Assembly: GCA_949297765.1 (NCBI GenBank)
Contig: CASFTV010000007.1
Coordinates: forward strand, 47,260 to 111,259
Direction of reading: 5' to 3'
DNA length: 64,000 bases
Source: an uncultured bacterium
GTDB lineage: Bacteria > Verrucomicrobiota > Lentisphaeria > Victivallales > UBA1829
Part shown: positions 1 through 64,000 of the stretch, piece by piece
Layout: the number at the start of each line of letters is the position of its first letter
Numbering within the stretch: the stretch's first letter is position 1
Made by a program: the position numbers and the translations under genes
Notes under the pieces: generated by a model
What the model was told of the DNA's origin: nothing
Databases searched by the model: none
The model's input: only the letters and a program-made list of their open reading frames with translations

Positions 1-120
1 CGGATTGTGACACCAGATGCATTTCAGGGGACATCCCTTGAAAAAGAAGGTCGTCCGGATGCCGGGACCGTCGTGAACCGCGAAGTGTTTCGGATCCAGC
101 AGAATACCGCTCACAGGCAT
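1..120 (-). CDS. Glycyl-radical enzyme activating enzyme (radical SAM), N-terminal 40 codons; continues off the left edge
   Basis: Reverse translation of 120..1 gives [46 protein letters not shown] plus the CPLKCIWC (CxxxCxxC) cluster is typical of GRE activases. AGGAGA lies in the 14-nt gap after the GRE stop. Not in the ORF track because there is no stop in the window. Confidence 0.85.
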
Positions 121-134
121 AGAGAATCTCTCCT

Positions 135-2351
135 TTACTCCGCAATGCTGCGGGCACGTTCGATATAGGCGTTCTGTTCTTTTTCGCAGAGGTCGTTGAA
201 CCGGACATTCCATCCGCAGACACGCACCTGAAGACCCTCGTAGTTTTCCGGATGCTTCTGAGCGTCTTCGAGGACCTGCGCGTCAAAGATGTTGAAATGG
301 ATCGCCATGCCGTGACGATCCATGTAGGTCCGGACCAGTGAACGCATGGCGTCCAGGCCCTCGCGTCCCTGAACGGTGGCGGGATGCATCATCACGTCGA
401 GCGGGAAATCGCCGGGGAGATCGGCGCTGTCGATGGCGCATACGGACTGGATCAGTGCGGTCACGCCGTTGCGGTCCGCGCCCATCGCCGGAGAGAGGTT
501 CTTGGACATTTCATCGCCGGCGCGCCGGCCGTCAGGAGTCGCGCCGGTCCGCTCGCCGAAGATGACGAACATTCGTGCGGAGTGTCCGGAGGCCTCGTAG
601 AATCCGCCCCGCGCGTTCGGGCGAAGATTGATTTTGGAACCGAAAAAGTGAGCCAGAGCGAACGCATAGCGATCGACCGCGTCGATTCCGTTCCCGTAGC
701 GGTCGGGTGAATGGAGAATGCGGAGACGGAGTTTTTCCGCGCCCTCCCAGTTTCTGCGGAGAATGTCACGAAATTCCAGGAGGGTGAGTTCGTGTCGTTC
801 AAACACGAATTTGCGGACCGCCGTCAGCGCATCCACCGCGCTCCCGAATCCGCCGCTGAGAATGGAGGTGTTGTTGTAGACACTGCCGTTGGAAAACGCA
901 TCCCGCGCCGTCTTCAGGCTGTTTTCGATGGTGATGGAAAAGAGCGAAGCGGGATTGATCCGGTGAAGGTGCGGTTCAAAGTCGTCGGCGCAGGCAATCT
1001 CGGTTTCGATGATGTTGTCGAGATAGGTCAGATACGCCCGATAAAACTCGTCGAACGAGCGGATCTCCTCCAGGCGCGGCGCGCCGCAGTCGCAGCGGCA
1101 GGAGGTGACGGGATCGGCTCCGTCGTTGAAAATCAGTTCGACCGGCTTGAGAAAATTGATATACCCCGGTCCGGTGGTATTGCCGTGAGCGCGAGGTGAG
1201 AATTCGTAACATCCCCGGATGTCGCAGCAGCGGGCCTCCTCCTCGGAATAACCAAGTCCCATCATCGCCCGGCGGATGGACTCTTCCGACACGAATACCA
1301 GACTGCTGTTGCCCCGGCGGATCATGTCAAGCGCCTTGTTCAGGAATTCGACAGGGGTGTTCCGCGCGGTCTTGATCTGGATTTTCGGAGTCGGAATCGA
1401 GAGTTTGTCGAACACGTCGAGGATCAGGAAGGAGAGATCGTTGATCTCCGTGGATCCGTCCGCCTTTGTCCCGCCGAGATAGAACGGCTGTCCCCAGTAG
1501 TTGTTGATGGACGCCCACTGCATCAGGAAGCAGGCGAAAAATCTGCGGATCTGCTCTTCCGTAAAGCGCCCTTCCCGCAGATCACGCTCATAAAAGGGAC
1601 CGATCATGCGGTCGAGATTCCCGAGGGAACGGACCTGCATCCGGTCAATGTGTTCGCAGAACATGAACTGCAGATAGATGATCTGCAAAACCTCATAGGT
1701 ATTGCGCGGCGCGCCGGTGCGGAGCTGTTCCAGACAGTCGATTTCCATCCGGATCCGCGGATCGTCTCCATGACGGGACCGGGCATAGTCGATGAAACGC
1801 CCGATGCACTCCAGAACGGCGGAAATGGTGATCTCCAGACCGTCGAAGTATGCGCGGGCCTCGTCGGTCAGAGTTCCGCTGCGGACCCGTTCCGAACGGT
1901 ATGCGCGTGCGCGGTCCCGCAGTCCGGGAAATCCGAGAGAGAGAATCGCCTCCCAGTCCGGCACGGAATGGTCGAAATCCTTCCACATGCTGTGAAAGCC
2001 GGCAACATTGCGTTCATGAATCCGTTCGAGCGTCGTTTTTCGCAGCTGCTGACGGTTGACTTCATCCTCCCATTTCCGGATCAGAGGCGTCAGCGGCCGG
2101 TCGTCCCGGCAGTAGCACCCGAAGGCGGGGAACACATCGTGCGGATTCACGTCGATCTGCATTCTGCGGCAGACATATTCAAAGCAGCGCGCCTTCACCA
2201 CCGGACGCGCCTCCCCTTCCAGCGATTCCGCCAGCGCCATGACGCCGGATTTCACCGCTTCGTTTTCCAGACCGACTCCCGGTTCAAAAAACGGATGCCG
2301 GAATTTTTCCGTCAAATACTTTCTGTCCTCTTCAAATCCCGTATAGATCAT
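135..2351 (-). CDS. Glycyl radical enzyme, PFL2/dehydratase-lyase type, substrate unknown
   Basis: Track ORF 135..2732 trimmed to the ATG at 2351 ([12 protein letters not shown]...). C-terminal glycine loop is [15 protein letters not shown]. Cys loop is [10 protein letters not shown], with Glu at +2 from the Cys. The activase gene lies immediately downstream. Confidence 0.85.
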
Positions 2352-2498
2352 GCGGCACCTCCCGTTATTTTTTACAACTGAGAAAAGTATACTGCGGAAA
2401 GCGGAAAAATAGAATGCAGAAAAAGTGAAAAAATTTATACTTTTGTGATGGAAATCAAAAAAATCACACTTATATTTTCTTAAAATACAGGGAAAAAC

Positions 2499-3380
2499 AT
2501 GCCAGTCATCAATCACACGGAAACGCTGCGCACAGCCAATTGTCTGGATCTCCGGATTCTCCATTTTGCACGGGGGACCTATCCGGAGGCGACAGGGGCA
2601 CCGCAGGCGCTTCCGCTGAACCGCTTCTTCATGCCGATCTCCAATCCGGACGGAGAGGAATGCACCATCAGCGACGCCAATCTCTCGTATACCCTCCGTC
2701 CCGGCTGCGCCTATTTTATTCCGATCTACCATGCGGCGAAGGTGAAACTGAGTTCAAATCTGCGTTTTCTCTCGATTCAGTTCACGCTGGAGTGGTACGA
2801 AGGAGTGGATCTGTTCTCGCACTGCCGTGCCGTCCGGGAAATCAGGGATTCCCGTTATCTGGAGCGGGCGGAGGAGGCGTTCGAACAGGAGAATCCCTAT
2901 GCGGCGGCCTCTCTGCTGCGGACCGTCACCCAGGATTTCGCGTCCTGCCTGCTCGCGTCGATGGAGAGTTCCGAACTGGATTTCGTCACACGCTTTGCGG
3001 AATTTCTGCCGGAGCTGGACTATATCCGGCAGCATTGCCGGGCCACAACCACCGTCGAAGAACTTGCGGCGGTCCGCGGAACCGCCCGGGAAACCTTTTC
3101 CCGGAAATTCTCGGCGGCCATCGGTGTTTCTCCGAAGCAGTTTCTGACCCGCGCGCTGCTGAACCGGGCGTGCAGTCTTCTTCTGCGCGGCAACCGTCTG
3201 GCACGGGAAGTTGCCTTTGAACTGGGATTTTCCAACGAATTCTATTTTTCCCGCTTCTTCCGGACACACACCGGGCTGCCGCCGCACAAATTCCGGAAAT
3301 TCTATCTGGGAGAAACGGGGCGGAACGACATTCCACTCCCCCGTCAGGAGAGCGGAACGGCTTCGGAACAGTCCGTCTGA
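2499..3380 (+). CDS. AraC family transcriptional regulator
   Basis: C-terminal double HTH: FSRKFSAAIGVSPKQFLTRALLNRACSLL ... GFSNEFYFSRFFRTHTGLPPHKFR. Divergent from the GRE gene. Confidence 0.85.
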   Translation: MPVINHTETLRTANCLDLRILHFARGTYPEATGAPQALPLNRFFMPISNPDGEECTISDANLSYTLRPGCAYFIPIYHAAKVKLSSNLRFLSIQFTLEWYEGVDLFSHCRAVREIRDSRYLERAEEAFEQENPYAAASLLRTVTQDFASCLLASMESSELDFVTRFAEFLPELDYIRQHCRATTTVEELAAVRGTARETFSRKFSAAIGVSPKQFLTRALLNRACSLLLRGNRLAREVAFELGFSNEFYFSRFFRTHTGLPPHKFRKFYLGETGRNDIPLPRQESGTASEQSV

Positions 3381-4210
3381 CCGGGGAACTCCCGGCGGAG
3401 AAATTCCACGGCATCCCCGGAGAGAACCCGGTCCGCCGCACAAAGATTCTCCTCCAGATGCTCCCGGCTGCGGGACATTGCAATGGTCACGACATTTTTC
3501 TGGCTCGTCAGCCAGCAGAGCGCCGTCTGGGAAGGGGTCAGACCGTTTTCCTCCGCGACCTCTTTCAGGCAGTCCGGGATCCTGTCCAGCAGTCCCCCTT
3601 TCTGAAGCGGGCGCCACGCGATCAGCATCACATCGTTCTCCTGACAGTATTTCAGGAGTCCGGACCGTTCCGCCTCCCGCACCTTCAGATTGTAGTGAAC
3701 CTGATTGGCAACGACCTTGGAATCCGCCCATCCCTGCGCATGACGGAACCGTTCGACCGCAAAATTGCTCACGCCGATGGCGCGGATCAGCTTCTCATCG
3801 ACGAGCCGGTTCATGGCGCGCATCGTCTCCCGGAGCGGCACATCCGGATTCACCTGATGGATCAGATAAAGATCCAGATAATCGATTCCGAGACGTTTCA
3901 GCGATCCCTCCGCCGCGCGAAGCACATCATCATAGCGCAGATGACTCTTCCAGACCTTCGATGTCAGAAACAGCGACGCGCGGTCGAATCCCGCGATTGC
4001 CCGTCCGGTCAGCTCCTCCGAAAATCCGCCGGCATACATCTCCGCCGTGTCGATATGGCGGAATCCGAGTTCGATCCCGGCGATGAGGGCGTCAACGGAC
4101 GCGGTTCCGTCGTCGGCCGGATCGCGGCTCTCCCGTCCGCCCATCCGCCACGTCCCGAGGCCGACGGCCGGCATCGAAAAGCCGCACTCCAGCGTTTTTT
4201 CCAGACTCAT
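3344..4210 (-). CDS. Aldo/keto reductase
   Basis: Track ORF trimmed to the ATG at 4210 (MSLEKTLECGFSMPAVGLGTWRMGG). Motifs GLGTW, HIDTAEMY and LDLYLIH. ATGA overlap with the upstream gene's stop. Confidence 0.85.
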   Translation of the reverse strand: MSLEKTLECGFSMPAVGLGTWRMGGRESRDPADDGTASVDALIAGIELGFRHIDTAEMYAGGFSEELTGRAIAGFDRASLFLTSKVWKSHLRYDDVLRAAEGSLKRLGIDYLDLYLIHQVNPDVPLRETMRAMNRLVDEKLIRAIGVSNFAVERFRHAQGWADSKVVANQVHYNLKVREAERSGLLKYCQENDVMLIAWRPLQKGGLLDRIPDCLKEVAEENGLTPSQTALCWLTSQKNVVTIAMSRSREHLEENLCAADRVLSGDAVEFLRREFPGQTDCSEAVPLS

Positions 4211-4797
4211 TTCGGGAATCCGACCGACTGAATGTAAAACACTTCCGATCCCGCCGGCAAATTCAGTTTCCCCGTGAACGAGCGGTCGAAACTCCCGCGC
4301 ACGACGGTTCCGAGTCCGGCGGACGCGCAGTAGAGATAGATGTTCTGGCTGATGTATCCGCAGTCGACCGCACACAGCTCCCTCTTCGGCTGTTTTTTGA
4401 GATCCGCCACATAGACGACCGTCATCGGCGCCTTTCCGGTGACCCGGCCGGTGATGTTCTCTCCCGAAACGCGGATCAGCCGGTTCCCCTGCGCGTCATA
4501 GCGGAAGATCCCCGAGGGCAGCAGCACATAAAGCGAAATTTCCTGCAGATTCCGGGCGGTCGGCGCAGTCATTCGTCCGTCGGGACGGTTGACGCCGCTC
4601 GCGGCCCAGAGAAGATTGGAAACGGTCTGCATCGGAATCTCCCGTTCCGAGTACGCCCGGATGGTTTTCCGTTGTTCCAGCGCCTGCATCAGCGGGATTC
4701 CGCCTTTCCGGTCCGGAGCGGGCAGCTGGATGTTCTCCGCGGCGACAAGCGGACCTGCGGCAAACGATGCGGTGAGAAGAAGAGCGAGTTTTTTCAT
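4207..4797 (-). CDS. Nitroreductase-family flavoprotein with N-terminal signal-like peptide
   Basis: MKKLALLLTASFAAGPLVAAEN hydrophobic leader. Nitroreductase-like segments RKTIRAYSEREIP and LLWAASGVN. Family call is from recognition only. Confidence 0.7.
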   Translation of the reverse strand: MKKLALLLTASFAAGPLVAAENIQLPAPDRKGGIPLMQALEQRKTIRAYSEREIPMQTVSNLLWAASGVNRPDGRMTAPTARNLQEISLYVLLPSGIFRYDAQGNRLIRVSGENITGRVTGKAPMTVVYVADLKKQPKRELCAVDCGYISQNIYLYCASAGLGTVVRGSFDRSFTGKLNLPAGSEVFYIQSVGFPK

Positions 4798-4884
4798 GTC
4801 GGGCCTCCCTGATTCATTCGGATTGCGGGAAGCATCCGGCCGGACCTTCCCTTCCGCGCAATATACTGTAAAAAAACGGAAAAG

Positions 4885-5811
4885 TCAAATTTTTCCGTCG
4901 CGCGGACCGTTATAAGGCTCCAGATGAACGACTACGTCCTTCACATCGGGCATGGCGTCCAGAATCGCCCGGCGCACGCGGTGGGAGAGCGCATGTCCGT
5001 TGCGGACGCTCATTTCCGGATCCACCATCACATGCAGATCCGCCAGCACGGCGGTTCCCGCGCGCCGGCACCGGACCGCGTGAACACTTTCCACCCCCGG
5101 AACTGCGCTGGCCGCCGCCCGGATCTCCTGATTTTTCCCGACCATGCCCGCATCCGAAAGTTCAAACAGGGTCGGCTTCACGATCTTCCATGCCGCGTGC
5201 AGAATGAACAGCGAAACAAGAATTGCCCCCAGCGGATCGACAAACCGGAGCGCCGGGAAAAACGAGGCCAGCGCAATCGCAATCGCGGCGGGAATCGAAC
5301 TGAATGCGTCGCTGCGGTGGTGCCATGCGTTCGCCTCCATCGCCGGAGAATTGATCCGCAGCGCCTCCGCGCGTGTCCAGCGGAACAGCCACTCCTTGGA
5401 GACGATGGAAATCACGGCGATCAGAAACGCGGGAAGTTCCGGCCGCTGCTCCGTTCCGCCGCGAAGGGTCGTAACCGCATCGCAGGTCAGCCCGACCGCA
5501 ACCACAACAAGCGCAAGACCGATGAACGCCGAGACCAGCGTCTCGATTCTTCCATGCCCATACGGATGGGTCTCATCCGGCGGGGCCGACCAGTACTTCA
5601 CACCGAAAATGACCGCAAGATCAGTTGCCAGATCGGAGAGACTGTGGACCGCATCCGCAAGCAGAGCCTGACTTCGGAACAGAATTCCCCCCGCCGCCTT
5701 CAGAAACGTCAGAAACAGATTGAACAGAAGTCCGACAAACGTCACTTTCCGGACCCGTCCCGCATCCACCGTCCCCCGGACGGCGTCCGGCTCTTTTCCG
5801 CTCGTACTCAT
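4885..5811 (-). CDS. Cation diffusion facilitator (CDF) family metal efflux transporter
   Basis: Trimmed to the ATG at 5811 (MSTSGKEPD). TM-rich with HSLSDLATD and HHRSDAFSS metal-site motifs and a C-terminal cytoplasmic domain. Confidence 0.85.
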   Translation of the reverse strand: MSTSGKEPDAVRGTVDAGRVRKVTFVGLLFNLFLTFLKAAGGILFRSQALLADAVHSLSDLATDLAVIFGVKYWSAPPDETHPYGHGRIETLVSAFIGLALVVVAVGLTCDAVTTLRGGTEQRPELPAFLIAVISIVSKEWLFRWTRAEALRINSPAMEANAWHHRSDAFSSIPAAIAIALASFFPALRFVDPLGAILVSLFILHAAWKIVKPTLFELSDAGMVGKNQEIRAAASAVPGVESVHAVRCRRAGTAVLADLHVMVDPEMSVRNGHALSHRVRRAILDAMPDVKDVVVHLEPYNGPRDGKI

Positions 5812-5815
5812 GGAA

Positions 5816-6682
5816 TCAGTCTTCGTCGGATTCAAAACGGCTCGTCCAGAACGGCGGCAGCACAAACGCCGCCTTGTGAACCGCCATGGAATACATCTTC
5901 AGACGGCGGACAAACGCTCCGATCGGACGCCGGAACGGAACATCCACCCGGTGATCGTCGCAGCCGATGCAGAATCCGAGCGAGCCGCCCGGATAACTCG
6001 GAATCGAACATGCGTAATATCCGCTGTATGCGAAAAGTTCGCGGAAAATCCGGCACTGGGTCTCCGTCACCGCCGGATGCAGAAGATACGATTCCGACTG
6101 TGAAACCAGAATGCCGCCCGGGCGCAGCGCGCGTTTGCAGTCCAGCAGAAATGCTTCCGTGAACAGAGCTTCGCCGGGGCCGATCGGATCGGGACCGTCC
6201 ACCAGCACCAGATCGTAGCTTGCCGCATGGCTCTTCACGAACAGGGCGCCGTCCTGAAAATGCAGCTCCACCCGCGGATCGTCCAGCGCCTTCCCGGTCC
6301 ACGGGAAAAAGCGGACACACTGATTCACGACCTCTTCATCCAGTTCGCACAGATCAATCTGCTCGATGCAGGAGTGCTTCAGCAGTTCCCGGACCACGCC
6401 GCCGTCCCCTCCCCCGATCACAAGAACCTTCTCCGGTTCCTCGTGGGTGAACGCCGGAACATGCGCAAACATCTCATGATAAATAAACTCATCCGATTCC
6501 GCCAGCTGGATTTTTCCATCCAGCGCAAGCATTTTTCCGAATCCCTCGCCCCGGAAGATTTCAAGGAGCTGATACTCGGTCTCCTCGGATGCGAGCACCT
6601 CCTGAATGCGGACGGACAGCGCACGGCCCGGCCACAGCGGACACTCCTCGGTAAAATACCCCTCCTTGAACACGTCGCTCAT
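5816..6682 (-). CDS. speE: Spermidine synthase (polyamine aminopropyltransferase)
   Basis: VLVIGGGDGGVVRELLKH and VDGPDPIGPGEALF motifs. Directly downstream of the AdoMetDC gene. Confidence 0.9.
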   Translation of the reverse strand: MSDVFKEGYFTEECPLWPGRALSVRIQEVLASEETEYQLLEIFRGEGFGKMLALDGKIQLAESDEFIYHEMFAHVPAFTHEEPEKVLVIGGGDGGVVRELLKHSCIEQIDLCELDEEVVNQCVRFFPWTGKALDDPRVELHFQDGALFVKSHAASYDLVLVDGPDPIGPGEALFTEAFLLDCKRALRPGGILVSQSESYLLHPAVTETQCRIFRELFAYSGYYACSIPSYPGGSLGFCIGCDDHRVDVPFRRPIGAFVRRLKMYSMAVHKAAFVLPPFWTSRFESDED

Positions 6683-6696
6683 GAATATCTCCCCTG

Positions 6697-7488
6697 TCAG
6701 GACATCCGGAACGCCGGATGGATTTTGTAGGATTTTGCTTCAAACACTTCCAGCGCTGCCGTCGCACAGCTTCTTGGATCCGCGTAGCGCTTGCAAAACA
6801 GGTCAATGTGGACGGAACGCGAACACTTGTCCCGCCGGACCACAATGGAGGAATCCATATTGAACACGGAATGCACGGTGATGTTGCCGTGGTCGAATGT
6901 TTTGAACTCGCATCCCTCCTTCTGGCAGTGCATGACGTCCGCCAGAGCGGAAATGCACTGTTCCGACGCCCCATCCGCTTCATTTCCGCATCCGGAAAGA
7001 TCAATCGCGCAGAAAATCCCGTACGGCTGAACCTCGATATACAGTTTCTCCAGATCCCCCGATCCCGTGGACGGCGCATGCCCTTCCGCGACTCTTGCGG
7101 TATAGTTGAATCCCGTTCCCCTCCACATATCGGAGGAGATCTGCGCCTCCTGCGCATGGAGAAGTTTTTTCAGCCGCTCAATTCCCCGGTAGGGCGAAAT
7201 GGAATCTCCGCAGGTGAACACGTCCACCGCGGCATAGTCGTATTCCGGCCAGGTGTGAATTGAGAAGTGGGATTCGGAAATAATCACGAATCCGCTCACG
7301 CCCTGCGGTGCAAAGTAGTGAAAGGAGGATTCGATGATGTGGGCGCCGGAGACCTTCGCGGCCTCCAGAAGCGCGGCTTCCACCACTTTGGAATCCGCTA
7401 TGAGGGCGGCATCGCATCCGGAAAGCTCCACCGTGATGTGTCTGCCCAATGCGAAAACGCTGCTCGTCATTTCCGCCCTCTCCTGCAT
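6697..7488 (-). CDS. speD: S-adenosylmethionine decarboxylase proenzyme, two-domain (tandem) form
   Basis: The N-terminal half carries the class-1 self-processing motif GFVIISESHFSIHTWPE and AAVDVFTCG. The C-terminal half repeats the fold pattern (IDLSGCG ... ITVHSVFNMDSS ... VHIDLFC) but lacks the ES-H motif. Confidence 0.8.
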   Translation of the reverse strand: MQERAEMTSSVFALGRHITVELSGCDAALIADSKVVEAALLEAAKVSGAHIIESSFHYFAPQGVSGFVIISESHFSIHTWPEYDYAAVDVFTCGDSISPYRGIERLKKLLHAQEAQISSDMWRGTGFNYTARVAEGHAPSTGSGDLEKLYIEVQPYGIFCAIDLSGCGNEADGASEQCISALADVMHCQKEGCEFKTFDHGNITVHSVFNMDSSIVVRRDKCSRSVHIDLFCKRYADPRSCATAALEVFEAKSYKIHPAFRMS

Positions 7489-7498
7489 GTGAACATTT

Positions 7499-9154
7499 TC
7501 ACCGGTCCTGCGTCTGCTGCGCCATGTAGTTGCGGGTGTTCATCAGAATCCAGGTCTGGAACGCATTGTAGATGGCATACTGCTTGCCCTGTTTATAACT
7601 TTCGGACAGCGTGGCCTGGTTCTTCCGGACCGCTTCAGCATCCGGCGCAGTACGGGAAACGACAAACACCATGAATACGCCGTCGGGCAGCTCCATTGAG
7701 CGGGAAAGTTTTCCGGTTTCCGTTCCCGAAACCAGGCTCATGATGACCTGAGCGTTCTCTTTCGGCGGCTCCATCTGCGAAAACAGCGGCAGGGTCTTCA
7801 CCACCGCGCCTTTCGCCAGACCGGAAAGGGCCTTTGCGGGATCGGCGGACTTGTTCATTTCCAGAGCGAACGCGCGGGCCTTCTCCTGCGCCGCGGCAAG
7901 CGCCTTGTTGTTCAGATAGGTCTCACGGACTTTTGCGGCGACCGCCTTGTACTCGGACGGCACGGAAGGTTTCTTTTCCGAAAGAACCGCCACAAACACC
8001 GCGCGTTCGCCCTCCACCGACCGGGTGATCGGCGAACGTTCCGGCAGAGCGGCAACCGCCTCCACAAGACGCGGCTCACGACCGACATTGTCCATACCGG
8101 AATCCTGAGCGGTGAACCATCCGCTCTCCACCACCGGGATCTTCCGGCCTTCGGCCTGAGCGAGGAACGCTCCCGCATAGGCGGAAGGAGCGAGTTCCGC
8201 GGTAGCCTCGTAGAGAGCCTCCCGGAAATCGCGGCCCGCCTTCCGTGCGAGCTTCACAGCTTCTTCCTTCCGGAGCTTTTCGGTGATCTGTTTCTGAACG
8301 GAGGCAAACGGCGTGGTCTTTCCATCCTTGGTGAATTCCGCCTTGCTGGCGTCGTAGTATTTCTTCGCGGCGTCGGGCGCGAGTTTGACCTTGTCCATAT
8401 AGTCGGCATAGTTGAAGCGGACCACTTTCACCTTGAACTGCGGATCGGTCATGAACAGTTTCGGATTGGCTTTGTGGAAATTCTGCAGTTCCTCTTCGGT
8501 CGGTTTCAGCTGTTTTTTAGCGGCCTCGTACGGGAAGAGAATGGTTTTGACGCTGCAGCGCTCCAGCACGCTCCGTTCAAAATCGGCAATTTCATTTTCC
8601 GTGACAATCACATCGTTGACCGCGGAGTTCCCGAGCGAAAAAATGGTCAGCAGATTCCGGACCGCGTTATCAAGGTCCAGCGCGTTGTATCCGAGCGGCT
8701 GGAGCATCTCCTTTTCATATTTCTGATACTTTTCCAGACTGAACTTCCCGTCCGCCCCGGCGAAGGAGGGAAGCGAGCGCAGATATTCGCCGACGCGCTC
8801 CACGGAGACCGTCACGCCCATCTGTTTTGCGACCGACAGCAGCACCGCCTTCTGGAACGCCTCTTCCAGCGCCTGCTCGTCCAGGCCGTTCATCACGGGG
8901 CTGACGCCGTAATTGGCCGCCATAATCAGCATATTGTCCTTGACCATCTCCATCAGTTCGCCGCGGGTGATCTCCCGGTCGAACACGGTTCCCACCACGG
9001 CGTTCGGAGACATCGGATTCGTTCCGAACAGGATGTTCCCGCTCGCCCCCGGCGTGAAAAACCAGACAAACGAAATAATGATGATGGCGGTGAATGCGCC
9101 AAACATGATGCGGCTGTGCTTCAGCAGCACATTGTTCATTTTTGAAATGACCAT
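7499..9154 (-). CDS. PpiD/SurA-N-like periplasmic chaperone, membrane anchored
   Basis: Single N-terminal TM (FGAFTAIIIISFVWFF) followed by a long helical SurA_N/PpiD-like region. I could not see a parvulin signature. Confidence 0.55.
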   Translation of the reverse strand: MVISKMNNVLLKHSRIMFGAFTAIIIISFVWFFTPGASGNILFGTNPMSPNAVVGTVFDREITRGELMEMVKDNMLIMAANYGVSPVMNGLDEQALEEAFQKAVLLSVAKQMGVTVSVERVGEYLRSLPSFAGADGKFSLEKYQKYEKEMLQPLGYNALDLDNAVRNLLTIFSLGNSAVNDVIVTENEIADFERSVLERCSVKTILFPYEAAKKQLKPTEEELQNFHKANPKLFMTDPQFKVKVVRFNYADYMDKVKLAPDAAKKYYDASKAEFTKDGKTTPFASVQKQITEKLRKEEAVKLARKAGRDFREALYEATAELAPSAYAGAFLAQAEGRKIPVVESGWFTAQDSGMDNVGREPRLVEAVAALPERSPITRSVEGERAVFVAVLSEKKPSVPSEYKAVAAKVRETYLNNKALAAAQEKARAFALEMNKSADPAKALSGLAKGAVVKTLPLFSQMEPPKENAQVIMSLVSGTETGKLSRSMELPDGVFMVFVVSRTAPDAEAVRKNQATLSESYKQGKQYAIYNAFQTWILMNTRNYMAQQTQDR

Positions 9155-9311
9155 GAGCGTTCCTTATTTTTATCTGATCCTGCGTTCCAATAGAAGTTTG
9201 ATAATCTAATCCGTCTTTCCCGTTTCTGCAAGCCGGTTTCCGAAAAAGTCCCGGAATTCTTCTTTTTTTCCCTCCGTTTTATTTTTTTAGAAATTTATTG
9301 CTAAACAGGGG

Positions 9312-9340
9312 TTGACTTTTTCCCGATGATGTTGCATAAT
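9312..9340 (+). promoter_or_regulatory. Putative sigma70-type promoter for the GH-LacI-pilin operon
   Basis: TTGACT (9312-9317), a 17-nt spacer, then CATAAT (9335-9340). Followed by two ATTAAT palindromes 6 bp apart, a possible operator. Confidence 0.4.
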
Positions 9341-9382
9341 TAATATAGCAATTAATTTCTAAAACAGCAAAAGCGAGGTTTT

Positions 9383-11968
9383 ATGACACGGACATTCCCC
9401 CTTTCTCTCACATTCTGCGCGCTGCTGCTCGGAGGAACGCTGAGGGCCGCCCCGGACGCCGTTCCCGAGGGCTACCAGCCGTTCCCCCTGCAGTGGGACG
9501 ACACGCTCGCAGGAACCGCAACGGACGTTTCCTTCCTCAACGAAAAACCCGCCGGAAAAAACGGACGCCTGATCGTCCGCAATGGTCATTTCGCGGAAAG
9601 CGCCACCGGGAAACGGATCCGTCTGATCGGAATCGGGATCGGCGGCGATGCACTCTTCGAGATGGATCACGCGGCCGCGGAAAAGGTCGCGCGGCGTCTT
9701 GCAAAGGCCGGCGTCAACGTGGTCCGCTTCCACAATCTCGACGGTTCCGACCGCGACCGGGATACGCTCATTGACTTCAAACAGCCCGGGTCCGAACACT
9801 TCAATCTCAAACATCTCGACACGCTGGACTACTTTTTCGCCTGTCTGAAAAAAGAGGGGATCTACACCGTGATGGGCCTGAAGGTCAACCGGACCCTCCG
9901 GAACGGCGACGATCTCCCCGACGGCGTCAAAAAAGCCGGAAAACGGATCGACCGTTTCAACCGCGCATGGATCGAATCGCAGAAACGCTGGGCAAAGAAC
10001 CTTCTGACCCATCAGAATCCCTACACAAAGACGACTCTTGCGGAAGATCCCGCCGTTCTGAGCGTGGAACTCAACAACGAAAGTTCGCTTCTGTTCGAGA
10101 ATCTGAACTGGATCGACACGCTTCCCGCCCCCTATAAACGGGAGCTGACCGCACTCTGGAACGACTTTCTCTCCCGCCGCTACAAAACCGACAAAGCCCT
10201 CCTCGAAGCCTGGAACCGGGACACCATCCTTCCCGGCAGCTCCATTCTGAATCCGGAAGGCCGATGGACCTTTGAACAGCCGGACGCGCTGAATGTTCTC
10301 CGCAACAGCTCCGATTCGGTCTCGGCCGTTGTGAAACGCCGCAGCAGCCAGGACTGGCAGATTCAGTTCCAGCGCCCCGGACTCAGCCTTGAAAACGGAA
10401 AATCCTATACCCTGGAGTTCGATGCGCGCGGCGAAGGCGGACCGGTCCGCATCGTTCTGTCGCAGGACCGTCCCGAATGGCACAACTGCGGACTCGAAGC
10501 GACCTTCTCCCTCTCCCCCGGCTGGAAACATCACCGCTGCACCTTCCGGGCAAAGAATGCGGATCCCGGCCATGTCCGGATCTCGTTCGGCGTCGGGCAT
10601 GCGCGGAAGGCGGAAATCGCCGCGGTCCGCCTCTTTCCGGGGACGGAACCGGTTACCGCCCGCCTCTCCTCCGGCAATATTCCGCTTCCCGCCGCGCCGA
10701 ACGACGCCATGAGCGCCGATCTGCTGGACTTCATGGTCGAACTCGACACGCGCTATGCGGAGGAAATGCTGGATTACCTGCGGAAGGAACTCGGCCTGAA
10801 GAGCCTGGTGATCGACACTCAGATCGACTGGGGCGGACTTTCCGGACTCCGCCGGGAAAAACGGATGGACTATGTCGATGTCCACGCCTACTGGGGACAT
10901 CCGGAATTCACCGGGGGAAGCTGGGAATTCAAACCGGGATTCTGGAAGATTCTCAATCAGTCGCAGATTCCCCGAGTCGTACATGGCGGCTGGTGTCCGC
11001 TGGAGCAGTTCAGCCGCTACCGGATCCACACGAAACCTCTCTCCATTTCCGAGCACGACTATCCCTATCCGCACGACTATGCGGCGGAAATGATGCCGCT
11101 TCTGGTCAGTGTGGCTCTGCGGCAGGACTGGGACATGCTTCAGCTCTTCATTCACGGAACCTTCCTGACGCGCGGAAAATCCGCCGGCATCAGCCACATG
11201 TTCGATCAGACCAACCATCCCGGGAAAATCGGTTTTTTCCCGGCGGCGGCGCTGATCTTCCGGCGCGGCATGTTTGAACCGGCTCCGAGAGAGGTGGAAC
11301 TCCGTCTTCCGGAGACGCCGTGGCGCTGGTTCGGCAACCGTTTCGACCGGGCCTGGGCGGCGACCGGAGTCCGGCGGAATCTTCTGGACTCCCGGATGAC
11401 CATCGTCCCCGACGCGGTGAAAACTCCCGGACGAGTCGAAGCCTCGGTTTCCGCTCCCGATGAACCCCGCCGCCCGATGCGCGCATGGACCGAAGGAGAG
11501 AAAGCCTTCTTCACAGCGGTTGCCCCGCAGTGCATCGTTCTCTGCGGGCATTTCGGCGGACGGACAATGGACGTCGGCGATCTCCGTCTCCGGAGCCGTC
11601 CGTTCCCCGGCGATTTCGGAGCGGCGGTTCTGGTCTCCCGCGACGGGCATCCCCTTGCGGCTTCCTCCGACATTCTCTTCACAATCGCCGGCCGCTTCGA
11701 AAACTCCGGCGTCATCTGGAACAAGGAACGCAACGCCACCCTCAACCGCTCTCCGTGGTGGGGCAATCCTCCGGTTCTCGGCACAAAAACCGATGCGGAG
11801 GTCCGCTTCAGAACCGACGGTCCGCGCACGGTCTACGCTCTCGACTCCAACGGGAAGCGGACCGCGGAAGTTCCGTCCGCGTGGAAGGACAACCATCTCA
11901 CCTTCCATGTCCGTCCGGAACACCGTTCCATGCACTATGAAATCATCAGAGGAGGAAACCGCCGATGA
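9383..11968 (+). CDS. Secreted glycoside hydrolase, clan GH-A TIM-barrel type with an internal CBM-like insertion
   Basis: Signal peptide MTRTFPLSLTFCALLLGGTLRAAP. Motifs VNVVRFHNLD, VELNNES (acid/base NE) and SISEHDYP (candidate nucleophile). Homologous to the 31433..34504 product (GKxGRL, LKKEGIY, NPYT). Confidence 0.75.
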   Translation: MTRTFPLSLTFCALLLGGTLRAAPDAVPEGYQPFPLQWDDTLAGTATDVSFLNEKPAGKNGRLIVRNGHFAESATGKRIRLIGIGIGGDALFEMDHAAAEKVARRLAKAGVNVVRFHNLDGSDRDRDTLIDFKQPGSEHFNLKHLDTLDYFFACLKKEGIYTVMGLKVNRTLRNGDDLPDGVKKAGKRIDRFNRAWIESQKRWAKNLLTHQNPYTKTTLAEDPAVLSVELNNESSLLFENLNWIDTLPAPYKRELTALWNDFLSRRYKTDKALLEAWNRDTILPGSSILNPEGRWTFEQPDALNVLRNSSDSVSAVVKRRSSQDWQIQFQRPGLSLENGKSYTLEFDARGEGGPVRIVLSQDRPEWHNCGLEATFSLSPGWKHHRCTFRAKNADPGHVRISFGVGHARKAEIAAVRLFPGTEPVTARLSSGNIPLPAAPNDAMSADLLDFMVELDTRYAEEMLDYLRKELGLKSLVIDTQIDWGGLSGLRREKRMDYVDVHAYWGHPEFTGGSWEFKPGFWKILNQSQIPRVVHGGWCPLEQFSRYRIHTKPLSISEHDYPYPHDYAAEMMPLLVSVALRQDWDMLQLFIHGTFLTRGKSAGISHMFDQTNHPGKIGFFPAAALIFRRGMFEPAPREVELRLPETPWRWFGNRFDRAWAATGVRRNLLDSRMTIVPDAVKTPGRVEASVSAPDEPRRPMRAWTEGEKAFFTAVAPQCIVLCGHFGGRTMDVGDLRLRSRPFPGDFGAAVLVSRDGHPLAASSDILFTIAGRFENSGVIWNKERNATLNRSPWWGNPPVLGTKTDAEVRFRTDGPRTVYALDSNGKRTAEVPSAWKDNHLTFHVRPEHRSMHYEIIRGGNRR

Positions 11969-12999
11969 AAAGTCCCGCCCATCCGACCGGTGCTCTGAAA
12001 CGCATCGCCGAGGAAGCCGGCTGCTCCCCATCCACCGTAAGCCGGGTCCTCAACGGATGCCGGAAAGGCTTCTCGGTCCGCAAGGATCTGGAAGAACGCA
12101 TCCGCGCCGTTGCCGCCGCCTCCCACTACCAGCCGAATCCGTTTCTGAGGATCATGCGGGCAAAGGATTCCAGACTCATCGCGATCTTCGATCCGGTCCA
12201 CGACCTCTCGCCGATACTCGGACAGGCGAAAACCGCTTTTATTTCGACGATCCGGCAGAAAGGATTTCTGGAGACCGGAAAATACGTTTCGCTCTATCAG
12301 AAAGATTCCTATACGCTCCCCTTCCCTGTCGCGGCGGCGCTTCTGTTTGACATCAGCGATCCATCGTTTCTCTCGTTTCTGGAGGAACTTGGCATTCCCT
12401 ACACGGTCATCAACGGGATGTGCCGTTCCGGCGGAGCCTCGGTGCAGATCGACGAAGAACGGCACATGCACTCCGCTCTGGACTGTCTCTGCGAAAAAGG
12501 ACACACCCGCATCGCCTTCTACGCCGCCCACAGGGATGCGGGAACCCGCCATCAGCATTACTCCGGCATTCTGCGGGAAAAATACTTTCATGCGGAACTT
12601 GCCGCCCGCGGACTGCCCGAACCGCCGGAAGCGCTCGCGGATCTGCTGGACCCCGCCGAATATCTCATGCGGATCCGGAAGGAGTTTCAGCCGACGGCAA
12701 TCCTCTGCTACGATCATGTCCGGGCGGTCGGGATCATGACCGCGGCAATCCAGGCGGGACTCCGCCTCCCGGAGGATCTTTCGCTGCTTTCCATGACAGA
12801 CGACTTCCCCCTCGGCCAGCTTCCGATGCCGATCGCGGCATTCTCTCTTTTCGCCGCCCGGCTCGGAGAATGCGCCGCCGGACAGCTCTTCCGCCTTCTG
12901 GAGGAAACGCTCCCGGAAACGGAGCGGACCGTTCTCATCCGCGGACGTCTCCAGAAACGCCGCAGCATCGCCGAACCGAAAAAACAAATTTCCAAATGA
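11965..12999 (+). CDS. LacI family transcriptional regulator
   Basis: N-terminal [24 protein letters not shown] plus a PBP1-type sugar-binding body. ATGA overlap with the GH stop. Confidence 0.9.
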
Positions 13000-13013
13000 A
13001 AGGACCTGTCTTT

Positions 13014-13742
13014 ATGAAAATCCGTCATTTCACCCTTGTGGAACTCCTCGTTGTAATTGCGATCATCGCGATCCTTGCGGGGCTGCTTCTTCCCGCGCTG
13101 AATCAGGCGCGCGCCAAAGCCAGAACCATCAGCTGCGCCGGAAATCTGAAGCAGTTCGGCACCGCAACCACTCTCTACGCGAACGATTCCGCCGATTACG
13201 TTCCGCCTCTTTTCAACGCCACCAACTGGAAGGAGATCTGGAGCGCCAACACCGCGTTTTACGACGCGGGCGGAATCAAATGGGACAACACCCGTATGCC
13301 CAACGAATACAGCTACGGCTACGTCGCCCGCGGAATTCTCTGCGCGGAATCGGGACACATCCGGAAATCCCGCGATCCCTACGGATTCATCAACGCCGTC
13401 TACGGACGCAATGAACATCTTCCGACCAGCAACGGCTATGTGTGCGCCAAACTCACCCAGATCAAAGGCTCCTCGCACAAGCTCAACATGATGGACGCGA
13501 CCGTCCACTCCGTCGCCTACGGTCTGAGCCACTATCCGACCCGCTATGCGCAGGCCCTCGCCCAGGGCGGCGAAGACTTCTGGAACTCCTCCACCCGCGG
13601 AACGGCGTACCGGCACAGCGGAAGAACCAACGCGAACTTCTACGACGGACACGTCGAGCTCCTCCAGTGGACCAAAATCAACTACAACACCGACAACTCC
13701 TACAGCGGAGACAAAATTCAGAAATATTACTGGGAAATGTAA
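13014..13742 (+). CDS. Prepilin-type N-terminal domain protein with C-terminal H-X9-DG motif (DUF1559-like pseudopilin)
   Basis: [49 protein letters not shown], and C-terminal [14 protein letters not shown] (H-X9-DG). The alternative in-frame ATG at 12996 would give an ATGA overlap with the LacI stop. The track ORF 12420..13742 is a 5' over-extension. Confidence 0.85.
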
Positions 13743-13769
13743 AAAAACCGTTCTCCGCCACCGTCCGTT

Positions 13770-14651
13770 TCAAGGGGAAACGAACGGCGTCTTCCGGTGC
13801 GGCCGGACAGAATCCGGGCCATGACAGGAAAAGGATTCCGTTCCGTCGGCCGCCTTCTTCCCCTCCGTCAGAATACATCCGGGGAACGGGACATGGGCTC
13901 CGAACAGCCATTTTCCCGACCGGAGAACCGCTTTCCGGGAAGCGACCGCCCGTTCCGGATCCATGTCGAACCGGGCGCAGACCGTCGGACGCGGGACCTG
14001 AAGATCAATCGCATGGAACGTGTCGCCGATAAAACAGATCCCGTCAAGATGAAACACCGCATGGCCGGGCGTATGCCCCTCCCGCAGCTCCGGGACAAGT
14101 CCACCCGGCAGCGGAGTTCCGGACTCAAACAGGCGGATGCGGCCCTCATACGGCGCAAGATGACGCTTCAAATTCGCGCGGGCGGCATCGTTTTTCCAGG
14201 CGTCGTACTCCTTCTTTGCGATATGCAGTTCCGCGCGCGGAAAAAGCGGAGTGCCGGATTCCGCAGTCAGCCCGCCCACATGGTCGGGATGGATATGGGT
14301 GATCAGAATCGCGTCAATCGTTGCGGGATCGGCCTTCATCGCCCGCAGACGTTCCCGGAGTTTCCCCCGTTCGACCGGATATCCCGCGTCGATCAGAATC
14401 CGCTTCCCGTCCTTTTCCACGAGAAAAACATTGACGGATGCGGCATAATCCTTCTGTGCGGGTTTGAATCCGGAATCCGGAACCGTGTCGAAAAAAAGCC
14501 CCGCGGGCATACGGTTTGCGGCATCCTGAATCGCCGTGATCCGGATCTGTCCGTCGGGAAGAAGACGGAATGTCCGGATTCCCTCCGCGGCAAACGAAGC
14601 AATGCAGAACATTCCAAGCGCCATTCCAAGAGCCAGTGCCCCCTGTTTCAT
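13770..14651 (-). CDS. Secreted MBL-fold metallo-hydrolase
   Basis: Trimmed to the ATG at 14651 (MKQGALALGMALGMFCIASFAAEG, signal-like). ILITHIHPDHVGG is the HxHxDH motif. Confidence 0.85.
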   Translation of the reverse strand: MKQGALALGMALGMFCIASFAAEGIRTFRLLPDGQIRITAIQDAANRMPAGLFFDTVPDSGFKPAQKDYAASVNVFLVEKDGKRILIDAGYPVERGKLRERLRAMKADPATIDAILITHIHPDHVGGLTAESGTPLFPRAELHIAKKEYDAWKNDAARANLKRHLAPYEGRIRLFESGTPLPGGLVPELREGHTPGHAVFHLDGICFIGDTFHAIDLQVPRPTVCARFDMDPERAVASRKAVLRSGKWLFGAHVPFPGCILTEGKKAADGTESFSCHGPDSVRPHRKTPFVSP

Positions 14652-14689
14652 GTCGGACCTCCTGTTGTTCCCGGCTGGAATGGCCGGCA

Positions 14690-15220
14690 TTATCGTTGAA
14701 ATACGGTTTTGTCGAGCAGAAGCAGACGTTTTTCCAGCCGCTCGCGCTCCGGACGTGTCAGCGAATTCAGGCGGAACAGGGAGGAATACTTCTCCCGCTC
14801 CGGGATGCCGACCCTCCCGACATGGAAGTCCGCATACAGGACATTCAGATGGCCGGAATGATTGGAAAAACGGTCGAACACGATCGGCGTATCGGGCGAA
14901 ATTCTCTTTGTTGAAAGCCCGTCGCCGAGGTAAATATAGTGAAGCTGCCTTGCCGGGCATCGGAACATTTCGACATCGAACGATTCCCCTTTTTCCGCCA
15001 GACGTTCCAGCGAATCCGGCAGAATGCCTCCATGAGCGGCCGCATACTGTTTCAGGGCTTTGCCGAGTCCGGAGAGATGCTCCGTGCACCGGAGATCGGT
15101 TTCCGCGGCATCGTCACCGCGATCCTCCGTCCTGCTCTGAAAAAAGAGAAAGCTGGCGATCGACGCGGCCAGCACCAGCACAACCGCGATTCCGTTCAAA
15201 AGCACACTGTTCCGTTTCAT
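14690..15220 (-). CDS. Membrane-anchored hypothetical protein with DUF1559/H-X9-DG-like body but no pilin N-terminus
   Basis: TM LLNGIAVVLVLAASIASFLFF. CTEHLSGLGKALKQYAAAHGGILP resembles the Cys-x-N-L-K-Q-x-G region of pseudopilins. HSGHLNVLYADFHV is H-X9-DF. ATGA overlap with the upstream gene. Confidence 0.6.
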   Translation of the reverse strand: MKRNSVLLNGIAVVLVLAASIASFLFFQSRTEDRGDDAAETDLRCTEHLSGLGKALKQYAAAHGGILPDSLERLAEKGESFDVEMFRCPARQLHYIYLGDGLSTKRISPDTPIVFDRFSNHSGHLNVLYADFHVGRVGIPEREKYSSLFRLNSLTRPERERLEKRLLLLDKTVFQR

Positions 15221-16731
15221 AGTCCGCCGTTCACCGATGTTGCATCCGGGAATTTGACAATCCGCCGGATCCCGTTTCTTCCGAGGATGATCCGGTAGCG
15301 GGTGTAGTGGTCCTCCCGTCCGGCCATTCCATAGCGGATCACGATGTTGATGTGATACAGCCGCTTTCCGGAGACCTTCCGAATGGATTCGCCGTCGTCA
15401 CCCGGCAGAAACACCTCTTTTTCCGGATTATCCATTTTCCATAAAAAGCGCCGGATATTCAGGCGCATGATGTCTACAATACCATCAACTTTGAAATCTG
15501 CAAAAAGATTTTTGCAGTTTTTTGAAAAAATCGAGACATGTTTCCGGGCAAGCAGAACGGTTTCGCCGAGTCCGTCGCTGGCGAGCCGAGCAAAGGCATC
15601 GCGGTTGCGGACCTTCAGGATGCGCGGATCGAGCCGGTTTTCCCGGACGAACAGAAATCCCTCCCGGCAGATGCCGACCTCCCGGCCGAGACCGCTCCGG
15701 ATTTTGGTTTTGTAATCGTAGAGATAGCGGCGGACCTTCGTCTGGAAATAGTGGCGCAGGAGCTCTTTAAGACGGTCTTTTCCCATATAGGAAAGCACAA
15801 CGATGACGAAAACCAGAAGAGAGAGTTCACTGTACAGGAATTTCGCGGTCACAAAGGAGATGATTGTTGCAAACGCCATCGCGATTCCCGCAGCGGCGCC
15901 GAACAGGAGGTTTTCCAGCAGGACGCCATCTCTGCGGGTGGAGGTCTTCAGGAAGAGGACGCTTGCCATGACTTTTTTCAGGACCCCTTCCCGGTAGATC
16001 AGGGCGTCGTTGTCCGAATCCGCGGAGGGGATCGACGGATACTGGTTCGCCTTCCGGTATTCGATCTCGTAGCAGATCCGCAAAACGATCTCCCGTTTGA
16101 TTTCCGCGCTCCACGGGAAGGTGGATCCGCTGTCGAGGAAAGTCCAGAGCCGGCTGCGGTATTTGTTTGCGGAAAGGCTCAGGAATTCGTCCACGAACCG
16201 GAACATCTCCAGCGACTCCGGAGCCACGCCCGGCACTTCGATCAGAAGACGGCTCGCGCGGAACGCCTCCAGAATGGAAACGGTCCGGCCGAGATAATTC
16301 CGGACCAGCGTCTCGAAATTCAGGCTGGCACCGGAACGTTCCAGAAAAGCCTCCTCGTCCCGGAGAGCGCTCCTCACGATGGAGCAGAACATCTTGAGCT
16401 GTTCCAGATACGCCTCCGCAAGGACGGGATTCTCCGGAGAGGCGCTGTACTGCCGCATGATTCGTTCCAGGCGCTGCAGCGGAGAATTCTCTCCATCGTT
16501 CATTCCGCGCAGAAGCACTGCCGGGGTCTTCAGGCGGAGATACTCCTGCAGATCCGCATAAAAATCCTCCTTGGAGTAGGTGAACGGCGTAATCCCGAGA
16601 CTGTTCGGCAGGAAAATGCAGGTGTCCACATGATATTCATTCACTGCGGAACCGGGATTCAGCGGATAGGTGAATTTCATTTCCAGCTGATATTTGTCAT
16701 GCAGCTTGAAGGTTTCGTTCAGTCTGTCCAA
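15217..16731 (-). CDS. Hypothetical membrane protein (504 aa), no recognisable family
   Basis: TTG start at 16731, 7 nt after a GGAGG SD. Central hydrophobic block LLFGAAAGIAMAFATIISFVTAKFLYSELSLLVFVIVVLSYMG, flanked by about 260-aa and 180-aa soluble regions. Confidence 0.65.
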   Translation of the reverse strand: MDRLNETFKLHDKYQLEMKFTYPLNPGSAVNEYHVDTCIFLPNSLGITPFTYSKEDFYADLQEYLRLKTPAVLLRGMNDGENSPLQRLERIMRQYSASPENPVLAEAYLEQLKMFCSIVRSALRDEEAFLERSGASLNFETLVRNYLGRTVSILEAFRASRLLIEVPGVAPESLEMFRFVDEFLSLSANKYRSRLWTFLDSGSTFPWSAEIKREIVLRICYEIEYRKANQYPSIPSADSDNDALIYREGVLKKVMASVLFLKTSTRRDGVLLENLLFGAAAGIAMAFATIISFVTAKFLYSELSLLVFVIVVLSYMGKDRLKELLRHYFQTKVRRYLYDYKTKIRSGLGREVGICREGFLFVRENRLDPRILKVRNRDAFARLASDGLGETVLLARKHVSIFSKNCKNLFADFKVDGIVDIMRLNIRRFLWKMDNPEKEVFLPGDDGESIRKVSGKRLYHINIVIRYGMAGREDHYTRYRIILGRNGIRRIVKFPDATSVNGGL

Positions 16732-16871
16732 AAGAGCGGCCTCCTGATCGTTTCGCCGTTTTTTTCAAACAATACCGCCGTTTCCGCCGAATTCAAGGAA
16801 CTCCGTCGATTTCTCCCCGGATTTCTCCTTTCCACGGAGAAGCAAAAACGCTCTTTTTTTCCGGACAGGAC

Positions 16872-16899
16872 TTGCAAAAACGGAATCGGGCGCTATATT
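16872..16899 (+). promoter_or_regulatory. Putative promoter of rpmB
   Basis: TTGCAA (16872-16877), a 16-nt spacer, then TATATT (16894-16899), about 60 nt upstream of the GTG start. Confidence 0.4.
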
Positions 16900-16959
16900 A
16901 TCTCTCCTGTACATAAAAAAACAACGGCCGAGAAGGCTTTTACTGTAGGAGACACTAAA

Positions 16960-17193
16960 GTGAGTAACGTTTGCGACATTTGCGGAAAGAAAAAGTTTTC
17001 CGGCTCCACCATCATCCGCAGGGGCCTGGCGAAGAAAAAAGGCGGCATCGGCATGCATGTGGTGAAGGTCTCCCCGAGAACCTTTGAGCCGAACATTCAG
17101 AGCATCCGGGTTGTGGATGCCAACGGCACGGTGACCCGCAAGAAAGTCTGCGTCCAGTGCATCCGCAGCGGAAGAATCCAGAAGCCCTGCTGA
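16960..17193 (+). CDS. rpmB: 50S ribosomal protein L28
   Basis: GTG start after an AGGAG SD. (M)SNVCDICGKKKFSGSTIIRRGLAKKKGGIGMHVVKVSPRTFEPNIQSIRVVDANGTVTRKKVCVQCIRSG matches the L28 pattern. Hidden inside antisense track ORF 15538..17193. Confidence 0.85.
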   Translation: MSNVCDICGKKKFSGSTIIRRGLAKKKGGIGMHVVKVSPRTFEPNIQSIRVVDANGTVTRKKVCVQCIRSGRIQKPC

Positions 17194-17214
17194 ACATTGT
17201 CCGCGCAAAGGAAC

Positions 17215-17244
17215 GGAGCCGCTTCCAACGGCTCCTTTTTTTTT
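17215..17244 (+). terminator. Rho-independent terminator after rpmB
   Basis: GGAGCCG / CGGCTCC 7-bp stem, 7-nt loop, followed by a T9 run. Confidence 0.75.
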
Positions 17245-17266
17245 GCCGCTCCCCGGAGGATTTGTC

Positions 17267-17929
17267 ATGAGCGATTTGAGAATGCAGCGTGCGGAACGAT
17301 TCCGCAAAACCGATCTTTATCTTGTCATCGGCCATGAGTTTACGCGGGGCCGTTCCGTTCTCGACGTCCTTTCGGCGGCGGCCGACGGAGGGGTCCGGAC
17401 CGTGCAGCTCCGGGAGAAACATCTCTCCGGAAAAGAGCTGACCCTGCTGGCGGAACAGTTCCGGAAAAAATGCGATGAACTCGGCGTTCTGATGATTATG
17501 AACGACCATGTGGACATCGCTCTTGCGGTCGGCGCGGACGGCGTCCATCTCGGGCAGGACGACATGCCGCTGGAAGCCGCGCGGAGAATTGCTCCGGACC
17601 TTCTGCTCGGACGCTCGACCCACTCTCCGGAACAGGCGCTCGAAGCGCAGGCACAGGGAGCGGATTATGTGAATCTCGGCCCGATTTTCCCGACGCAGAC
17701 CAAAAACACGCCGGTCCGTCCGCTCGGACTTGACATCATCCGGAACGCGGGACCGGAACTCTCGATTCCGTTTTCCGTCATGGGCGGCGTCAAGGAGAGC
17801 AACATCCCCAGTCTGCTTGAGGCGGGTGCGCGGATTCTTGCCATGGTGACCGAACTGACGCAGGCGGAGGACGTCGCGGAAAAAGCCCGTTCCATGCGGA
17901 AGCTCTGGACAGCTGCGGGACTGGCATGA
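17267..17929 (+). CDS. thiE: Thiamine-phosphate synthase
   Basis: ATG at 17267 after a GGAGGA SD. The track start at 17243 is TTG. Motifs LYLVIG, VQLREK, NDHVDIALAVGADGVHLGQDD and GPIFPTQTK. Confidence 0.9.
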   Translation: MSDLRMQRAERFRKTDLYLVIGHEFTRGRSVLDVLSAAADGGVRTVQLREKHLSGKELTLLAEQFRKKCDELGVLMIMNDHVDIALAVGADGVHLGQDDMPLEAARRIAPDLLLGRSTHSPEQALEAQAQGADYVNLGPIFPTQTKNTPVRPLGLDIIRNAGPELSIPFSVMGGVKESNIPSLLEAGARILAMVTELTQAEDVAEKARSMRKLWTAAGLA

Positions 17930-18834
17930 TCACCGGCATCGCAAGCGGCCTGATCTCGGCGTTTCTCCAGTCCGGATCGTATGTGTTTTCGCGGTGGTAC
18001 ATCAACCGGCACAAGAGTCCGTTCGAACTGCTGATTTTCTCTCAGCTGGCAATGGGGATTTTCGGTGTGCTGACTCTTCCGGCGGTCCTCGTGTTCACGC
18101 AATTTCCGCTGACGCCGCTGTTCTGGGGGATGGAGCTGATCTGTGTTGCCGCATTCATGGCGGGGCAGTTCGGATTTTTCCAGTCGCTGAAGCTGCTGGA
18201 GGCGTCACGGCTCTCGTCGCTGCTCGGGTTGAAAATCATCGTTCTTGCGCTGATCTGTCTGACGGTCATGCGCCAGCCGCTTCATCTTCTGCAGTGGCTG
18301 GCGATTGTTCTCTGCGCCGTGGGAGCGGTCGGCATGAACTTCACCGGAGGACCGATTACGCTGCGGGCCTGTCTCTTTCTGGCGTTCACGCTTGTCATGT
18401 ATGCCATCTGCGACATTCTGGAGGCGGAACTGATCTGGCGGATGCCGGCGGGCAGTCCTATCGTGAATTCGACTGCGGTTGCGGCGCTCACCTATCTGCT
18501 TCTCGGGATCACGGCGCTTCCGTTTCTGGCAAAAACCGGCTGGAACGCAGCCAAGTGCAGAGACGCCCTCCCCTATGCGGGATCCTGGTACGCCGCAATG
18601 ATCCTGATCTACCTCTGCTACAGCACGCTCGGCCCCGTTTACGGCAACATCATCCAGGCGAGCAGGGGAATCCTTTCCGTTCTGATCGGAGTGTGGCTTC
18701 TTCATCTCGGGTTCAAGGATCTTGAACCGCGCGTGGACCGGAAGGCATGGATGCGCCGTTTTCTGATGGCGATCGTGATGATTGTGGCAATGGTGCTCTA
18801 CTCCTACGCTCGAAGCCTTATGGAGGTGCCATGA
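17926..18834 (+). CDS. DMT/EamA-like 10-TM transporter
   Basis: About ten hydrophobic segments in two similar halves. ATGA overlap with the thiE stop. Confidence 0.65.
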   Translation: MITGIASGLISAFLQSGSYVFSRWYINRHKSPFELLIFSQLAMGIFGVLTLPAVLVFTQFPLTPLFWGMELICVAAFMAGQFGFFQSLKLLEASRLSSLLGLKIIVLALICLTVMRQPLHLLQWLAIVLCAVGAVGMNFTGGPITLRACLFLAFTLVMYAICDILEAELIWRMPAGSPIVNSTAVAALTYLLLGITALPFLAKTGWNAAKCRDALPYAGSWYAAMILIYLCYSTLGPVYGNIIQASRGILSVLIGVWLLHLGFKDLEPRVDRKAWMRRFLMAIVMIVAMVLYSYARSLMEVP

Positions 18835-19691
18835 ATCTGAGCGCGGCAATGCGGATTCTGGAACGGAAACACCATGCGGTGTTCAGTCTCCACATTCTCC
18901 ATCCGGTGTTTCTGGAAACGGAAGCGCTCCGTCTGACGCCCGATCAGTATCTGCATCACGGGGAATTCTGCCGTCACACCAAGATGCACGGACATCTTTC
19001 CGTCTGCACGCGGAACAAGGACCGCAGTCTTGACATTGCCCGGAGAGGACGGCCGTTCTGCGGACTCTGTCCGTTCGGGATCTGGGATTCCGCCTGTCCG
19101 GTCCTGCGCGGAGGAGAGCTTTTCGCGGTCATCTACGCGGGATCGGGCCGGCCGCAGGGACGGCGGATCGACTGGGAGGGACCGCAGCCGCCGGAGATCA
19201 CTCCGCAGAAGGCCGCCGCTCTCCGCAGGGCATGCGCCTTCCTGAACGAACTGATCCAGCTGGAAATTGATCAGAGGGAGGCGACCGTCGGATCCGGAGG
19301 GAAACAGCGGCCGCCGGATCATTACCTCCGCAACGTCCAGTTTCTGATCGACTGCCGTTTTTCCGAACCGCTGTCGCTGGAGGAGGCGGCGGAAACGCTG
19401 CGGATCACGCCGAATCATCTCGGGGAGCTCATCCGGAAACAGACCGGGAAGAACTTCCGCACGCTGCTGCTGGAGCGGCGGATCGAGGAGGCGAAAGTGT
19501 ATCTGAAACTTCATCGGAATCTTTCCGTTTCGCAGATTGCCGCGCTCTGCGGTTTTCACGACAGCAACTACTTCTCCACCTGTTTCCGCCGGATCACGAA
19601 ATGCGCCCCCAGAGCGTTCCGGGAAGAGATGGACAACCGCGGGGATTCTTCCGGATCTACGGACGGAAATTCCTCAGTCTCAACGCATTGA
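18831..19691 (+). CDS. AraC family regulator with Cys/His-rich (PocR-like) N-terminal sensor domain
   Basis: Trimmed to the ATG at 18831 ([11 protein letters not shown]; ATGA overlap with the DMT stop). N-terminal [21 protein letters not shown]...[32 protein letters not shown]-terminal [32 protein letters not shown]. Confidence 0.8.
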
Positions 19692-21840
19692 GGACAACGG
19701 AAATCGAACTGAACGCCATTGCCGCAGCGCAGGCGACCGGCGTCAGGCGGAATCCGCCGAACGCATAAAACACCCCCGCGGCAAGCGGAATGCAGATAAG
19801 ATTGTAGAAGAACGCCCAGCAGAGATTTTCCCGGATGATCCGCAGGGTTGCACGGCTGAGAGCGATTGCGGCGGGAACGTCGGTCAGGGAGCTGTGCATC
19901 AGGACCATGTCGGCGGACTCCACAGCGACGTCCGTTCCGGAACCGATCGCAATGCCGACATCGGCCTGAGCAAGAGCGGGGGCATCGTTGATTCCATCCC
20001 CGACCATCGCCACGGGTCCCTCCTTCTGAAGGCGTTGTATCATCTCCGTTTTTCCGGCGGGCAGAAGTTCCGCGCAGACCTCATCAAATCCGAGCGGAGA
20101 GGCGATTGCATTCGCGGCGACCGCATTGTCTCCGGTCAGCATCACGGTCCGCAGCCCCATCTCCCGCAGACGCCGGATCGCCTCTGCGGAATCGGGTTTT
20201 ACCGCGTCGGCGATTCCGATCACGCCGGTCAGCCGTCCGTCGACGGCCGCGTACACCAGCGAATTCGACGCCGCGCCGCCGGCCTGGAGACCGGAGCAGT
20301 CCACGCCGTTCTCCTTCATCAGAGCGGCCTTCCCGACCAGGATCCGGCGTCCGTCCGCCCTACACGAGACACCGGAACCGGCAATCGCGCGGAACGAGGT
20401 CACGGGAAACAGAGCAAGATTCCGTTTTTCCGCCTCCCGGACAATCGCTCCCGCCAGCGGATGTTCCGAATTTTTCTCTGCGGATGCGGCAATGCGCAGC
20501 AGATCCGTCTCGTTTCCTTCCGGATCTGCGAGTGTGACGGATGCCACTTCCGGACGACCGGTCGTCACCGTTCCGGTCTTGTCCAGCACCACGGTCCGGA
20601 GCGAAGCGGCCGTCTCAAGAGCGCTTCCGTTTTTCACGAGGATTCCAAGACCGGCGCCGCGTCCGATGCCGGCGATCAGGGCAATCGGCGTTGCCAGTCC
20701 GAGTGCGCACGGACAGGCGACCACCAGAACCGAAAGCGAAAATCCCAGAGCCTCCGCAAACCCGCTGCCGGACACAAACCACGCCAGAAACGTCAGGACC
20801 GCAATGGTAATCACGCCCCAGACGAAATATCCGGAGACAAGATCGGCAAGCCGGGCGATCGGCGGACGGGTTCCCTGCGCCTCCCGGATCAGGGCGATGA
20901 TCCGTCCGAGCGCGGTATTTTCCCCGACCTCGCCGGCCTGGAAAAGAAAGGTTCCGTCGCGATTGATGGAGCCGCCGGTCACGGAGTCGCCGACGCCCTT
21001 GTCCACCGGAATGGGTTCCCCGGTCAGCATGGATTCGTCCACGGACGCGACCCCTTCGACAATCACGCCGTCCACCGGAACTTTTCCGCCCGGGCGGACC
21101 CGGATCCGGTCGCCGACCTTCAAATCCGCCGCGGGGACCTCCTTTTCAGAGCCGTCAACGACAAGTGTCGCAGTCGCAGGAGCCAGATCCATCAGCTCGC
21201 GGATCGCCCCGGACGCCCGGCGGCGGGACTGCGATTCCAGATATTTCCCGAGCATAATCAGCGAGAGAATCATTCCCGCCGAATCAAAATAAAGATGTTC
21301 CGTATGTCCTTCCGCCATCCGGAACAGACTGTACACCAGCGCCGCCGTCGTACAGAGTGCAATCAGGGAATCCATGTTCGGTGCAAGGCGGGCCAGCGCC
21401 CGGTATCCGGAACGGTAGAAATGCCATCCCGCCGCAAGGACCGGAAGTGTCAGCCCCAGCTGTATCCACGCATTTGCTCCATGGGAAATGGGAAAATAGG
21501 GAAGTTTCAGCAGATCGTGCATCGCCGCATAGCAGAGCAGAAGAGAAAATACCAGGGCCACGGCAAAGCGGAAGAAATATGCGCGGGTCCCCTCTTCGCT
21601 CTCCACCACCCGTCCCGAGGCAGTTCCGCTGACCGCTTCCGCCTCGAATCCCGCTTTCCGAACCGCTTCGAGAATCTCCTCGACGGACGCTCCTCCGGGA
21701 GCCAGATTCAGCGTCATCGTATTGGACGCAATCGACACACAAACCTCCGACACTCCCGGAATCCTCTTCACCGCACGTTCCACGCCCGCAGCACATCCCG
21801 CGCAGCGCATTCCTTTGATATTGAACAGTTTTTTTTCCAT
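19657..21840 (-). CDS. copA: Copper-translocating P1B-type ATPase
   Basis: Trimmed to the ATG at 21840 ([21 protein letters not shown], an HMA domain). Also has CPC ([11 protein letters not shown]), DKTGTVT and [10 protein letters not shown]. Confidence 0.9.
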
Positions 21841-22041
21841 ACTGAAGACTTTTCCCCGTCTTATTTGTTTTATTAATATATCATGAAATTTCCTGTTTTT
21901 CAATACAAATCCATTTTTTAGGCGCTTCTAAAACAGGAAGGGAGAGTTTTCTGAAATGCCTCTGTTTCCGGCACGTTCCGGCAGAAGGCTCCGGCGTGTG
22001 CGGGATGGGACAGTCCGGCATTCCGCATCAACCCGCCGCCG

Positions 22042-22905
22042 TCAAAGCAGAAAAGGGATCGCTCCGGGGCCGCGGCGATCCAGATCTCCCGAAGCCAGTT
22101 CCATATTCAGCTCGTGCAGAATCCCTTCCCGGTCCTTCGGGAAACGTCCGGCCAGCGGAAGCGGATTCGACGCATGGTTCGCCCGGAAAACAGTCCGGTC
22201 CAGCTCCAGGCGCGCCACGATCTCCCGCAGTTCCTCCACCGCTTCATATTCCGTAACAGGGGTGTATCCGGATGGAAACGGAAGCCCGGGAATCGGGATG
22301 AAGCGAAGGGCCGAAAGCAGATCCGGCTGCATCCGGTTCAAAGCCTCGGCGGTCTGTTCGATGTGCTCCTTTCGAAGCTCCTTTCCGCCCAGTCCGGTCA
22401 GAATCATGACCGAAGATTTCAGCCCCGCATCCCGGAGCAGTCTTACCGCCCGGACCATCCCTTCAACCTGTTCCGTTTTTCCGAACCGGTCCAGGACGTT
22501 CTGGGAGCCGCTCTCCAGCCCCATATAGAGGGTGTGAAGGCGGAGGTTTTTCAACTCCGCCAGCTCCGCCGGGCCTTTCGCCAGAATCGAGCTGCCGTTC
22601 GCATAGGAATTGATCCGGGCAAGACGCGGAAATGCGGCATTCAGCTCCCGCAGGATTTCCTTCAACCGATCCGCCGGAAGATACAGGACATCGCCGTCCG
22701 CCAGGAAAATCCGTCCGGTCGAGGGAAACTCGCGGCCGGCTTCCCGGATCTCCGCAGAAAACTCCTCCGGATCACGGAGTTCATAGCGGACTCCTTTGTA
22801 CATCCCGCAGAAGCGGCAGGAATTGTGCGGGCAGCCGAAAGCCACTTGAAAAATCAGGCTCTCCGCCTCGGCAGGCGGGCGAAACAGAGGTTCTCTCAAT
22901 TTCAT
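22042..22905 (-). CDS. Radical SAM domain protein, unassigned subfamily
   Basis: RPPAEAESLIFQVAFGCPHNSCRFCGMY near the N-terminus, a Cys triad with C-x4-C-x2-C spacing as read. TIM-barrel-like remainder (GLESGSQ). Confidence 0.75.
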   Translation of the reverse strand: MKLREPLFRPPAEAESLIFQVAFGCPHNSCRFCGMYKGVRYELRDPEEFSAEIREAGREFPSTGRIFLADGDVLYLPADRLKEILRELNAAFPRLARINSYANGSSILAKGPAELAELKNLRLHTLYMGLESGSQNVLDRFGKTEQVEGMVRAVRLLRDAGLKSSVMILTGLGGKELRKEHIEQTAEALNRMQPDLLSALRFIPIPGLPFPSGYTPVTEYEAVEELREIVARLELDRTVFRANHASNPLPLAGRFPKDREGILHELNMELASGDLDRRGPGAIPFLL

Positions 22906-22981
22906 CGGGGATCTGGTCCTTTCTCCGGGTTGGGGTTGTTTTTACTATAGCCCCGGTTATGGGATATGGCAAGGGGGCGGT

Positions 22982-23078
22982 CGGGAGAGTTTCGTGCTCC
23001 GCACGACCAGCGTTTCGCCGCTGGACCGCGACAAGGACAGAGTCCTTGACCCGGGAAAACCGCGGGTGCGGTTTCCCC
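22982..23078 (+). repeat. Multi-hairpin repeat element, copy A
   Basis: GAGTTTCG-[CGTGC TCC GCACG]-A-[CCAGCG ... CGCTGG]-ACCGCGA-[CAAGGAC AGA GTCCTTG]-...-[GGGAAAACCGC GGGT GCGGTTTCCCC]. Same architecture as the copies at 30173 and 31282, with compensatory stem changes. Confidence 0.65.
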
Positions 23079-23309
23079 GTATCGGAGGGGGGATGTTTAA
23101 AAATGAGTTTTTTTTCGGAAAAGGGATTGCAAATATCAGGACGGGGGGTAAAGTACTCCTTAGAAAGGCATTTTTCGCCGAAAACCCCTAAAGGCTGTGA
23201 ACGTTAGGATTGTCAGACAAGTTTGAATGAACGCTGCAGGAACGATCAGCAGACTCAAAACGGACCCAACTGAAAAAACCAACACTCAACCGGAAGCCTG
23301 ATTCACATC

Positions 23310-25127
23310 ATGAACAACAAAGACCTGACGCATTTTAAACAACTGTATCAATTCGTCAAACCGTACAAGAGCATGCTGGAGATCTGTATTATTTTTCATA
23401 TCTGCAGCACCTGTCTCGGACTGCTGATGCCGCTGGTGCTGAAGATCATCATCGACAAGGCGCTGGGCGGATCGGATCTTCGATTGCTGTTTGTTCTTCT
23501 CGGAGCGGTCATTGTGCTGTACTGGGTCCGGGCGTTTTTCTTTTACACGAGCAATTATTTTACGCATTATCCGATTCAGCGGATGCTGTTTGATCTGCGG
23601 GTGAAGCTGTTCAAGCATCTTCAGAGTCTTTCGCTGCGGTTTTATCAGGAGTACCGGACAGGAAAACTGATTTCCAATATTCTGACGGATGTGGCGGCGC
23701 TGCAGGCGATGATCTCCACCGTGATCGTGGGAATGGCCTCCAGCATGTTCCAGCTGCTGTTTGTGGGAGTGATGCTGGTGTTTCTGAGTCCGACTCTTTC
23801 GCTGATCTGTCTGTTTGTGCTCCCGGTGGTGTACTTTGTGTTTTCGTCGTTCCGGAAGATGCTCAAGCAGCGTTCCCAGATGCTGCGGGAACACATGTCG
23901 GAGGTGTCGGCGAATCTGGCGGAGGTCATCAACGGGATCAAGGTGGTGAAATCGTTCGGGAAGGAGCGGTCGGAAAACCGGATGTTCATGGAGCGTCTGA
24001 AACCGACCTTCGATATGTCGCTGACGCTGTCGATGCGGTCGATCGCGCTGACGATTGTCATGGATCAGCTTTCGATCTACACGCTGGTGGCGGTCCTCGG
24101 AGTGGGAGGATATCTGGTGTCGATCGGACGGATGACGATCGGAGAACTGGTCGCGTTCTATACTTATATTCAGATGTTTTTCAATCCCGTCGCGACCATG
24201 ACAAACTTCGCGCCCGCGATCAGCGAAGGTGCGGTCAGCGCGGACCGGCTGCTGAAACTTATGGATACTATGCCGGAGATCAAGGAGAAGGAAAATCCGG
24301 TCCGGCTCGGCCATGCGCGCGGCGAGGTCCGCTTTGAGAATGTCTGCTTCCACTACCAGCCGAACAAACCGATTCTGCAGGATTTCTCGCTGGACATCCA
24401 GCCGGGACTGAAGGTGGCGCTGGTCGGGCCGTCCGGTTCGGGAAAATCGACCATCGCAAGTCTTCTGATGCGCTTCTTCGACGTCACACGCGGACACATT
24501 CTGCTGGACGGCGTGGATATCCGCGATCTCAGCATCAACTCTCTCCGCAGCAACATCGGCATTGTTCTTCAGGAGTCGTTCCTCTTCAGCGGAACCATTG
24601 AGGAGAACATCCGGTACGGAAAGGACAACACGTCGTTCGAAGAGATTGTCGAAGCGGCAAAAATGGCGAATGCGTATGAATTCATCCGGGATCTGCCGAA
24701 CGGATTCAAATCGGAGGTTGGAGAAAACGGCGTCTCGCTCTCCGGGGGACAGAAGCAGCGCATTGCAATCGCGCGGACCGTTCTGCACAATCCCTCGGTC
24801 CTGATCCTCGACGAGGCGACCAGCGCGCTGGACACCATTTCCGAAGCGGTCGTTCAGCACGCGCTGGACAAACTGATGGCGGGACGGACCACGATCATTA
24901 TTGCGCACCGTCTTTCCACGGTCCGCAACGCGGATTTGATCGTCGTGCTCAAAGACGGCAGGATTGTTCAGACCGGGCAGCATGAACAGCTGCTTTGTCA
25001 GGACGGTCCCTACCGGACGCTCTATGCCATGCAGCTCAAAGAGCAGCATGATCCCGATGAGGCGCAGAACTATCAGGCGGGCCGATTCGCATCCACCGGA
25101 ACCAATCAGGAGGCTTCCCAATTATGA
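23310..25127 (+). CDS. ABC exporter, fused permease/ATPase (MsbA/type-1 exporter fold)
   Basis: Six N-terminal TMs. Walker A GPSGSGKST, signature LSGGQKQRIAIAR and Walker B LILDEATSALD. No N-terminal C39 peptidase domain. Confidence 0.9.
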   Translation: MNNKDLTHFKQLYQFVKPYKSMLEICIIFHICSTCLGLLMPLVLKIIIDKALGGSDLRLLFVLLGAVIVLYWVRAFFFYTSNYFTHYPIQRMLFDLRVKLFKHLQSLSLRFYQEYRTGKLISNILTDVAALQAMISTVIVGMASSMFQLLFVGVMLVFLSPTLSLICLFVLPVVYFVFSSFRKMLKQRSQMLREHMSEVSANLAEVINGIKVVKSFGKERSENRMFMERLKPTFDMSLTLSMRSIALTIVMDQLSIYTLVAVLGVGGYLVSIGRMTIGELVAFYTYIQMFFNPVATMTNFAPAISEGAVSADRLLKLMDTMPEIKEKENPVRLGHARGEVRFENVCFHYQPNKPILQDFSLDIQPGLKVALVGPSGSGKSTIASLLMRFFDVTRGHILLDGVDIRDLSINSLRSNIGIVLQESFLFSGTIEENIRYGKDNTSFEEIVEAAKMANAYEFIRDLPNGFKSEVGENGVSLSGGQKQRIAIARTVLHNPSVLILDEATSALDTISEAVVQHALDKLMAGRTTIIIAHRLSTVRNADLIVVLKDGRIVQTGQHEQLLCQDGPYRTLYAMQLKEQHDPDEAQNYQAGRFASTGTNQEASQL

Positions 25128-26230
25128 TGAATCCCTCCCAGACCTACAATCACAAACCGGATTTCCGCGGGAAACTGCATCTGTTCACGGTTATCGGATT
25201 TTTCCTGGCATTTCTTCTGTTTTCCGGGGTGGCGTCCCTGTTTCTGTTTGAAATTGAGGATGTGATCTATTCCGACGGGAAAATCACTTCGGAACTTCCC
25301 GTGGAAGTGGTCAGCCACATGGACGGGCGGATCCTCAAGCTGAACGTGGATGAGGGAGACGACATCCGGAAAGGCGACATCATCGCCCTTATCGACGCGA
25401 CTCCCTATGAAGAAGAACTTTCGTCGATTCAGTCCTCCATTCACGAACTGGAAGCGGAGCTGGAGGTCAAGAAGGCGGAGCTGGAAACCCTGAAAGCCAA
25501 TCCGCTCCCGAAGGAACTCTGGTATGCCGAAACCAATCTCAAGGAGTGCCGCGACCGTCTGAAACGGACCTCCAGCCGTCTGGAACGTCTCGAAAGCCTC
25601 CGCGACAAACACGCAATCTCCCAGCACGAATATGAGAACGCCGAAATTGAATACATCAAAAACGTGGCGGAAGTGGAACGGGCAAAAGAAAATCTGGAGA
25701 TGGTCCGCAGCGGACTCGGCAACAAAACCATCGAAAAGGCCCGGCGGGATGTGGATCTTGTCCAGGCGAAAATCGACGGAAAACGGGCTTCCGCGGCGTT
25801 TGCAAAACGGTATATTGAAGACAGCAAACTGGTTTCGCAGGTCAACGGACGCGTCCTCACCCTTCCCTGCAAATACACCATGTATGTGGAAAAAGGAAAA
25901 GTTGCGGCCAATCTCTCTTCAGGGAATCTCATCAAGGGACTGGCCTATGTGAATGAAGGCTTGGTCCGCAAGGTCCGTTCCGGGCAGACCGTCCGGATTT
26001 CCAGCGAGGTCTTCAACCGCCTGGAATACGGAATCTTCCTCGGCCGCGTGGACCGCGTCTATGACACGCCGATCGAAGACCCCAAAACCGGTATGGCGAA
26101 GTATCCCGTCCTCATTACGATTGATCCGCAGGGACGGCCCCTCAAACTTGGGTCGAGTGCAAAATTCGCGATCGTCGCGGGATACGAACCGGTGCTGTAT
26201 TCGATCTTCGGGCTCTCGAAGGAAAAATAA
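25124..26230 (+). CDS. HlyD-family membrane fusion protein
   Basis: N-terminal TM, a lipoyl-like hairpin (GRILKLNVDEGDDIRKGDIIALID), a long coiled coil and a beta-barrel C-terminus. ATGA overlap with the ABC stop. Confidence 0.85.
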   Translation: MMNPSQTYNHKPDFRGKLHLFTVIGFFLAFLLFSGVASLFLFEIEDVIYSDGKITSELPVEVVSHMDGRILKLNVDEGDDIRKGDIIALIDATPYEEELSSIQSSIHELEAELEVKKAELETLKANPLPKELWYAETNLKECRDRLKRTSSRLERLESLRDKHAISQHEYENAEIEYIKNVAEVERAKENLEMVRSGLGNKTIEKARRDVDLVQAKIDGKRASAAFAKRYIEDSKLVSQVNGRVLTLPCKYTMYVEKGKVAANLSSGNLIKGLAYVNEGLVRKVRSGQTVRISSEVFNRLEYGIFLGRVDRVYDTPIEDPKTGMAKYPVLITIDPQGRPLKLGSSAKFAIVAGYEPVLYSIFGLSKEK

Positions 26231-26266
26231 GATCTCCGGCGGAAAACGGGTGTCGTCTTTTCCGGA

Positions 26267-26473
26267 TCATGCCTCCGCATCCGGGGATTTTTCTCCCGGG
26301 CCGATGGTCTCCCGGATCGCTGCGCGGACTTCGTCCTCGTCATGGAACTCCCGTTCCGCGGCGTTGTGCGCCCATTGCGTGCAGTTCTCCCAGACCGTGT
26401 GATCCATTTCCATGTCGGCCGCGGCAAACTCCTCCGCGAACAGTTCCGCCAGCCGATCCAGAGAAAATTTCAT
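26267..26473 (-). CDS. Small acidic hypothetical protein (68 aa)
   Basis: ATG preceded by an AGGAAGGGGG SD-like run. GC3-rich codons like neighbouring genes. MKFSLDRLAELFAEEFAAADMEMDHTVWENCTQWAHNAAEREFHDEDEV... No family recognised. Confidence 0.5.
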   Translation of the reverse strand: MKFSLDRLAELFAEEFAAADMEMDHTVWENCTQWAHNAAEREFHDEDEVRAAIRETIGPGEKSPDAEA

Positions 26474-26614
26474 ACAATCCCCCTTCCTCTTTTCATGTTT
26501 TCATATCGGTTCCGAACGGGAAAATCCGTCCGGGGGATACCATACACGGTCTACGGAAAGAGTCAAGCGGAAACCGGAATTCCGTTTTTTTTTAAAAAAT
26601 CACGATTTCTCTTC

Positions 26615-26643
26615 TTGACAACAGCATGTTTGAGATGTATTAT
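26615..26643 (+). promoter_or_regulatory. Near-consensus sigma70-type promoter of the GH5 operon
   Basis: TTGACA (26615-26620), a 17-nt spacer, then TATTAT (26638-26643). Preceded by a T9A6 A/T tract (UP-like). Confidence 0.55.
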
Positions 26644-26666
26644 TGAACATGTTTGAGATGTATTAT
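26625..26666 (+). repeat. Tandem direct repeat, 2 x 19 bp CATGTTTGAGATGTATTAT separated by TGAA
   Basis: Read directly: copy 1 at 26625-26643 and copy 2 at 26648-26666. Copy 1 contains the -10 box. Confidence 0.9.
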
Positions 26667-26699
26667 AACTTTTTCAGTTCAACAAGGAGAAAGAGCACC

Positions 26700-28280
26700 A
26701 TGAAAATGATCCGAACAGTATTGCTTTCTCTGTTTCTGGCAGGAATTGCGGGAGGCGCGGAGAAGGAGTTGAAACCGTTTCTTGCCGGAGACAGTCTGAA
26801 GAACTGGACCCTCACGGAATACAGTCGATGGATCTCGCTTCCGGACGGAGAGACCGGCCTTGAGATCCGGATTCCGCAGGATGCAACGCTCCGGAACATC
26901 ACCTACGGAGCGTACCGGAATCTGGATCTGCGCGCTTACCGGGGAAAACAGATTGTGATTTCCGCCACTGTCAGCGCCCGGGATATTCCCGTGCGAAAGG
27001 AGGGATTCCGGTGTGTCAAGATCATGATCTATCATCAGGGGGAAACGGGAAAACGTTATGAATCCAGCTCCTTCCGTCTGTGGGGAACGCTGGAAAACAC
27101 CCGTCTGGAGCTTGCGTTTTCCGTTCCGAAGGATGTCGGGAAAAACATGCTGATGGTGGGAATCCAGAACAACAGCGGACTCCTTCTGTTCCGCGATCTG
27201 AAACTGGAGGAGAGGGATTTTTATCCGGCGCCGGTTCCTCTTCCGGAAAATTTCCGCTGCGAGTATTCCGAAGCGGTCCGGAATGCACCGCGTCTGCGCG
27301 GAGCCGGGCTGCTTTCGAAATCCACTCGCGAGGATGCGGAATCGCTGGCGCAGAACGGGGCGAATCTTGCGCGCTGGTGGATCCGCTACGACAGCAGCGA
27401 TGCTTCGCTGGCCAGTCTGAACAGGACCCTGGACCGGCTGGAAGCCTTTCTGCCGGAGTATGAAAAACTGAATCTGAAGGTCATTCCGGTTCTTCAGGAC
27501 GTTCCGGGCAGCCGATTTGCAACACCGCTTCTCCTCGGGATTGATCCGGCATCCGAGAAGGCGAAGAACGAAAGCAACTTCCGTCTGTTTTTCGATCGGA
27601 AGCATCTGGAGACTTATGTACGGATCTGGGAAACGATCGCGCGCCGGTTCAAGGATTCGCCTGTCGTTTACGGATACAGCGTGATGAATGAGCCTTCGCA
27701 GTTCGGGCAGGTTCCGTTCAATTATCTGTACTGTCAGTATCTTGCCGCGAAGGCGATCCGAGGAATTGATCCGGAAAAACCGGTTTTCATCGCCGCGAAC
27801 AGCTGGGACAAAGCGGAAGCATTTGCCTATCTGAAACCGCTGCCGCTCAAAAACATCATCTATGAAGTTCACATGTACACGCCCCACTCCTATACGCATC
27901 AGGGGGTCGGCGATTCGATTGAGAACATCCGGCGAGGAAAATTTCAGTCCTATCCCGGAAAGATCGGTGATACGGTCTACAATCGCTCTGTTCTCCGGAA
28001 GAGCCTTCAGCCGGTCGTGGATTTCCAGAAAAAATATGGAGCGAAAATCTACTGCGGGGAATTTTCCGTGATTCGCTGGGCGCCGGGCGGAGCGCAGTAT
28101 CTGGAGGATCTCTGCTCCATTTTTGAAGAACTCGGCTGGGACTGGGCGTACCACTGTCACCGGGAGTGGATCAACTGGAGCTTTGAGCATCCGGACACCT
28201 TCGGCGACGACAAGCCGGCAAAGGAACCGACCGGCCGTCAGAAGGTCCTCCGCAAATACTGGGCGAAAAACAAGCGCTGA
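26700..28280 (+). CDS. Secreted glycoside hydrolase family 5-like enzyme with N-terminal CBM-like domain
   Basis: ATG at 26700 after an AAGGAG SD (MKMIRTVLLSLFLAGIAGGAEKE signal). VMNEPSQ (acid/base) and IYCGEFSVIRW (nucleophile) motifs. Confidence 0.85.
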   Translation: MKMIRTVLLSLFLAGIAGGAEKELKPFLAGDSLKNWTLTEYSRWISLPDGETGLEIRIPQDATLRNITYGAYRNLDLRAYRGKQIVISATVSARDIPVRKEGFRCVKIMIYHQGETGKRYESSSFRLWGTLENTRLELAFSVPKDVGKNMLMVGIQNNSGLLLFRDLKLEERDFYPAPVPLPENFRCEYSEAVRNAPRLRGAGLLSKSTREDAESLAQNGANLARWWIRYDSSDASLASLNRTLDRLEAFLPEYEKLNLKVIPVLQDVPGSRFATPLLLGIDPASEKAKNESNFRLFFDRKHLETYVRIWETIARRFKDSPVVYGYSVMNEPSQFGQVPFNYLYCQYLAAKAIRGIDPEKPVFIAANSWDKAEAFAYLKPLPLKNIIYEVHMYTPHSYTHQGVGDSIENIRRGKFQSYPGKIGDTVYNRSVLRKSLQPVVDFQKKYGAKIYCGEFSVIRWAPGGAQYLEDLCSIFEELGWDWAYHCHREWINWSFEHPDTFGDDKPAKEPTGRQKVLRKYWAKNKR

Positions 28281-28302
28281 CGACACAGAAAGGAGCAACG
28301 CG

Positions 28303-29355
28303 ATGACAGAGATTGTTCCAGAATATCTGCGTGTGCGAAAATATCTCTATGATCTTGTTTACCGGAACGACGGCAGGGATCTGCGGATTCCGCCGGAAAA
28401 CGAGCTGGCGCGTCTTTTCGGCGTGAGCCGGGTCACGGTCCGGAGCGCGATCCGCGGACTGGTGGATGACAGCATTCTTGTTTCGCGCCGGGGACTCGGA
28501 ACCTTCATCAATCCGGATGCGATCCGGAAAGACTGCCGGAGACTTCCGGTCATCGGCATTCTTTTCGGCGACGGACGCCAGACGTATCTCCCAACGGACC
28601 AGCAGATTTCCGCCGCCGTTCAGAACTCCGGCATGCTGGCGGAAGCGCTCCACACCCCCGACTCCGGCGCTCCGGAGCGGCTGGTCGAAATCATCCGCGA
28701 CAACATTGCCGCCGTGATCTGGCAGCTGCCGTCCCGAAAGATGGAACCCTTTTTCCGTGCCATCCGGGCCGCCGGGAAACCTCTGCTGATTTACGGAAAC
28801 GGTTTTGAAAACGAATTTGACACCATCCGGAACGCCTGTGCGGAGCGCGGCATTCTTCTGGCGGAACATCTAGCCCGGATGGGGCATCGGCATCTTCTTT
28901 ACATCCACAATGCCCTCTCTTCCGAGATCGACCGGCCCGAATCGCCGGAAACGACCTCCGGAAGTTTCGCCCGCCGGATCCGCAAGCTCACAGGAGCGAA
29001 ATTTGACGGATTCCTTTCTCTGAACGAACTGGACGAACGTCTCTCCCGGCGGGGGCTCGGGAAGTATACGGTTCTTTATTCCTCCGCGACACTTGTCCGC
29101 CCGATTCTGGAAATTCTGGAACGGGAACACATCCGCATCCCGGAGGATCTTTCCTGTATCACGGCCTGGAAACCGCTCTCCTTTTTCTTTCAGGGGCGCT
29201 CTTCCGCGTATCTGGACTGTGACTGCAATCTTCCTGAACTCGTTGCGGAATGGATCCAGCGAAAAGTTCTCAACGGGGAAAAGGAGATTTTTCTGCGGAC
29301 TCCGGAATCCATTCTCCACGAAGGCGAAACCTTGATTCCGAATACGAAACCTTGA
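28303..29355 (+). CDS. GntR-type HTH regulator fused to a PBP1 (LacI-like) sugar-binding domain
   Basis: Trimmed to the ATG at 28303 ([19 protein letters not shown]). HTH is [31 protein letters not shown]. Confidence 0.85.
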
Positions 29356-29364
29356 TTCCGAATA
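29325..29364 (+). repeat. Perfect tandem duplication, 2 x 20 bp CGAAACCTTGATTCCGAATA
   Basis: Read directly. Spans the last codons and the stop of the GntR gene. The stop TGA (29353-29355) lies in copy 2. Confidence 0.95.
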
Positions 29365-29383
29365 CATGAAAAGGAGAACATTT

Positions 29384-30148
29384 ATGAAACGGATATTTTC
29401 ATTGATCGAGCTTTTAGTTGTTGTTGCAGTAATCTCAATTCTTATTTCTCTTCTTATTCCGGCCTTGAACGGGGCAAGAGGGAAAGCGTACGAACTGAGC
29501 TGCAAATCCAATTTGAAGATGATCGGGACGGCATCCGCGTCCTACAGCGCCGACAACAACGACTGGATCGTCTATGTCTACGATTCCGCATGGATGGCGA
29601 ACTGGCGCGTCGAGGATTACTGGACAGGGAAACTGCGTCCCTACGGGCTCCGGCACGGGAAGGACCTGACGGAATGCAGGAATCCAGAAATTACCTCCTC
29701 GTTCCGCTGTCCCGGATATTCGGACTGGCGGACAGCAGAAGATCCCGCGACAGCCGGCTACTTTCTTTCCACCTCTTCCCAATATTCTCTCAGCCCCTAT
29801 CTCTGCGGGCGGCACACCAGCGCGCTCAATCAGAGTTATGCGCATAAGAATACGGATTTGCAAACACCAAGTCAGGCACTCTTCGCAGGAGAGAGTCTTC
29901 TTTCTCTTGATTCCCTGCAGGGAACGTATTCGTTGTATTACAGGCATGGCGGCGGAGATCCCCGTCCGAAGACTTCCGATACGGTGTATAATGATTATCT
30001 CTCGTTTATTCCCGGAAAGGCCAATGTCGTTTATGCGGACGGTCATGTTGCAGTTCGCACATACCGTCTGGATGAAAACCGCTGGCTGCCGCTGACCAAG
30101 AACGGGTTTTACGGAAATTCCAACACCAGCCGGGGATCCAGGCTGTAA
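29384..30148 (+). CDS. Prepilin-type N-terminal domain protein, DUF1559/H-X9-DG-like pseudopilin
   Basis: ATG at 29384 after an [57 protein letters not shown]-terminal RHGGG...[13 protein letters not shown], where the H..DG spacing is expanded to about 30 residues. Confidence 0.85.
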
Positions 30149-30172
30149 GGGAATGGGGGGTGGAAGACGGGG

Positions 30173-30275
30173 TGGGGAGTTTCGCCCTTCGGGCGACCAG
30201 CGTATTCCGCTGGACCGAAGCAGGTCAAAGACCTGCACCGAGCCTGCGGCTCCTGCCCTGCGGGCGGTTTTTTTT
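30173..30275 (+). repeat. Multi-hairpin repeat element, copy B; 3' hairpin plus T8 acts as terminator of the pilin gene
   Basis: GAGTTTCG-[CGCCC TTC GGGCG]-A-[CCAGCG TATTC CGCTGG]-ACCGAA-[GCAGGTC AAA GACCTGC]-ACC-[GAGCC TGC GGCTC]-CT-[GCCC TGC GGGC]-GG-T8. Confidence 0.7.
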
Positions 30276-30386
30276 AGTTTTTTGTATATGTTTTTAGTTA
30301 TTGGAATGTTTTTTTCGGAGAGAAGAGAGTTTTTTCTGTCGGGTCGGGTATAGTATGGGAGAACCATCCAACGGAAAGGATTGAAA

Positions 30387-31277
30387 ATGAAAGAATTTCA
30401 GGTGAAAGACCATGCGGAGAGTTTTCTGCCGGAAGACAAAAACTGGAAACTGGTCTGGAGTGATGAATTCGACGGCACGGAACTGGATCGCAGCAAATGG
30501 GGATTTCGTCTTAATTTCTGGGGAAAACGTTTTCCCGCCTTCACGGACGAGGGAGTTGTGCTGGACGGGAAAAGTCATCTCCAGCTGCATCTTCTGAAGA
30601 AGGACGGGATTTTCTGTTCCCCGCATCTTCAGACGGGTTCTCTGACGTATGATATTCCGAAGGATTCTAATGGATTCTGGCCGTTCGGGAAATATGAAGA
30701 ACCGAAATTCATGCACAAATTCGGCTATTATGAGATTCGCTGCCGTCTTCCGAAATGCGATGGATGGCATTCGGCGTTCTGGCTCCAGTCCCCTTCCGTG
30801 GGTGCGCATCCGGATCCGAGACGTGCCGGAGTCGAATGCGACATCATGGAAAACTACCGGCAGTACAAGGACGGCAAACTCATCGGCGGCAATCTCTGGG
30901 GAGGCTACGGCAAAAACTACAAAGGTTCCGGCCATTTCTCCTGGGACTGGCAGGAAACGGAAGACGGATGGCACTACTACGGCGTTGACTGGAGTCCCGA
31001 CGGCTACCGCTTCTATGCAGACAGAAAACTCATTGGTGTCGTTCTTCCTCCGGAGAAGGCCCATCTGAAGCAAATCGTCAAAGAAAAAGAAGGGTCCAGC
31101 TTCCTGCGGGAAGGCAGCATCAGTGTCGGCCCGGTCTCGGAAACAGAACAATTCATTCTGATCTCCACAGAATGCCATGGCTACCGGGAAACAGGAACCT
31201 ATACACCTCTCCTGGACCAGGCGGTCCTCCCCGATTACTTTGAAATTGACCACGTCCGCGTGTTCGACAAAGTCTGA
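30387..31277 (+). CDS. GH16-like (ConA-like lectin/glucanase fold) glycoside hydrolase, paralog A, no signal peptide
   Basis: ATG at 30387; the track start at 30381 is TTG. LVWSDEFDG, YGYYEIRCRLP and the catalytic-type motif GVECDIME (ExDxxE). Confidence 0.8.
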   Translation: MKEFQVKDHAESFLPEDKNWKLVWSDEFDGTELDRSKWGFRLNFWGKRFPAFTDEGVVLDGKSHLQLHLLKKDGIFCSPHLQTGSLTYDIPKDSNGFWPFGKYEEPKFMHKFGYYEIRCRLPKCDGWHSAFWLQSPSVGAHPDPRRAGVECDIMENYRQYKDGKLIGGNLWGGYGKNYKGSGHFSWDWQETEDGWHYYGVDWSPDGYRFYADRKLIGVVLPPEKAHLKQIVKEKEGSSFLREGSISVGPVSETEQFILISTECHGYRETGTYTPLLDQAVLPDYFEIDHVRVFDKV

Positions 31278-31281
31278 TCCC

Positions 31282-31373
31282 CTCGCCCGAAGGGCAGGAG
31301 CCGAAGGCTCGGTGCAGGTCTCCGACCTGCTTCGGTCCAGCGGAATACGCCGGTCGCCCGAAGGGCGAATCCA
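31282..31373 (-). repeat. Multi-hairpin repeat element, copy C (inverted relative to copy B)
   Basis: The reverse complement aligns to copy B with about 5 differences. All lie in loops, except one that makes a G.U pair (CCGGCG/CGCTGG) on the minus-strand reading. Confidence 0.7.
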
Positions 31374-31375
31374 TC

Positions 31376-31421
31376 ACAAACAAAACGCGCTTCCCGGAAG
31401 CCTCCATTCTCCCGGGAAGCG
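31376..31421 (-). terminator. Rho-independent terminator after the 1023-aa GH gene
   Basis: On the minus strand: a CGCTTCCCGG ... CCGGGAAGCG 10-bp stem followed by CGTTTTGTTTG. Confidence 0.6.
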
Positions 31422-31432
31422 AGCTTTCACAT

Positions 31433-34400
31433 TCATTCCAGGACCAGTTCAAAGAAAGGAGTCGGACCATATCGAAGTGCAGCGGTATCCAGATGAACCC
31501 GCACGCCGTCCGGCGAGGACGTAAGCGCAACTTCCTCCCGGCGACTGCCGTTGATTCCAAGCGCATGGAGTTTCCAACTTCCGTGACGGCGAATGCTCAG
31601 TTCCAGAATCCCGGTCCGGGCAAGAGCCGGAGCGGATCCGATGGAGAAAAGAGTTGCGCGATTTGCTGCAAGACACATTCCGCTGTTTGCCTCTTCCGTC
31701 AGGAACAGAATCACGATTCTGCGGCTTTGGGAAAGCGGCATTCCATCAACGGAACAAAGAGCAATGCAGCCGTTTACGGAGTTCCGTCTCACGGCAAACG
31801 TTTTCAAATCCGCCACCCCTCCCGCCGTCATGCACACAGCCTCTGAGCGGGGAGTAATGATGCTCATCCGCTTTTCTCCGGCACGGAGAATCAATTCCAG
31901 CGTATCACTCTGGAAAATTCCCTTTTCCGGATCGGAAATATTTTGTGGAGAAAGGATTCCTTTTCTTTTCATTTCCTTCACTATGCGTGAGAGGGAAAAG
32001 ATTCCGCTGCCGGATTCCGCAAACTGGGAAAACCAGTCCTGCGCCTGAATTTCAGAGCTTCCGGAGATCGGGATCATCAGATCGGTCCTTGGATGCGCCG
32101 ACGTTCCCTGAGCGGCGGGTCTCTCCGGGAAGACAAGTCCATAGCCGGCAAGAAGACCGAGACTGGCCTGAGAGGCGGAAACCGCTTTCTCCGCATGGGA
32201 ACCTCGCTTCAGAAATTCGTTCGGCACCATCACAGAGAGCAGATGCGGAGAGGGCTTCACATCGCCTCGCTGAAACAGACACGCCATCAGGAACTGCGAA
32301 GCGCGCAGCAGCGGGGAATTTCCGACTCCGAAGCAGGAGATCTTTTCCATTTTCGTCTCGTTGAGCAGAACCGGAAGCGCATGAACTTCCAGAGCACCAT
32401 ATCCCTGAAGAGCGGAATAACCGCCGAATACCATTCCGGATTCATAGCGGAAGGGGTTCCAGAAACAGTGATTGTATTCTCCGACCAGGAAGGGGCGACC
32501 AGCCAGTTTCGTTGAATTTGCCTCCTTCCAGTATCCGGTTTTCTCTTCGATGGAGCTGCTTGCCCCGACAATGGACCCCCTCTGCATCCAGTGCGTGGGA
32601 TGGTTGAAATAGGCGTGGCCGTCGACGACCTGGGAGCATGTCCATCGGGCGGCGGAGTGACCAAGATTTTTGGATGCGCTGTAATTGCTGACCAGTCCAC
32701 GGTAACCGGTCTTCCGAATGATCTCTTCGCACCGCTTTGCAACAGCTTCCGCGCGATCCATCCAGAAGAGGGCGAAATCATTGGCGCCCCTGTCATCATC
32801 CGTTCCGGCAGTCAAAGGGATTTCCGCATCGGGCATGGATTTCCCATATTTTTTTGCGAGCCACGCGCGCCAGAACGTCAACAGCCGTTCGCGGACTTCC
32901 GAATCGGTCCGCAGCAGATTCTGCATCTGCCCCTTCAGGAGTCCCATAGCCTGTTCGTTATAATATTCGACCCAGGCGATCGCAGGCTCATCCTTCCAGG
33001 CCAGACCGGTATAGGGATTCACATGGTTGAAGAGCGTATTGACCGCATAGCGGAAATGGTTCATCTCCCATTCGCCTTCGAGATACATCATCAGCTTATG
33101 CCGGTTTCGGTCCTTGTAGACGTCGATTCCCGATTTCTGATACAGATGGAAGGAAAAGATCACCAGATGAAGATAGATCCCCTCCTTTTTCAGTTCGGAA
33201 ACCAGATAATCCCAACGATCCAGATAACGGGGATTGATAGACATATCTTCTTTCGAACCGTGACAGAGCCAGCGGTCCAGAAGTCCATGCACACGAAAGA
33301 GCCGATATCCCTGTCGTCGTGCAGCTCGGGCGAAACGTCCGGCCCGCTCCCGGAACAGAGCATCGGATTCCGATTCGAAAAGCCCTTTTGCTTCATTGAA
33401 CCCCAGCATCCGGACAGGCTGATCGGGAGTGTCTTCAAACACGAGTTTGCCCTCTTCCGATATGGTGAGGCGGCCCGATTTTCCGGCAGGCGCCTCCACC
33501 TGTCCGGAAAGATCCAGTGCGGAACCCGGCAGAATCTCCGGTGCCGTCATCTGATATTGTTTCCATCCATTTCTCCCATTCCGGAAAACGACGGGCTCGC
33601 GCGGAGCGCCGCAGCAGAATCCCCATCCACCCGATCCGGCCCGAACAACGGCGACCAGCAGATTTTCCCCTTTCTTCACCGGGAAATCCTCAAAGCAGTG
33701 ATCCGGAGAAAACGGCTTGGTACCCGTGGAGGAAAGAACCCGAACTCCGTTCAGATAGATGTCAAAGAACCAGTCTGCGGAAAATCCGATCCGCATCACC
33801 CCCTCTTTCCGGCTCTGGAAACGGTTGTAAAGGACCGCAACGGAGCGATCCGGCTGAAATTTCCAGGAATTATATTTTCGGAAATCAATCCCCTTGTCCG
33901 TCATGAGAACTCGGAGCGGACTTTTTCCATTCAGGCGTTCCGGAATCCGATCGAGCACCGAAGGACCTTTTACATCGCAGAAAATGGTCCATTCGGAGGA
34001 GAGGGCAAACGGAATTCCGGGAACCTCCTCCAGACGGATGGCGGAAAACGTGCTTTTCCCGGGAAGACGGCAGAAGTTGAACGTCATCAGTCCTGGGGCG
34101 CCATCGGTTGACCGGGCGACGAACTCCGTTTTCAGCGAATGCGTCCCGGCATCCAGCGTCCAGTTTTCCGCCAGACCGCAGGGATTGTACGGACTCTTCG
34201 CCTTTTGATAAACCGCGCGGAAGACCCCTTTTTCCCGGCATTCGATCCGGAATGAAAGCCGGTACCGCTTCCCTGGTTGGAGCATGACGGATTGACTCAG
34301 CAGGCCCCCTCCGCCATAGGGGGAAAGATCGCGGGGGACATTGGCTGCCAGAGATTTTCCAACTGCCTGAAACACGCGTGAGTTTCCCGACCATTCGGCG

Positions 34401-34504
34401 ATTCCACGCGAGAAATCGGTATTTTTCAGAAGATTTTCTTCCGTCCATCCTCTTCCGGCCAGCAGAAGCAAGACGAGGACTGGCAATAAACGGGATACAA
34501 TCAT
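31433..34504 (-). CDS. Secreted multidomain glycoside hydrolase (N-terminal CBM-like domain plus clan GH-A barrel), paralogous family to 9383..11968
   Basis: Trimmed to the ATG at 34504 (MIVSRLLPVLVLLLLAGRGWTEEN signal). WVEYYNEQ (acid/base NE) and FLVGEYNHC (candidate nucleophile). Shares GKSGRL, LKKEGIY and NPYT with the 9383 product. Confidence 0.75.
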   Translation of the reverse strand: MIVSRLLPVLVLLLLAGRGWTEENLLKNTDFSRGIAEWSGNSRVFQAVGKSLAANVPRDLSPYGGGGLLSQSVMLQPGKRYRLSFRIECREKGVFRAVYQKAKSPYNPCGLAENWTLDAGTHSLKTEFVARSTDGAPGLMTFNFCRLPGKSTFSAIRLEEVPGIPFALSSEWTIFCDVKGPSVLDRIPERLNGKSPLRVLMTDKGIDFRKYNSWKFQPDRSVAVLYNRFQSRKEGVMRIGFSADWFFDIYLNGVRVLSSTGTKPFSPDHCFEDFPVKKGENLLVAVVRAGSGGWGFCCGAPREPVVFRNGRNGWKQYQMTAPEILPGSALDLSGQVEAPAGKSGRLTISEEGKLVFEDTPDQPVRMLGFNEAKGLFESESDALFRERAGRFARAARRQGYRLFRVHGLLDRWLCHGSKEDMSINPRYLDRWDYLVSELKKEGIYLHLVIFSFHLYQKSGIDVYKDRNRHKLMMYLEGEWEMNHFRYAVNTLFNHVNPYTGLAWKDEPAIAWVEYYNEQAMGLLKGQMQNLLRTDSEVRERLLTFWRAWLAKKYGKSMPDAEIPLTAGTDDDRGANDFALFWMDRAEAVAKRCEEIIRKTGYRGLVSNYSASKNLGHSAARWTCSQVVDGHAYFNHPTHWMQRGSIVGASSSIEEKTGYWKEANSTKLAGRPFLVGEYNHCFWNPFRYESGMVFGGYSALQGYGALEVHALPVLLNETKMEKISCFGVGNSPLLRASQFLMACLFQRGDVKPSPHLLSVMVPNEFLKRGSHAEKAVSASQASLGLLAGYGLVFPERPAAQGTSAHPRTDLMIPISGSSEIQAQDWFSQFAESGSGIFSLSRIVKEMKRKGILSPQNISDPEKGIFQSDTLELILRAGEKRMSIITPRSEAVCMTAGGVADLKTFAVRRNSVNGCIALCSVDGMPLSQSRRIVILFLTEEANSGMCLAANRATLFSIGSAPALARTGILELSIRRHGSWKLHALGINGSRREEVALTSSPDGVRVHLDTAALRYGPTPFFELVLE

Positions 34505-34544
34505 GCAAGGATCCTTTCTTTTTCTATCGGTGTTTCGATTGAAT

Positions 34545-35321
34545 TCAGTAAATTTTGATTCCGTCCCGGCTGTATATCCCGTCGGTCCGGACGTTCGACC
34601 GGTCGACAAGATCACTGACATTCGCGGAACGGGCACTTCCGTCGAGCGTCAGGATATTGGCCCGTCCGGTATGCAGAAGAGCGATTTTCCCGTCTCCGGA
34701 AGCGATATAGTTCATCATATGCTTTCCTGCGCTTGAAGCCGATGCTGAAGAGCCGGCATAGATGCTGTCTGCCAGCAGAATGGTGAGTGAAGGCTGCTTC
34801 ACCGGAAGATAAGCCGCTCCGGATCTCCCGATCCGGCTGCGTTTCACCAGAGTTCTCGGGTTCCAGGCAGTGCTGAGATAAGAGTTCATCCCGTAGGTCT
34901 GGCGGCCGGCCGGATTGACATAGGCGCTCTCCGACGGCGTGTATGGAAAGGATGGGCAGTTGAACACTTTCATTTGTGCCGCCTTCCGGGTTTCTGACAC
35001 GCTGGAATCCTCAAACAGCGCCCGTTGTGATGGAACGGAATGGAGAAACAGGATGGTCGCATAGGTGTATCCCGAATACCAGTCCGTTCCGGAAGACATC
35101 TCGAAACCGTTTCCTTTTGGGGAATTCGGCGGCGGAATGAAATCATCGAAATCATTGGCATAATTTTCAAAGAACACGCCACACTGTTTCAAATGGGAAG
35201 TACAGTTGATCGCTTTTGCTTTTTCCCGGGATTTCCCCAGAGCCGGAAGCAGAAGAGCTATAAGGATCGCAAGGACTGCTATTACGATCAGCAATTCTAT
35301 AAGAGTAAAAATATTTCGCAT
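34545..35321 (-). CDS. Prepilin-type N-terminal domain protein with H-X9-DG motif (pseudopilin)
   Basis: Trimmed to the ATG at 35321. [49 protein letters not shown]-terminal [14 protein letters not shown] is H-X9-DG. Confidence 0.85.
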
Positions 35322-35483
35322 GCTTCCGGAAAGAGTTGAAGGAACTCTGTTCTGTTTGCAGACGATCATTTTCTCCGCACTTATTCCGGAAATTTTTCGG
35401 ATTGGTAGCTTCATCATTTTTCCTTTCGTGAAGAGTTTTCCGTTGCAGATTCTTCCCATCCCTGTCAGAGAAGAGCGTTCTTC

Positions 35484-36383
35484 TCAGATTTCATCAAAAA
35501 CGCGGACATGATCCACTTCAAAGAAGTCCGGAAAATTCACGGTTTCCAGAAGGGGATCATGCTGTCCGTTTTCGCGATATCCATGACACTCCGTGGAGAC
35601 GAGTATAAACTGCTCGGCATCGGAGATCGGTCCGACGGCGACTCCTCCTTCCTTCAGCCAGCAGGGGTTGTCTTCCTGTTCCCGGACTGCGGTTTTCCGA
35701 TCGGCGTATTCCGGCGGGACGATGGTACCGACCAGTTTCCGATCGGCAAAGAAGCGGTAGCCGTCGGGACTCCAGTCAACGCCGTAGTAGTGCCATCCAT
35801 CTTCCGTTTCCTTCCAATCCCAGGAGAAATGTCCGGAGAAGGCATGGGATTTTCCATACCCGTTCCAATGATTTCCGGCGACAACTTTGCCATCACCGCA
35901 GATGCGGCAGCTTTCCATGATGTCGCATTCGACCCCGGCATGTCGCGGATCCGGATGCGCTCCGACGGAAGGCGACTGAAGCCAGAACGCGGCATGCCAT
36001 CCGCATCCGCCGGATTTCGGCAGACGGCAGCGGATCTCGTAATAGCCATATTTATGCATGAATCTCGGCTGTTCCAGCTCGCCGAAGGGCCAGAATCCGT
36101 CAGAGTCCTTCGGGAGATCGTATGTGAGAGAACCGGTCTGGAGATGCGGGGAGTAAAAATCGTTTCCCTTCCGGATCAGATGAAGACGCAGATGGCTGTT
36201 GCCATCAAGTTCAACGCCCTCCGTAGTGAATGTCGGGAAACGTTTCCCCCAGAAATTAAGACGAAATCCCCATTTGCTGCGATCCAGTTCCGTGCCGTCG
36301 AATTCATCACTCCAGACCAGTTTCCAGTTTTTGTCTTCCGGCAGATAACTCTCTGCATGATTTTCCAGTTTGAATAATTTCAT
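35484..36383 (-). CDS. GH16-like glycoside hydrolase, paralog B, no signal peptide
   Basis: Trimmed to the ATG at 36383 (MKLFKLENHAESYLPEDKNWKLVWSDEFDG). GVECDIME motif. About three quarters of residues are identical to paralog A by eye. Confidence 0.8.
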   Translation of the reverse strand: MKLFKLENHAESYLPEDKNWKLVWSDEFDGTELDRSKWGFRLNFWGKRFPTFTTEGVELDGNSHLRLHLIRKGNDFYSPHLQTGSLTYDLPKDSDGFWPFGELEQPRFMHKYGYYEIRCRLPKSGGCGWHAAFWLQSPSVGAHPDPRHAGVECDIMESCRICGDGKVVAGNHWNGYGKSHAFSGHFSWDWKETEDGWHYYGVDWSPDGYRFFADRKLVGTIVPPEYADRKTAVREQEDNPCWLKEGGVAVGPISDAEQFILVSTECHGYRENGQHDPLLETVNFPDFFEVDHVRVFDEI

Positions 36384-36483
36384 TGAATTCCTTTCTTTCG
36401 ATTTCTTTGATATCGACAGCATACATGGAAGTTCTCGATGCGCAGCGGCTTTCATCCGATCTCCCGATTCTGTGCCGAATTTC

Positions 36484-36497
36484 TGTATAATTATACA
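36484..36497. promoter_or_regulatory. Perfect 14-bp palindrome TGTATAATTATACA containing TATAAT on both strands
   Basis: Read directly. Lies in the divergent GH16B / AraC intergenic region. The -35 matches on both sides are poor. Confidence 0.35.
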
Positions 36498-36623
36498 CTT
36501 TTTTTTCCGTTCTGCATAGAGGATTTCTGCCAAATAAACAGTAATTTTCTGCCATTTATGATTGATTTTTCTAAAATGAAGGATAAATTGAATTAAAACT
36601 TAAAAAGATGTTGGGATAAATGA

Positions 36624-37514
36624 ATGTCATTTGAATTATTGCTGGATACACCTCGCAAGGTTCTGACCCCTTATCCGGTCTTTCGTGCGGGACGGACACA
36701 AAACCAATGTCCCATTACCACAAACCATTATTTTCAGGACCGTCTGGAAATCTGTTTCCGAATCTCTGCTGAGGACGAGTTCGCTGTGGACAGGATTGAT
36801 GGACAGGTTTATAAAACCCCTTTTCCTCATCTGTTTTTCAAATATCCATTTCACCATCTGCAAATCGCCTACAATACTCCGCGCTCCACTGTTCACTTTT
36901 CCTATTCGCTTGAAACCCTTGAAAAGTTGCGAAAAAACGGTATTCTCCCCCCCGAAGAATGCTTTTTTCTCCCCTTCAGAATGAATGATGAGATCCGCCA
37001 TCTCGCTCAGCGTCTTTCGACCCTTCTGGATCATACGCTTGAACGAAAAATTCTGGAACGAGTCGATCTTACTGCTTTTGAACTTCTGACGGAATGCCTG
37101 ATGACCCGCTGCTATCCGGAACAGAAAGTCGATGCCGCAACGGACAAACTTCTTGCCATAGCCTCCATCCTCCGGCAGTCCTTCCGGGATTATCCGGATT
37201 TTTCCGAACTGGCCAGAAAACACGGGATGTCATTAAGAACTCTTTTTCGCCACTGGTCAAGCTATTTCGGTGAGACTCCGGCGCAATTCGTCCAGGATCT
37301 TAAAGTCACAGAAGCCGCAAAACTTCTTCAGGAGACCACCATGCCCATCGGAGCCATCGCAGCCACCGTTGCGCTCGGTGATGCCTCCTATTTCTCAAAA
37401 ATTTTCAGAAAACATTTCAATATGACTCCGGGAGAATTCCGAAAGAATAAAAACAGCCGTCCTGTATCGCACCTGAGTGAAGCTCCCCGGGCAAAGCTCA
37501 TCCGCATCTGGTAG
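36624..37514 (+). CDS. AraC family transcriptional regulator
   Basis: C-terminal HTHs LARKHGMSLRTLFRHWSSYFGETPAQF and IAATVALGDASYFSKIFRKHFNMTPGEFRK. Confidence 0.85.
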   Translation: MSFELLLDTPRKVLTPYPVFRAGRTQNQCPITTNHYFQDRLEICFRISAEDEFAVDRIDGQVYKTPFPHLFFKYPFHHLQIAYNTPRSTVHFSYSLETLEKLRKNGILPPEECFFLPFRMNDEIRHLAQRLSTLLDHTLERKILERVDLTAFELLTECLMTRCYPEQKVDAATDKLLAIASILRQSFRDYPDFSELARKHGMSLRTLFRHWSSYFGETPAQFVQDLKVTEAAKLLQETTMPIGAIAATVALGDASYFSKIFRKHFNMTPGEFRKNKNSRPVSHLSEAPRAKLIRIW

Positions 37515-37645
37515 AATTTTTACGGAATCTGTCAGAAATTCAGAAGAACACAAAGTTCAGGCGGACCATTTTTTCAATACGGAAGCTCAAGCAGACAACA
37601 TTCCAATTCCAACCCCAGACAACGGCCACATTTTCATCATCGCAT

Positions 37646-37675
37646 AAAAAAAGCCGTCCGGAAGGACGGCTTTTT
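37646..37675. terminator. Bidirectional rho-independent terminator between the AraC gene and secY
   Basis: A7-AGCCGTCC-GGAA-GGACGGCT-T5. An 8-bp stem flanked by an A-run and a T-run serves both convergent genes. Confidence 0.7.
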
Positions 37676-37692
37676 AATCCAAACAAAAGAAC

Positions 37693-39063
37693 TCAGCCTC
37701 TCCGGCTCTTCAGTCTTCCGCGCTTGAGGAAACCATCATAGTTTTTCATCACCAGATGCGATTCCATCTGACTCAGCGTATCAATCGTCACACCGACAAT
37801 AATCAGCAGACTTGTCCCGCCGAAGAACGATGCCACATTGTACGGAATGCGGAACCATTTATACAACAGCATCGGGAAGATCGCCAGCGCCAGCAGATAG
37901 AAGGAACCGGCGAAGGTCACGCGGGTCATCGAATAGTCCAGGAAGTCGGAAGTCGGCTTGCCCGGACGGATTCCGGGAATATAAGCCCCCTCTTTCTTCA
38001 GATTGTCTGCAACCTGGATCGGATTGAACATATTGGCAACCCAGAAGAAGGAGAACAGCAGAATCAGGACGCCGTAGCAGACCATATAGGTGTAGGTGTC
38101 ATGATTAAAATATGTAGACAATCTCTGAACCGCAGGAACCGGAATTGCACGAAGCAGGATTCCGGGGAAAATCAGGATGGCTCCGGCGAAGATGATCGGC
38201 ATAACGCCGGAGAAGTTCACCTTCAGCGGAATATAAGTACTGCCGCCGGTCATCTTGCTGCCGACGATCTTTTTCGCCATCTGAATCGGAATTCTGCGCT
38301 GTCCCTGATTCAGGATAACGGTAAGCGCCGTCACAACGGCGAAGACCATCAGCAGAATCAGGAGATGAACCGGACGGAAGCGTCCGCCGCCGGCAGTTGC
38401 ACCGCTGATCATCATTTCATACAGTCCGGCAAGCGCCTGCGGGAGACGTTCGATAATGTTGATGGTAATGATAATCGATACACCGTTTCCGATTCCGTGT
38501 TCCGTGATCCGCTCGCCGAGCCAGACGAGGATCATCGTTCCGGCCGTGAGAATGCAGACCGACATCGCAATAAATCCGATTCCCGGATTCGTTACCAGCG
38601 GGAACGCCGGATCCGGAGCGGGGAGACCGAGATTGCTCGGGGTGGTCATGGCGACCGCCGCCATTGCGCCCTGAATCACACAGATCAGAATGGTGAGATA
38701 ACGCGTATATTGATTGATTCTTCCCCGCCCGACTTCCCCTTCCCGGGAAAGCTTCTCCAGTGACGGAACCACCGGCACAAGCAGCTGCATGATGATCGAG
38801 GCGGAAATGTACGGCATGATGCCCAGTGCGCCGATGGCGAACTGCTGCAGAGCGCCGCCGCTGAAAAGATCGAACATCCCCATGAACTGCCCGGCTGCGG
38901 AATCCGCGCCGAAGTTGTCGAAGTATGTCTTCAGATTTTTCGTATCCACGCCCGGGCACGGGATGTTCGCCGCAATCCGGCAGAGAACAATCACGCCGGC
39001 CGTGAAGAAAATCTTATTTCTCAGCTCTTTGATTTTGAATGCGTTTAAGAACGCTGAAAACAT
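37693..39063 (-). CDS. secY: Preprotein translocase subunit SecY
   Basis: 10-TM protein with typical SecY segments: FFTAGVIVLCRI, GIMPYISASIIMQLL and GGTSLLIIVGV. Confidence 0.95.
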   Translation of the reverse strand: MFSAFLNAFKIKELRNKIFFTAGVIVLCRIAANIPCPGVDTKNLKTYFDNFGADSAAGQFMGMFDLFSGGALQQFAIGALGIMPYISASIIMQLLVPVVPSLEKLSREGEVGRGRINQYTRYLTILICVIQGAMAAVAMTTPSNLGLPAPDPAFPLVTNPGIGFIAMSVCILTAGTMILVWLGERITEHGIGNGVSIIITINIIERLPQALAGLYEMMISGATAGGGRFRPVHLLILLMVFAVVTALTVILNQGQRRIPIQMAKKIVGSKMTGGSTYIPLKVNFSGVMPIIFAGAILIFPGILLRAIPVPAVQRLSTYFNHDTYTYMVCYGVLILLFSFFWVANMFNPIQVADNLKKEGAYIPGIRPGKPTSDFLDYSMTRVTFAGSFYLLALAIFPMLLYKWFRIPYNVASFFGGTSLLIIVGVTIDTLSQMESHLVMKNYDGFLKRGRLKSRRG

Positions 39064-39225
39064 CTTGGCTGTCCCCTTGTAAAAGAGTCAAACCCGGCTT
39101 CGGAGAAGCGGTCCGGCCGCGAAGCCCTTCCCTGAAGGGAAAGAGCTTCGGACTTGAACCGTCCGCTTCCGGAAGCGGACCTGCCTCGTGAATAGAACGA
39201 AGCGGGAAAAACCGTCCGAGCGGAC
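39064..39225 (-). other. Hairpin-rich 162-nt spacer between rplO and secY
   Basis: Perfect 20-nt palindrome GTCCGCTTCCGGAAGCGGAC (39161-39180). Nested hairpin at 39121-39149. GCTTC GGA GAAGC at 39097-39109. A stem ACCGTC/GACGGT plus T5 straddles the rplO stop. Confidence 0.5.
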
Positions 39226-39669
39226 TCAGACGGTTTCACATTTTCCGCCGGCGGCCTCAATCTTGGACTGAGCGCTTGCGGAGAACTTGTTTGCCTTCAC
39301 AGTCAAAGCCTTGCTGATCTCGCCGTTTCCGAGGATCTTCAGCGGGGCTTTGGACTTTCCGATCACGCCCGCCATGCGGAGAGCGTTCTCGTCAACGACG
39401 GCTCCGGCCTCGAACAGCTCCGAAAGAGTGGAGACATTGACAACGGTGAAGACCTCCTTCACCCCGCTGTTGAATCCGCGTTTCGGGATTCTGCGGAAGG
39501 TCGGGGTCTGACCGCCCTCAAAGTGATGACGGATGGCGGCGCCGGTACGGGATTTCTGTCCCTTGTGGCCGCGGCCGGCGGTTCCGCCCCAGTTGGAACC
39601 GTCACCTCTGCCGACTCTCATCCGGCGCTTTTTGGAGCCGGGAGTCGGGGTAAGTTCGTGTAATTTCAT
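39226..39669 (-). CDS. rplO: 50S ribosomal protein L15
   Basis: MKLHELTPTPGSKKRRMRVGRGDGS...GRGHKGQKSR pattern. Confidence 0.95.
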   Translation of the reverse strand: MKLHELTPTPGSKKRRMRVGRGDGSNWGGTAGRGHKGQKSRTGAAIRHHFEGGQTPTFRRIPKRGFNSGVKEVFTVVNVSTLSELFEAGAVVDENALRMAGVIGKSKAPLKILGNGEISKALTVKANKFSASAQSKIEAAGGKCETV

Positions 39670-39683
39670 GATCCTATTCCTTT

Positions 39684-40241
39684 TTATTCAGCTTTGACGA
39701 GGCCGCGTTTGAGCATAACGTCCTCTTTGGAACGCATCTGGTCGATGGCCTTGAAGGTTGCCTTGATCACGTTGGCGGGATTGCCGGAGCCGAGAGATTT
39801 CCCGAGCACATCAACAATTCCGGCGAGATCAAGCACCGCGCGCATGGCGCCGCCGGCGATGATACCGGTACCGGCCGAGGCCGGACGGAGCAGAATCTTG
39901 GAACCGCTGTACTTGGCGGTAACCGTATGCGGAATGGTGGTTCCGAACCGCGGAATGGTCACAAGATGCTTTTTCGCGGCTTCCTGCGCCTTGCGGATGG
40001 CATCGGACACTTCGTTGGCTTTGCCGTAGCCGTAACCGACTTTGCCGTTTCTGTCCCCGACGACGACGAGCGCGCCGAAGGAGAAGTTCCGGCCGCCTTT
40101 GACGACCTTGGAGCAGCGGTTGATGCTGAGGACGACTTCCTCCATCTCACCGGCGGGTGCCGCCGGCTGAACAGAAGAAAGATCGACTTCCTCGACATTG
40201 CCGCCCTGTTCGATATTCTGTTTTTCGCTTGTCATGTTCAA
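39684..40241 (-). CDS. rpsE: 30S ribosomal protein S5
   Basis: [39 protein letters not shown]. Has an N-terminal acidic extension. Confidence 0.95.
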
Positions 40242-40246
40242 CTCCG

Positions 40247-40603
40247 TTAGAACTTTAATCCGGCTTCGCGGGCGGCGTCGGCCAGCGCCTTGACTTTGCC
40301 GTGATATTTGTGACCGCTGCGGTCGAAGACCACTTCACTGATCCCGGCGGCGAGAGCTTTCTCTCCCGCGATTTTGCCGAGAGCCGCGGCGGCTTCCACG
40401 TTGCGTTTCAGATTGAGAGCCTTGAAGTCGGCTCCAAGCGTGGAGGCGGCGGCAAGGGTTTTCCCCGCTTCATCGTCGATAAACTGAACGTACATATTGT
40501 TCGCCGTCATGCTGACGCAGAGACGGGGTCTCGCAGCGGTGCCGGAGATCTTCCCGCGAACCCGGATATGACGTCTGATTCTTTTTTCCTTGGCTGTTTT
40601 CAT
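40247..40603 (-). CDS. rplR: 50S ribosomal protein L18
   Basis: [23 protein letters not shown] ... [19 protein letters not shown]. Confidence 0.95.
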
Positions 40604-40621
40604 GGATTCAAACCCTTTCCA

Positions 40622-41152
40622 TTACGCGTTGGTCTTGCCGGGCTTGATGACAACATGCTCATCAGAGTAGCGGACGCCCTTGCCCTTGTAGGGCTCCGGC
40701 TTCTTGTAGCGTCTGATGCGTGCGGCAACCTCGCCGACGAGCTGTTTGTCCGGACCTGTCACAACAATTTTGACTCCGTCGGTCACCGTCACTTTGACGC
40801 CTTCCGGGACCGTGTACTCAATCGCGTGAGAATATCCGAGGTTGAGGGTCAGCTTGCTGCCCGCGAGCGTGGCCTTGTAACCGACTCCGACAATCTGGAG
40901 TTCCTTCGAATATCCCTTCGAAACCCCGACCACCATGTTGTGAACAAGGCTCCGGGTCAGTCCGTGCAGCGCGTTCGCGCTCTCGTCCAGACACTTCACA
41001 TGAACAAGCTTCTCTTCCACTTCGACGCCGATGTTCTTCGGAATCGCGAAGGAGAGTTTCCCGAGCTTGCCCTCGACATTGACAACTCCGTCGACGACAG
41101 CAACCTTCACGTCCGGAGTGATTTCGACCGGTTTATTTCCGATTCTTGACAT
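40622..41152 (-). CDS. rplF: 50S ribosomal protein L6
   Basis: MSRIGNKPVEI ... GYSHAIEY ... PEPYKGKGVRY. Confidence 0.95.
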   Translation of the reverse strand: MSRIGNKPVEITPDVKVAVVDGVVNVEGKLGKLSFAIPKNIGVEVEEKLVHVKCLDESANALHGLTRSLVHNMVVGVSKGYSKELQIVGVGYKATLAGSKLTLNLGYSHAIEYTVPEGVKVTVTDGVKIVVTGPDKQLVGEVAARIRRYKKPEPYKGKGVRYSDEHVVIKPGKTNA

Positions 41153-41170
41153 CTTCCATACCTCGTTTCA

Positions 41171-41563
41171 TCACCAGACGTAGCAGAGAACTTCTCCGCC
41201 GACATTCTGTTTCTGTGCATCTTTTCCGCTGAGGACACCTTTCGGCGAGGAGAGAATCGCAATTCCCAGTCCGTCCTTGACGCGCGGAATCTCCTTGCAG
41301 CCGCAATAGAGCCGGCAGGAAGGCTTGCTTACTCTCTCCAAGCCCTCGATCACCGGACGACGCATGTAATATTTCAGTTCGATCTTCAACGTCTTCTTCA
41401 CATCGCCTTCGACGCTGTACCCGGCAATGTAACCCTCTTCAAGAAGAACCTTCGCAATCGCGGCCTTCATCTTCGAAGCGGGCATGACGACTTCTTTCTG
41501 GGAAGACATTCCTGCGTTACGCAGACGTGTCAGCATATCTGATATGGGATCCTGCATACTCAT
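41171..41563 (-). CDS. rpsH: 30S ribosomal protein S8
   Basis: DPISDMLTRLRNA ... GLGIAILSSPKGVLSGKDA ... GGEVLCYVW. Confidence 0.95.
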   Translation of the reverse strand: MSMQDPISDMLTRLRNAGMSSQKEVVMPASKMKAAIAKVLLEEGYIAGYSVEGDVKKTLKIELKYYMRRPVIEGLERVSKPSCRLYCGCKEIPRVKDGLGIAILSSPKGVLSGKDAQKQNVGGEVLCYVW

Positions 41564-41579
41564 TTTCTATGTCCACCTT

Positions 41580-41765
41580 TCACCAGCTCGCCTTGACAAT
41601 GCCCGGAATCTGACCATTCAGCGCCAGCTCCCGGAAGCAAATACGGCAAAGTTTGAATTTGCGGATGTATGCGCGAGGTCTGCCGCAAGCCTGGCAACGG
41701 TTGTAGTTCCGGACCGGGAACTTGCTGCCGCGTTTCTGCTTGGCAATAAGACTTTTCTTAGCCAT
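41580..41765 (-). CDS. rpsZ: 30S ribosomal protein S14, type Z (zinc-binding)
   Basis: 61 aa. [23 protein letters not shown] contains two CxxC pairs. Confidence 0.95.
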
Positions 41766-41780
41766 TTTCTATTCTCCTCT

Positions 41781-42317
41781 TCAGCGCACAAACGGAATTT
41801 CCAGCATCGCGAGCAGCTCTCTGGCTTCTGCATCGGTCTTCGCGCTGGTTACCATTGTTAAGTTTAATCCAAGGGGATATTTGATCTTTTCCAGATCAAT
41901 CTCGGTGAAAATGGAAACATCCGGAATCCCGAGATTGTAGTTCCCGACACCGTCAAATCCCTTGGTCGGAACTCCGCGGAAGTCTCTCACACGCGGAAGA
42001 GCGTTGTGAACAAGACGATCCAGAAACTCGTACATCTTCTTGCCGCGAAGCGTGACCATCAGGCCGACCGGCATCCCGACGCGCAGCTTGAATCCTGCAA
42101 CGTTCTTCTTCGCCTTGCAGACCACAGGAGCCTGTCCGGCGAGCGCCGTCAGATGCGTCCGGGCTTCCGCCATCGCATCCTTTTCCATTTTCGAGCTGAT
42201 TCCCGTGCTCAGAACAATCTTCTGAAGCTTCGGAACCTGCATCACATTGGTGTATCCCAGCTTTTCTTTCAGGGCCGGAATCACTTCCTCATTGTATTTT
42301 TTCTTCATGTCAGGCAT
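41781..42317 (-). CDS. rplE: 50S ribosomal protein L5
   Basis: KLQKIVLSTGI ... LPRVRDFRGV ... GNYNLGI. Confidence 0.95.
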   Translation of the reverse strand: MPDMKKKYNEEVIPALKEKLGYTNVMQVPKLQKIVLSTGISSKMEKDAMAEARTHLTALAGQAPVVCKAKKNVAGFKLRVGMPVGLMVTLRGKKMYEFLDRLVHNALPRVRDFRGVPTKGFDGVGNYNLGIPDVSIFTEIDLEKIKYPLGLNLTMVTSAKTDAEARELLAMLEIPFVR

Positions 42318-42337
42318 AATTGTTCTCCGATTTGTAA

Positions 42338-42610
42338 TCAGTCTTTCTTCCTGACGTTAGAAACGTGAACCGACACCGATCTGTCCACAAGACCGCCCTT
42401 CGGGTTGGCCTGGGATTTCTTCACGGTCTTCTTGCCAAGACGCTCGGCCAGCTTTTCGGCGGAAACGCTCTGGATCTCAAGAACAACGCGATCCGTTTTC
42501 TTGATGACGGCAACAATTTTGCCGGTCTCTTTTTTCCATACGCCGCTCAGCACTTCCACCACGTCGCCTTTCTTGACGTGATAGTTCTTTGCGCATTTCT
42601 CAGAATACAT
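42338..42610 (-). CDS. rplX: 50S ribosomal protein L24
   Basis: KOW motif VKKGDVVEVLSGVWKKETGKIVAV. One-nt overlap (TAATG) with the rplN stop. Confidence 0.9.
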   Translation of the reverse strand: MYSEKCAKNYHVKKGDVVEVLSGVWKKETGKIVAVIKKTDRVVLEIQSVSAEKLAERLGKKTVKKSQANPKGGLVDRSVSVHVSNVRKKD

Positions 42611-42975
42611 TAAAGCACCTCCGGAGCAAGCGAAATGATTTTCATAAAGTTCTTGTCGCGAAGTTCGCGGGCCACAGGACCGAAAATACGGGTCCCCTTC
42701 GGGTTGTTCTGATCGTCGATCACAACCGCGGCGTTCGCGTCAAACCGCAGATAGGAACCGTCTTCCCGACGGATCTTCGCTGCCGTTCTCACAATGACGC
42801 ACTTGACCACATCGCCCTTCTTCACAGCTCCGCCCGGAATCGCTTCCTTCACAGCCGCTGTAACGATGTCGCCGACCTTCGCACTGCGACGCTTCTGACC
42901 GAGCACCGTAATCACGGTAACCCGCTTCGCGCCCGAGTTGTCGGCAACCTCCATGTTTGATTGCATTTGGACCAT
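42610..42975 (-). CDS. rplN: 50S ribosomal protein L14
   Basis: [17 protein letters not shown] ... [15 protein letters not shown] ... [12 protein letters not shown]. Confidence 0.95.
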
Positions 42976-42995
42976 TGCAGTAATCTCCCGCCCGC

Positions 42996-43277
42996 TTATT
43001 CCGCGTGGCTGATAATTTCTTCAAGGCGCCAGCGTTTCTGTTTGCTGAGAGGCCTGGTTTCGCCGATTCTGACCGTGTCGCCGACTTTCGCCTGATTCGT
43101 CTCGTCGTGCACGGCATAGCGCGTACGGACTTTTACGACCTTCTTATATTTCTTGTGCGCCGCTCTCCGCATCACTTCAACGATGATGGTCTTGTTCTGA
43201 ACGTCGCTGACCACCATGCCGACTCTGTGCTTGCGGTTCCCGCGTTCCTGCGGTGCGCTGCTGGTGTTCTCATTCAT
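42996..43277 (-). CDS. rpsQ: 30S ribosomal protein S17
   Basis: [18 protein letters not shown] ... [19 protein letters not shown] ... [14 protein letters not shown]. Confidence 0.95.
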
Positions 43278-43298
43278 GGCACAATTCCTTTATTCTCA

Positions 43299-43499
43299 TC
43301 AGGCCTGCACAGCAGCGCCCCTGATTTTCTTTTCTGTCAAACATCTTGCGATGTCCTTGCGGATCTGGCCGATCCGGGCAGGATTCTCAAGTGTCCCCGT
43401 TTTGGACTGCTGACGGAGGGTGAAATGCTCCTTGCGCAGCTCCGCGACTTTCGCGTCGAGTTCCGCTGCCGTCAGTTCCTTGATGTCTTTCATCTTCAT
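43299..43499 (-). CDS. rpmC: 50S ribosomal protein L29
   Basis: Trimmed to the ATG at 43499: MKMKDIKELTAAELDAKVAELRKEHFTLRQQ. Confidence 0.9.
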   Translation of the reverse strand: MKMKDIKELTAAELDAKVAELRKEHFTLRQQSKTGTLENPARIGQIRKDIARCLTEKKIRGAAVQA

Positions 43500-43515
43500 C
43501 GTAACGATTCTCCCA

Positions 43516-43935
43516 TCAGACAGCATGCGTACGCATGATGAATTTGCACTTGATCGGAAGTTTCGCAGCCGCAAGGCTCATCGCCTCTTTCGCCACGTTT
43601 TCCGTGCATCCGCTGACCTCGAAGAGCATTCTTCCAGGCTTCACAGGAGCAACCCAGTACTCCACGTTGCCTTTTCCTTTGCCCATTCGAACCTCAAGCG
43701 GCTTCTTCGTGTACGGCTTGTAGGGGAACACCCGGATCCAAATTTTACCGCGCCGTTTCATGTGACGGGTGATCGCCACACGGGCGGCTTCTATCTGATT
43801 CGCAGTCAGGTAGGTGCGCTCAAGAGTCTGGAGCCCGTATTCGCCGAAATCGAGCTCATTGCATCTCTGCGAAAGACCCCTGTTGTTACCGCGCTGAACC
43901 TTTCTGTGCTTTACTCTTTTTGGCATTAACGGCAT
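43516..43935 (-). CDS. rplP: 50S ribosomal protein L16
   Basis: [23 protein letters not shown] 9-13 nt upstream of the ATG at 43935. The start lies 50 nt inside the rpsC 3' end. Confidence 0.95.
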
Positions 43936-44587
43936 TTTGCATTTCCTCCGTTGGCTCTTTATGACAAATCCACACCTTCACGCCGATCTTTCCTGCGGTC
44001 GTGTTGGCCTCGGTGAACCCATAATCAATATGGGCCTTCAACGTGTGGAGGGGCGTTCTTCCCTCCTTGTACTGCTCGGTACGGGCGAGTTCCGCTCCGC
44101 CGAGACGCCCGGCACAGTGAATCTTGATGCCTTCCGCGCCCAGTTCCATCGCAACCTGAATCGCCTTCTTCATCGCGCGGCGGAAACCGATACGCCGTTC
44201 CAGCTGCTGGGCAACACTTTCCGCAACCAGCTGCGCGTTCGTTTCCGGCTGCTTGATCTCCACAACTTCCAGAATCAGCTCTTCGTTGTGGGCGAGCAGT
44301 TTCGCAACGCTGGCTTTCAGCGTATCCAGCTCCGCACCTTTGCGGCCGATCAGAATGCCGGGACGCGCCGCGTAGATCGTCACGCGGACCCGGGTCCCGT
44401 AACGCTCAATCAGAATCTTGGAAATCGCGGCATTGTTGAAATTCTTTTTGATGTAAGAACGAATCTTGAGATCTTCATGAAGCCAATCACCGAAGTTGTT
44501 CTTATTGTCTTTCCGTGCAAACCAATGAGAACTCCAGTTCTTGTTCAGAGCCAATCTCAGCCCAATAGGATTAACCTTCTGACCCAC
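43886..44587 (-). CDS. rpsC: 30S ribosomal protein S3
   Basis: [12 protein letters not shown] ... KH domain ... lysine-rich C-terminal tail. Confidence 0.95.
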
Positions 44588-44601
44588 TATCAGACCCTTC
44601 C

Positions 44602-44937
44602 TTATTTCTCGTCCGTCAGAACCACCGTGAAGTGGCTCGTACGTTTCCTGATTCTGCCGGCCATACCACGCGCTTTCGGACGGAATCTTCTCAGCATCGG
44701 GCCCGGATTGGCTACCGCTTCCTTAACAGTGAGGGATTCTCTCTTGAGCTCGTAGTTGTTTTCGGCGTTTGCCAGCGCGCTTCTCAGGGTCTTCCCGAAA
44801 AGTCTCGCTGCCTTTCTCGGACTCAACTCCACCATCGCAAGCGCATCGACGACCTTCTTCCCCTGAATCGTGCGGGAAAAGTCAGACGCCTTCTGCGGAG
44901 AAATGTGGACGTATTTTGTCATCGCCCGAACTTCCAT
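44602..44937 (-). CDS. rplV: 50S ribosomal protein L22
   Basis: MEVRAMTKYVHISPQKASDFSRTIQGKKV ... RFRPKARGMAGRIRKRTSHFTVVL. Confidence 0.95.
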   Translation of the reverse strand: MEVRAMTKYVHISPQKASDFSRTIQGKKVVDALAMVELSPRKAARLFGKTLRSALANAENNYELKRESLTVKEAVANPGPMLRRFRPKARGMAGRIRKRTSHFTVVLTDEK

Positions 44938-44969
44938 TCTACTTCTCTCATTTCTGTTGTTGTTTTTTG

Positions 44970-44997
44970 TTTATACTCTTTGAGGAATTCCGTTGAA
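44970..44997 (-). promoter_or_regulatory. Possible promoter of the rplV-secY operon
   Basis: On the minus strand: TTCAAC, a 16-nt spacer, then TATAAA, about 30 nt upstream of the rplV ATG. The -35 overlaps a 9-bp hairpin (GAGGAATTC CGTT GAATTCCTC, 44982-45003). Confidence 0.3.
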
Positions 44998-45038
44998 TTC
45001 CTCCTTCTTCCATCTTCATCCGTCACCCGATCCTGCGA

Positions 45039-45827
45039 TCACCGGTTCACCGCCCGGACCTCCATGCCCGGCGCCAGATCCCGGAAACTGCCTTCCGTCA
45101 CAATCGCAGCACTGGTGAAATTCCGCATTGCAATGACCTTCATCGCAACCTTTCCGGTCCTCAGAACCAGCCCCATCCGGACCCCGTTCCGATACCCCGC
45201 CGACAGAATCACAAGTTCCGGCTTCTCGTTCAGTTCATAGATCCGGCAGCTCTCCAGTTTTTCCGGAGGCACCGCAGGTTTCGCCAGCAGAGCGGCCTTC
45301 ATCGCATACTCTTTCAGAGTTTCGAGCTTCAGGCGCATCCGCGCTGCTTCGATCGGATTCGACACATTTTCGGACAGGACGGCATTCGTCTCTTCGCAAT
45401 ATCTCAGCACTTCCACCGAGAGCCGCCCGATTGCTTCTGCACATTCTTTCAAATCGGCTTCCAGTTCCATCTCCCTGGCGCCCATATACACCGGTTCAAG
45501 GGTTTCGATGGTCCCGGCGGCGCTCTTTTCCAGTCGCTTCAGTCGTCCGGCCTGCGTCGAATACTTGTCGAGTGTTTCAATCAGCTCCTTGCGAAGCACG
45601 CTTCCCTCTTCCTGGGAACCGGCTTTCAAACGCCCGTTCGTCATCCGAAGCTCGGCGTTCTCCTGCTTCAGACGATCAATTTCCGCCTGAAGTTTCGCAA
45701 TTTTTCTGTTGCTGTCATAATCCTCCGCCCGCAATCCGGGCAGAAAGATTCCGCACAGAGTCAATAATATAACTCCGACTCGGAGAAAATTCCAATTTTT
45801 TTTCAATTTTTTTTCTCTTTTCGCCAT
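45039..45827 (-). CDS. Membrane-anchored coiled-coil hypothetical protein
   Basis: N-terminal TM VGVILLTLCGIFLPG. Heptad-rich region KIAKLQAEIDRLKQENAELRM. C-terminal beta-rich domain. No family recognised. Confidence 0.6.
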   Translation of the reverse strand: MAKREKKLKKNWNFLRVGVILLTLCGIFLPGLRAEDYDSNRKIAKLQAEIDRLKQENAELRMTNGRLKAGSQEEGSVLRKELIETLDKYSTQAGRLKRLEKSAAGTIETLEPVYMGAREMELEADLKECAEAIGRLSVEVLRYCEETNAVLSENVSNPIEAARMRLKLETLKEYAMKAALLAKPAVPPEKLESCRIYELNEKPELVILSAGYRNGVRMGLVLRTGKVAMKVIAMRNFTSAAIVTEGSFRDLAPGMEVRAVNR

Positions 45828-45921
45828 TCCGTCCGGAGAATCTCCCTCTTCGATTCTTCTACAATACCACAGAAAGAAACGATTTGCAAGTCTTCGCCGG
45901 AGAAAACGGGATCGGAGTCTT

Positions 45922-46590
45922 TTACTTCATTCCGCTCTCTTCGCAGAGCCGGCGGAAAAAATCGTGCATGAACGCCGCACGTTCCTCTGCCGCGGCGCGG
46001 CCGGCGTCCGTCAGCATCCGTCCGGGAACGTCGCGGAGTTTGACCAGGTACTCCCGGTAGGCGGAGTCCTCCCGGCCGTATTCACTCCCCGCCAGTGCCT
46101 CCTCCGACGTGTTGTGCAGACGCGCTCCGACTCGCCCCGCAAAATGAAACGCCCGGCCGATCCCCACGGCACCGATCGAATCCAGTTTATCCGCATCGTA
46201 CACCAGTTTATCTATCTGCGTCTCCGGACGGTCTTTTCCCCGGTAGCGGTGGCGGCGGACCGCGTCGGCGACGATTCCGATCAGCCGTTCATCTCCGCAT
46301 CCGCACTCCCGGAGAATCCCGGCCGCCTTTCCGCTCCCCGCCTGCGCATGACAGATCCGTCCTTCCGACTGCAGCTCCTCCGGACGGGCCACATCATGCA
46401 GCAGCGCCGCAAGCGACACCGCCAGAAACGATTCCGAATCCGATTCCTCCAGCTCCCGGCGCGCGAGAAGGAGCGCATTCCGAAGGACCCGTTCCGTATG
46501 ATCGAAATCATGGCAGCCGGGAGCATTGCTCAGTTCGGCGCGCACCCGTTCCTCGATCCGCCGCAGTAATTCTTCGCTGTTGATCGGCAT
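45922..46590 (-). CDS. HD-domain phosphohydrolase
   Basis: HDFDHTERV and LLHDVARPE motifs. ATG at 46590; the track start at 46593 is GTG. Confidence 0.8.
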   Translation of the reverse strand: MPINSEELLRRIEERVRAELSNAPGCHDFDHTERVLRNALLLARRELEESDSESFLAVSLAALLHDVARPEELQSEGRICHAQAGSGKAAGILRECGCGDERLIGIVADAVRRHRYRGKDRPETQIDKLVYDADKLDSIGAVGIGRAFHFAGRVGARLHNTSEEALAGSEYGREDSAYREYLVKLRDVPGRMLTDAGRAAAEERAAFMHDFFRRLCEESGMK

Positions 46591-46619
46591 CACAAAAAAG
46601 ACGGCTGTGAAGCCGTCTT
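46591..46619 (-). terminator. Terminator-like hairpin after glgC
   Basis: On the minus strand: AAGACGGCT TCAC AGCCGTCTT followed by TTTTGTG. It abuts the HD gene start, so read-through into the HD gene is possible. Confidence 0.5.
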
Positions 46620-46653
46620 CTCCTTTTTCTTCATTCCGGCCGGAACCGGATGT

Positions 46654-48012
46654 TTATTTCTGTTTTCCATCCGTTTCCGCCGCGGGCGCAGCTTCCGTTT
46701 CCGGGACTCCGGCCTCGTGGGTCTCGACGCTCTTGGGCAGTTCATAGGAGCTGGAGTGGCGGTCTTTCGGAATCACCGTCAGCCACTGGCCGCCGCCGAT
46801 ATCCACGACCTTGTAGCGTTTGGCATCCTCTTCGCGGTCGTACCCGATCGTCGTATTGCGCGGGATCAGGTTATGCTTGTCGATGATCGCGTTGCGGATC
46901 CGGCAGTGTTCCCCGACGTCAACATCGTTCAGCAGAATGCTGTTATGCACGGTCGCATAGCTGTGGACGTACACCGAATTGAAAAGAACGGAGTTCGTGA
47001 CCGTGCTTCCCGAAACGATGCAGCCGTCGCAGACGATGGAGTTGATCGCCTTCCCGATCCGCGGAAGCCCGAACGTATCCACATCCTCGTTATGCACGAA
47101 TTTTGCCGGGGGAAGACTGAAGTGATAGTTGTAGATCGGCCATTTGTCATTGTAGAGATCCAGCTGCGGCTGGGTCGAGCGGAGGTCCATATTGGCCTCG
47201 AAATACGCCTTCAGCGTGCCAACATCCCGCCAGTAGGGTTTTTCCGTGATCGCCTGCCCCGGGATCTTGTTGGAGTAGAAGTTATAAGCGTACAGGCGTT
47301 TTGTTCCCACCAGACTCGGAATGATATCCTTGCCGAAATCGTGGGAGCTGCCCTTCTGTTCGTAGTCATTCTTGAGCAGAGCGAGCATATCGTTCGAATT
47401 GAAGATATAGTTGCCCATGGAGGCGAGCGCCATGTTCTTGTCGTTCGGAAGGGGAGTCGGATCCTTGGGCTTCTCCTGGAAGCCGACGATCCGCCAGTCC
47501 TTGTCCACCTGGATGATTCCGAACTGGCTGGCTTCGCTGATCGGGACCGGGATGGCGGCCACGGTTGCAATGGCATTATGGCAGCAGTGGAAATCGACCA
47601 TCTGGCTGATATCCATCTTATAGATATGATCTCCGCCGAACACCGCCACATGATCGGGTTTGAAGTCTTCGATCAGCGCCATATTCTGGTAGATGGCGTC
47701 CGCGGTGCCGCGGTACCAGGTGCGGTCCTGGGTCTGCATCTGTGCGGGGACCGGAATGATGAAGCTGCCGCGGACCTGTGTCGAGGAGATGTTCCAGCCG
47801 TTGATGATGTGTTCCATCAGACTCTGCGACTTGAACTGTGTCAGAACAAAAATGCTGTTGATTCCGCTGTTCACGAAATTGCTCAGGACAAAGTCGATGA
47901 TGCGGTATTTCCCTCCGAACGGAACGGCGGGTTTGGCCCGCTGATCGGTCAGGGGGGCAAGTCTGGTTCCTTCTCCGCCGGCAAGAATCATTCCAAGAAC
48001 TGATGTTCTCAT
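46654..48012 (-). CDS. glgC: Glucose-1-phosphate adenylyltransferase
   Basis: ILAGGEGTRLAPLTDQRAKPAVPFGGKYRIIDFVLSNFVNSGI. Left-handed beta-helix C-terminus plus a short Pro/Ala/Glu tail. Confidence 0.9.
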   Translation of the reverse strand: MRTSVLGMILAGGEGTRLAPLTDQRAKPAVPFGGKYRIIDFVLSNFVNSGINSIFVLTQFKSQSLMEHIINGWNISSTQVRGSFIIPVPAQMQTQDRTWYRGTADAIYQNMALIEDFKPDHVAVFGGDHIYKMDISQMVDFHCCHNAIATVAAIPVPISEASQFGIIQVDKDWRIVGFQEKPKDPTPLPNDKNMALASMGNYIFNSNDMLALLKNDYEQKGSSHDFGKDIIPSLVGTKRLYAYNFYSNKIPGQAITEKPYWRDVGTLKAYFEANMDLRSTQPQLDLYNDKWPIYNYHFSLPPAKFVHNEDVDTFGLPRIGKAINSIVCDGCIVSGSTVTNSVLFNSVYVHSYATVHNSILLNDVDVGEHCRIRNAIIDKHNLIPRNTTIGYDREEDAKRYKVVDIGGGQWLTVIPKDRHSSSYELPKSVETHEAGVPETEAAPAAETDGKQK

Positions 48013-48299
48013 TCGTCACTCTCCTTTTGCATGCGATTGATGATCCCTCTTTATACAATACAGAGGTATTTCAAAAAAACAACAGAAAAAGATGTGAAAA
48101 AAACTGTTTTTTTATAAAAATCCGGTTAAATCCCCATCGAAACACGGTCCCCGCGTTCTTCCGCCTCCGTCTCCGGGCGGATTCGGGAAATTCGCGGAAG
48201 GAAAACTTGAAAGAGACTCGGTCGTCCGCTATATTTCTCTGACGGCACGGGAAAACGGTCAGAACCGGGAGATGCAGAGAACCGGAGGAATAGGGGAAA

Positions 48300-49262
48300 A
48301 TGAAAAAAATTCTGCTGAAGGATCTTGCGGAAGAGCTGGGAATTTCCATCTCCCAGGTGTCGCGCGCGCTGAATCAGAAGGCCGATGTGGCGCCGGAGAT
48401 CCGCGCACGGGCTCTCGAACTCGCACGGAAAAGAAACTACCGGAACTTTTCCGGAAAACACCGGAAAGCCATCGCCGTCATTCTTCCCCGCTTCAACGAA
48501 TTCTATGGAGCGATCCTCAACGAAATTCTGATCCAGGGGAAAAAGCGCGGATGGAAAATTGTCATCATCCCCAGCCAGAACATTGAACTTCTCAACGACC
48601 AGCTTTTCGACGGTGCGCTCATGATCTCCGGCGAACCCATCGCCATGAAATGGCACGAACGCTATAACATTCCGCTGGTGGTCATCAACAATTTCGGATC
48701 GGCACTGAACCGCATCTGCTCTGTTTTCCCCGACGCCGACGGCGAAGTCCGCGCCGCGATGGAGCATTTCATCGCTCTCGGACACACCCGCATCGCCCGG
48801 ATCCGCGGACACGGTTCGAACGCAACGGAACAGGAGCTTCAGCGCGGACTCGACGAACTCTACCGCATTGCCGACCTTCACGGAATCCGGGATTCCGTCC
48901 GCAACTGCTGCGGAGCCACCCTCGATGAAAAAATCCGCCATGTCCTCGCCCTGATCCGGGAGGGATTCACCGCATTCCTCGTGGTCATCAGCGACGAAGC
49001 CCCGATCCTGCTTGACGCCATCCGGAAGAGCGGGAAACGCGTCCCGGAAGAGATTTCCATCATCACCTATGAATCTCCGCCGGTTTCCGCGTTCCAGACA
49101 CCCCCTCTGACCACGCTGGAATTCAATTATCCGCGTCTGGTCTCCTGTGCGCTCCACCAGCTCGGATTTGAAATGAACGGCAAGGAAAGCGCCTCTCAGA
49201 TTCTTGTTCCCGTCCGCATGAACCTCCGGGGCAGCACAGCGCCCCGGATTTCAAAATCATAA
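48300..49262 (+). CDS. LacI family transcriptional regulator
   Basis: HTH LKDLAEELGISISQVSRALNQK plus a PBP1 body. Confidence 0.9.
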   Translation: MKKILLKDLAEELGISISQVSRALNQKADVAPEIRARALELARKRNYRNFSGKHRKAIAVILPRFNEFYGAILNEILIQGKKRGWKIVIIPSQNIELLNDQLFDGALMISGEPIAMKWHERYNIPLVVINNFGSALNRICSVFPDADGEVRAAMEHFIALGHTRIARIRGHGSNATEQELQRGLDELYRIADLHGIRDSVRNCCGATLDEKIRHVLALIREGFTAFLVVISDEAPILLDAIRKSGKRVPEEISIITYESPPVSAFQTPPLTTLEFNYPRLVSCALHQLGFEMNGKESASQILVPVRMNLRGSTAPRISKS

Positions 49263-49295
49263 GAACAGACGCAGGACCGGAGATCGCTCTGCGCA

Positions 49296-50624
49296 TCAGA
49301 GCCATGCACCCAGAGCAGTCAGGCGGTTCCGGACTTCAACTCCGTCGAGTTCCGAGGAAGAGATTCCCCTCCGGCAAGCCATTGCGGCGGCAAGCCCGGC
49401 AGCCTGTCCGACACTGCACGCGGGCGGCATGACCCGGGAACTCGCATGGAGTTCGTGGGATACGGAAATCGGACGGCCCGCGATGGTCAGATTGTCGACA
49501 TCCGCCGCGACGATGCACCCGAACGGAATCTCGTAATATTCGCTTTTCGGCATAAAGACACACGACGTTCCGGAGCCGGTCACGCTGTGAATGTCAATCG
49601 GGTAGTTGCATCGGGCGATCGCATCCGGGAATTTGCTCCGCCGGAGAAAATCCTCCTGCGTAAGATAGGCGCGTCCTCTGATACGGCGGCTTTCGCGGAC
49701 TCCGATTTCCGACGCCATCGAGTGGATCATGGCATGTTCGAAGCCGGGAACTTCGGAACGGAGCCAGTTCACGAACTGGCGCATCTGGCGGCGCCCTTCC
49801 AGTTCGGCTTCGGATCTTTCCAGAGCGTCGATCGCGGATTTGCCGAGAACGCGTGTCGTGTTGAAATGGAAAATATCGTCGTCGTAATAACCGAACATCA
49901 GGACATTTTCGCGTTTGCACTCAATCCGGCCATCCTCGCGGGCTTTGAGATAGAGTTCCTGCATCTTCCGGTTGTTCATTGCGGACCTGTCCACATGGGA
50001 GAGCTTGAAACAGAGGGTCATCGGCTGACAGAGTCCGTGGGCGGTATCTCCGAATTCAAAACGGCATCCCGCCAGCGCGGCAAGATCGCCGTCGCCGCTG
50101 GCATCGACAAAATTTTTCGCACGAATGGCGACAAATCCCGATTTCGTATGAAACACGCCGTACCGGATTTCCCGATTCTCCACGGAGACCGCCACAAGCC
50201 GGAAATGGTAGAACAGTTTCACTCCCGCCTCCAGACAGAGATCCTCCATCGCCAGCGAAATCAGATCCTTCGAGACCATGAAACGGGAACTGTTCCAGTC
50301 CGTATCGGAGGCGGATGGCCGCAGATCTTCCGGCAGATAGCTCCACAGGCGCTCCATCAGTTCGGTATACACAGGCTGATCCATCGACACGCCGTGTTCC
50401 AGCTTTCCGTCGGCGGCGTAATGATTGATCATCATGGGTGTGACCTCGCCGAACGCGGCGGTTCCGCCCATACAGCCGTGCTGTTCCGCCAGGACCGTGA
50501 CCGCCCCCTCGCGCGCCGACATCACCGCCGCGCCGACGCCTCCGGGTCCGCCCCCCACAACCAGAACATCCGCTTCCGCAACAACCGGAATCTCCTTCTC
50601 CAGCGAGAACTGTACCGTTTTCAT
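49296..50624 (-). CDS. FAD-dependent oxidoreductase (FAD_oxidored-type)
   Basis: Dinucleotide-binding motif ADVLVVGGGPGGVGAAV at the N-terminus. Confidence 0.8.
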   Translation of the reverse strand: MKTVQFSLEKEIPVVAEADVLVVGGGPGGVGAAVMSAREGAVTVLAEQHGCMGGTAAFGEVTPMMINHYAADGKLEHGVSMDQPVYTELMERLWSYLPEDLRPSASDTDWNSSRFMVSKDLISLAMEDLCLEAGVKLFYHFRLVAVSVENREIRYGVFHTKSGFVAIRAKNFVDASGDGDLAALAGCRFEFGDTAHGLCQPMTLCFKLSHVDRSAMNNRKMQELYLKAREDGRIECKRENVLMFGYYDDDIFHFNTTRVLGKSAIDALERSEAELEGRRQMRQFVNWLRSEVPGFEHAMIHSMASEIGVRESRRIRGRAYLTQEDFLRRSKFPDAIARCNYPIDIHSVTGSGTSCVFMPKSEYYEIPFGCIVAADVDNLTIAGRPISVSHELHASSRVMPPACSVGQAAGLAAAMACRRGISSSELDGVEVRNRLTALGAWL

Positions 50625-50785
50625 TCCGTCTTCCGCTCCTTTTCTCCATCTTGGAATTTCATCGGATTTTTCCTGCCGGATCCTATTATACTGCCGATTC
50701 CGGGAAAAAGATAGATCCGATTCAGCTGTTTTTCTTGCATTTCATGCTGATAATGCTATTTTTTTACCGGAAAGGATTGTATTTC

Positions 50786-51682
50786 ATGTTGAAAGTCCCG
50801 GAACAGGCGATTCAGTGCTTTGAAGAATTGACAGAGACCAGGGTCTCCTGCTATGTGCATACGCCGATCTTCACGCAGGCGCTGAAGTACAGGATCCACA
50901 ACAACCGGACCTGCAGCGAGGTCAAACAGAACTTCGGGGCGATGTGTACCAGCTTCGACTGTCTCGGATTCTGCCGGGACGCATGGAAAATCCCGGAAGG
51001 ATGCGTCAAGCTCTGCCATGCGGGAATTCTGGAATGGGTGTTTCCGGTGATGCGGGACGGCAAACTGCTCTGTCTTCTGACGGCGGGAATCCGCCGGCCG
51101 CCCGAAAAGGGAATCCCTCCCGAACTGCTTCCGATCACAGCGCAGGAACGGGTTCATCCGCCGGATCTTTCTCCGGTGCGCCGGGCATCGCAGGAGGAGC
51201 TGTTCCGGACGCTGGAGGCGCTCCGTCAGCTCGGGGCAAGACTGCTCCTCTGGTATGAAAAAATGATCCGCGACGATTTTCCACCGTCCGATCTCTCCCG
51301 CGAAGACCGGATCCGCCTCCTCATCAACCGGGAGGCTTCCAAACAGATGACGCTGAAAAAACTTGCAGGGGAAATTCATCTGAGTCCGAGCCGGACGGCA
51401 CACCTTGTCCGGGAAACCACCGGGGAAAGTTTTTCGGACCTTCTGATGAGAAACCGTCTGGAATATGCCGCCGATCTTCTGAAAAACACGATCCGCCCGG
51501 TTTCGGCAATCGCTTTTGACTGCGGCTTCGGTTCCGCCGCGAATTTCCACCGGATGTTCCGGAAATACTACGGGATCACACCGCTGGCCTGCCGCAGAAG
51601 TCTCTCCCGTCCGCTGTTCCGGAAGGCCGGCAGACCGGCACCCTCCGGAGAAAAAGGAGTCCGGACTCCGCCGGATTCATGA
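50786..51682 (+). CDS. AraC family regulator with Cys-rich (PocR-like) N-terminal domain
   Basis: Start uncertain: ATG at 50786 chosen, and the track ORF begins at 50651. N-terminal RTCSEVKQNFGAMCTSFDCLGFCRDAWKIPEGCVKLCHAGILEWVFPVMRDGKLLCLLTAG. C-terminal HTH IAFDCGFGSAANFHRMFRKYYGITP. Confidence 0.75.
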   Translation: MLKVPEQAIQCFEELTETRVSCYVHTPIFTQALKYRIHNNRTCSEVKQNFGAMCTSFDCLGFCRDAWKIPEGCVKLCHAGILEWVFPVMRDGKLLCLLTAGIRRPPEKGIPPELLPITAQERVHPPDLSPVRRASQEELFRTLEALRQLGARLLLWYEKMIRDDFPPSDLSREDRIRLLINREASKQMTLKKLAGEIHLSPSRTAHLVRETTGESFSDLLMRNRLEYAADLLKNTIRPVSAIAFDCGFGSAANFHRMFRKYYGITPLACRRSLSRPLFRKAGRPAPSGEKGVRTPPDS

Positions 51683-51803
51683 ATCCGGAACTGCCGCGGA
51701 CGGGAGGTCCTGGCAGACCCCCCAAAAAAAACGGAACTCCCGCACATCGCAGGAATTCCGTTTGCGTCGAATCCCCTCCCCCGGGAAGACCGGTTCAGGG
51801 ATG

Positions 51804-52886
51804 TCAAATGCGGATCGGCTCGCCGGTTCCGGCAGACTTGTAGACCGCGTCCAGGATCTGCATGACCGTCACGCCCTCTTCCGGCTGGACCAGGAAGGGG
51901 GTGTTGTCCCGGACAGCATCGACAAAGAGCTGGAACGCGCTCGGGACGGAGTGGGCCGTGTGCATCTTGCTGTCAAAGGCGCGTCCCGCGATTTCGGAGT
52001 AATATTCGACCTCGTAGGTGTAGCCCTCGTTCAGGTTGTACTGATACATGCCGCCCTTGTCGCCGAGCAGACGGATGGTCTGCAGTTCGTTCTCCCGGAT
52101 ATTGCTTGCCCAGGAGGCGTCCAGTTCCAGCGTGCTGCCGTTTTCGAATTTGATCATTGCGCACGCGAGATCTTCCACGGTGTAGTGCAGCCCCTGCTGT
52201 TCCGCAAGGCGCGGACCGAATTTGTCATAGGTGCTCGCCATGACCCAGGCCGGCTTCGGATATCCCATCAGCCAGAGCGCAAGGTCGAGACGGTGTACGC
52301 CGAGATCAATCAGCGGTCCGCCTCCGGACTGCGCCTTGTCATAAAACCACGATCCCATCGGAGAACCGGATCCGGTGTTGAAATTGTTGGCGGCCAGTCC
52401 GGGAATTCCACGGCGGCGGAACCAGACACTCCGGGCATAATAGATATTGCCGAGCGCCCCTTCCTCAATCATCGCCTTCATCGCACGGGACTGCGGATTG
52501 AAGCGGTAGGAGAAGTCGATGCCCAGTTTTTTTCCGCAGCGTTTTGCGGTGTCAAGCATCTCCTGCGCCTCCTGCGCGTTCATTGCCATCGGCTTTTCGC
52601 AGAGGACGTTGGCACCAGCCTCCAGTCCGGCGATCGTCAGCTCCCTGTGCTGGTTGTTGGGAACGGCGACCGAGAGGATGTCGAGCTTCTCGTTCCGGAT
52701 CATATCAATGCCTTCGTGATAGACCTTTCCCTGGAAATCCGGCCATTTTTCCGGAAGGAGCGCACGGCGGTCCTCCCGGCGGTCTGCGATTGCCACCACC
52801 TCGACGTCGGGATGCGCAAGATATCCGGCAAGATGCCCTCCGCCCATTCCCAGTCCGATAACTCCCGCTCTCAGCAGTTCGCCCAT
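51804..52886 (-). CDS. Gfo/Idh/MocA family oxidoreductase
   Basis: N-terminal Rossmann motif LRAGVIGLGMGGGH. Begins 1 nt after the ThuA gene stop. Confidence 0.85.
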   Translation of the reverse strand: MGELLRAGVIGLGMGGGHLAGYLAHPDVEVVAIADRREDRRALLPEKWPDFQGKVYHEGIDMIRNEKLDILSVAVPNNQHRELTIAGLEAGANVLCEKPMAMNAQEAQEMLDTAKRCGKKLGIDFSYRFNPQSRAMKAMIEEGALGNIYYARSVWFRRRGIPGLAANNFNTGSGSPMGSWFYDKAQSGGGPLIDLGVHRLDLALWLMGYPKPAWVMASTYDKFGPRLAEQQGLHYTVEDLACAMIKFENGSTLELDASWASNIRENELQTIRLLGDKGGMYQYNLNEGYTYEVEYYSEIAGRAFDSKMHTAHSVPSAFQLFVDAVRDNTPFLVQPEEGVTVMQILDAVYKSAGTGEPIRI

Positions 52887-52887
52887 A

Positions 52888-53643
52888 TCACTTTTCTCCT
52901 TTTCCGTTTCCGATTGTTTCCAGCGGCTCGACCATTCGGCAGCCGGCAGGAATGTTGACGCGGGCCGCGGTCCATTTTGCGGCGTTGACCAGCACTTTCT
53001 GGACCGTCGGATCGTAGAAGATCGGGAACGTTTCGTGGCCGGGAGCGAAATAGAAGATGCGTCCGTTGCCGCGGGTGAAGGTCACGCCGCTGCGGAAGAC
53101 CTCTCCGCCCTCGTACCAGGTGATGAAGACCGTGTCGTCCGGACGGGGAATGTCAAAGCGTTCCCCGTACATTTCGGTGTGCGGAAGTTCAAAATACTCG
53201 GGAAGACCGGATGCGATCGGATGGGAGGGTTCCACAACCCAGACCCGCTCCCGCTCACCGACCTCGCGCCAGCGGAGATCCGCGGTCGTTCCGAGCATCC
53301 GCATGAAGATCTTGGATTTATGGCCGGAGTGAAGGACCACGAGTCCCATTCCGGAAAGAATGCGTTTCTGAATCCGGTCGACGATCTCGTCGCGGACCGC
53401 TCCGTGTGCGCAGTGGCCCCACCAGAACAGAACATCGGTGTTGTCGAGAACCTCCTGCGAAAGACCGTGATCCGGTTCTTCCAGCGTTGCCGTGCGGACT
53501 TCAAAATCACCTTCCGCGGACAGAAAATCCGCAATTGCCTGATGAATTCCCTTCGGATAGACGGCCGCCACCGCGGGGCTCTCCTTCTCATGACGGAACT
53601 CATTCCATACTGTGCCCCTGATCTTCTTGTTCATGACATCCAT
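52888..53643 (-). CDS. ThuA-domain protein
   Basis: VWNEFRHEK ... [12 protein letters not shown] ... [13 protein letters not shown] ... [16 protein letters not shown]-type pattern. Confidence 0.85.
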
Positions 53644-53763
53644 CCTTCCTTTTCGTGACTGAAAAAAACCTCCATATTGTTAATATAGACGCTTGAAAAA
53701 TCGCGTCAAGAATGTAATAGTACACAATATGTGATAAAAACATTACACTTTGTGAGCGGCAAT

Positions 53764-54618
53764 ATGAGGCTATGGCAAGTACGTTTCCAGATTTTGAAAC
53801 CGATCGAATCCCTTCCCATTCCCGATGAAATCGTTCTGGAAATCCAGAACTCACCGTCCTACCATCTGGAGGGCGCAAAACGCCAGGTGGAGGAGGGGTG
53901 CGCGCAAATCGTAACCACCATCTCGGGAGAAGGCGCCTTCCGCTGCGGGAATGAGATCACCCGCCTGACGCCGGGAAAAACCTTCCTGGCAAAACTCAAC
54001 GATCCGGAGACGGCGTACTATTATCCCGGTCACGCCTCCGAACCCTGGATCTTCCTCTGGATCTCCTTCTACGGGAAATACATGGAGGAGATGGTCAACG
54101 ATCTCAACGCCCGCTACGGATACACCTTCGATCTGCCGCTTGACAAGGGATTTGTCAAACACCTGGAATCCTACAAGAGTCAGGACAACACATTCCAGTT
54201 CCTCACGCCGACCGCGGGATCAAAAATCGTCTTCGACGCGCTCGCCATCTTCGGAGAAAACATCGAATACAAGGAGAGTTTCTCCCCGAAGGCGGAACTG
54301 GTCCGCTCCGCACAGGAGCTGATCTCCGCAAATCTGGAACGGGAACTGGACATTGCGGCGATCGCGGAAAAACTGCATGTCTCGCGCGAGCATCTGACAC
54401 GGGTCTTCCGGGCACAGACAGGAATCACGCCGGGCGCCTTCGCCACCGATGAACGCATGAGAGTCGCCCGCCGGCTTCTCCGTGACAACTCCCTGACCTG
54501 CAAGGAGATCGGAGAACGGCTCGGATATGTCTCCGCAACGAGCTTCGCGCGCGCGTTCAAAAACTACCACCGCTGCAGCCCCGACAGCTATAAAAACCGG
54601 AAAGGAGGAGAGGTATGA
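53764..54618 (+). CDS. AraC family transcriptional regulator
   Basis: Start uncertain: the track start at 53731 is GTG without an SD, and the ATG at 53764 was chosen. Cupin-like N-terminus. HTH IAEKLHVSREHLTRVFRAQTGITP ... GYVSATSFARAFKNYHRCSP. Confidence 0.8.
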   Translation: MRLWQVRFQILKPIESLPIPDEIVLEIQNSPSYHLEGAKRQVEEGCAQIVTTISGEGAFRCGNEITRLTPGKTFLAKLNDPETAYYYPGHASEPWIFLWISFYGKYMEEMVNDLNARYGYTFDLPLDKGFVKHLESYKSQDNTFQFLTPTAGSKIVFDALAIFGENIEYKESFSPKAELVRSAQELISANLERELDIAAIAEKLHVSREHLTRVFRAQTGITPGAFATDERMRVARRLLRDNSLTCKEIGERLGYVSATSFARAFKNYHRCSPDSYKNRKGGEV

Positions 54619-56204
54619 CACTCAGACTGACCGGAGTCCTTCTTCTTCTCGGAGCGGTTCTCGCCGTTCCCTTTCTCTTCCGTCCCTCCGGCCCGAAAGC
54701 CGGGACCCCGGCGGAGGAGACGGAGCGTCTCGTGATCCTCACCCCGCACAACGAAACCATCAAGACCGAATGGGAACAGGCATTCCGCAAACATTACCGG
54801 AAAAAATACGGAAAGGAGATCATTCTCGACTACCGCGCACCCGGCGGAACCTCCGACATCATGCGCTATATCGCAGACCGCTATCAGACCGAATTCCGCC
54901 GTTACTGCGAAACACACGGCCTCCCCTGGAACGAGCGGACCGCAGCCGCATTCTCCCGCGATCCGAAACCCGATGCGCCGGAAGAAGCCAGGGCCGCCCG
55001 CAAAGCCTTCCTGAATTCCGATGTCTCCATCGGGGTTGATCTGATGGCGGGCGGAGGCGTGTTCGAACTGGGCCGCAACGCCGCGGCCGGATTCGCGGTC
55101 GACGCGGGCATCCGGAAAAAACATCCCGAACTGCTCCGCGAGGAAATCATCCCCCAGTCGTTCGGAGGGGAACTGCTGTACGATCCGGAAGGACGATACT
55201 ACGGACTTTGTCTTTCCACATTCGGAATCTGCTACAACACCGACCGTCTGAAGGAACTCAAGGATAAGACTCCGCCCCGCCGCTGGGCGGATCTGGCCGA
55301 GCCGCGCTTCTTCAACCGGATCGTCATCGGCGATCCGGGGAAATCCGGTTCGATCAACAAATGTTTCGAGGTGATGATCCAGCAGAAGATGGCGGAACGC
55401 AACTCGCCGGAACAGGGATGGCGGGATGGACTCAACCTCATCAAACGGATTGTCGCCAATGCGTCCACCGTCACGGACAGCGCGGGAAAGGTCACGCGGG
55501 ACGTTGCGTCCGGCGCCGCCGCGGCCGGCATGGCGATCGACACCTACGGACTCACCGAACGGGAATGGAGCGGAATCCAGTTCCGCGGTGAACCTCATTT
55601 CAACTATGTCGCACCGGAAGGCGGCACGGCGGTCTCTCCCGATCCAATTCAGCTGCTGCGCGGAGCGCCGAACAAACGCGCCGCAGTGGAGCTGATCGCG
55701 TTCCTGCTCTCTCCGGAAGGGCAGAAACTCCTCTGCTTCAAGCCCGGGACGCCGGGCGGTCCTGTAAAAAGCGCGCTGCGCCGTCCGCCGATCCGCCGCG
55801 ATCTCTATGCGCCGGAATATGAAAAATACCGTTCCGATCCCGACTACAATCCCTATGCTTCGGGCTCGTCGTTCACCTATCACCCGGAGTGGACCGGCCG
55901 CTACTATACGCTCCTGCGGGTGCTGCTGAACACCATCATGCTGGACTGCCGGGAGGAGCTTCGCGACGCATGGAAAGCGATCATCGACGCGGGCGGACCC
56001 GAAGCGGTCCCCGAAGCCATGGCGTATTTCAACCGTCTCCCCTTTGAATACAAGGATGCCGACGCGGCCGTCCGGAGTCTCCGCCGGAGCGAAACGCGCT
56101 CGGCGGTCGACATTGCCCGGACCAAGCGGGAGTGGCGCGACACCATGCGGGCCAACTATCGGAAAGCCGCGGAACTGGCAAGAAAGAAAGGAACCGGAAA
56201 ATGA
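54615..56204 (+). CDS. ABC transporter periplasmic substrate-binding protein (Fe3+/polyamine-type fold)
   Basis: N-terminal anchor/signal LTGVLLLLGAVLAVPFLF. LVILTPHNETIKTEWEQAF start. ATGA overlap with the AraC stop. Confidence 0.75.
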   Translation: MTLRLTGVLLLLGAVLAVPFLFRPSGPKAGTPAEETERLVILTPHNETIKTEWEQAFRKHYRKKYGKEIILDYRAPGGTSDIMRYIADRYQTEFRRYCETHGLPWNERTAAAFSRDPKPDAPEEARAARKAFLNSDVSIGVDLMAGGGVFELGRNAAAGFAVDAGIRKKHPELLREEIIPQSFGGELLYDPEGRYYGLCLSTFGICYNTDRLKELKDKTPPRRWADLAEPRFFNRIVIGDPGKSGSINKCFEVMIQQKMAERNSPEQGWRDGLNLIKRIVANASTVTDSAGKVTRDVASGAAAAGMAIDTYGLTEREWSGIQFRGEPHFNYVAPEGGTAVSPDPIQLLRGAPNKRAAVELIAFLLSPEGQKLLCFKPGTPGGPVKSALRRPPIRRDLYAPEYEKYRSDPDYNPYASGSSFTYHPEWTGRYYTLLRVLLNTIMLDCREELRDAWKAIIDAGGPEAVPEAMAYFNRLPFEYKDADAAVRSLRRSETRSAVDIARTKREWRDTMRANYRKAAELARKKGTGK

Positions 56205-57862
56205 AACTCTTCCGCTGGATATTTGCTCTTCTGATTACGGTTTTTCTGTTTCTGTTTCTTCTGCTTCCGATCTACACGGTCGTGGCGGAAGGGCTGAACC
56301 CGGCGCTGATCCGGGAAGTCTTTTCCAACTTCATCTATCTGGAGGGACTGCTGAACTCCTTCAAGATTGCGGCGGTCACGACATTTCTTGTGTTTCTGAT
56401 TGCGCTTCCGATGGCGTTTTTGTACGACGCCTACGATTTTCCGGGAAAAGGGATCACCAATCTTGCGGCGATGATCCCGATGATCCTGCCGCCCTTTGTC
56501 GGGGCGCTCGGATTCCAGCAGATTCTCGGGCACTACGGAGTGCTGAACACGATTCTGGTCTCCTGGGGATGTGACCGGATTGATTTTCTGGGCGGAGAGG
56601 GACGGTTCTGGTCGATCTGCCTGATCGAAGCGCTTCACCTGTATCCGATTCTTTATTTGAATCTGGTGTCGTCGCTGGGGAATATTGATCCGGCGATGCG
56701 GGAGGCGGCGCGGAACATCGGCGCGGGATTCTTCCGGAGATTTTTCCGGATCACGCTGCCGCTGCTGAAGCCGGGAATTCTCGCGGGAGGAAGCATCGTT
56801 CTGATCTGGAGCTTCACGGAGCTCGGAACGCCGCTGATGTTCGGCTACAACCGCGTGACGCCGGTCCAGATTCTCAACGGACTGACCGAGCTGGAAACCA
56901 ATCCGGAACCGTATGCACTCGTGACGGTGATGCTGATTCTCTCCTCGCTGATGTATCTGCTGGCGAAAGGAATTCTCCGGACGGCGGCGGGAACGTCGGT
57001 GAAAGGATCGGTGCAGGGAGCGCCGGCGCAGCTCTCCGGAATCCGCGGATTCCTGCCGCATCTCTTCTTTATCCCGGTGACACTGCTGGCGGCGCTGCCC
57101 CATATCGCGCTGGTGCTGACCGCGTTCTCGCTGAACTGGTACGGGACGCTTCTTCCGGAGCACTGGTCGCTGCTGAATTTTGAAAACGCACTGACAAACA
57201 AACTGGTGGTGCCGAGCATTCTGAACAGTCTGCGTTACTCGTCGCTGGCGATGCTGGCGGCGCTGGCGGCGGGACTGCTGATCGCGCTGATCGTCCAGCG
57301 GTGGAAACTGCCGTTCGCATGGATTCTCGACGCACTGGGCATGCTGCCGCTGGCCGTGCCGGGAATCGTGGTGGCGTTCGGCTATCTGGGAATGTCGGTG
57401 GAGTACCGCTGGGCGGCGGAGATCTTCAATCCGCAGGACAATCCTCTGTGGCTGCTCTCCATCGCATATGCGGTCCGGCGCCTGCCGTATGTGCTCCGTT
57501 CGGTGAGCGCGGGACTCGAACAGACGCCGCAGGAACTGGAGGAAGCCGCCCGGACCTTCGGAGCCGGACCCGTCCGCACGCTCCGGAAGATCACTCTTCC
57601 GCTGATCGCGGCAAATCTGCTGGTGGGAGCGCTGTTCGCATTCAGCTTCTCGATGCTGGAAGTTTCGGACTCGCTGATTCTCGCGCAGAAGGCGGACTAT
57701 TTCCCGATCACGCGGGCGATTTTCGATCTTTCGCAGATTCTCGGATCCGGCCCCTTCACGGCATGTGCGTTCGGAGTCTGGACGATGGTGTTCCTCGCAT
57801 CGACTCTGGCGGCGGCAGGCGTGATCCTCGGGAGGAAAATCGGCTCCGTCTTCCGGATCTGA
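56201..57862 (+). CDS. ABC transporter permease, duplicated (two-module, FbpB-like)
   Basis: Trimmed to the ATG at 56201 (MKLFRWIFALLITVFLF; ATGA overlap with the SBP stop). About 12 TMs in two similar halves, each with an EAA-type loop (AMREAARNIGAG / ELEEAARTFGAG). Confidence 0.85.
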   Translation: MKLFRWIFALLITVFLFLFLLLPIYTVVAEGLNPALIREVFSNFIYLEGLLNSFKIAAVTTFLVFLIALPMAFLYDAYDFPGKGITNLAAMIPMILPPFVGALGFQQILGHYGVLNTILVSWGCDRIDFLGGEGRFWSICLIEALHLYPILYLNLVSSLGNIDPAMREAARNIGAGFFRRFFRITLPLLKPGILAGGSIVLIWSFTELGTPLMFGYNRVTPVQILNGLTELETNPEPYALVTVMLILSSLMYLLAKGILRTAAGTSVKGSVQGAPAQLSGIRGFLPHLFFIPVTLLAALPHIALVLTAFSLNWYGTLLPEHWSLLNFENALTNKLVVPSILNSLRYSSLAMLAALAAGLLIALIVQRWKLPFAWILDALGMLPLAVPGIVVAFGYLGMSVEYRWAAEIFNPQDNPLWLLSIAYAVRRLPYVLRSVSAGLEQTPQELEEAARTFGAGPVRTLRKITLPLIAANLLVGALFAFSFSMLEVSDSLILAQKADYFPITRAIFDLSQILGSGPFTACAFGVWTMVFLASTLAAAGVILGRKIGSVFRI

Positions 57863-57964
57863 TGCCGGACGGAGATTCGTCGGGAAATCCACGTTGTTTT
57901 TCTGCAATCCTGTGCTATATTGCTCCCTGATAAAATCAACAACACAGGCGGAAGGAGACCGATC

Positions 57965-59338
57965 ATGGCTTTATGGGGCGGAAGATTTTCCGAGAACGCG
58001 GCGAAAAGCGTTCAGGATTTTACAGAATCAATCTCGTTTGACAAACGACTCTACCGGCACGACATCGCGGGGAGCAAAGCCCATGCAGCCATGCTCGGAG
58101 CCACCGGCATCATTCCGCAGAAGTCCGCGGAGGAGATCATCGCGCATCTGGACAAGGTCCGGGAGATGATCGAACAGGGAAAGATCCGGTACGACGTTGC
58201 GCTGGAAGATATCCACATGCACGTCGAAACCGAACTGATCCGCCTTCTCGGGGACGAGGGGGCGCGCGTTCACAGCGCCCGCAGCCGGAACGATCAGGTG
58301 GCGCTCGACACCCGGCTCTATCTGCGCGACGAGATTCTTGAAATCATCGACGGAATCCGGCATCTCCAGCGTGCGCTTCTCGGCCAGGCGGAAACCAATA
58401 AACGCACGATTCTCCCCGGCTTCACCCATCTTCAGCACGCGCAGCCGGTGCTGTTCGCGCATCATCTTCTGGCGTATGTGGAGCAGTTCGACCGCGACAT
58501 CGGACGGCTGACCGACTGCCGGACCCGTCTGAATGTGATGCCGCTCGGATCCGGGGCGCTCGCCGGATCAACCCTTCCGATCGACCGGGAATTCGTCCGC
58601 AAGGCGCTGGATTTCCCCGCCTGCACGCGGAACAGCATGGACTCCGTGGCGGATCGCGATTTCGCCTGCGAACTGCTCGCGGCACTGGCGATTTTCTCCA
58701 TGCACATTTCCCGTCTTTCGGAAGACATCATTCTGTGGATGTCGCAGGAATTCCGCTTTGTGGAGCTGTCCGATGCGTTCTGCACCGGTTCCAGTCTGAT
58801 GCCGCAGAAGAAGAATCCGGACATCGCGGAGATCTCGCGGGGGAAAACCGGCCGCATGTACGGCAATCTGACCGCCATGCTGACCATCTGCAAAGGGCTG
58901 CCGATGACCTACAACCGCGATCTTCAGGAGGACAAGGAACCGCTGTTCGATTCCATTGATACAGCGAAAGGAATTCTTTCCGTCTATCCGGCGATGATCG
59001 CCACGATGAAGACCAATCCCGACCGGATGCTGGAAGCGGCCTCCGATCCGGGGCTGATGGCGACCGATCTGGCGGAGGCGCTGGTTCGCAAGGGAGTCCC
59101 CTTCCGCCATGCGCATCACAAAGTCGGCGCGCTGGTCCGCTACTGCGCGGAGCACGGAAAGGAGATGAATGCTCTTTCCGCCGGGGAGATGCGGAACGTC
59201 ATTCCGGAAGCGGATGAATCCATGCTGAAACTCTTTTCCCCAGTCTCCGCGGTGACGCTGCGCAAATCCTACGGAGGAACCGGATATGAACAGGTGGCCT
59301 CCCAGCTCGCATACTGGAAAGAGAAACTCGGAGAGTAA
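57965..59338 (+). CDS. argH: Argininosuccinate lyase
   Basis: MALWGGRFSE ... fumarate-lyase signature GSSLMPQKKNPD. GGAAGGAG SD. Confidence 0.95.
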   Translation: MALWGGRFSENAAKSVQDFTESISFDKRLYRHDIAGSKAHAAMLGATGIIPQKSAEEIIAHLDKVREMIEQGKIRYDVALEDIHMHVETELIRLLGDEGARVHSARSRNDQVALDTRLYLRDEILEIIDGIRHLQRALLGQAETNKRTILPGFTHLQHAQPVLFAHHLLAYVEQFDRDIGRLTDCRTRLNVMPLGSGALAGSTLPIDREFVRKALDFPACTRNSMDSVADRDFACELLAALAIFSMHISRLSEDIILWMSQEFRFVELSDAFCTGSSLMPQKKNPDIAEISRGKTGRMYGNLTAMLTICKGLPMTYNRDLQEDKEPLFDSIDTAKGILSVYPAMIATMKTNPDRMLEAASDPGLMATDLAEALVRKGVPFRHAHHKVGALVRYCAEHGKEMNALSAGEMRNVIPEADESMLKLFSPVSAVTLRKSYGGTGYEQVASQLAYWKEKLGE

Positions 59339-59344
59339 GAGCCG

Positions 59345-59947
59345 ATGAAATTCCGTGCGTTGACCGTTCTGTTCGCCGTTCTGCTTTCCCCGCTGCTTCT
59401 CCGCGCCGCCGGAGAACGGGGGGAAACGCTCTACGAACGCCGGAGCGCCCGGGAAAGCTATGTGGATGAGGAAACCGGCGTGACCCTGCCTCCGCGGATC
59501 GGACGATTCCAAAAAACGGAAGTGGTGAAAAATTTCAATCCGCTGATCGGAACAGTTGTCCGCTATTCCGATCCGGACGGGAACTGCGCGGATGTCTATA
59601 TCTATTCCCTGAGCGGCGCCGGACGGGTCATCTCCGCGGAAGAGGCGCTGGACCATTTCCGGACCATCCGCCGCGCCATCGTCAGTCTTCCCCGGAAGAG
59701 CACTCAGGTTTCGGAGGTGCTTCCTCTGGAGGAGAAGGCTCTGAACGAGCCGCCGAACATCCGCGGACGCTGTGCCTCATTCCGGATCAAAATCGCAGGA
59801 GATTTCCGGACCTCCGATCTTGCGGTCTTCCCGTTCGGGTCAAAAATCATCAAGCTGCGCATTTCCTCTTCGCCCTATGCGCCGAAGGATGAGGATCTCT
59901 CCTACTTCACCAAAGCGGTGTGCGCAGCGTTCAATGCGGTCAAGTAA
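59345..59947 (+). CDS. Secreted hypothetical protein
   Basis: Signal peptide MKFRALTVLFAVLLSPLLLRAAGE. No family recognised. Confidence 0.6.
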   Translation: MKFRALTVLFAVLLSPLLLRAAGERGETLYERRSARESYVDEETGVTLPPRIGRFQKTEVVKNFNPLIGTVVRYSDPDGNCADVYIYSLSGAGRVISAEEALDHFRTIRRAIVSLPRKSTQVSEVLPLEEKALNEPPNIRGRCASFRIKIAGDFRTSDLAVFPFGSKIIKLRISSSPYAPKDEDLSYFTKAVCAAFNAVK

Positions 59948-60089
59948 GGTTCCGGAACCGGAACCGGATGTTCGTTTTGTATAAAAAGTTGTTTGCTTCC
60001 TATATTTGAAAATCCTGTTCGGGGAGTATATTTTCCTCAGTTCCGAAATGTTTCGGGGCGAAAAAAAACAAAAAAAAGGATCAGGAAAC

Positions 60090-60857
60090 ATGAAACAGTC
60101 GCAACTGGGAGCGCAGCTTTTCAGCTTCCGCGAATTCATCAAAACACCGGAAGAGGTCCGCAGCACACTGCGGGAAATCAGAAAAATGGGATATGAGGCG
60201 GTTCAGCTTTCCAGCTCAATTGCTCCTATGCCGAATGCGGAGCTTTCCGCGATGCTGAAGGAGAATAGACTCTATACGTGTTCCAGTCACGATCCGGCGG
60301 ACCGGATTCTGGAAGCGCCGGATGCGGTCGGCGAACGTCTCCGGGAACTCGAATGCCCGCATTGCGCTGTTCCGTTTCCGCCGTACACGTTTCCGGCGTC
60401 GGAGGAGGAGGTAATCCATCTGGCGGAGAAGATCAACAGCTCCGCGCGGGTTCTCCGCAAATACGGAGTCACCCTTTCCTACCACAACCACAGTCATGAG
60501 TTCCAGCAGTTCAACGGGAAGCGGATGCTCGACATCATCTACGCGAACGCGCCGGACATTCAGGCGGAACTCGACACCTTCTGGGTGCAGCGCGGCGGAG
60601 GGAATCCCGAACGCTGGATCCTCCGGTTCCCCGGCCGGACCGATGTTCTCCATATCAAGGATTACGGCATCGAGCCGCCGAACGAGATCGTCATGCGGCC
60701 GATCGGCGACGGAAATCTGGACTGGAAGAATCTCTTCGCCGCCGCCGAACAGTGCGGGGTGAAATACTATGTGGTGGAGCATGACGGGAACTGTCCCGAT
60801 CCGTTCGATTCCTTCCGCAGGAGCGCGGAGTTCCTGCGGAAGAATTATATCCGCTGA
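60090..60857 (+). CDS. Sugar phosphate isomerase/epimerase (xylose-isomerase-like TIM barrel)
   Basis: Trimmed to the ATG at 60090 (MKQSQLGAQLFSFREF). YHNHSHEF and HIKD motifs. Confidence 0.8.
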   Translation: MKQSQLGAQLFSFREFIKTPEEVRSTLREIRKMGYEAVQLSSSIAPMPNAELSAMLKENRLYTCSSHDPADRILEAPDAVGERLRELECPHCAVPFPPYTFPASEEEVIHLAEKINSSARVLRKYGVTLSYHNHSHEFQQFNGKRMLDIIYANAPDIQAELDTFWVQRGGGNPERWILRFPGRTDVLHIKDYGIEPPNEIVMRPIGDGNLDWKNLFAAAEQCGVKYYVVEHDGNCPDPFDSFRRSAEFLRKNYIR

Positions 60858-60879
60858 ATGACAGGAAGGAACTGCTGCA

Positions 60880-61671
60880 ATGAGAAAAATCAAAGTCACC
60901 ATCTGGAATGAGTTCGTTCACGAACAGAGCGAGGGAAAGCTCGGAGACTACATCCGGAAGATTTATCCGAAAGGGATCCATGCGGTCCTTCAGGAAGCGC
61001 TTCAGGCAGAGGATCTGGAAATCCGCACGGCCACGCTCGACATGCCGGAACAGGGGCTTCCCGACGCTCTGCTCAACGATACCGATGTGCTGCTCTGGTG
61101 GGGACACTGCGCCCACGGGAAGGTGGAGGATGCTCTGGTGGACCGCATCCAGTTCCGAGTTCTGCACGGAATGGGTCTGATCGTTCTGCACTCCGGACAC
61201 ATGTCGAAGATCTTCCGCCGGATGATGGGAACTGCGTGCCGTCTGCACTGGCGCGAAGTCGGAGAGAAGGAACGGCTCTGGGTGGTCGATCCGACGCATC
61301 CGATCGCCCGGGGAATTCCGGAAACCTTTGTCATTCCCCATTCCGAAATGTACGGGGAACGCTTCGATATTCCCGACGACGGGAAAATCGTTTTCATGTC
61401 CTGGTACGAGGGCGGCAACGTCTTCCGCAGCGGCGTGGCGTTCCAGAGGGATTACGGAAAGATCTTCTATTTCTCTCCCGGTCACGAAAGCTATCCGATC
61501 TATCACGATCCGAATGTGCAGAAGGTTCTCGCCAACGCGATTCGGTGGGCGGCCCCGGCGGACGGCGTTCTCCCGGACCGCGTAACGCCGCAGCCCGACG
61601 CGCCCGAACGGATCACAACCGAAAATCCGCTGCGCGCGCTCGACACTTCGGAAATTCATAAAATTCAATAA
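60880..61671 (+). CDS. ThuA-domain protein (second copy)
   Basis: IWNEFVHEQ ... [12 protein letters not shown] ... LIVLHSGHMSKIF ... FYFSPGHESYPIYHDP. Clearly paralogous to 52888..53643. Confidence 0.85.
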   Translation: MRKIKVTIWNEFVHEQSEGKLGDYIRKIYPKGIHAVLQEALQAEDLEIRTATLDMPEQGLPDALLNDTDVLLWWGHCAHGKVEDALVDRIQFRVLHGMGLIVLHSGHMSKIFRRMMGTACRLHWREVGEKERLWVVDPTHPIARGIPETFVIPHSEMYGERFDIPDDGKIVFMSWYEGGNVFRSGVAFQRDYGKIFYFSPGHESYPIYHDPNVQKVLANAIRWAAPADGVLPDRVTPQPDAPERITTENPLRALDTSEIHKIQ

Positions 61672-61686
61672 GGAGAGACGGGAATC

Positions 61687-62751
61687 ATGGAAAAATTAAA
61701 AGTCGGAATTGTCGGAGTCGGAAGAATTGGCGGGAATCACGCGGAGGAGATCGGGGGGATGCCGGACAAGTTCGAACTTGTCGCCTGTGCGGACCACGAT
61801 CCGGAGCGGCTGGTGAAAGATGTTCCCGAACAGCTGAAAAATGTGGCGAAATATCCGTCGCTGGAAGAGATGCTGAAGCATCCCGGACTGGACATGGTGA
61901 CCATCGGGGTCCGTCATCCGGACCATGTCCCGATGGCGATTCAGATTCTGGAGGCGGGCAAGATCGCCGTCGTGGAGAAGCCGGTCGCGACCAGCGTCGC
62001 GGAGATGGAACATCTCCTTGCGGTGGCGAAGAAACATCCGCACAAGCTGTTTCTCCGTCACAACCGGCGGTTTGAACCGGCCTTCATCAAAGTCCGCGAG
62101 CTGATGAATTCGGGTCTGATCGGAGAAGTGCAGTACATCAAGCTCTACCGCAGCGTCGGATTCTGCCGCCGCAACGACTGGATGACCATGACCGAATTCT
62201 ACGGCGGACTGCTTTCCAACTGGGGACCGCATCTGATCGACCAGGCGCTCCGTCTTCTGGATTCTCCGGTGGTCGATCTCTGGGCCGACGTCCGCCGCGT
62301 GGTCTCCATCGGCGACGGTGACGACCTGTTCAAAATCCTCCTCAAAGCGGAAAACGGCCGTCTTGCCGATATTGAAGTCACCGGGGCCAACACGATGCCC
62401 GGTCGCGAAATGGAGATCATCGGCTCGCGCGGAACGATCGTCTACAGCGACGGCAAGATCAAGGCTCGCTATATTGATCCCTCCGTCGAACTGAAGGATC
62501 TGAAACCGCATCCGGAAAATCCGCCGAAGCGCTACGGCAACTTCGATGAAACGCTCTATTTCGTGAACGCGGAATACGAGTGTCCGAAAATCTCCCAGAC
62601 CGTCCTCTGGACCTACCTCTATGACGAGGTCACCAAAGGAATCCCCTCCCCCATCAAACTGGAGGAAGGACTCGAAACGGTCCGCATCACCGAAGAGGCA
62701 TTCCGGAAAAGCGGATTCAAACCGATCCTGAACTACCACTCGAAGGCATAA
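61687..62751 (+). CDS. Gfo/Idh/MocA family oxidoreductase (second copy)
   Basis: KVGIVGVGRIGGNHA Rossmann motif. Confidence 0.85.
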   Translation: MEKLKVGIVGVGRIGGNHAEEIGGMPDKFELVACADHDPERLVKDVPEQLKNVAKYPSLEEMLKHPGLDMVTIGVRHPDHVPMAIQILEAGKIAVVEKPVATSVAEMEHLLAVAKKHPHKLFLRHNRRFEPAFIKVRELMNSGLIGEVQYIKLYRSVGFCRRNDWMTMTEFYGGLLSNWGPHLIDQALRLLDSPVVDLWADVRRVVSIGDGDDLFKILLKAENGRLADIEVTGANTMPGREMEIIGSRGTIVYSDGKIKARYIDPSVELKDLKPHPENPPKRYGNFDETLYFVNAEYECPKISQTVLWTYLYDEVTKGIPSPIKLEEGLETVRITEEAFRKSGFKPILNYHSKA

Positions 62752-62777
62752 CACCGTCAAAACCGGACTTCGACACC

Positions 62778-62816
62778 GCCGGACTGCGGAGAAATCCCGC
62801 GGTCCGGCTTTTTTTT
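62778..62816 (+). terminator. Rho-independent terminator after the oxidoreductase gene
   Basis: GCCGGAC-TGCGG-AGAAATC-CCGC-G-GTCCGGC nested stem followed by a T8 run. Confidence 0.7.
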
Positions 62817-63373
62817 CAGGGGAGAGAGGAATCCGGAAATCCGGCGGCATTCCGGGGAGAACGGATCGTGTAGAGCAGATGCGGCATGATTTTTCCGTCC
62901 ACCTGTTTGTCGAAGCGGCCCGAAAGACGCATGCCGAGACGCTCCGCAACGCGGATGGACCGGAGGTTCATCGGACGGATGTCGGCGATGACCGATTCCG
63001 CATTCAGCGTGCCGAACGCATAGTCGAGACACGCCTTCGCCCCTTCGAGAGCATATCCGTTTCCCCAGAACTTCCGGATCAGAATCCAGCCGACACCAAG
63101 GAGATTCCGGCCGTCAATCGTCTCCGGCAGCAGGCCGATCTGCCCGACCGGGGTTCCGGTGGATTTTTCCAGAGCAAGCCAGTAGCCGTAACCGAAGGTC
63201 CGGCAGCGCTCTTCATTGCGGGCGATCCATGCCCGGATTTCCGCGTCCGGGAACGTCCGCTCCCATGCCGCCATGACCAGAGGGTCCCGGAGCATCGCGC
63301 AGAGTGCGGGAAAATCGTTTTCATTCATTTCCCGGAGGAACAGACGCTCCGTTTCGAGTCTGTTCGTTTTCAT
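62816..63373 (-). CDS. GNAT family N-acetyltransferase (RimJ/RimL-like)
   Basis: Trimmed to the ATG at 63373 (MKTNRLETERLFLREMNENDF). GNAT core FWGNGYALEGAKACLDYAF. Confidence 0.8.
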   Translation of the reverse strand: MKTNRLETERLFLREMNENDFPALCAMLRDPLVMAAWERTFPDAEIRAWIARNEERCRTFGYGYWLALEKSTGTPVGQIGLLPETIDGRNLLGVGWILIRKFWGNGYALEGAKACLDYAFGTLNAESVIADIRPMNLRSIRVAERLGMRLSGRFDKQVDGKIMPHLLYTIRSPRNAAGFPDSSLP

Positions 63374-63575
63374 TGTCGCAGTTCCCTTCTCCGGAAATCC
63401 GGTGCTGTTTTTTCTGTAATCTGCCACATTTTCCGGGAAAATCAACTTTCCGGTCCGGAAAAGCCGTTCCGGAAGGCAAGATATCCGAAATTTAATTGCG
63501 GATTTCCCTTGAAAAACAGAGAGAGCCGTGTTATATGTTAGCATCCCTCAACAAGAGACAAAGGAGATAAAAAGT

Positions 63576-64000
63576 ATGAACTGGATTTTAGGAGCAGCGT
63601 CGGGAGGACTGCTGGCCGGCGGAATCATCATCACGATCTTTCTGCTGTTCATCCTCTTCATCATTCTGATCGGGATTGCGGCACGATACAAGAAATGCCC
63701 GTCGGATCAGGTGCTTGTGATTTTCGGAAAGACCCGCGGAGACAAGGCCGCACGGTGCATTCACGGCGGTGCAGCGTTCATCTGGCCGGTCTTCCAGGAT
63801 TATGGATTCCTCTCGCTGCGCCCGATGCAGATTGAAGTGAATCTGTCGAGTGCGCTGTGCAAACAGAATATCCGCATCAACGTGCCGTCGGTGTTCACCG
63901 TGGGCGTGAGCACGGACAACTCCCTGATGGGCAATGCGGCCAACCGCCTGCTCGGAATCTCGCAGGAGGAGATCGCGGATCTGGCAAAGGACATCATTTT
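63576..64000 (+). CDS. SPFH/flotillin-like protein, N-terminal part; runs off the right edge
   Basis: ATG at 63576 after an AAGGAG SD. My translation is MNWILGAASGGLLAGGIIITIFLLFILFIILIGIAARYKKCPSDQVLVIFGKTRG...FIWPVFQDYGFLSLRPMQIEVNL. A TM anchor precedes the band-7 start. Absent from the ORF track because there is no stop in the window. Confidence 0.8.
   Translation, partial: MNWILGAASGGLLAGGIIITIFLLFILFIILIGIAARYKKCPSDQVLVIFGKTRGDKAARCIHGGAAFIWPVFQDYGFLSLRPMQIEVNLSSALCKQNIRINVPSVFTVGVSTDNSLMGNAANRLLGISQEEIADLAKDII

Follow-up and report, generated by a model that had tools for sequence, protein, structure and literature searches.

A glycoside hydrolase, a LacI-family regulator and an H-X9-DG pilin-like protein form a conserved gene triad in a gut Victivallales bacterium

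Comparison with related genomes indicates that three tightly packed genes, coding for a glycoside hydrolase (GH), a LacI-family repressor and a pilin-like protein of the H-X9-DG/DUF1559 kind, are a real unit. We suggest that this triad (module 1) is a substrate-inducible, autoregulated glycan operon, and that its pilin might be the subunit that this locus supplies to a filament or T2SS-like machine whose own genes lie elsewhere; we give this reading an even chance. The window, by which we mean the whole 64-kb stretch of DNA analysed, carries three such regulator-pilin-glycanase modules (Table 1).

Table 1. Features of the three modules and the neighbours of module 1
Feature	Position	Strand	Remarks
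PpiD/SurA-like gene	7499-9154	-	divergent upstream neighbour
Operator-like palindrome O1, TTAGAAATTTATTGCTAA	9287-9304	.	8 bp upstream of -35 hexamer
Sigma70-like promoter, TTGACT-17 nt-CATAAT	9312-9340	+	10/12 hexamer matches
Operator-like palindrome O2, ATAGCAATTAATTTCTAA	9345-9362	.	just downstream of -10, over expected transcription start
Shine-Dalgarno-like GAGG	9375-9378	+	4 nt 5´ of GH start codon; read from sequence
Module 1 GH gene	9383-11968	+	861 aa, predicted exported glycoside hydrolase
Module 1 LacI-family repressor gene	11965-12999	+	344 aa, HTH_LacI and Peripla_BP_3 effector domain
Module 1 pilin-like H-X9-DG/DUF1559 gene	12996 (or 13014)-13742	+	mature part ~237 aa
Class III-type signal and alpha1N segment	13029-13094	+	F+1, E+5 invariant
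H-X9-DG motif	13614-13649	+	His201...Asp211-Gly212, then His213
Metallo-beta-lactamase-fold gene	ends at 13770	-	convergent downstream neighbour
Module 2	26700-31277	+	GH5 > regulator > pilin > GH16
Module 2 GH5	26700-28280	+	
Module 2 GntR-HTH/Peripla_BP_3 regulator	28303-29355	+	
Module 2 pilin	29384-30148	+	
Module 2 GH16	30387-31277	+	
Module 3	31433-37514	-	GH16 > pilin > GH paralogue; AraC divergent
Module 3 distant paralogue of module 1 GH	34504-31433	-	1023 aa
Module 3 pilin	35321-34545	-	
Module 3 GH16	36383-35484	-	
Module 3 AraC regulator	36624-37514	+	divergent

Layout and conservation of the triad

The three genes of module 1 are co-directional and overlap by ATGA at both junctions. 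The GH gene ends in ...CGC CGA TGA and shares its last four nucleotides (11965-11968) with the LacI gene, whose ATG lies at 11965; the LacI gene ends in ...AAA TGA, which is overlapped by an ATG of the pilin frame at 12996. An alternative in-frame start, 18 nt downstream at 13014, has AAGGA just 5´ of it and gives MKIRH/FTLVELL. The initial annotation had placed both overlaps and the second start correctly. Translational coupling behind a repressor gene is an odd arrangement for an abundant structural subunit.

Orthologous triads with the same gene order and tight junctions were found in related genomes (loci L001, L081 and L083/L084). Identity to module 1 is, respectively, 89, 69 and 62% for the GH, 91, 62 and 56% for LacI and 87, 58 and 49% for the pilin. 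Because order and junctions are kept while the flanking genes are entirely different from the neighbours of module 1, its packing goes beyond chance. Co-expression, first deduced from missing intergenic space, is thus supported by independent comparative evidence; the bounding genes and the single upstream promoter match agree with it, and all three genes are probably read as a single transcript. Distant GH homologues (30-37% identity) mostly occur without pilin and LacI, either one being present in about 10 of 80 loci.

Promoter and candidate operators

When the plus strand was scanned between 9000 and 14200, only one sigma70-like promoter match appeared near the block. Its hexamers align with conserved counterparts at the orthologous loci, the -10 hexamer there being TATAAT. 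Two operator-like palindromes with an 18-bp consensus, TTAGCAA-N4-TTGCTAA, flank the promoter at a spacing of 58, 58, 59 and 66 bp (window, L001, L081 and L083, respectively). At these four loci promoter and palindromes stand out as conserved, the remainder of the intergenic region having diverged. The motif is present nowhere else in the window, and in the 1.76 Mb of DNA examined it occurs, at up to two mismatches, only as a pair at the orthologous loci.

The palindrome pair is likely the operator of LacI, which presumably binds both sites; the repressor exceeds Pfam cut-offs in its two domains (PF00356, 37.3 bits; PF13377, 84.7 bits). Counted against the operon reading are terminator-like hairpins inside the LacI gene (e.g. 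12825-12842), possible attenuators whose number is not above chance.

The enzyme

The initial annotation called the first product a secreted GH. The kind of enzyme was right and assignment to a GH family failed, the protein being GH5-like by fold and profile. Its sole Pfam match, CBM_4_9, is below threshold; profile and fold both match GH5 mannanases plus CBM4. The AF2 model (pLDDT 89.8) displays a GH5-like (beta/alpha)8 barrel of clan GH-A, into which a CBM4-like beta-sandwich is inserted at about residues 295-420, and further beta-sandwich domains follow the barrel at the C-terminus. N232-E233 and E557, invariant in 32 GH homologues, are the putative catalytic residues. Secretion is consistent with an N-terminal signal peptide (residues 1-~23, MTRTFPLSLTFCALLLGGTLRAA), judged by eye to be of the Sec type.

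The pilin-like protein

The proposed H-X9-DG pilin identity is borne out by FTLVELL, E+5, a literal H-X9-DG and a PF07596 match above cut-off (26.8 versus 23.3 bits). TIGR02532 is also exceeded (20.1 versus 16.3), and the dedicated H-X9-DG model TIGR04294 gives only 11.7 bits for a cut-off of 19. Among relatives H201 and D211 are invariant and G212 and H213 nearly so. The conserved H/D/H and Cys look structural, and a glycan-binding site of the pilin is hypothetical.

The AF2 model (pLDDT 94) contains a 51-residue alpha1 helix (residues 8-58). Type IV pilin FimA is its best PDB match, and the structure matches include no solute-binding fold; for the head, no solved structure is close (best Foldseek E 0.17). 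On the strength of this model we are confident that the third protein has a type IV pilin/pseudopilin fold and not a solute-binding one. Its globular part is rich in Phe, Trp and Tyr (14-15%). The pilin paralogues of the window resemble one another only over the first 60-70 residues: their N-terminal assembly helices are almost identical, and their heads are no longer recognisably similar.

All 72 pilin relatives compared have F+1 and E+5, which favours filament assembly. PilD-type peptidases normally require Gly at -1. The module 1 pilin has His there (just 5 of its 72 close relatives have Gly), so its processing may fail or need an unusual peptidase. One could therefore imagine a pilin that stays uncleaved and unpolymerised, anchored by its helix in the inner membrane, and that acts as a periplasmic receptor binding and handing over oligosaccharides, like a solute-binding protein (SBP) or like the bindosome of Sulfolobus, whose sugar-binding proteins carry class III signal peptides. 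Most Victivallales relatives indeed have neither Gly nor Ala at -1, and in Gram-positive loci the SBP gene is placed after the LacI gene. Sugar-binding proteins with pilin-type signals have precedent (PMC3047682), and the Pfam label of DUF1559, "SBP_bac_10", is echoed as "solute-binding protein" in papers (PMC2754498, PMC4807772). The modelled fold, however, is not the two-lobed one of an SBP, and ABC permease and ATPase are absent from all three modules. Reasoning from pilus structural biology, strict F+1/E+5 is expected only where an N-terminus made by cleavage is used in filament packing, and the Armatimonadota and planctomycete members that follow a regulator have canonical Gly/Ala at -1. 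We consider such a receptor unlikely and favour a pilin that would be processed and polymerised.

The initial annotation noted no pilus or T2SS machinery nearby, and this holds for the window: among the ~45 larger ORFs scanned none matched the GspD/E/F, PilB/C/Q or prepilin peptidase families. A partner machine is therefore only assumed.

Recurrence of regulator-pilin-glycanase modules

The initial annotation saw a single oddity; module 1 is one case of a lineage-wide architecture. When seven pilin relatives were chosen without regard to context, six turned out to adjoin a GH or a large protein without Pfam domains, and three came after a LacI- or GntR-PBP regulator. Around GH-centred loci, a pilin gene directly follows 11 of ~17 LacI-type regulators. 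Pilin genes of Victivallales-type relatives usually adjoin glycanases and often have a LacI/GntR-type regulator just before them. Regulator-then-pilin pairs also occur beyond this lineage: the 11 include Armatimonadota and a planctomycete, with LacI identity of only 22-27%.

Recurrence is also seen in a metagenome sample, where a LacI-type regulator lies directly upstream of 8 of the 64 pilins with enough upstream DNA; by a tally of -1 residues per locus, these make up 7 of 19 pilins with a non-Gly/Ala residue. For DUF1559 as a whole the association is looser: by the same tally a LacI-type gene directly precedes only 1 of 45 canonical Gly/Ala pilins, and what lies downstream of 34 metagenomic pilins is of mixed kinds.

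Could the pilin be an incidental neighbour of the GH-LacI pair, or a decaying paralogue? The family is very large (>7,900 matches among 8,000 candidates; planctomycete genomes carry 68-74 paralogues each, PMC10632474, PMC2754498), and some relatives lie amid housekeeping genes (e.g. L088). Already disfavoured, this explanation appears very improbable to us: the triad survives changes of its flanks, in orthologues whose pilin has as little as 49% identity; the ORF is undamaged, and its product retains every residue that is invariant in the family and has a confident fold; every one of the three window pilins touches a GH gene; and regulator-pilin adjacency is many-fold above what the general frequency of LacI-type genes (1-2.5%) would give.

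The tight regulator-pilin pairing would also be explained if the membrane pilin were a signalling partner, sensing extracellular or periplasmic glycan and modulating LacI or another regulator. This pair is the element conserved across phyla, and the stop codon of its first gene often overlaps the start codon of the second; in Caulobacter, the inner-membrane pilin pool is reported to act as a signal (PMC7196804). Yet only ~5-11 residues of the pilin are predicted to be cytoplasmic, pilins are also paired with GntR- or AraC-type regulators or with none, and LacI needs no co-sensor because it has its own effector pocket (Peripla_BP_3, 84.7 bits). Such a role seems highly doubtful.

Another explanation is that the pilin joins the pseudopilus of a T2SS as a cargo-specific adaptor, which recognises the co-encoded, Sec-exported GH in the periplasm and takes it across the outer membrane or tethers it on the surface. 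The GH, with its signal peptide, must also get through the outer membrane; pilin and enzyme are co-conserved and presumably co-expressed. The best NCBIfam matches of the pilin N-terminus are GspG and ComGC, although the GspG matches span only the common N-terminal helix. Relatives are named "type II secretion system protein" in databases, and 28 secretion-system proteins are up on fucoidan in a marine planctomycete (PMC11685898). Loci mostly combine one pilin with one to three different enzymes, however (GH5 and GH16 in module 2, GH123 and a fucosidase in L086), and both pilin-adjacent GH16 paralogues are without a signal peptide. Moreover, classical T2SSs serve many cargoes with one pseudopilin set. 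An adaptor of this kind is thus rather unlikely.

A model of module 1

We hypothesize that the gut Victivallales (Lentisphaerota) host uses module 1 as a self-contained three-gene operon. Without inducer, LacI would occupy both palindromes, upstream of -35 and over the transcription start, and so switch off GH, LacI itself and pilin. A sugar or oligosaccharide freed from the target glycan would lift the repression. The GH would then be exported by Sec and act as a retaining GH5-like glycanase with its CBM4-like module within the barrel. The pilin might plug into one common machine (a type IV filament or T2SS-like) whose genes lie elsewhere. With its head, whose presumed target is the glycan of the locus, it would give that machine specificity, so that at the envelope the polymer, or fragments of it, would be bound or hauled. 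If the pilin is the specificity subunit of a common machine, each glycan locus would have its own pilin, comparable to the SusC/SusD pair of Bacteroidota loci. As background, Kiritimatiella is without TonB-dependent uptake systems (PMC5148204), and for Planctomycetota a study notes that the components of fibre-associated polysaccharide uptake have yet to be identified (PMC12673574).

Comparison with known systems

As proposed for module 1, LacI/GalR-controlled GH operons (celC-glyR3-licA of Clostridium thermocellum, PMC5483248; Gram-positive PULs) combine enzyme and LacI repressor in one autoregulated unit, with palindromic operators overlapping the promoter and a sugar as presumed inducer. 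Module 1 differs in its third gene, which codes for a pilin fold where those operons have an ABC solute-binding protein, a permease or a second enzyme, in the two candidate operators bracketing the promoter and in its diderm PVC host. Bacteroidota PULs share with it an own regulator, enzymes and a fast-diverging, locus-specific envelope protein per glycan locus, as well as many paralogous loci per genome; module 1, in contrast, is without SusC (TonB-dependent) and SusD genes, and its envelope part is a pilin-like protein that would need machinery from another part of the genome.

T2SS pseudopilins (GspG-K) and type IV pilins have the same short basic leader, F+1, E+5, hydrophobic alpha1N, long alpha1 helix and small alpha/beta head. 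Minor pilins are alike in the idea of a specialised subunit lending ligand specificity to a common filament, and in Fibrobacter succinogenes pilins are implicated in cellulose adherence (PMC3079729). The module 1 pilin, however, lies in a sugar operon outside gsp/pil clusters, has His at -1 and is of a massively paralogous kind, each catabolic locus having about one such gene. The Sulfolobus bindosome (PMC3047682) also has pilin-type N-termini on sugar-acquisition proteins and an assembly system encoded elsewhere; its proteins have genuine ABC-type SBP folds, measure ~400-700 aa and are linked to ABC transporters, whereas that of module 1 is a 237-aa pilin fold in a locus without a transporter.

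With the H-X9-DG/DUF1559 family of the PVC superphylum (PF07596, TIGR04294) the protein shares the prepilin-type N-terminus, the CxxLKQ region and the C-terminal H-X9-DG-H strand-turn; loss of Gly -1 sets the Victivallales branch apart. Our literature search found no functional study of this family, and the papers found label it "unknown" or, after Pfam, "solute-binding". In module 1 a member of this huge family without assigned function is found in a clear regulatory and catabolic setting, which ties the family to polysaccharide use.

The three-gene unit

All three open reading frames of module 1 lie exactly where the initial annotation had placed them, and the junctions it described are found as well. 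The stop of the GH gene and the start of lacI have ATGA at 11965-11968 in common, the TGA of lacI (12997-12999) overlaps an in-frame ATG of the pilin ORF, and the classical pilin start is indeed located 18 nt downstream, where it is preceded by AAGGA. The intergenic region upstream of the GH gene measures 228 bp. Because the upstream neighbor runs on the opposite strand and the downstream neighbor is convergent, module 1 forms a self-contained unit of three genes.

SecY encoded in the window shares 95% identity with SecY from a "Victivallales bacterium" MAG, and the closest copy of the module 1 locus (L001, 89% GH identity) comes from human-gut MAG UMGS1084. Orthologous triads are present in L001, L081 and L083/L084, always with GH first, LacI second and pilin third. 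Identities of the three proteins to those of the window, in this order, are 89%, 91% and 87% in L001, 69%, 62% and 58% in L081, and 62%, 56% and 49% in L083/L084. Junctions in these orthologous triads overlap or are at most about 50 nt apart, and the flanking genes are wholly different at each of them. Judged from the genomes compared, module 1 is a conserved three-gene unit. The pilin gene might also have come to lie beside GH and LacI by chance; with order and junctions kept amid changing flanks, we consider this very improbable.

Positions of features in the window and in comparison loci (window unless a locus is named)
Feature	Position	Strand	Remarks
PpiD/SurA-like gene	7499-9154	opposite to module 1	upstream neighbor of module 1
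Palindrome O1	9287-9304		8 bp upstream of -35; four-locus alignment
Promoter-like site	9312-9340		TTGACT-17-CATAAT
Palindrome O2	9345-9362		just past -10, over expected transcription start (about 9347-9350); four-locus alignment
Module 1 GH	9383-11968	+	861 aa
Module 1 LacI	11965-12999	+	344 aa
Terminator-like hairpin	12825-12842	+	7-bp stem
Module 1 pilin-like ORF	end 13742	+	in-frame starts ATG 12996 and ATG 13014
Module 1 pilin, -1 codon	13026-13028		His
Metallo-beta-lactamase-fold gene	end 13770	convergent with module 1	downstream neighbor of module 1
176-aa ORF	14690-15220	-
Module 2 GH5	26700-28280	+
Module 2 regulator	28303-29355	+	GntR-HTH/Peripla_BP_3 hybrid
Module 2 pilin	29384-30148	+
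Module 2 pilin, -1 codon	29393-29395		Ile
Module 2 GH16	30387-31277	+
Module 3 large exported protein	34504-31433	-	Pfam-less; 1067-aa ORF, ~1023 aa from likely start 34504
Module 3 pilin	35321-34545	-
Module 3 pilin, -1 codon	35309-35307		Ile
Module 3 GH16	36383-35484	-
Further LacI gene	48300-49262	+	no pilin adjacent
Further AraC regulators	50651-51682; 53731-54618
ThuA and GFO/IDH/MocA oxidoreductase pairs	51804-53643; 60006-62751	-; +	one with xylose-isomerase-like TIM barrel gene
Pilin P0115 (L088)	6001-6735
Large proteins after pilins (L085; L087; L091; L093)	6974-10891; 6732-10049; 6842-9520; 5723-8194
Large proteins after pilins (L101; L116; L120)	765-3908; 1257-4109; 5675-8692
Tandem pilin arrays (L149; L073; L075)	3100-7671; 5653-7254; 5261-6959

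Promoter and putative operators

By its domain content, the regulator of module 1 is an ordinary, bona fide member of the LacI/GalR family. The HTH_LacI domain (PF00356, 37.3 bits against a cut-off of 27) occupies residues 11-58 and the effector domain, the periplasmic-binding-protein-like Peripla_BP_3 (PF13377, 84.7 bits against 26.5), residues 173-334; no NCBIfam equivalog reaches its cut-off for this protein.

A consensus scan gave one promoter-like site near the block and none within the three genes. In the alignment of upstream regions from four loci (the window and orthologues), conservation is concentrated in this promoter and in an 18-bp palindrome, TTAGCAA-N4-TTGCTAA, present in two copies designated O1 and O2. 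When up to three mismatches are allowed, O1 and O2 are the sole matches of the motif in the 64-kb window. With at most two mismatches it is confined to this pair, which precedes the GH gene at a spacing of 58-66 bp both in the window and at the orthologous loci, and has no match in the rest of 1.76 Mb of fetched DNA. At the level of sequence, a single conserved promoter is bracketed by a unique pair of palindromes. O1 and O2 look the way two cognate LacI operators should if the repressor occludes its own promoter, and we infer that LacI binds them.

The number of terminator-like hairpins in the region does not exceed shuffled expectation. One of them, with the tail CTCTCTTTTC, is situated towards the 3´ end of lacI, some 170 nt ahead of the start of the pilin gene, and could reduce read-through into the pilin gene.

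The glycanase

No Pfam family matches the GH above threshold; the sole match is CBM_4_9 with 23.8 bits against a cut-off of 25.9. The protein fits the catalytic layout of clan GH-A, in which a (beta/alpha)8 barrel bears the acid/base Asn-Glu on strand 4 and the nucleophile Glu on strand 7, and N232-E233 and E557 do not vary among 32 aligned homologues (30-89% identity). In the AF2 model (pLDDT 89.8) a beta-sandwich at about residues 295-420 interrupts the (beta/alpha)8 barrel, and further beta-sandwich domains make up the C-terminal part. Matches in the PDB, by Foldseek and by a profile search, are CBM4 modules (1gui, E 3e-10 and 1.5e-15) and the GH5 mannanases/mannosidases 1rh9, 3pz9 and 4lyp, with which the barrel aligns (profile E 6e-7). 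The GH5 model PF00150 does not match the module 1 GH; some homologues match it and others match PF02449/GH42. We call the protein an exported, clan GH-A, GH5-like predicted glycanase with a built-in CBM4-like module, its membership in CAZy GH5 being not demonstrated.

This GH family is found at 590 or more genome loci, mostly from Armatimonadota, Verrucomicrobiota, Planctomycetota and Lentisphaerota. LacI and pilin are not its constant partners: about 10 of 80 loci with GH homologues of 30-37% identity carry either of them adjacent. What is conserved across phyla, as far as gene neighborhoods tell, is the pair of regulator followed by pilin, not the module 1 GH.

A pilin-fold protein with an unusual cleavage site

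The third protein begins like a prepilin, with the short basic leader MKIRH, F+1, E+5 and about 20 hydrophobic residues, and matches TIGR02532 (20.1 bits, cut-off 16.3). DUF1559 (PF07596) is matched with 26.8 bits against a cut-off of 23.3, the coverage being confined to profile positions 2-31 in its N-terminal part. The short H-X9-DG model TIGR04294 gives 11.7 bits, under its cut-off of 19, and the literal motif is present near the C-terminus (H201...D211-G212-H213). Across 72 pilin relatives F+1, L+3, E+5, C41, C110, H201 and D211 are invariant.

In the AF2 model (pLDDT 94) a 51-residue alpha1 helix (residues 8-58) carries a small alpha/beta head. Its PDB neighbors are full-length type IV pilins only, the matches being weak (best FimA 3sok, E 0.17, TM 0.51 on target), and the PDB structure search found no solute-binding-protein fold. 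The label "solute-binding protein" in the literature, taken from the Pfam name SBP_bac_10, is thus not supported, and we reject it for this protein. By BLAST, pilins of the window resemble each other over the first 60-70 residues only (48-57% identity), their heads being unalignable. The head is rich in aromatic residues (14-15% F/W/Y). Model and alignments together define a protein of pilin fold in which the assembly helix is conserved and the head hypervariable.

Canonical prepilins have Gly, rarely Ala, at position -1, the site of cleavage by prepilin peptidase. The three window pilins have His or Ile there, and among the 72 close relatives Gly is found in five, the commonest residues being Asn, His, Arg, Ser, Lys and Ile. 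Armatimonadota and planctomycete relatives retain Gly or Ala. Judging from these alignments, the canonical Gly has been lost from H-X9-DG pilins of the Victivallales type. Its loss next to invariant F+1 and E+5 suggests either a prepilin peptidase of unusual specificity or no processing. Pilus structures indicate that F+1 and E+5 matter only in a processed, polymerising subunit, so we tentatively favor a peptidase of relaxed -1 specificity over an uncleaved pilin. The non-Gly residue nevertheless leaves some room for the idea that the protein is a membrane-anchored periplasmic receptor outside any filament. We hold this to be rather unlikely.

A 176-aa ORF downstream of module 1 has an ordinary N-terminal membrane helix in place of FTLIELL and weak echoes of DUF1559 signatures (C-x-HL-x-LG-x-AL-x-YA and H-SGHLNVLYA-DF-HV; profile score 8 bits). 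It may be a degenerate, non-pilin-type DUF1559 relative.

Other modules of the window

The window has three pilin genes, each of them within a carbohydrate module. Module 2 has the order GH5, GntR-type regulator, pilin, GH16, with measurable gaps of 10-28 nt. Module 3 (31433-37514) has the order GH16, pilin, large exported protein, and a divergent AraC regulator gene adjoins it; the large protein is distantly paralogous to the module 1 GH (29% identity over a half-barrel, NE motif kept). The two GH16 paralogues of these modules are 72% identical as proteins, inverted and about 4 kb apart; no signal peptide is obvious in either, contrary to expectation for enzymes encoded beside exported partners.

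The window is also dense in sugar-catabolic modules without the pilin architecture, and carries a further LacI gene, further AraC regulators and two separate ThuA-oxidoreductase pairs. No ABC transporter genes occur in module 1, and among the ORFs scanned, both those of the three modules and others of the window, none had a susC-like (TonB-dependent transporter) or susD-like Pfam family. The initial annotation noted no pilus or T2SS machinery nearby; the scan of roughly 45 larger ORFs across the 64-kb window agrees, revealing no genes for prepilin peptidase, assembly ATPase, platform or secretin.

Recurrence of the regulator-pilin pair

Seven pilin relatives were chosen solely for their long contigs. 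Six of them directly adjoin a GH or a Pfam-less protein of 900-1300 aa, the GHs being GH123 with fucosidase, GH2, GH3 with GH16, and GH5; three directly follow a LacI- or GntR-PBP regulator. The seventh, P0115 of locus L088, has housekeeping neighbors (acetyl-CoA carboxylase, RNase PH, DnaX) and is not part of a sugar locus. It is very prevalent, being indexed in 334 assembly-collection blocks, and might be the constitutive or major subunit of the filament that we presume to be shared.

Of the distinct LacI-type regulators in GH-centered genome loci, about 17 in all, 11 are followed immediately by a pilin gene on the same strand. A regulator followed by pilin is found in Lentisphaerota (window, two cases; L001; L081; L083), in a planctomycete (L005) and in Armatimonadota (L022, three cases; L026; L072; L076), where the order is LacI, pilin, GH. 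In cross-phylum pairs, LacI is 22-27% identical to that of the window and pilin similarity is confined to the N-terminal helix, which rules out recent horizontal transfer of one cassette between phyla.

In a pilin-centered metagenome sample, 64 pilins had 1.1 kb or more of DNA upstream, and a LacI-type regulator directly precedes eight of them. Split by residue -1 in our own tally, these are 7 of 19 pilins of the non-Gly/Ala type and 1 of 45 of the canonical type. Downstream neighbors across the broad DUF1559 family are mixed in a Pfam census (CBM9, GH42, GH123, GH14, LamG, esterases, CarboxypepD_reg, also housekeeping genes), so the link to CAZymes cannot be generalized to all DUF1559 proteins. 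In the neighborhoods sampled, the association with regulators and glycanases is strong in the Victivallales-type branch and some Armatimonadota, and is not a property of every DUF1559 protein.

Victivallales-type pilin genes repeatedly precede proteins of 800-1300 aa that do not match the module 1 GH profile. No Pfam match is on record for those of L085, L087 and L091 (gene calls), and the scan of L093 gave none. We tried the large Pfam-less proteins after metagenomic pilins as members of the module 1 GH family and rejected this, the profile giving one weak match to the CBM part only. The 800-1300-aa proteins probably represent uncharacterized families of glycan-active enzymes.

At some metagenomic and genomic loci, H-X9-DG pilin genes stand in tandem, two to five in a row. 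A pair of them comes immediately before the GH homologue in Oligosphaera (L073) and in a Lentisphaeria MAG (L075).

Possible mechanism

We suggest the following course of events. LacI would repress its own operon via O1 and O2, until a breakdown product of the target glycan releases it. De-repression would then yield the enzyme together with a locus-specific pilin subunit, and this subunit would join a shared type IV filament or T2SS-like machine, which we place elsewhere in the genome because the window has no machinery genes. As the role of the pilin head we rank first the capture or handing over of glycan, since a locus has a single pilin however many enzymes it encodes, the neighboring GH16s have no signal peptides and the head is aromatic-rich. 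The main explanation, of which this role is a part, has in our judgement about an even chance of being true.

Two other roles are conceivable. Firstly, the pilin might serve cargo-specific secretion or tethering of the GH, its partner in the conserved triad; given one pilin for any number of enzymes, we regard this as unlikely, if worth attention. Secondly, a signalling role might be imagined for a pilin encoded directly after a sugar regulator; it seems to us far-fetched. The evidence as a whole is comparative.

Glycan capture by the pilin head can be extended into a broader, tentative possibility. A type IV filament or pseudopilus able to retract may take up H-X9-DG/DUF1559 pilins as interchangeable subunits or tips, each specific for a glycan; with it Victivallales, and probably other PVC bacteria and Armatimonadota lacking SusC/D, would capture polysaccharides and draw them into the periplasm. 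Every catabolic locus would contribute its own "hook" under its own sugar-responsive repressor.

Significance

DUF1559/H-X9-DG proteins are among the largest paralogous families of Planctomycetota, Lentisphaerota, Verrucomicrobiota and Armatimonadota. In one planctomycete the DUF1559 copies number 68, and two are essential (PMC10632474); polysaccharide binding and import by SusC/D-less bacteria is an acknowledged open question (PMC12673574, PMC5148204). Our literature search found no functional work on the family and no description of the systematic pairing of its pilins with sugar regulators and glycanases.

Gene order in the loci compared indicates that a DUF1559 member belongs, conserved and co-regulated, to a glycanase operon, and that regulator, pilin and glycanase form a recurring module. 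A very large orphan family would thereby be tied to a defined, testable role, the use of polysaccharides by gut and environmental PVC/Armatimonadota bacteria. The "unknown" of DUF1559 is now open to experiment through the LacI-operator pair, induction by beta-glycans and ligand binding by the 180-residue soluble head. Further, the pilin is a practical annotation marker for glycan-utilization loci in gut Victivallales. If the hook idea is true, the largest orphan paralogue family of PVC bacteria represents the missing receptor layer of "selfish" polysaccharide uptake, and the fibres proposed for planctomycete dextran uptake gain a name.

Comparison with known systems

The operon logic of module 1 is ordinary. 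Like celC-glyR3-licA of C. thermocellum and Gram-positive PULs, it appears to be a LacI-autoregulated glycanase operon. With the PULs of Bacteroidota it would have in common the logic of a private envelope specificity factor, and it differs from them in having no SusC/D. Its pilin agrees with the type IV pilin/pseudopilin class in fold and in residues +1 and +5, but not in Gly -1. With the DUF1559/H-X9-DG family it shares the literal motif and, over the N-terminal part only, a match to the Pfam model, the TIGR04294 score being under cut-off. Solute-binding proteins of the bindosome or ABC type have a two-lobed fold and a linked ABC transporter, whereas here the fold is that of a pilin and ABC genes are absent. 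The closest functional precedents include the fibre-associated dextran uptake proposed for planctomycetes, the players of which are unknown (PMC12673574), sugar-binding proteins with class III signals in Sulfolobus (PMC3047682), and type IV pilins of Fibrobacter implicated in adherence to cellulose (PMC3079729).

Follow-up and report, generated by a model that had tools for sequence, protein, structure and literature searches.

Three copies of one hairpin layout in the window

What is the row of hairpins at positions 22982–23079 of this DNA: a structured RNA, or a repeat maintained at the DNA level? The initial annotation had read it as one of three copies of a family that could be either a structured RNA or a REP-like element. 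In the window, by which we mean the whole 64-kb stretch that was analysed, all three were seen in the sequence where they had been placed: copy A at 22982–23078 and copy B at 30173–30275, both on the plus strand, and copy C at 31282–31373 on the minus strand. A scan of the whole window with a covariance model built from related sequences (R1, filters off) returned exactly these three, with E-values from 7e-20 to 6e-10 (A, 22987–23051, 89.5 bits; B, 30177–30239, 59.4 bits; C, 31311–31373, 48.1 bits). Since the next-best match in the window scored only 14 bits, the three lie far beyond chance.

The layout described for the copies also holds: (GAG)TTTCG, hairpin 1 (P1), a single A, CCAGCG-loop-CGCTGG (P2), ACCG, hairpin 3 (P3) and one or two more hairpins. 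Copy A is of type I. Its 5' motif TTTCG overlaps P1 (together 22990–23005, plus strand), and P1 itself, CGTGC-TCC-GCACG at 22993–23005 in the covariance-model alignment, covaries family-wide. The near-invariant P2 follows at 23007–23024 as CCAGCG-TTTCGC-CGCTGG, with CGA on its 5' side and ACCG on its 3' side, and P3, CAAGGAC-AGA-GTCCTTG, whose helix also covaries, occupies 23032–23051 together with a conserved ACC. The terminal hairpin at 23052–23079, CGGGAAAACCGC-GGGT-GCGGTTTCCCCG, pairs an A-tract with a T-tract and represents the 3' module of type I. Copies B and C are of type II. In copy B, P2 is CCAGCG-TATTC-CGCTGG (30197–30213, plus strand, from the sequence and the covariance model), and the terminal hairpin P5 (30253–30275, plus strand) is CTGCCC-TGC-GGGCGG followed by 8 T, the form of an intrinsic terminator; the terminator-like site proper spans 30253–30267, with the T-run after it. 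In copy C, P2 is CCGGCG-TATTC-CGCTGG (31337–31353, minus strand), whose stem includes a single G.U pair when read on the listed strand. Copy B has its own T-run; copies A and C have none.

Copies B and C are near-identical and copy A has diverged, with the layout common to all three. Between A and B/C, hairpin 1 changes from CGTGC/GCACG to CGCCC/GGGCG, altered on both sides at 2 pairs, and hairpin 3 from CAAGGAC/GTCCTTG to GCAGGTC/GACCTGC, with 3 two-sided changes in a register that the covariance-model alignment backs. Across the core, B and C differ at 5 positions, of which 4 are in loops and 1 is an A-to-G change in P2 that creates the G.U pair on the listed strand. All three copies fold into the predicted row of hairpins, and the two strands are about equally stable, as RNA and as DNA.

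Selection on a peptide had been disfavoured from the start, and our results agree. The ORFs overlapping the copies score negative on codon usage (for example, −43 for 29435–30367), and the indels between copies are not multiples of three and so shift the frame; we therefore rejected a coding repeat or small peptide. The GC-rich composition and the long shadow ORFs over the copies are what might suggest chance, low complexity or the remnants of a peptide-coding repeat. We regard any such origin as negligible in view of the negative coding scores and frame-shifting indels, the E-values given above against at most 14 bits elsewhere in the window, the 91 matches in related genomes and the excess of descriptor matches over reversed sequence (98 to 12) described below.

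Covariation without a favoured strand

Pairs were counted in a model-based alignment of 86 distinct copies, which is fitted to the model and in which copies from one cluster or genome are non-independent observations. The compensatory change reported between the window copies proved very strong across the family: standard pairs occupied 96.4% of cells against 75.0% after shuffling (0 of 500 shuffles reached the observed value), and slid registers gave only 28–36% pairing. The covariation score was 0.474, compared with 0.103 in the control. Two-sided changes were found in 296 cells, where 86 were expected, and one-sided changes in 9. Two-sided changes affect 11 of the 18 pairs; all 7 P3 pairs and three P1 pairs covary, and compensated variation in P2 is confined to the loop-closing pair (G-C, n = 73; U-A, n = 12).

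The tolerance of G.U on the listed strand alone had been taken as a sign of strand preference. An RNA read from one strand is expected to tolerate G.U but not A.C. Nearly all pairs in the family are Watson-Crick, and the mismatches, counted without the innermost P3 pair, which is alignment-sensitive, comprised 10 G.U, 8 A.C and 7 other cells. Because G.U and A.C are equally common, no strand is favoured; for the same reason the single G.U pair in copy C is no evidence for a preferred strand, and the earlier claim fails on this point.

Loops are the most variable positions, both within one genome and at the same locus in two species, and the family alignment holds no conserved single-stranded stretch of seed length. 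From the symmetric mismatches, the variable loops and the two-sided changes, it follows that hairpin formation is conserved on either strand, together with the sequence of P2 and a few junction nucleotides. A need for both DNA strands, or transcripts off either one, to fold may be what keeps the stems Watson-Crick. Pairing may also be maintained in part by hairpin-templated correction of quasi-palindromes, a process known from template-switch mutagenesis.

A modular family in Victivallales

Loci were collected, at one genome per species, with the P2-based pattern CGACCRGCGT-N(3-7)-CGCTGGACCG. The scan gave at least 109 loci, at least about 60 of them in Victivallales/Lentisphaeria, where the type strain Victivallis vadensis DSM 14823 is represented; the remaining pattern matches among those listed are scattered chance ones in GC-rich coding sequence. 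R1 found 91 matches in 522 kb of related loci, so the expectation of further copies was borne out. Single metagenome-assembled genomes carry at least 7–8 copies in the few 8-kb tiles fetched from them, and copy numbers sampled in such tiles are lower bounds.

The family core is about 65 nt long and reads RR-TTTCG, P1, CG followed by an A or a C, P2, ACCG, P3 and ACC. P1 has CG at both its opening and its close, with variable inner pairs and loop, and P3 is variable across the family. P2, in contrast to the stems that vary, is near-invariant as CCAGC(G/T), a 4–7-nt loop and (C/A)GCTGG, flanked by CGA and ACCG; this invariance is partly an ascertainment effect, because the loci were fetched by the P2 pattern and R1 encodes P2. 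A descriptor scan without a fixed P2 sequence gave 98 matches, compared with 12 in reversed-sequence controls, and among them only one alternative P2 allele, CCAGCT...AGCTGG, a compensated change from G-C to T-A. A closing stem between TTTCG and a downstream CGARA was considered and dropped, as it occurs in some subtypes only.

Modules 3' of the core set the subtypes apart, and the terminal hairpins often carry a T-run. Type I copies share with copy A the module GAAAAATGC-loop-GCATTTTTCCG, and at least 8 loci have U1, another module about 120 nt long, 5' of a type I copy. Type II, as in B and C, has P4 and P5, the latter mirroring P1. Type III ends in a GC hairpin with a T-run; its core is often, but not always, preceded by a conserved 5' module of 115 nt or more. 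Type IV is about 165 nt long and has two extra covarying hairpins. Compared with a classical REP, the unit is much bigger and more complex, and an order-level clade retains its architecture and junction nucleotides, as would be expected of a functional RNA; both observations run against a repeat reading.

Searches for a known RNA family returned nothing. At the gathering threshold, Rfam 15 had 0 matches in the whole window; around A, B and C, matches at E ≤ 10 were chance ones of 11–20 bits against cut-offs of 40–93; and 16 related loci gave nothing but a tRNA. The literature searched on Lentisphaerae or Victivallis yielded no such repeats. The family appears to be undescribed, although its kind, interspersed extragenic palindromes, is familiar.

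Outside cellular genomes, the viral collection IMG/VR held one true copy (L115), and the phage and plasmid collections searched held no copy. Bacillota loci with the exact P2 string were set aside as chance or unrelated: there the string lies beside iteron-like tandem repeats, without P1 or P3. Distribution among relatives is patchy: a total of 413 kb surrounding 41 metagenomic relatives of the GH16 glycoside hydrolase gene, the gene found beside copies B and C, contained just 1 copy.

Genes around the copies

Gene calls rest on ORF lists, an ad hoc codon-usage caller and translations read in the manner of Pfam. The window belongs to the core chromosome and contains secY and a ribosomal-protein operon; no transposase was found among the genes read in it. 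Copy A lies in a divergent intergenic region between a radical-SAM gene (22042–22905, minus strand) and an ABC-transporter gene (23310–25127, plus strand), and a promoter-like site facing the radical-SAM gene is about 10 nt away. Copy B begins 25 nt past the stop of a prepilin-like gene of the H-X9-DG type (29366–30148, plus strand), and the GH16 gene starts about 110 nt downstream of it. Copy C points toward the 3' end of the GH16 gene and is wedged between the GH16 stop at 31277 (plus strand) and the intrinsic terminator of a gene for 1067 aa (31433–34636, minus strand); the hairpin and T-rich tail of this terminator (31388–31421, minus strand) lie directly upstream of copy C and outside the element. 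The source is a metagenome strain of gut or rumen type. Copy A is present in other assemblies of this strain, one contig of which stops inside P2, as is expected at repeats. At L047, a type II copy lies upstream of a GH16 ortholog in the position and orientation of copy B; the two differ in their loops and at one compensated P2 pair.

Tabulation against gene 3' ends, which the initial annotation had called for, showed enrichment there and between convergent genes. For the 57 copies with both neighbours called, the context was convergent in 26, co-directional in 28 and divergent in 3, copy A among the last; intergenic regions in the background of the same loci were convergent in 44, co-directional in 112 and divergent in 41. 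Convergent intergenic regions thus carry an excess of elements, and divergent promoter regions carry few. In 29 of 49 cases, the stop codon of a convergent gene adjoins the 3' end of the element; an upstream stop adjoins its 5' end in only 9 of 42. The gene downstream of the element is usually convergent with it (opposite strand in 49 of the 66 callable copies), which led us to reject a riboswitch or 5' leader.

In co-directional contexts, 13 copies are sense and 15 antisense, so orientation is unbiased. Pfam supports the flanking genes in several antisense cases, such as the two back-to-back copies within a cobalamin operon at L100; calls beyond these Pfam-checked cases rest on the ad hoc caller. 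This result divides the original proposal of a structured RNA or REP-like element. The family is real, it covaries and it has no Rfam match, but orientation-independence speaks against the RNA reading and favours the DNA-level option, a REP- or MITE-like repeat.

Copies also cluster. At least 2 copies were found in 19 of 65 tiles, and the 20 adjacent pairs less than 500 nt apart comprise 10 tandem, 7 divergent and 3 convergent ones. L047 is a mosaic of type II (plus), type I (minus) and type II (plus); L070 has three type II copies in tandem; L104 reads type I, U1 module, type I; and doublets of types I and II occur at L010, L040, L050 and L097. In V. vadensis, a partial copy that starts within P2 lies beside a full one. 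The flanks of different copies are mutually unrelated.

The single copy found near the GH16 relatives, an ortholog-like one at L127, is 97% identical to copy A, and the neighbouring genes are just 75–82% identical. Gene order is rearranged between the two: the window has an ATPase, the radical-SAM gene and copy A, and L127 has a Cu-ATPase, the element and GH16. A search for empty sites with exact proteins recovered contigs of the same strain only and no clean empty site; the GH16 relatives show presence/absence differences in rearranged contexts, without exact boundaries.

Transcription signals and RNA-level explanations

By strict criteria, 25 of 79 copies have a hairpin and T-run after the core on the element strand; against a background of 6%, 5 of 79 have one on the opposite strand. 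These terminator modules sit at a fixed distance, 31–49 nt past the core. An oriented terminator module suggests that the elements are probably transcribed and probably act in cis as RNA hairpins.

Signals for initiation were sought upstream. Conservation starts sharply at RR-TTTCG. No family-wide promoter was found: upstream composition is flat, and no offset shows an excess of −10-like motifs. On their own strands, A, B and C have no sigma-70-like site upstream, by a consensus that may not be the phylum's, and no consistent sigma-54 or sigma-70 motif was found upstream of the copies. Some type I copies have TATAAA-like hexamers 5–6 nt before TTTCG, within the U1 module. The space upstream is usually 100–600 nt.

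These signals bear directly on the strongest competitor of a DNA-level repeat, namely that the copies are multicopy, independently transcribed structured small RNAs of about 100–170 nt, whose P2 and junctions bind a protein (as a sponge or RNP) and which end at their own terminator. We judge this somewhat unlikely, and the evidence pulls both ways. The sharp 5' boundary at TTTCG, the terminators that are oriented with the element 31–49 nt past the core (that of copy B being canonical) and the usual 100–600 nt of room upstream with the 3' end abutting the neighbour all fit an independent transcription unit, as do the TATAAA-like hexamers before some type I copies; moreover, every stem but P2 covaries, and the junction nucleotides are kept across many species. 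Against this, no family-wide promoter signal was found, nor one upstream of A, B or C; copy C sits directly behind a strong terminator and copy B within an apparent operon; the loops, which vary most, leave no conserved single-stranded seed; and G.U pairs are nearly absent and do not exceed A.C, which would be unusual for so diverse an RNA family. Occurrence within operons in either orientation, as among the L100 cobalamin genes, the tandem and inverted mosaic clusters with one partial copy, and the patchy presence among relatives also count against small RNAs.

A second RNA-level explanation holds that the copies are purely cis-acting modules (terminators, insulators or 3' stabilisers), selected site by site and spread by local duplication with no dedicated machinery. 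Enrichment at gene 3' ends and in convergent regions, depletion from promoter regions, the terminator-like 3' modules and the stacked GC-rich hairpins that fold on both strands are all as this explanation would have it. It leaves unexplained, however, why P2 and the junctions are invariant while other stems vary, and why near-identical copies occur in unrelated contexts and species, as with A and the L127 copy (97%, with neighbours at 75–82%). In addition, A and C lack T-runs, C stands behind an existing terminator, and antisense copies could not terminate the operon that flanks them. We consider this explanation improbable.

A DNA-level repeat as the favoured reading

The reading we favour, with a probability of roughly 0.55, assigns A, B and C to an interspersed family of modular palindromic repeats that is extragenic, specific to Victivallales and similar in organisation to REP/BIME or BOX elements. 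Besides the outcome of the orientation test, several observations speak for a DNA-level repeat: clusters are mosaics, the Watson-Crick stems have symmetric mismatches, loops are hypervariable, no promoter was found and relatives carry the family patchily. The unit is the three-hairpin core of about 65 nt with type-specific 3' hairpins, often of terminator form, and with 5' extension modules in some genomes. Copies would multiply and turn over at the DNA level; they lie in unrelated contexts, in either orientation, singly or in clusters, and are tolerated mostly at the 3' ends of genes. We infer mobility indirectly, since type I copies have neither terminal inverted repeats nor target-site duplications and no clean empty site was recovered.

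The invariant P2 with its asymmetric flanks CGA and ACCG is a putative recognition site for a trans-acting protein. This could be a transposase or recombinase of the Y1/HUH (RAYT-like) kind that binds hairpins, or a structure-specific protein of the host, and whichever protein spreads or maintains the copies would presumably be hairpin-specific. When transcribed, the array may act in cis as a terminator or as a block to 3' exonucleases, as E. coli REPs do; a role as terminator or 3' protector is suggested by this analogy with REPs and by the oriented T-runs. Going further, one could view the core as the cis substrate of an undescribed mobilisation or RNA-protein system of Victivallales/Lentisphaerota, with P2 (CGA-CCAGCG...CGCTGG-ACCG) as its handle, an idea that we regard as doubtful. 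Such a substrate might take two possible forms, either hairpin-recognising transposition that carries terminators to gene ends or a multicopy structured RNA used from both strands.

Victivallales are an under-studied, mostly uncultured lineage of gut and rumen, and many of their structured intergenic segments trace to the family. It also explains contig breaks, and its copies are otherwise prone to being miscalled as sRNAs or ORFs. Because copies lie at synteny breakpoints, as between the window and L127, they may mark or promote rearrangement of polysaccharide-utilisation cassettes, which dominate these genomes. An invariant hairpin next to covarying neighbours, scarce G.U pairs and a portable terminator make the family a clean system in which to study how palindromes are recognised, spread and kept paired. 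Since the cultured host V. vadensis DSM 14823 carries copies, these questions are experimentally testable.

Comparison with known repeat systems

MITEs are defined by terminal inverted repeats and target-site duplications. The ends of type I copies (RTTTCG ... GCATTTTTCCGT) are not inverted repeats, and their flanks have no target-site duplication. Some type II copies end in GATTTCGCCC ... GGGCGAAATC, again without a target-site duplication.

In REPIN-RAYT systems, the genome carries a cognate RAYT (Y1 transposase) gene that is typically flanked by REPs. A search of the fetched 8-kb tiles by tblastn, with E. coli RAYT and IS200 TnpA sequences as queries, gave only a spurious match to a NIF3-like gene. 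A RAYT gene was also considered between the divergent pair of V. vadensis, whose copies are 600 nt apart, and no such ORF exists there. The proteins that recur beside copies are the products of abundant prepilin-like and LacI-type genes and nothing else. What the family has in common with REPIN-RAYT systems is a conserved hairpin with asymmetric flanks as a plausible protein site, a consensus shared within a genome and inverted doublets (10 of the 20 adjacent pairs here). It differs in that about 0.5 Mb of DNA around the copies yielded no RAYT/Y1 transposase gene, in that the doublets pair type I with type II and would not form a single long hairpin, and in that tandem arrays are equally common. 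A REP is an imperfect palindrome of about 20–40 nt with a conserved 5' GTAG/GTGG tetranucleotide. The present family has no GTAG tag; its conserved flanks are TTTCG, CGA, ACCG and ACC, and its unit is at least 65 nt long with three hairpins. Membership in REP/RAYT proper is therefore not supported, given that there is no GTAG-tagged short palindrome, no RAYT gene in the sampled DNA and no terminal inverted repeat or target-site duplication in type I.

The BOX elements of Streptococcus pneumoniae and the Correia elements (CREE/NEMIS) of Neisseria are likewise intergenic, 100–200 nt long, modular and highly structured. They too have an unknown or trans-acting mobiliser and can lend terminators or processing sites to adjacent transcripts. 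No homology to either is known, and the order boxA-boxB-boxC is absent here; terminal inverted repeats and a TA duplication characterise Correia elements but are missing from type I copies in Victivallales. With palindromic elements derived from IS200/IS605, the family shares the lack of terminal inverted repeats and target duplications and the presence of hairpins near the ends, and the P1 and P5 of type II are near-identical hairpins at both ends. In contrast to those elements, no TnpA/TnpB partner or conserved cleavage tetranucleotide was found, and A, B and C occupy both strands within 8 kb.

The REP/BIME elements of enterobacteria offer the closest set of likenesses and some clear differences; the BOX, Correia and IS200/IS605-derived elements are looser analogues. 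A REP unit is a single palindrome of 35–40 nt, whereas the Victivallales unit is a 65-nt core of three hairpins with extra hairpins; the sequences are not similar, and the GTAG tag is missing; a single hairpin, P2, is invariant and the others vary freely; many copies carry their own oriented T-run terminator; and no REPs described in Lentisphaerota were found in the literature. Both families, on the other hand, consist of many extragenic copies that lie mainly at gene 3' ends, including those between convergent genes, in either orientation and with compensatory changes in their stems. Both also form BIME-like mosaic clusters, in which repeat types (here the subtypes) are mixed in alternating orientation with other conserved short modules, and they likely share their cis effects on transcripts, namely termination and 3' protection.

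Subtypes and Variants of the Repeat Family

Within the repeat family, type IV copies are about 165 nt long and occur at 6475-6640 of the related locus L005, as well as in four other fetched loci (L072, L088, L102 and L106). Downstream of the core, these copies carry a long AT-rich hairpin, then a further hairpin, the arms of which read AATATTGC/GCAATATT versus AAATCGC/GCGATTT. Both of these extra hairpins covary between MAGs, and the sequences flanking type IV copies bear no relation to one another. A different variation affects P2 in the copy at L034 5142-5222 (+), where an extra hairpin is inserted into the loop (ACCAGCG-CGGGTACGACCCG-CTGCGACTGACTGCTGG); insertions in the P2 loop can therefore be tolerated.

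In V. vadensis DSM 14823 (NZ_QEKH01000013.1; L016 4155-4215), a partial copy lies directly after a full copy, starts inside the P2 3' arm (GCTGGACCGCG...) and retains its own P3 and terminator, an arrangement suggestive of breakage or recombination inside P2. In window copy A (22982-23078, +), the P2 loop is the point at which one contig from another assembly of the same strain ends (start of L111). A second same-strain contig (L112, ~115) carries an A-to-T SNP in the P2 5' arm of this copy, breaking one pair.

U1 (gagcctttgcg...cgcaaaggcgtcaaaagtttagggaaagaggggagcgcgaggggagaagaaccgcttttcaaagcggtttgctcctctcgcatttttt), about 120 nt in length, is a second conserved repeat module and occurs in several MAGs. 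It lies directly upstream of type I copies at L003 6150-6270 and in seven further loci (L009, L026, L055, L091, L092, L099 and L104). U1 contains hairpins of its own and ends in a TATAAA-like hexamer; it had no match in Rfam.

Genomic Neighbourhood

The commonest neighbours of repeat copies are cassettes of a LacI/GntR-type regulator and a prepilin-like gene (N-terminal FTLIELLVV), found at 11965-13742 and 28303-30148 of the window and in 14 related loci. These cassettes recur close to glycoside hydrolases, and their proximity to the repeats probably reflects nothing more than their abundance in these genomes.

Two GH16 paralogs, 4 kb apart, are encoded at 35484-36533 (-) and 30381-31277 (+). 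Since GH16 is immediately preceded in relatives (L124-L126) by a homolog of the 1067-aa gene (31433-34636, -) encoded on the same strand as GH16, the region has been rearranged between related genomes. The probable start codon of the (+) paralog is the ATG at 30387 (MKEFQV...) rather than the TTG at 30381, as both the alignment to the L047 ortholog and blastn begin at this ATG and an exact-protein look-up of the TTG-start form found nothing.

Copies and Matches on Other Contigs

One genuine type IV-like copy (n=1) is located at L115 8922-8946 (-) on IMGVR_UViG_3300042268_000693, a contig classed as viral that may be a Victivallales prophage or misclassified. Another genuine member (L028 597-664, -; 63.5 bits) sits at the end of CAADVD010000026.1, from a MAG labelled Ruminococcaceae; this contig is likely mis-binned Victivallales rather than a case of horizontal transfer.

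The exact P2 string, GACCAGCG-TAGCA-CGCTGGACCG, was also found in Bacillota/Oscillospiraceae MAGs (L007 ~4300-4420, -; L031; L038 1600-1745; L017), upstream of a gene start. There it adjoins a hairpin (CAAGGGG...CCCCTTGACCC) as well as an array of iteron-like GTCAAGGGATAAG tandem repeats. P1 and P3 are absent from these sites, which have the motif CCTTGACCC in common with the end of type I P3. The Bacillota string is probably unrelated to the repeat family or a chance match.
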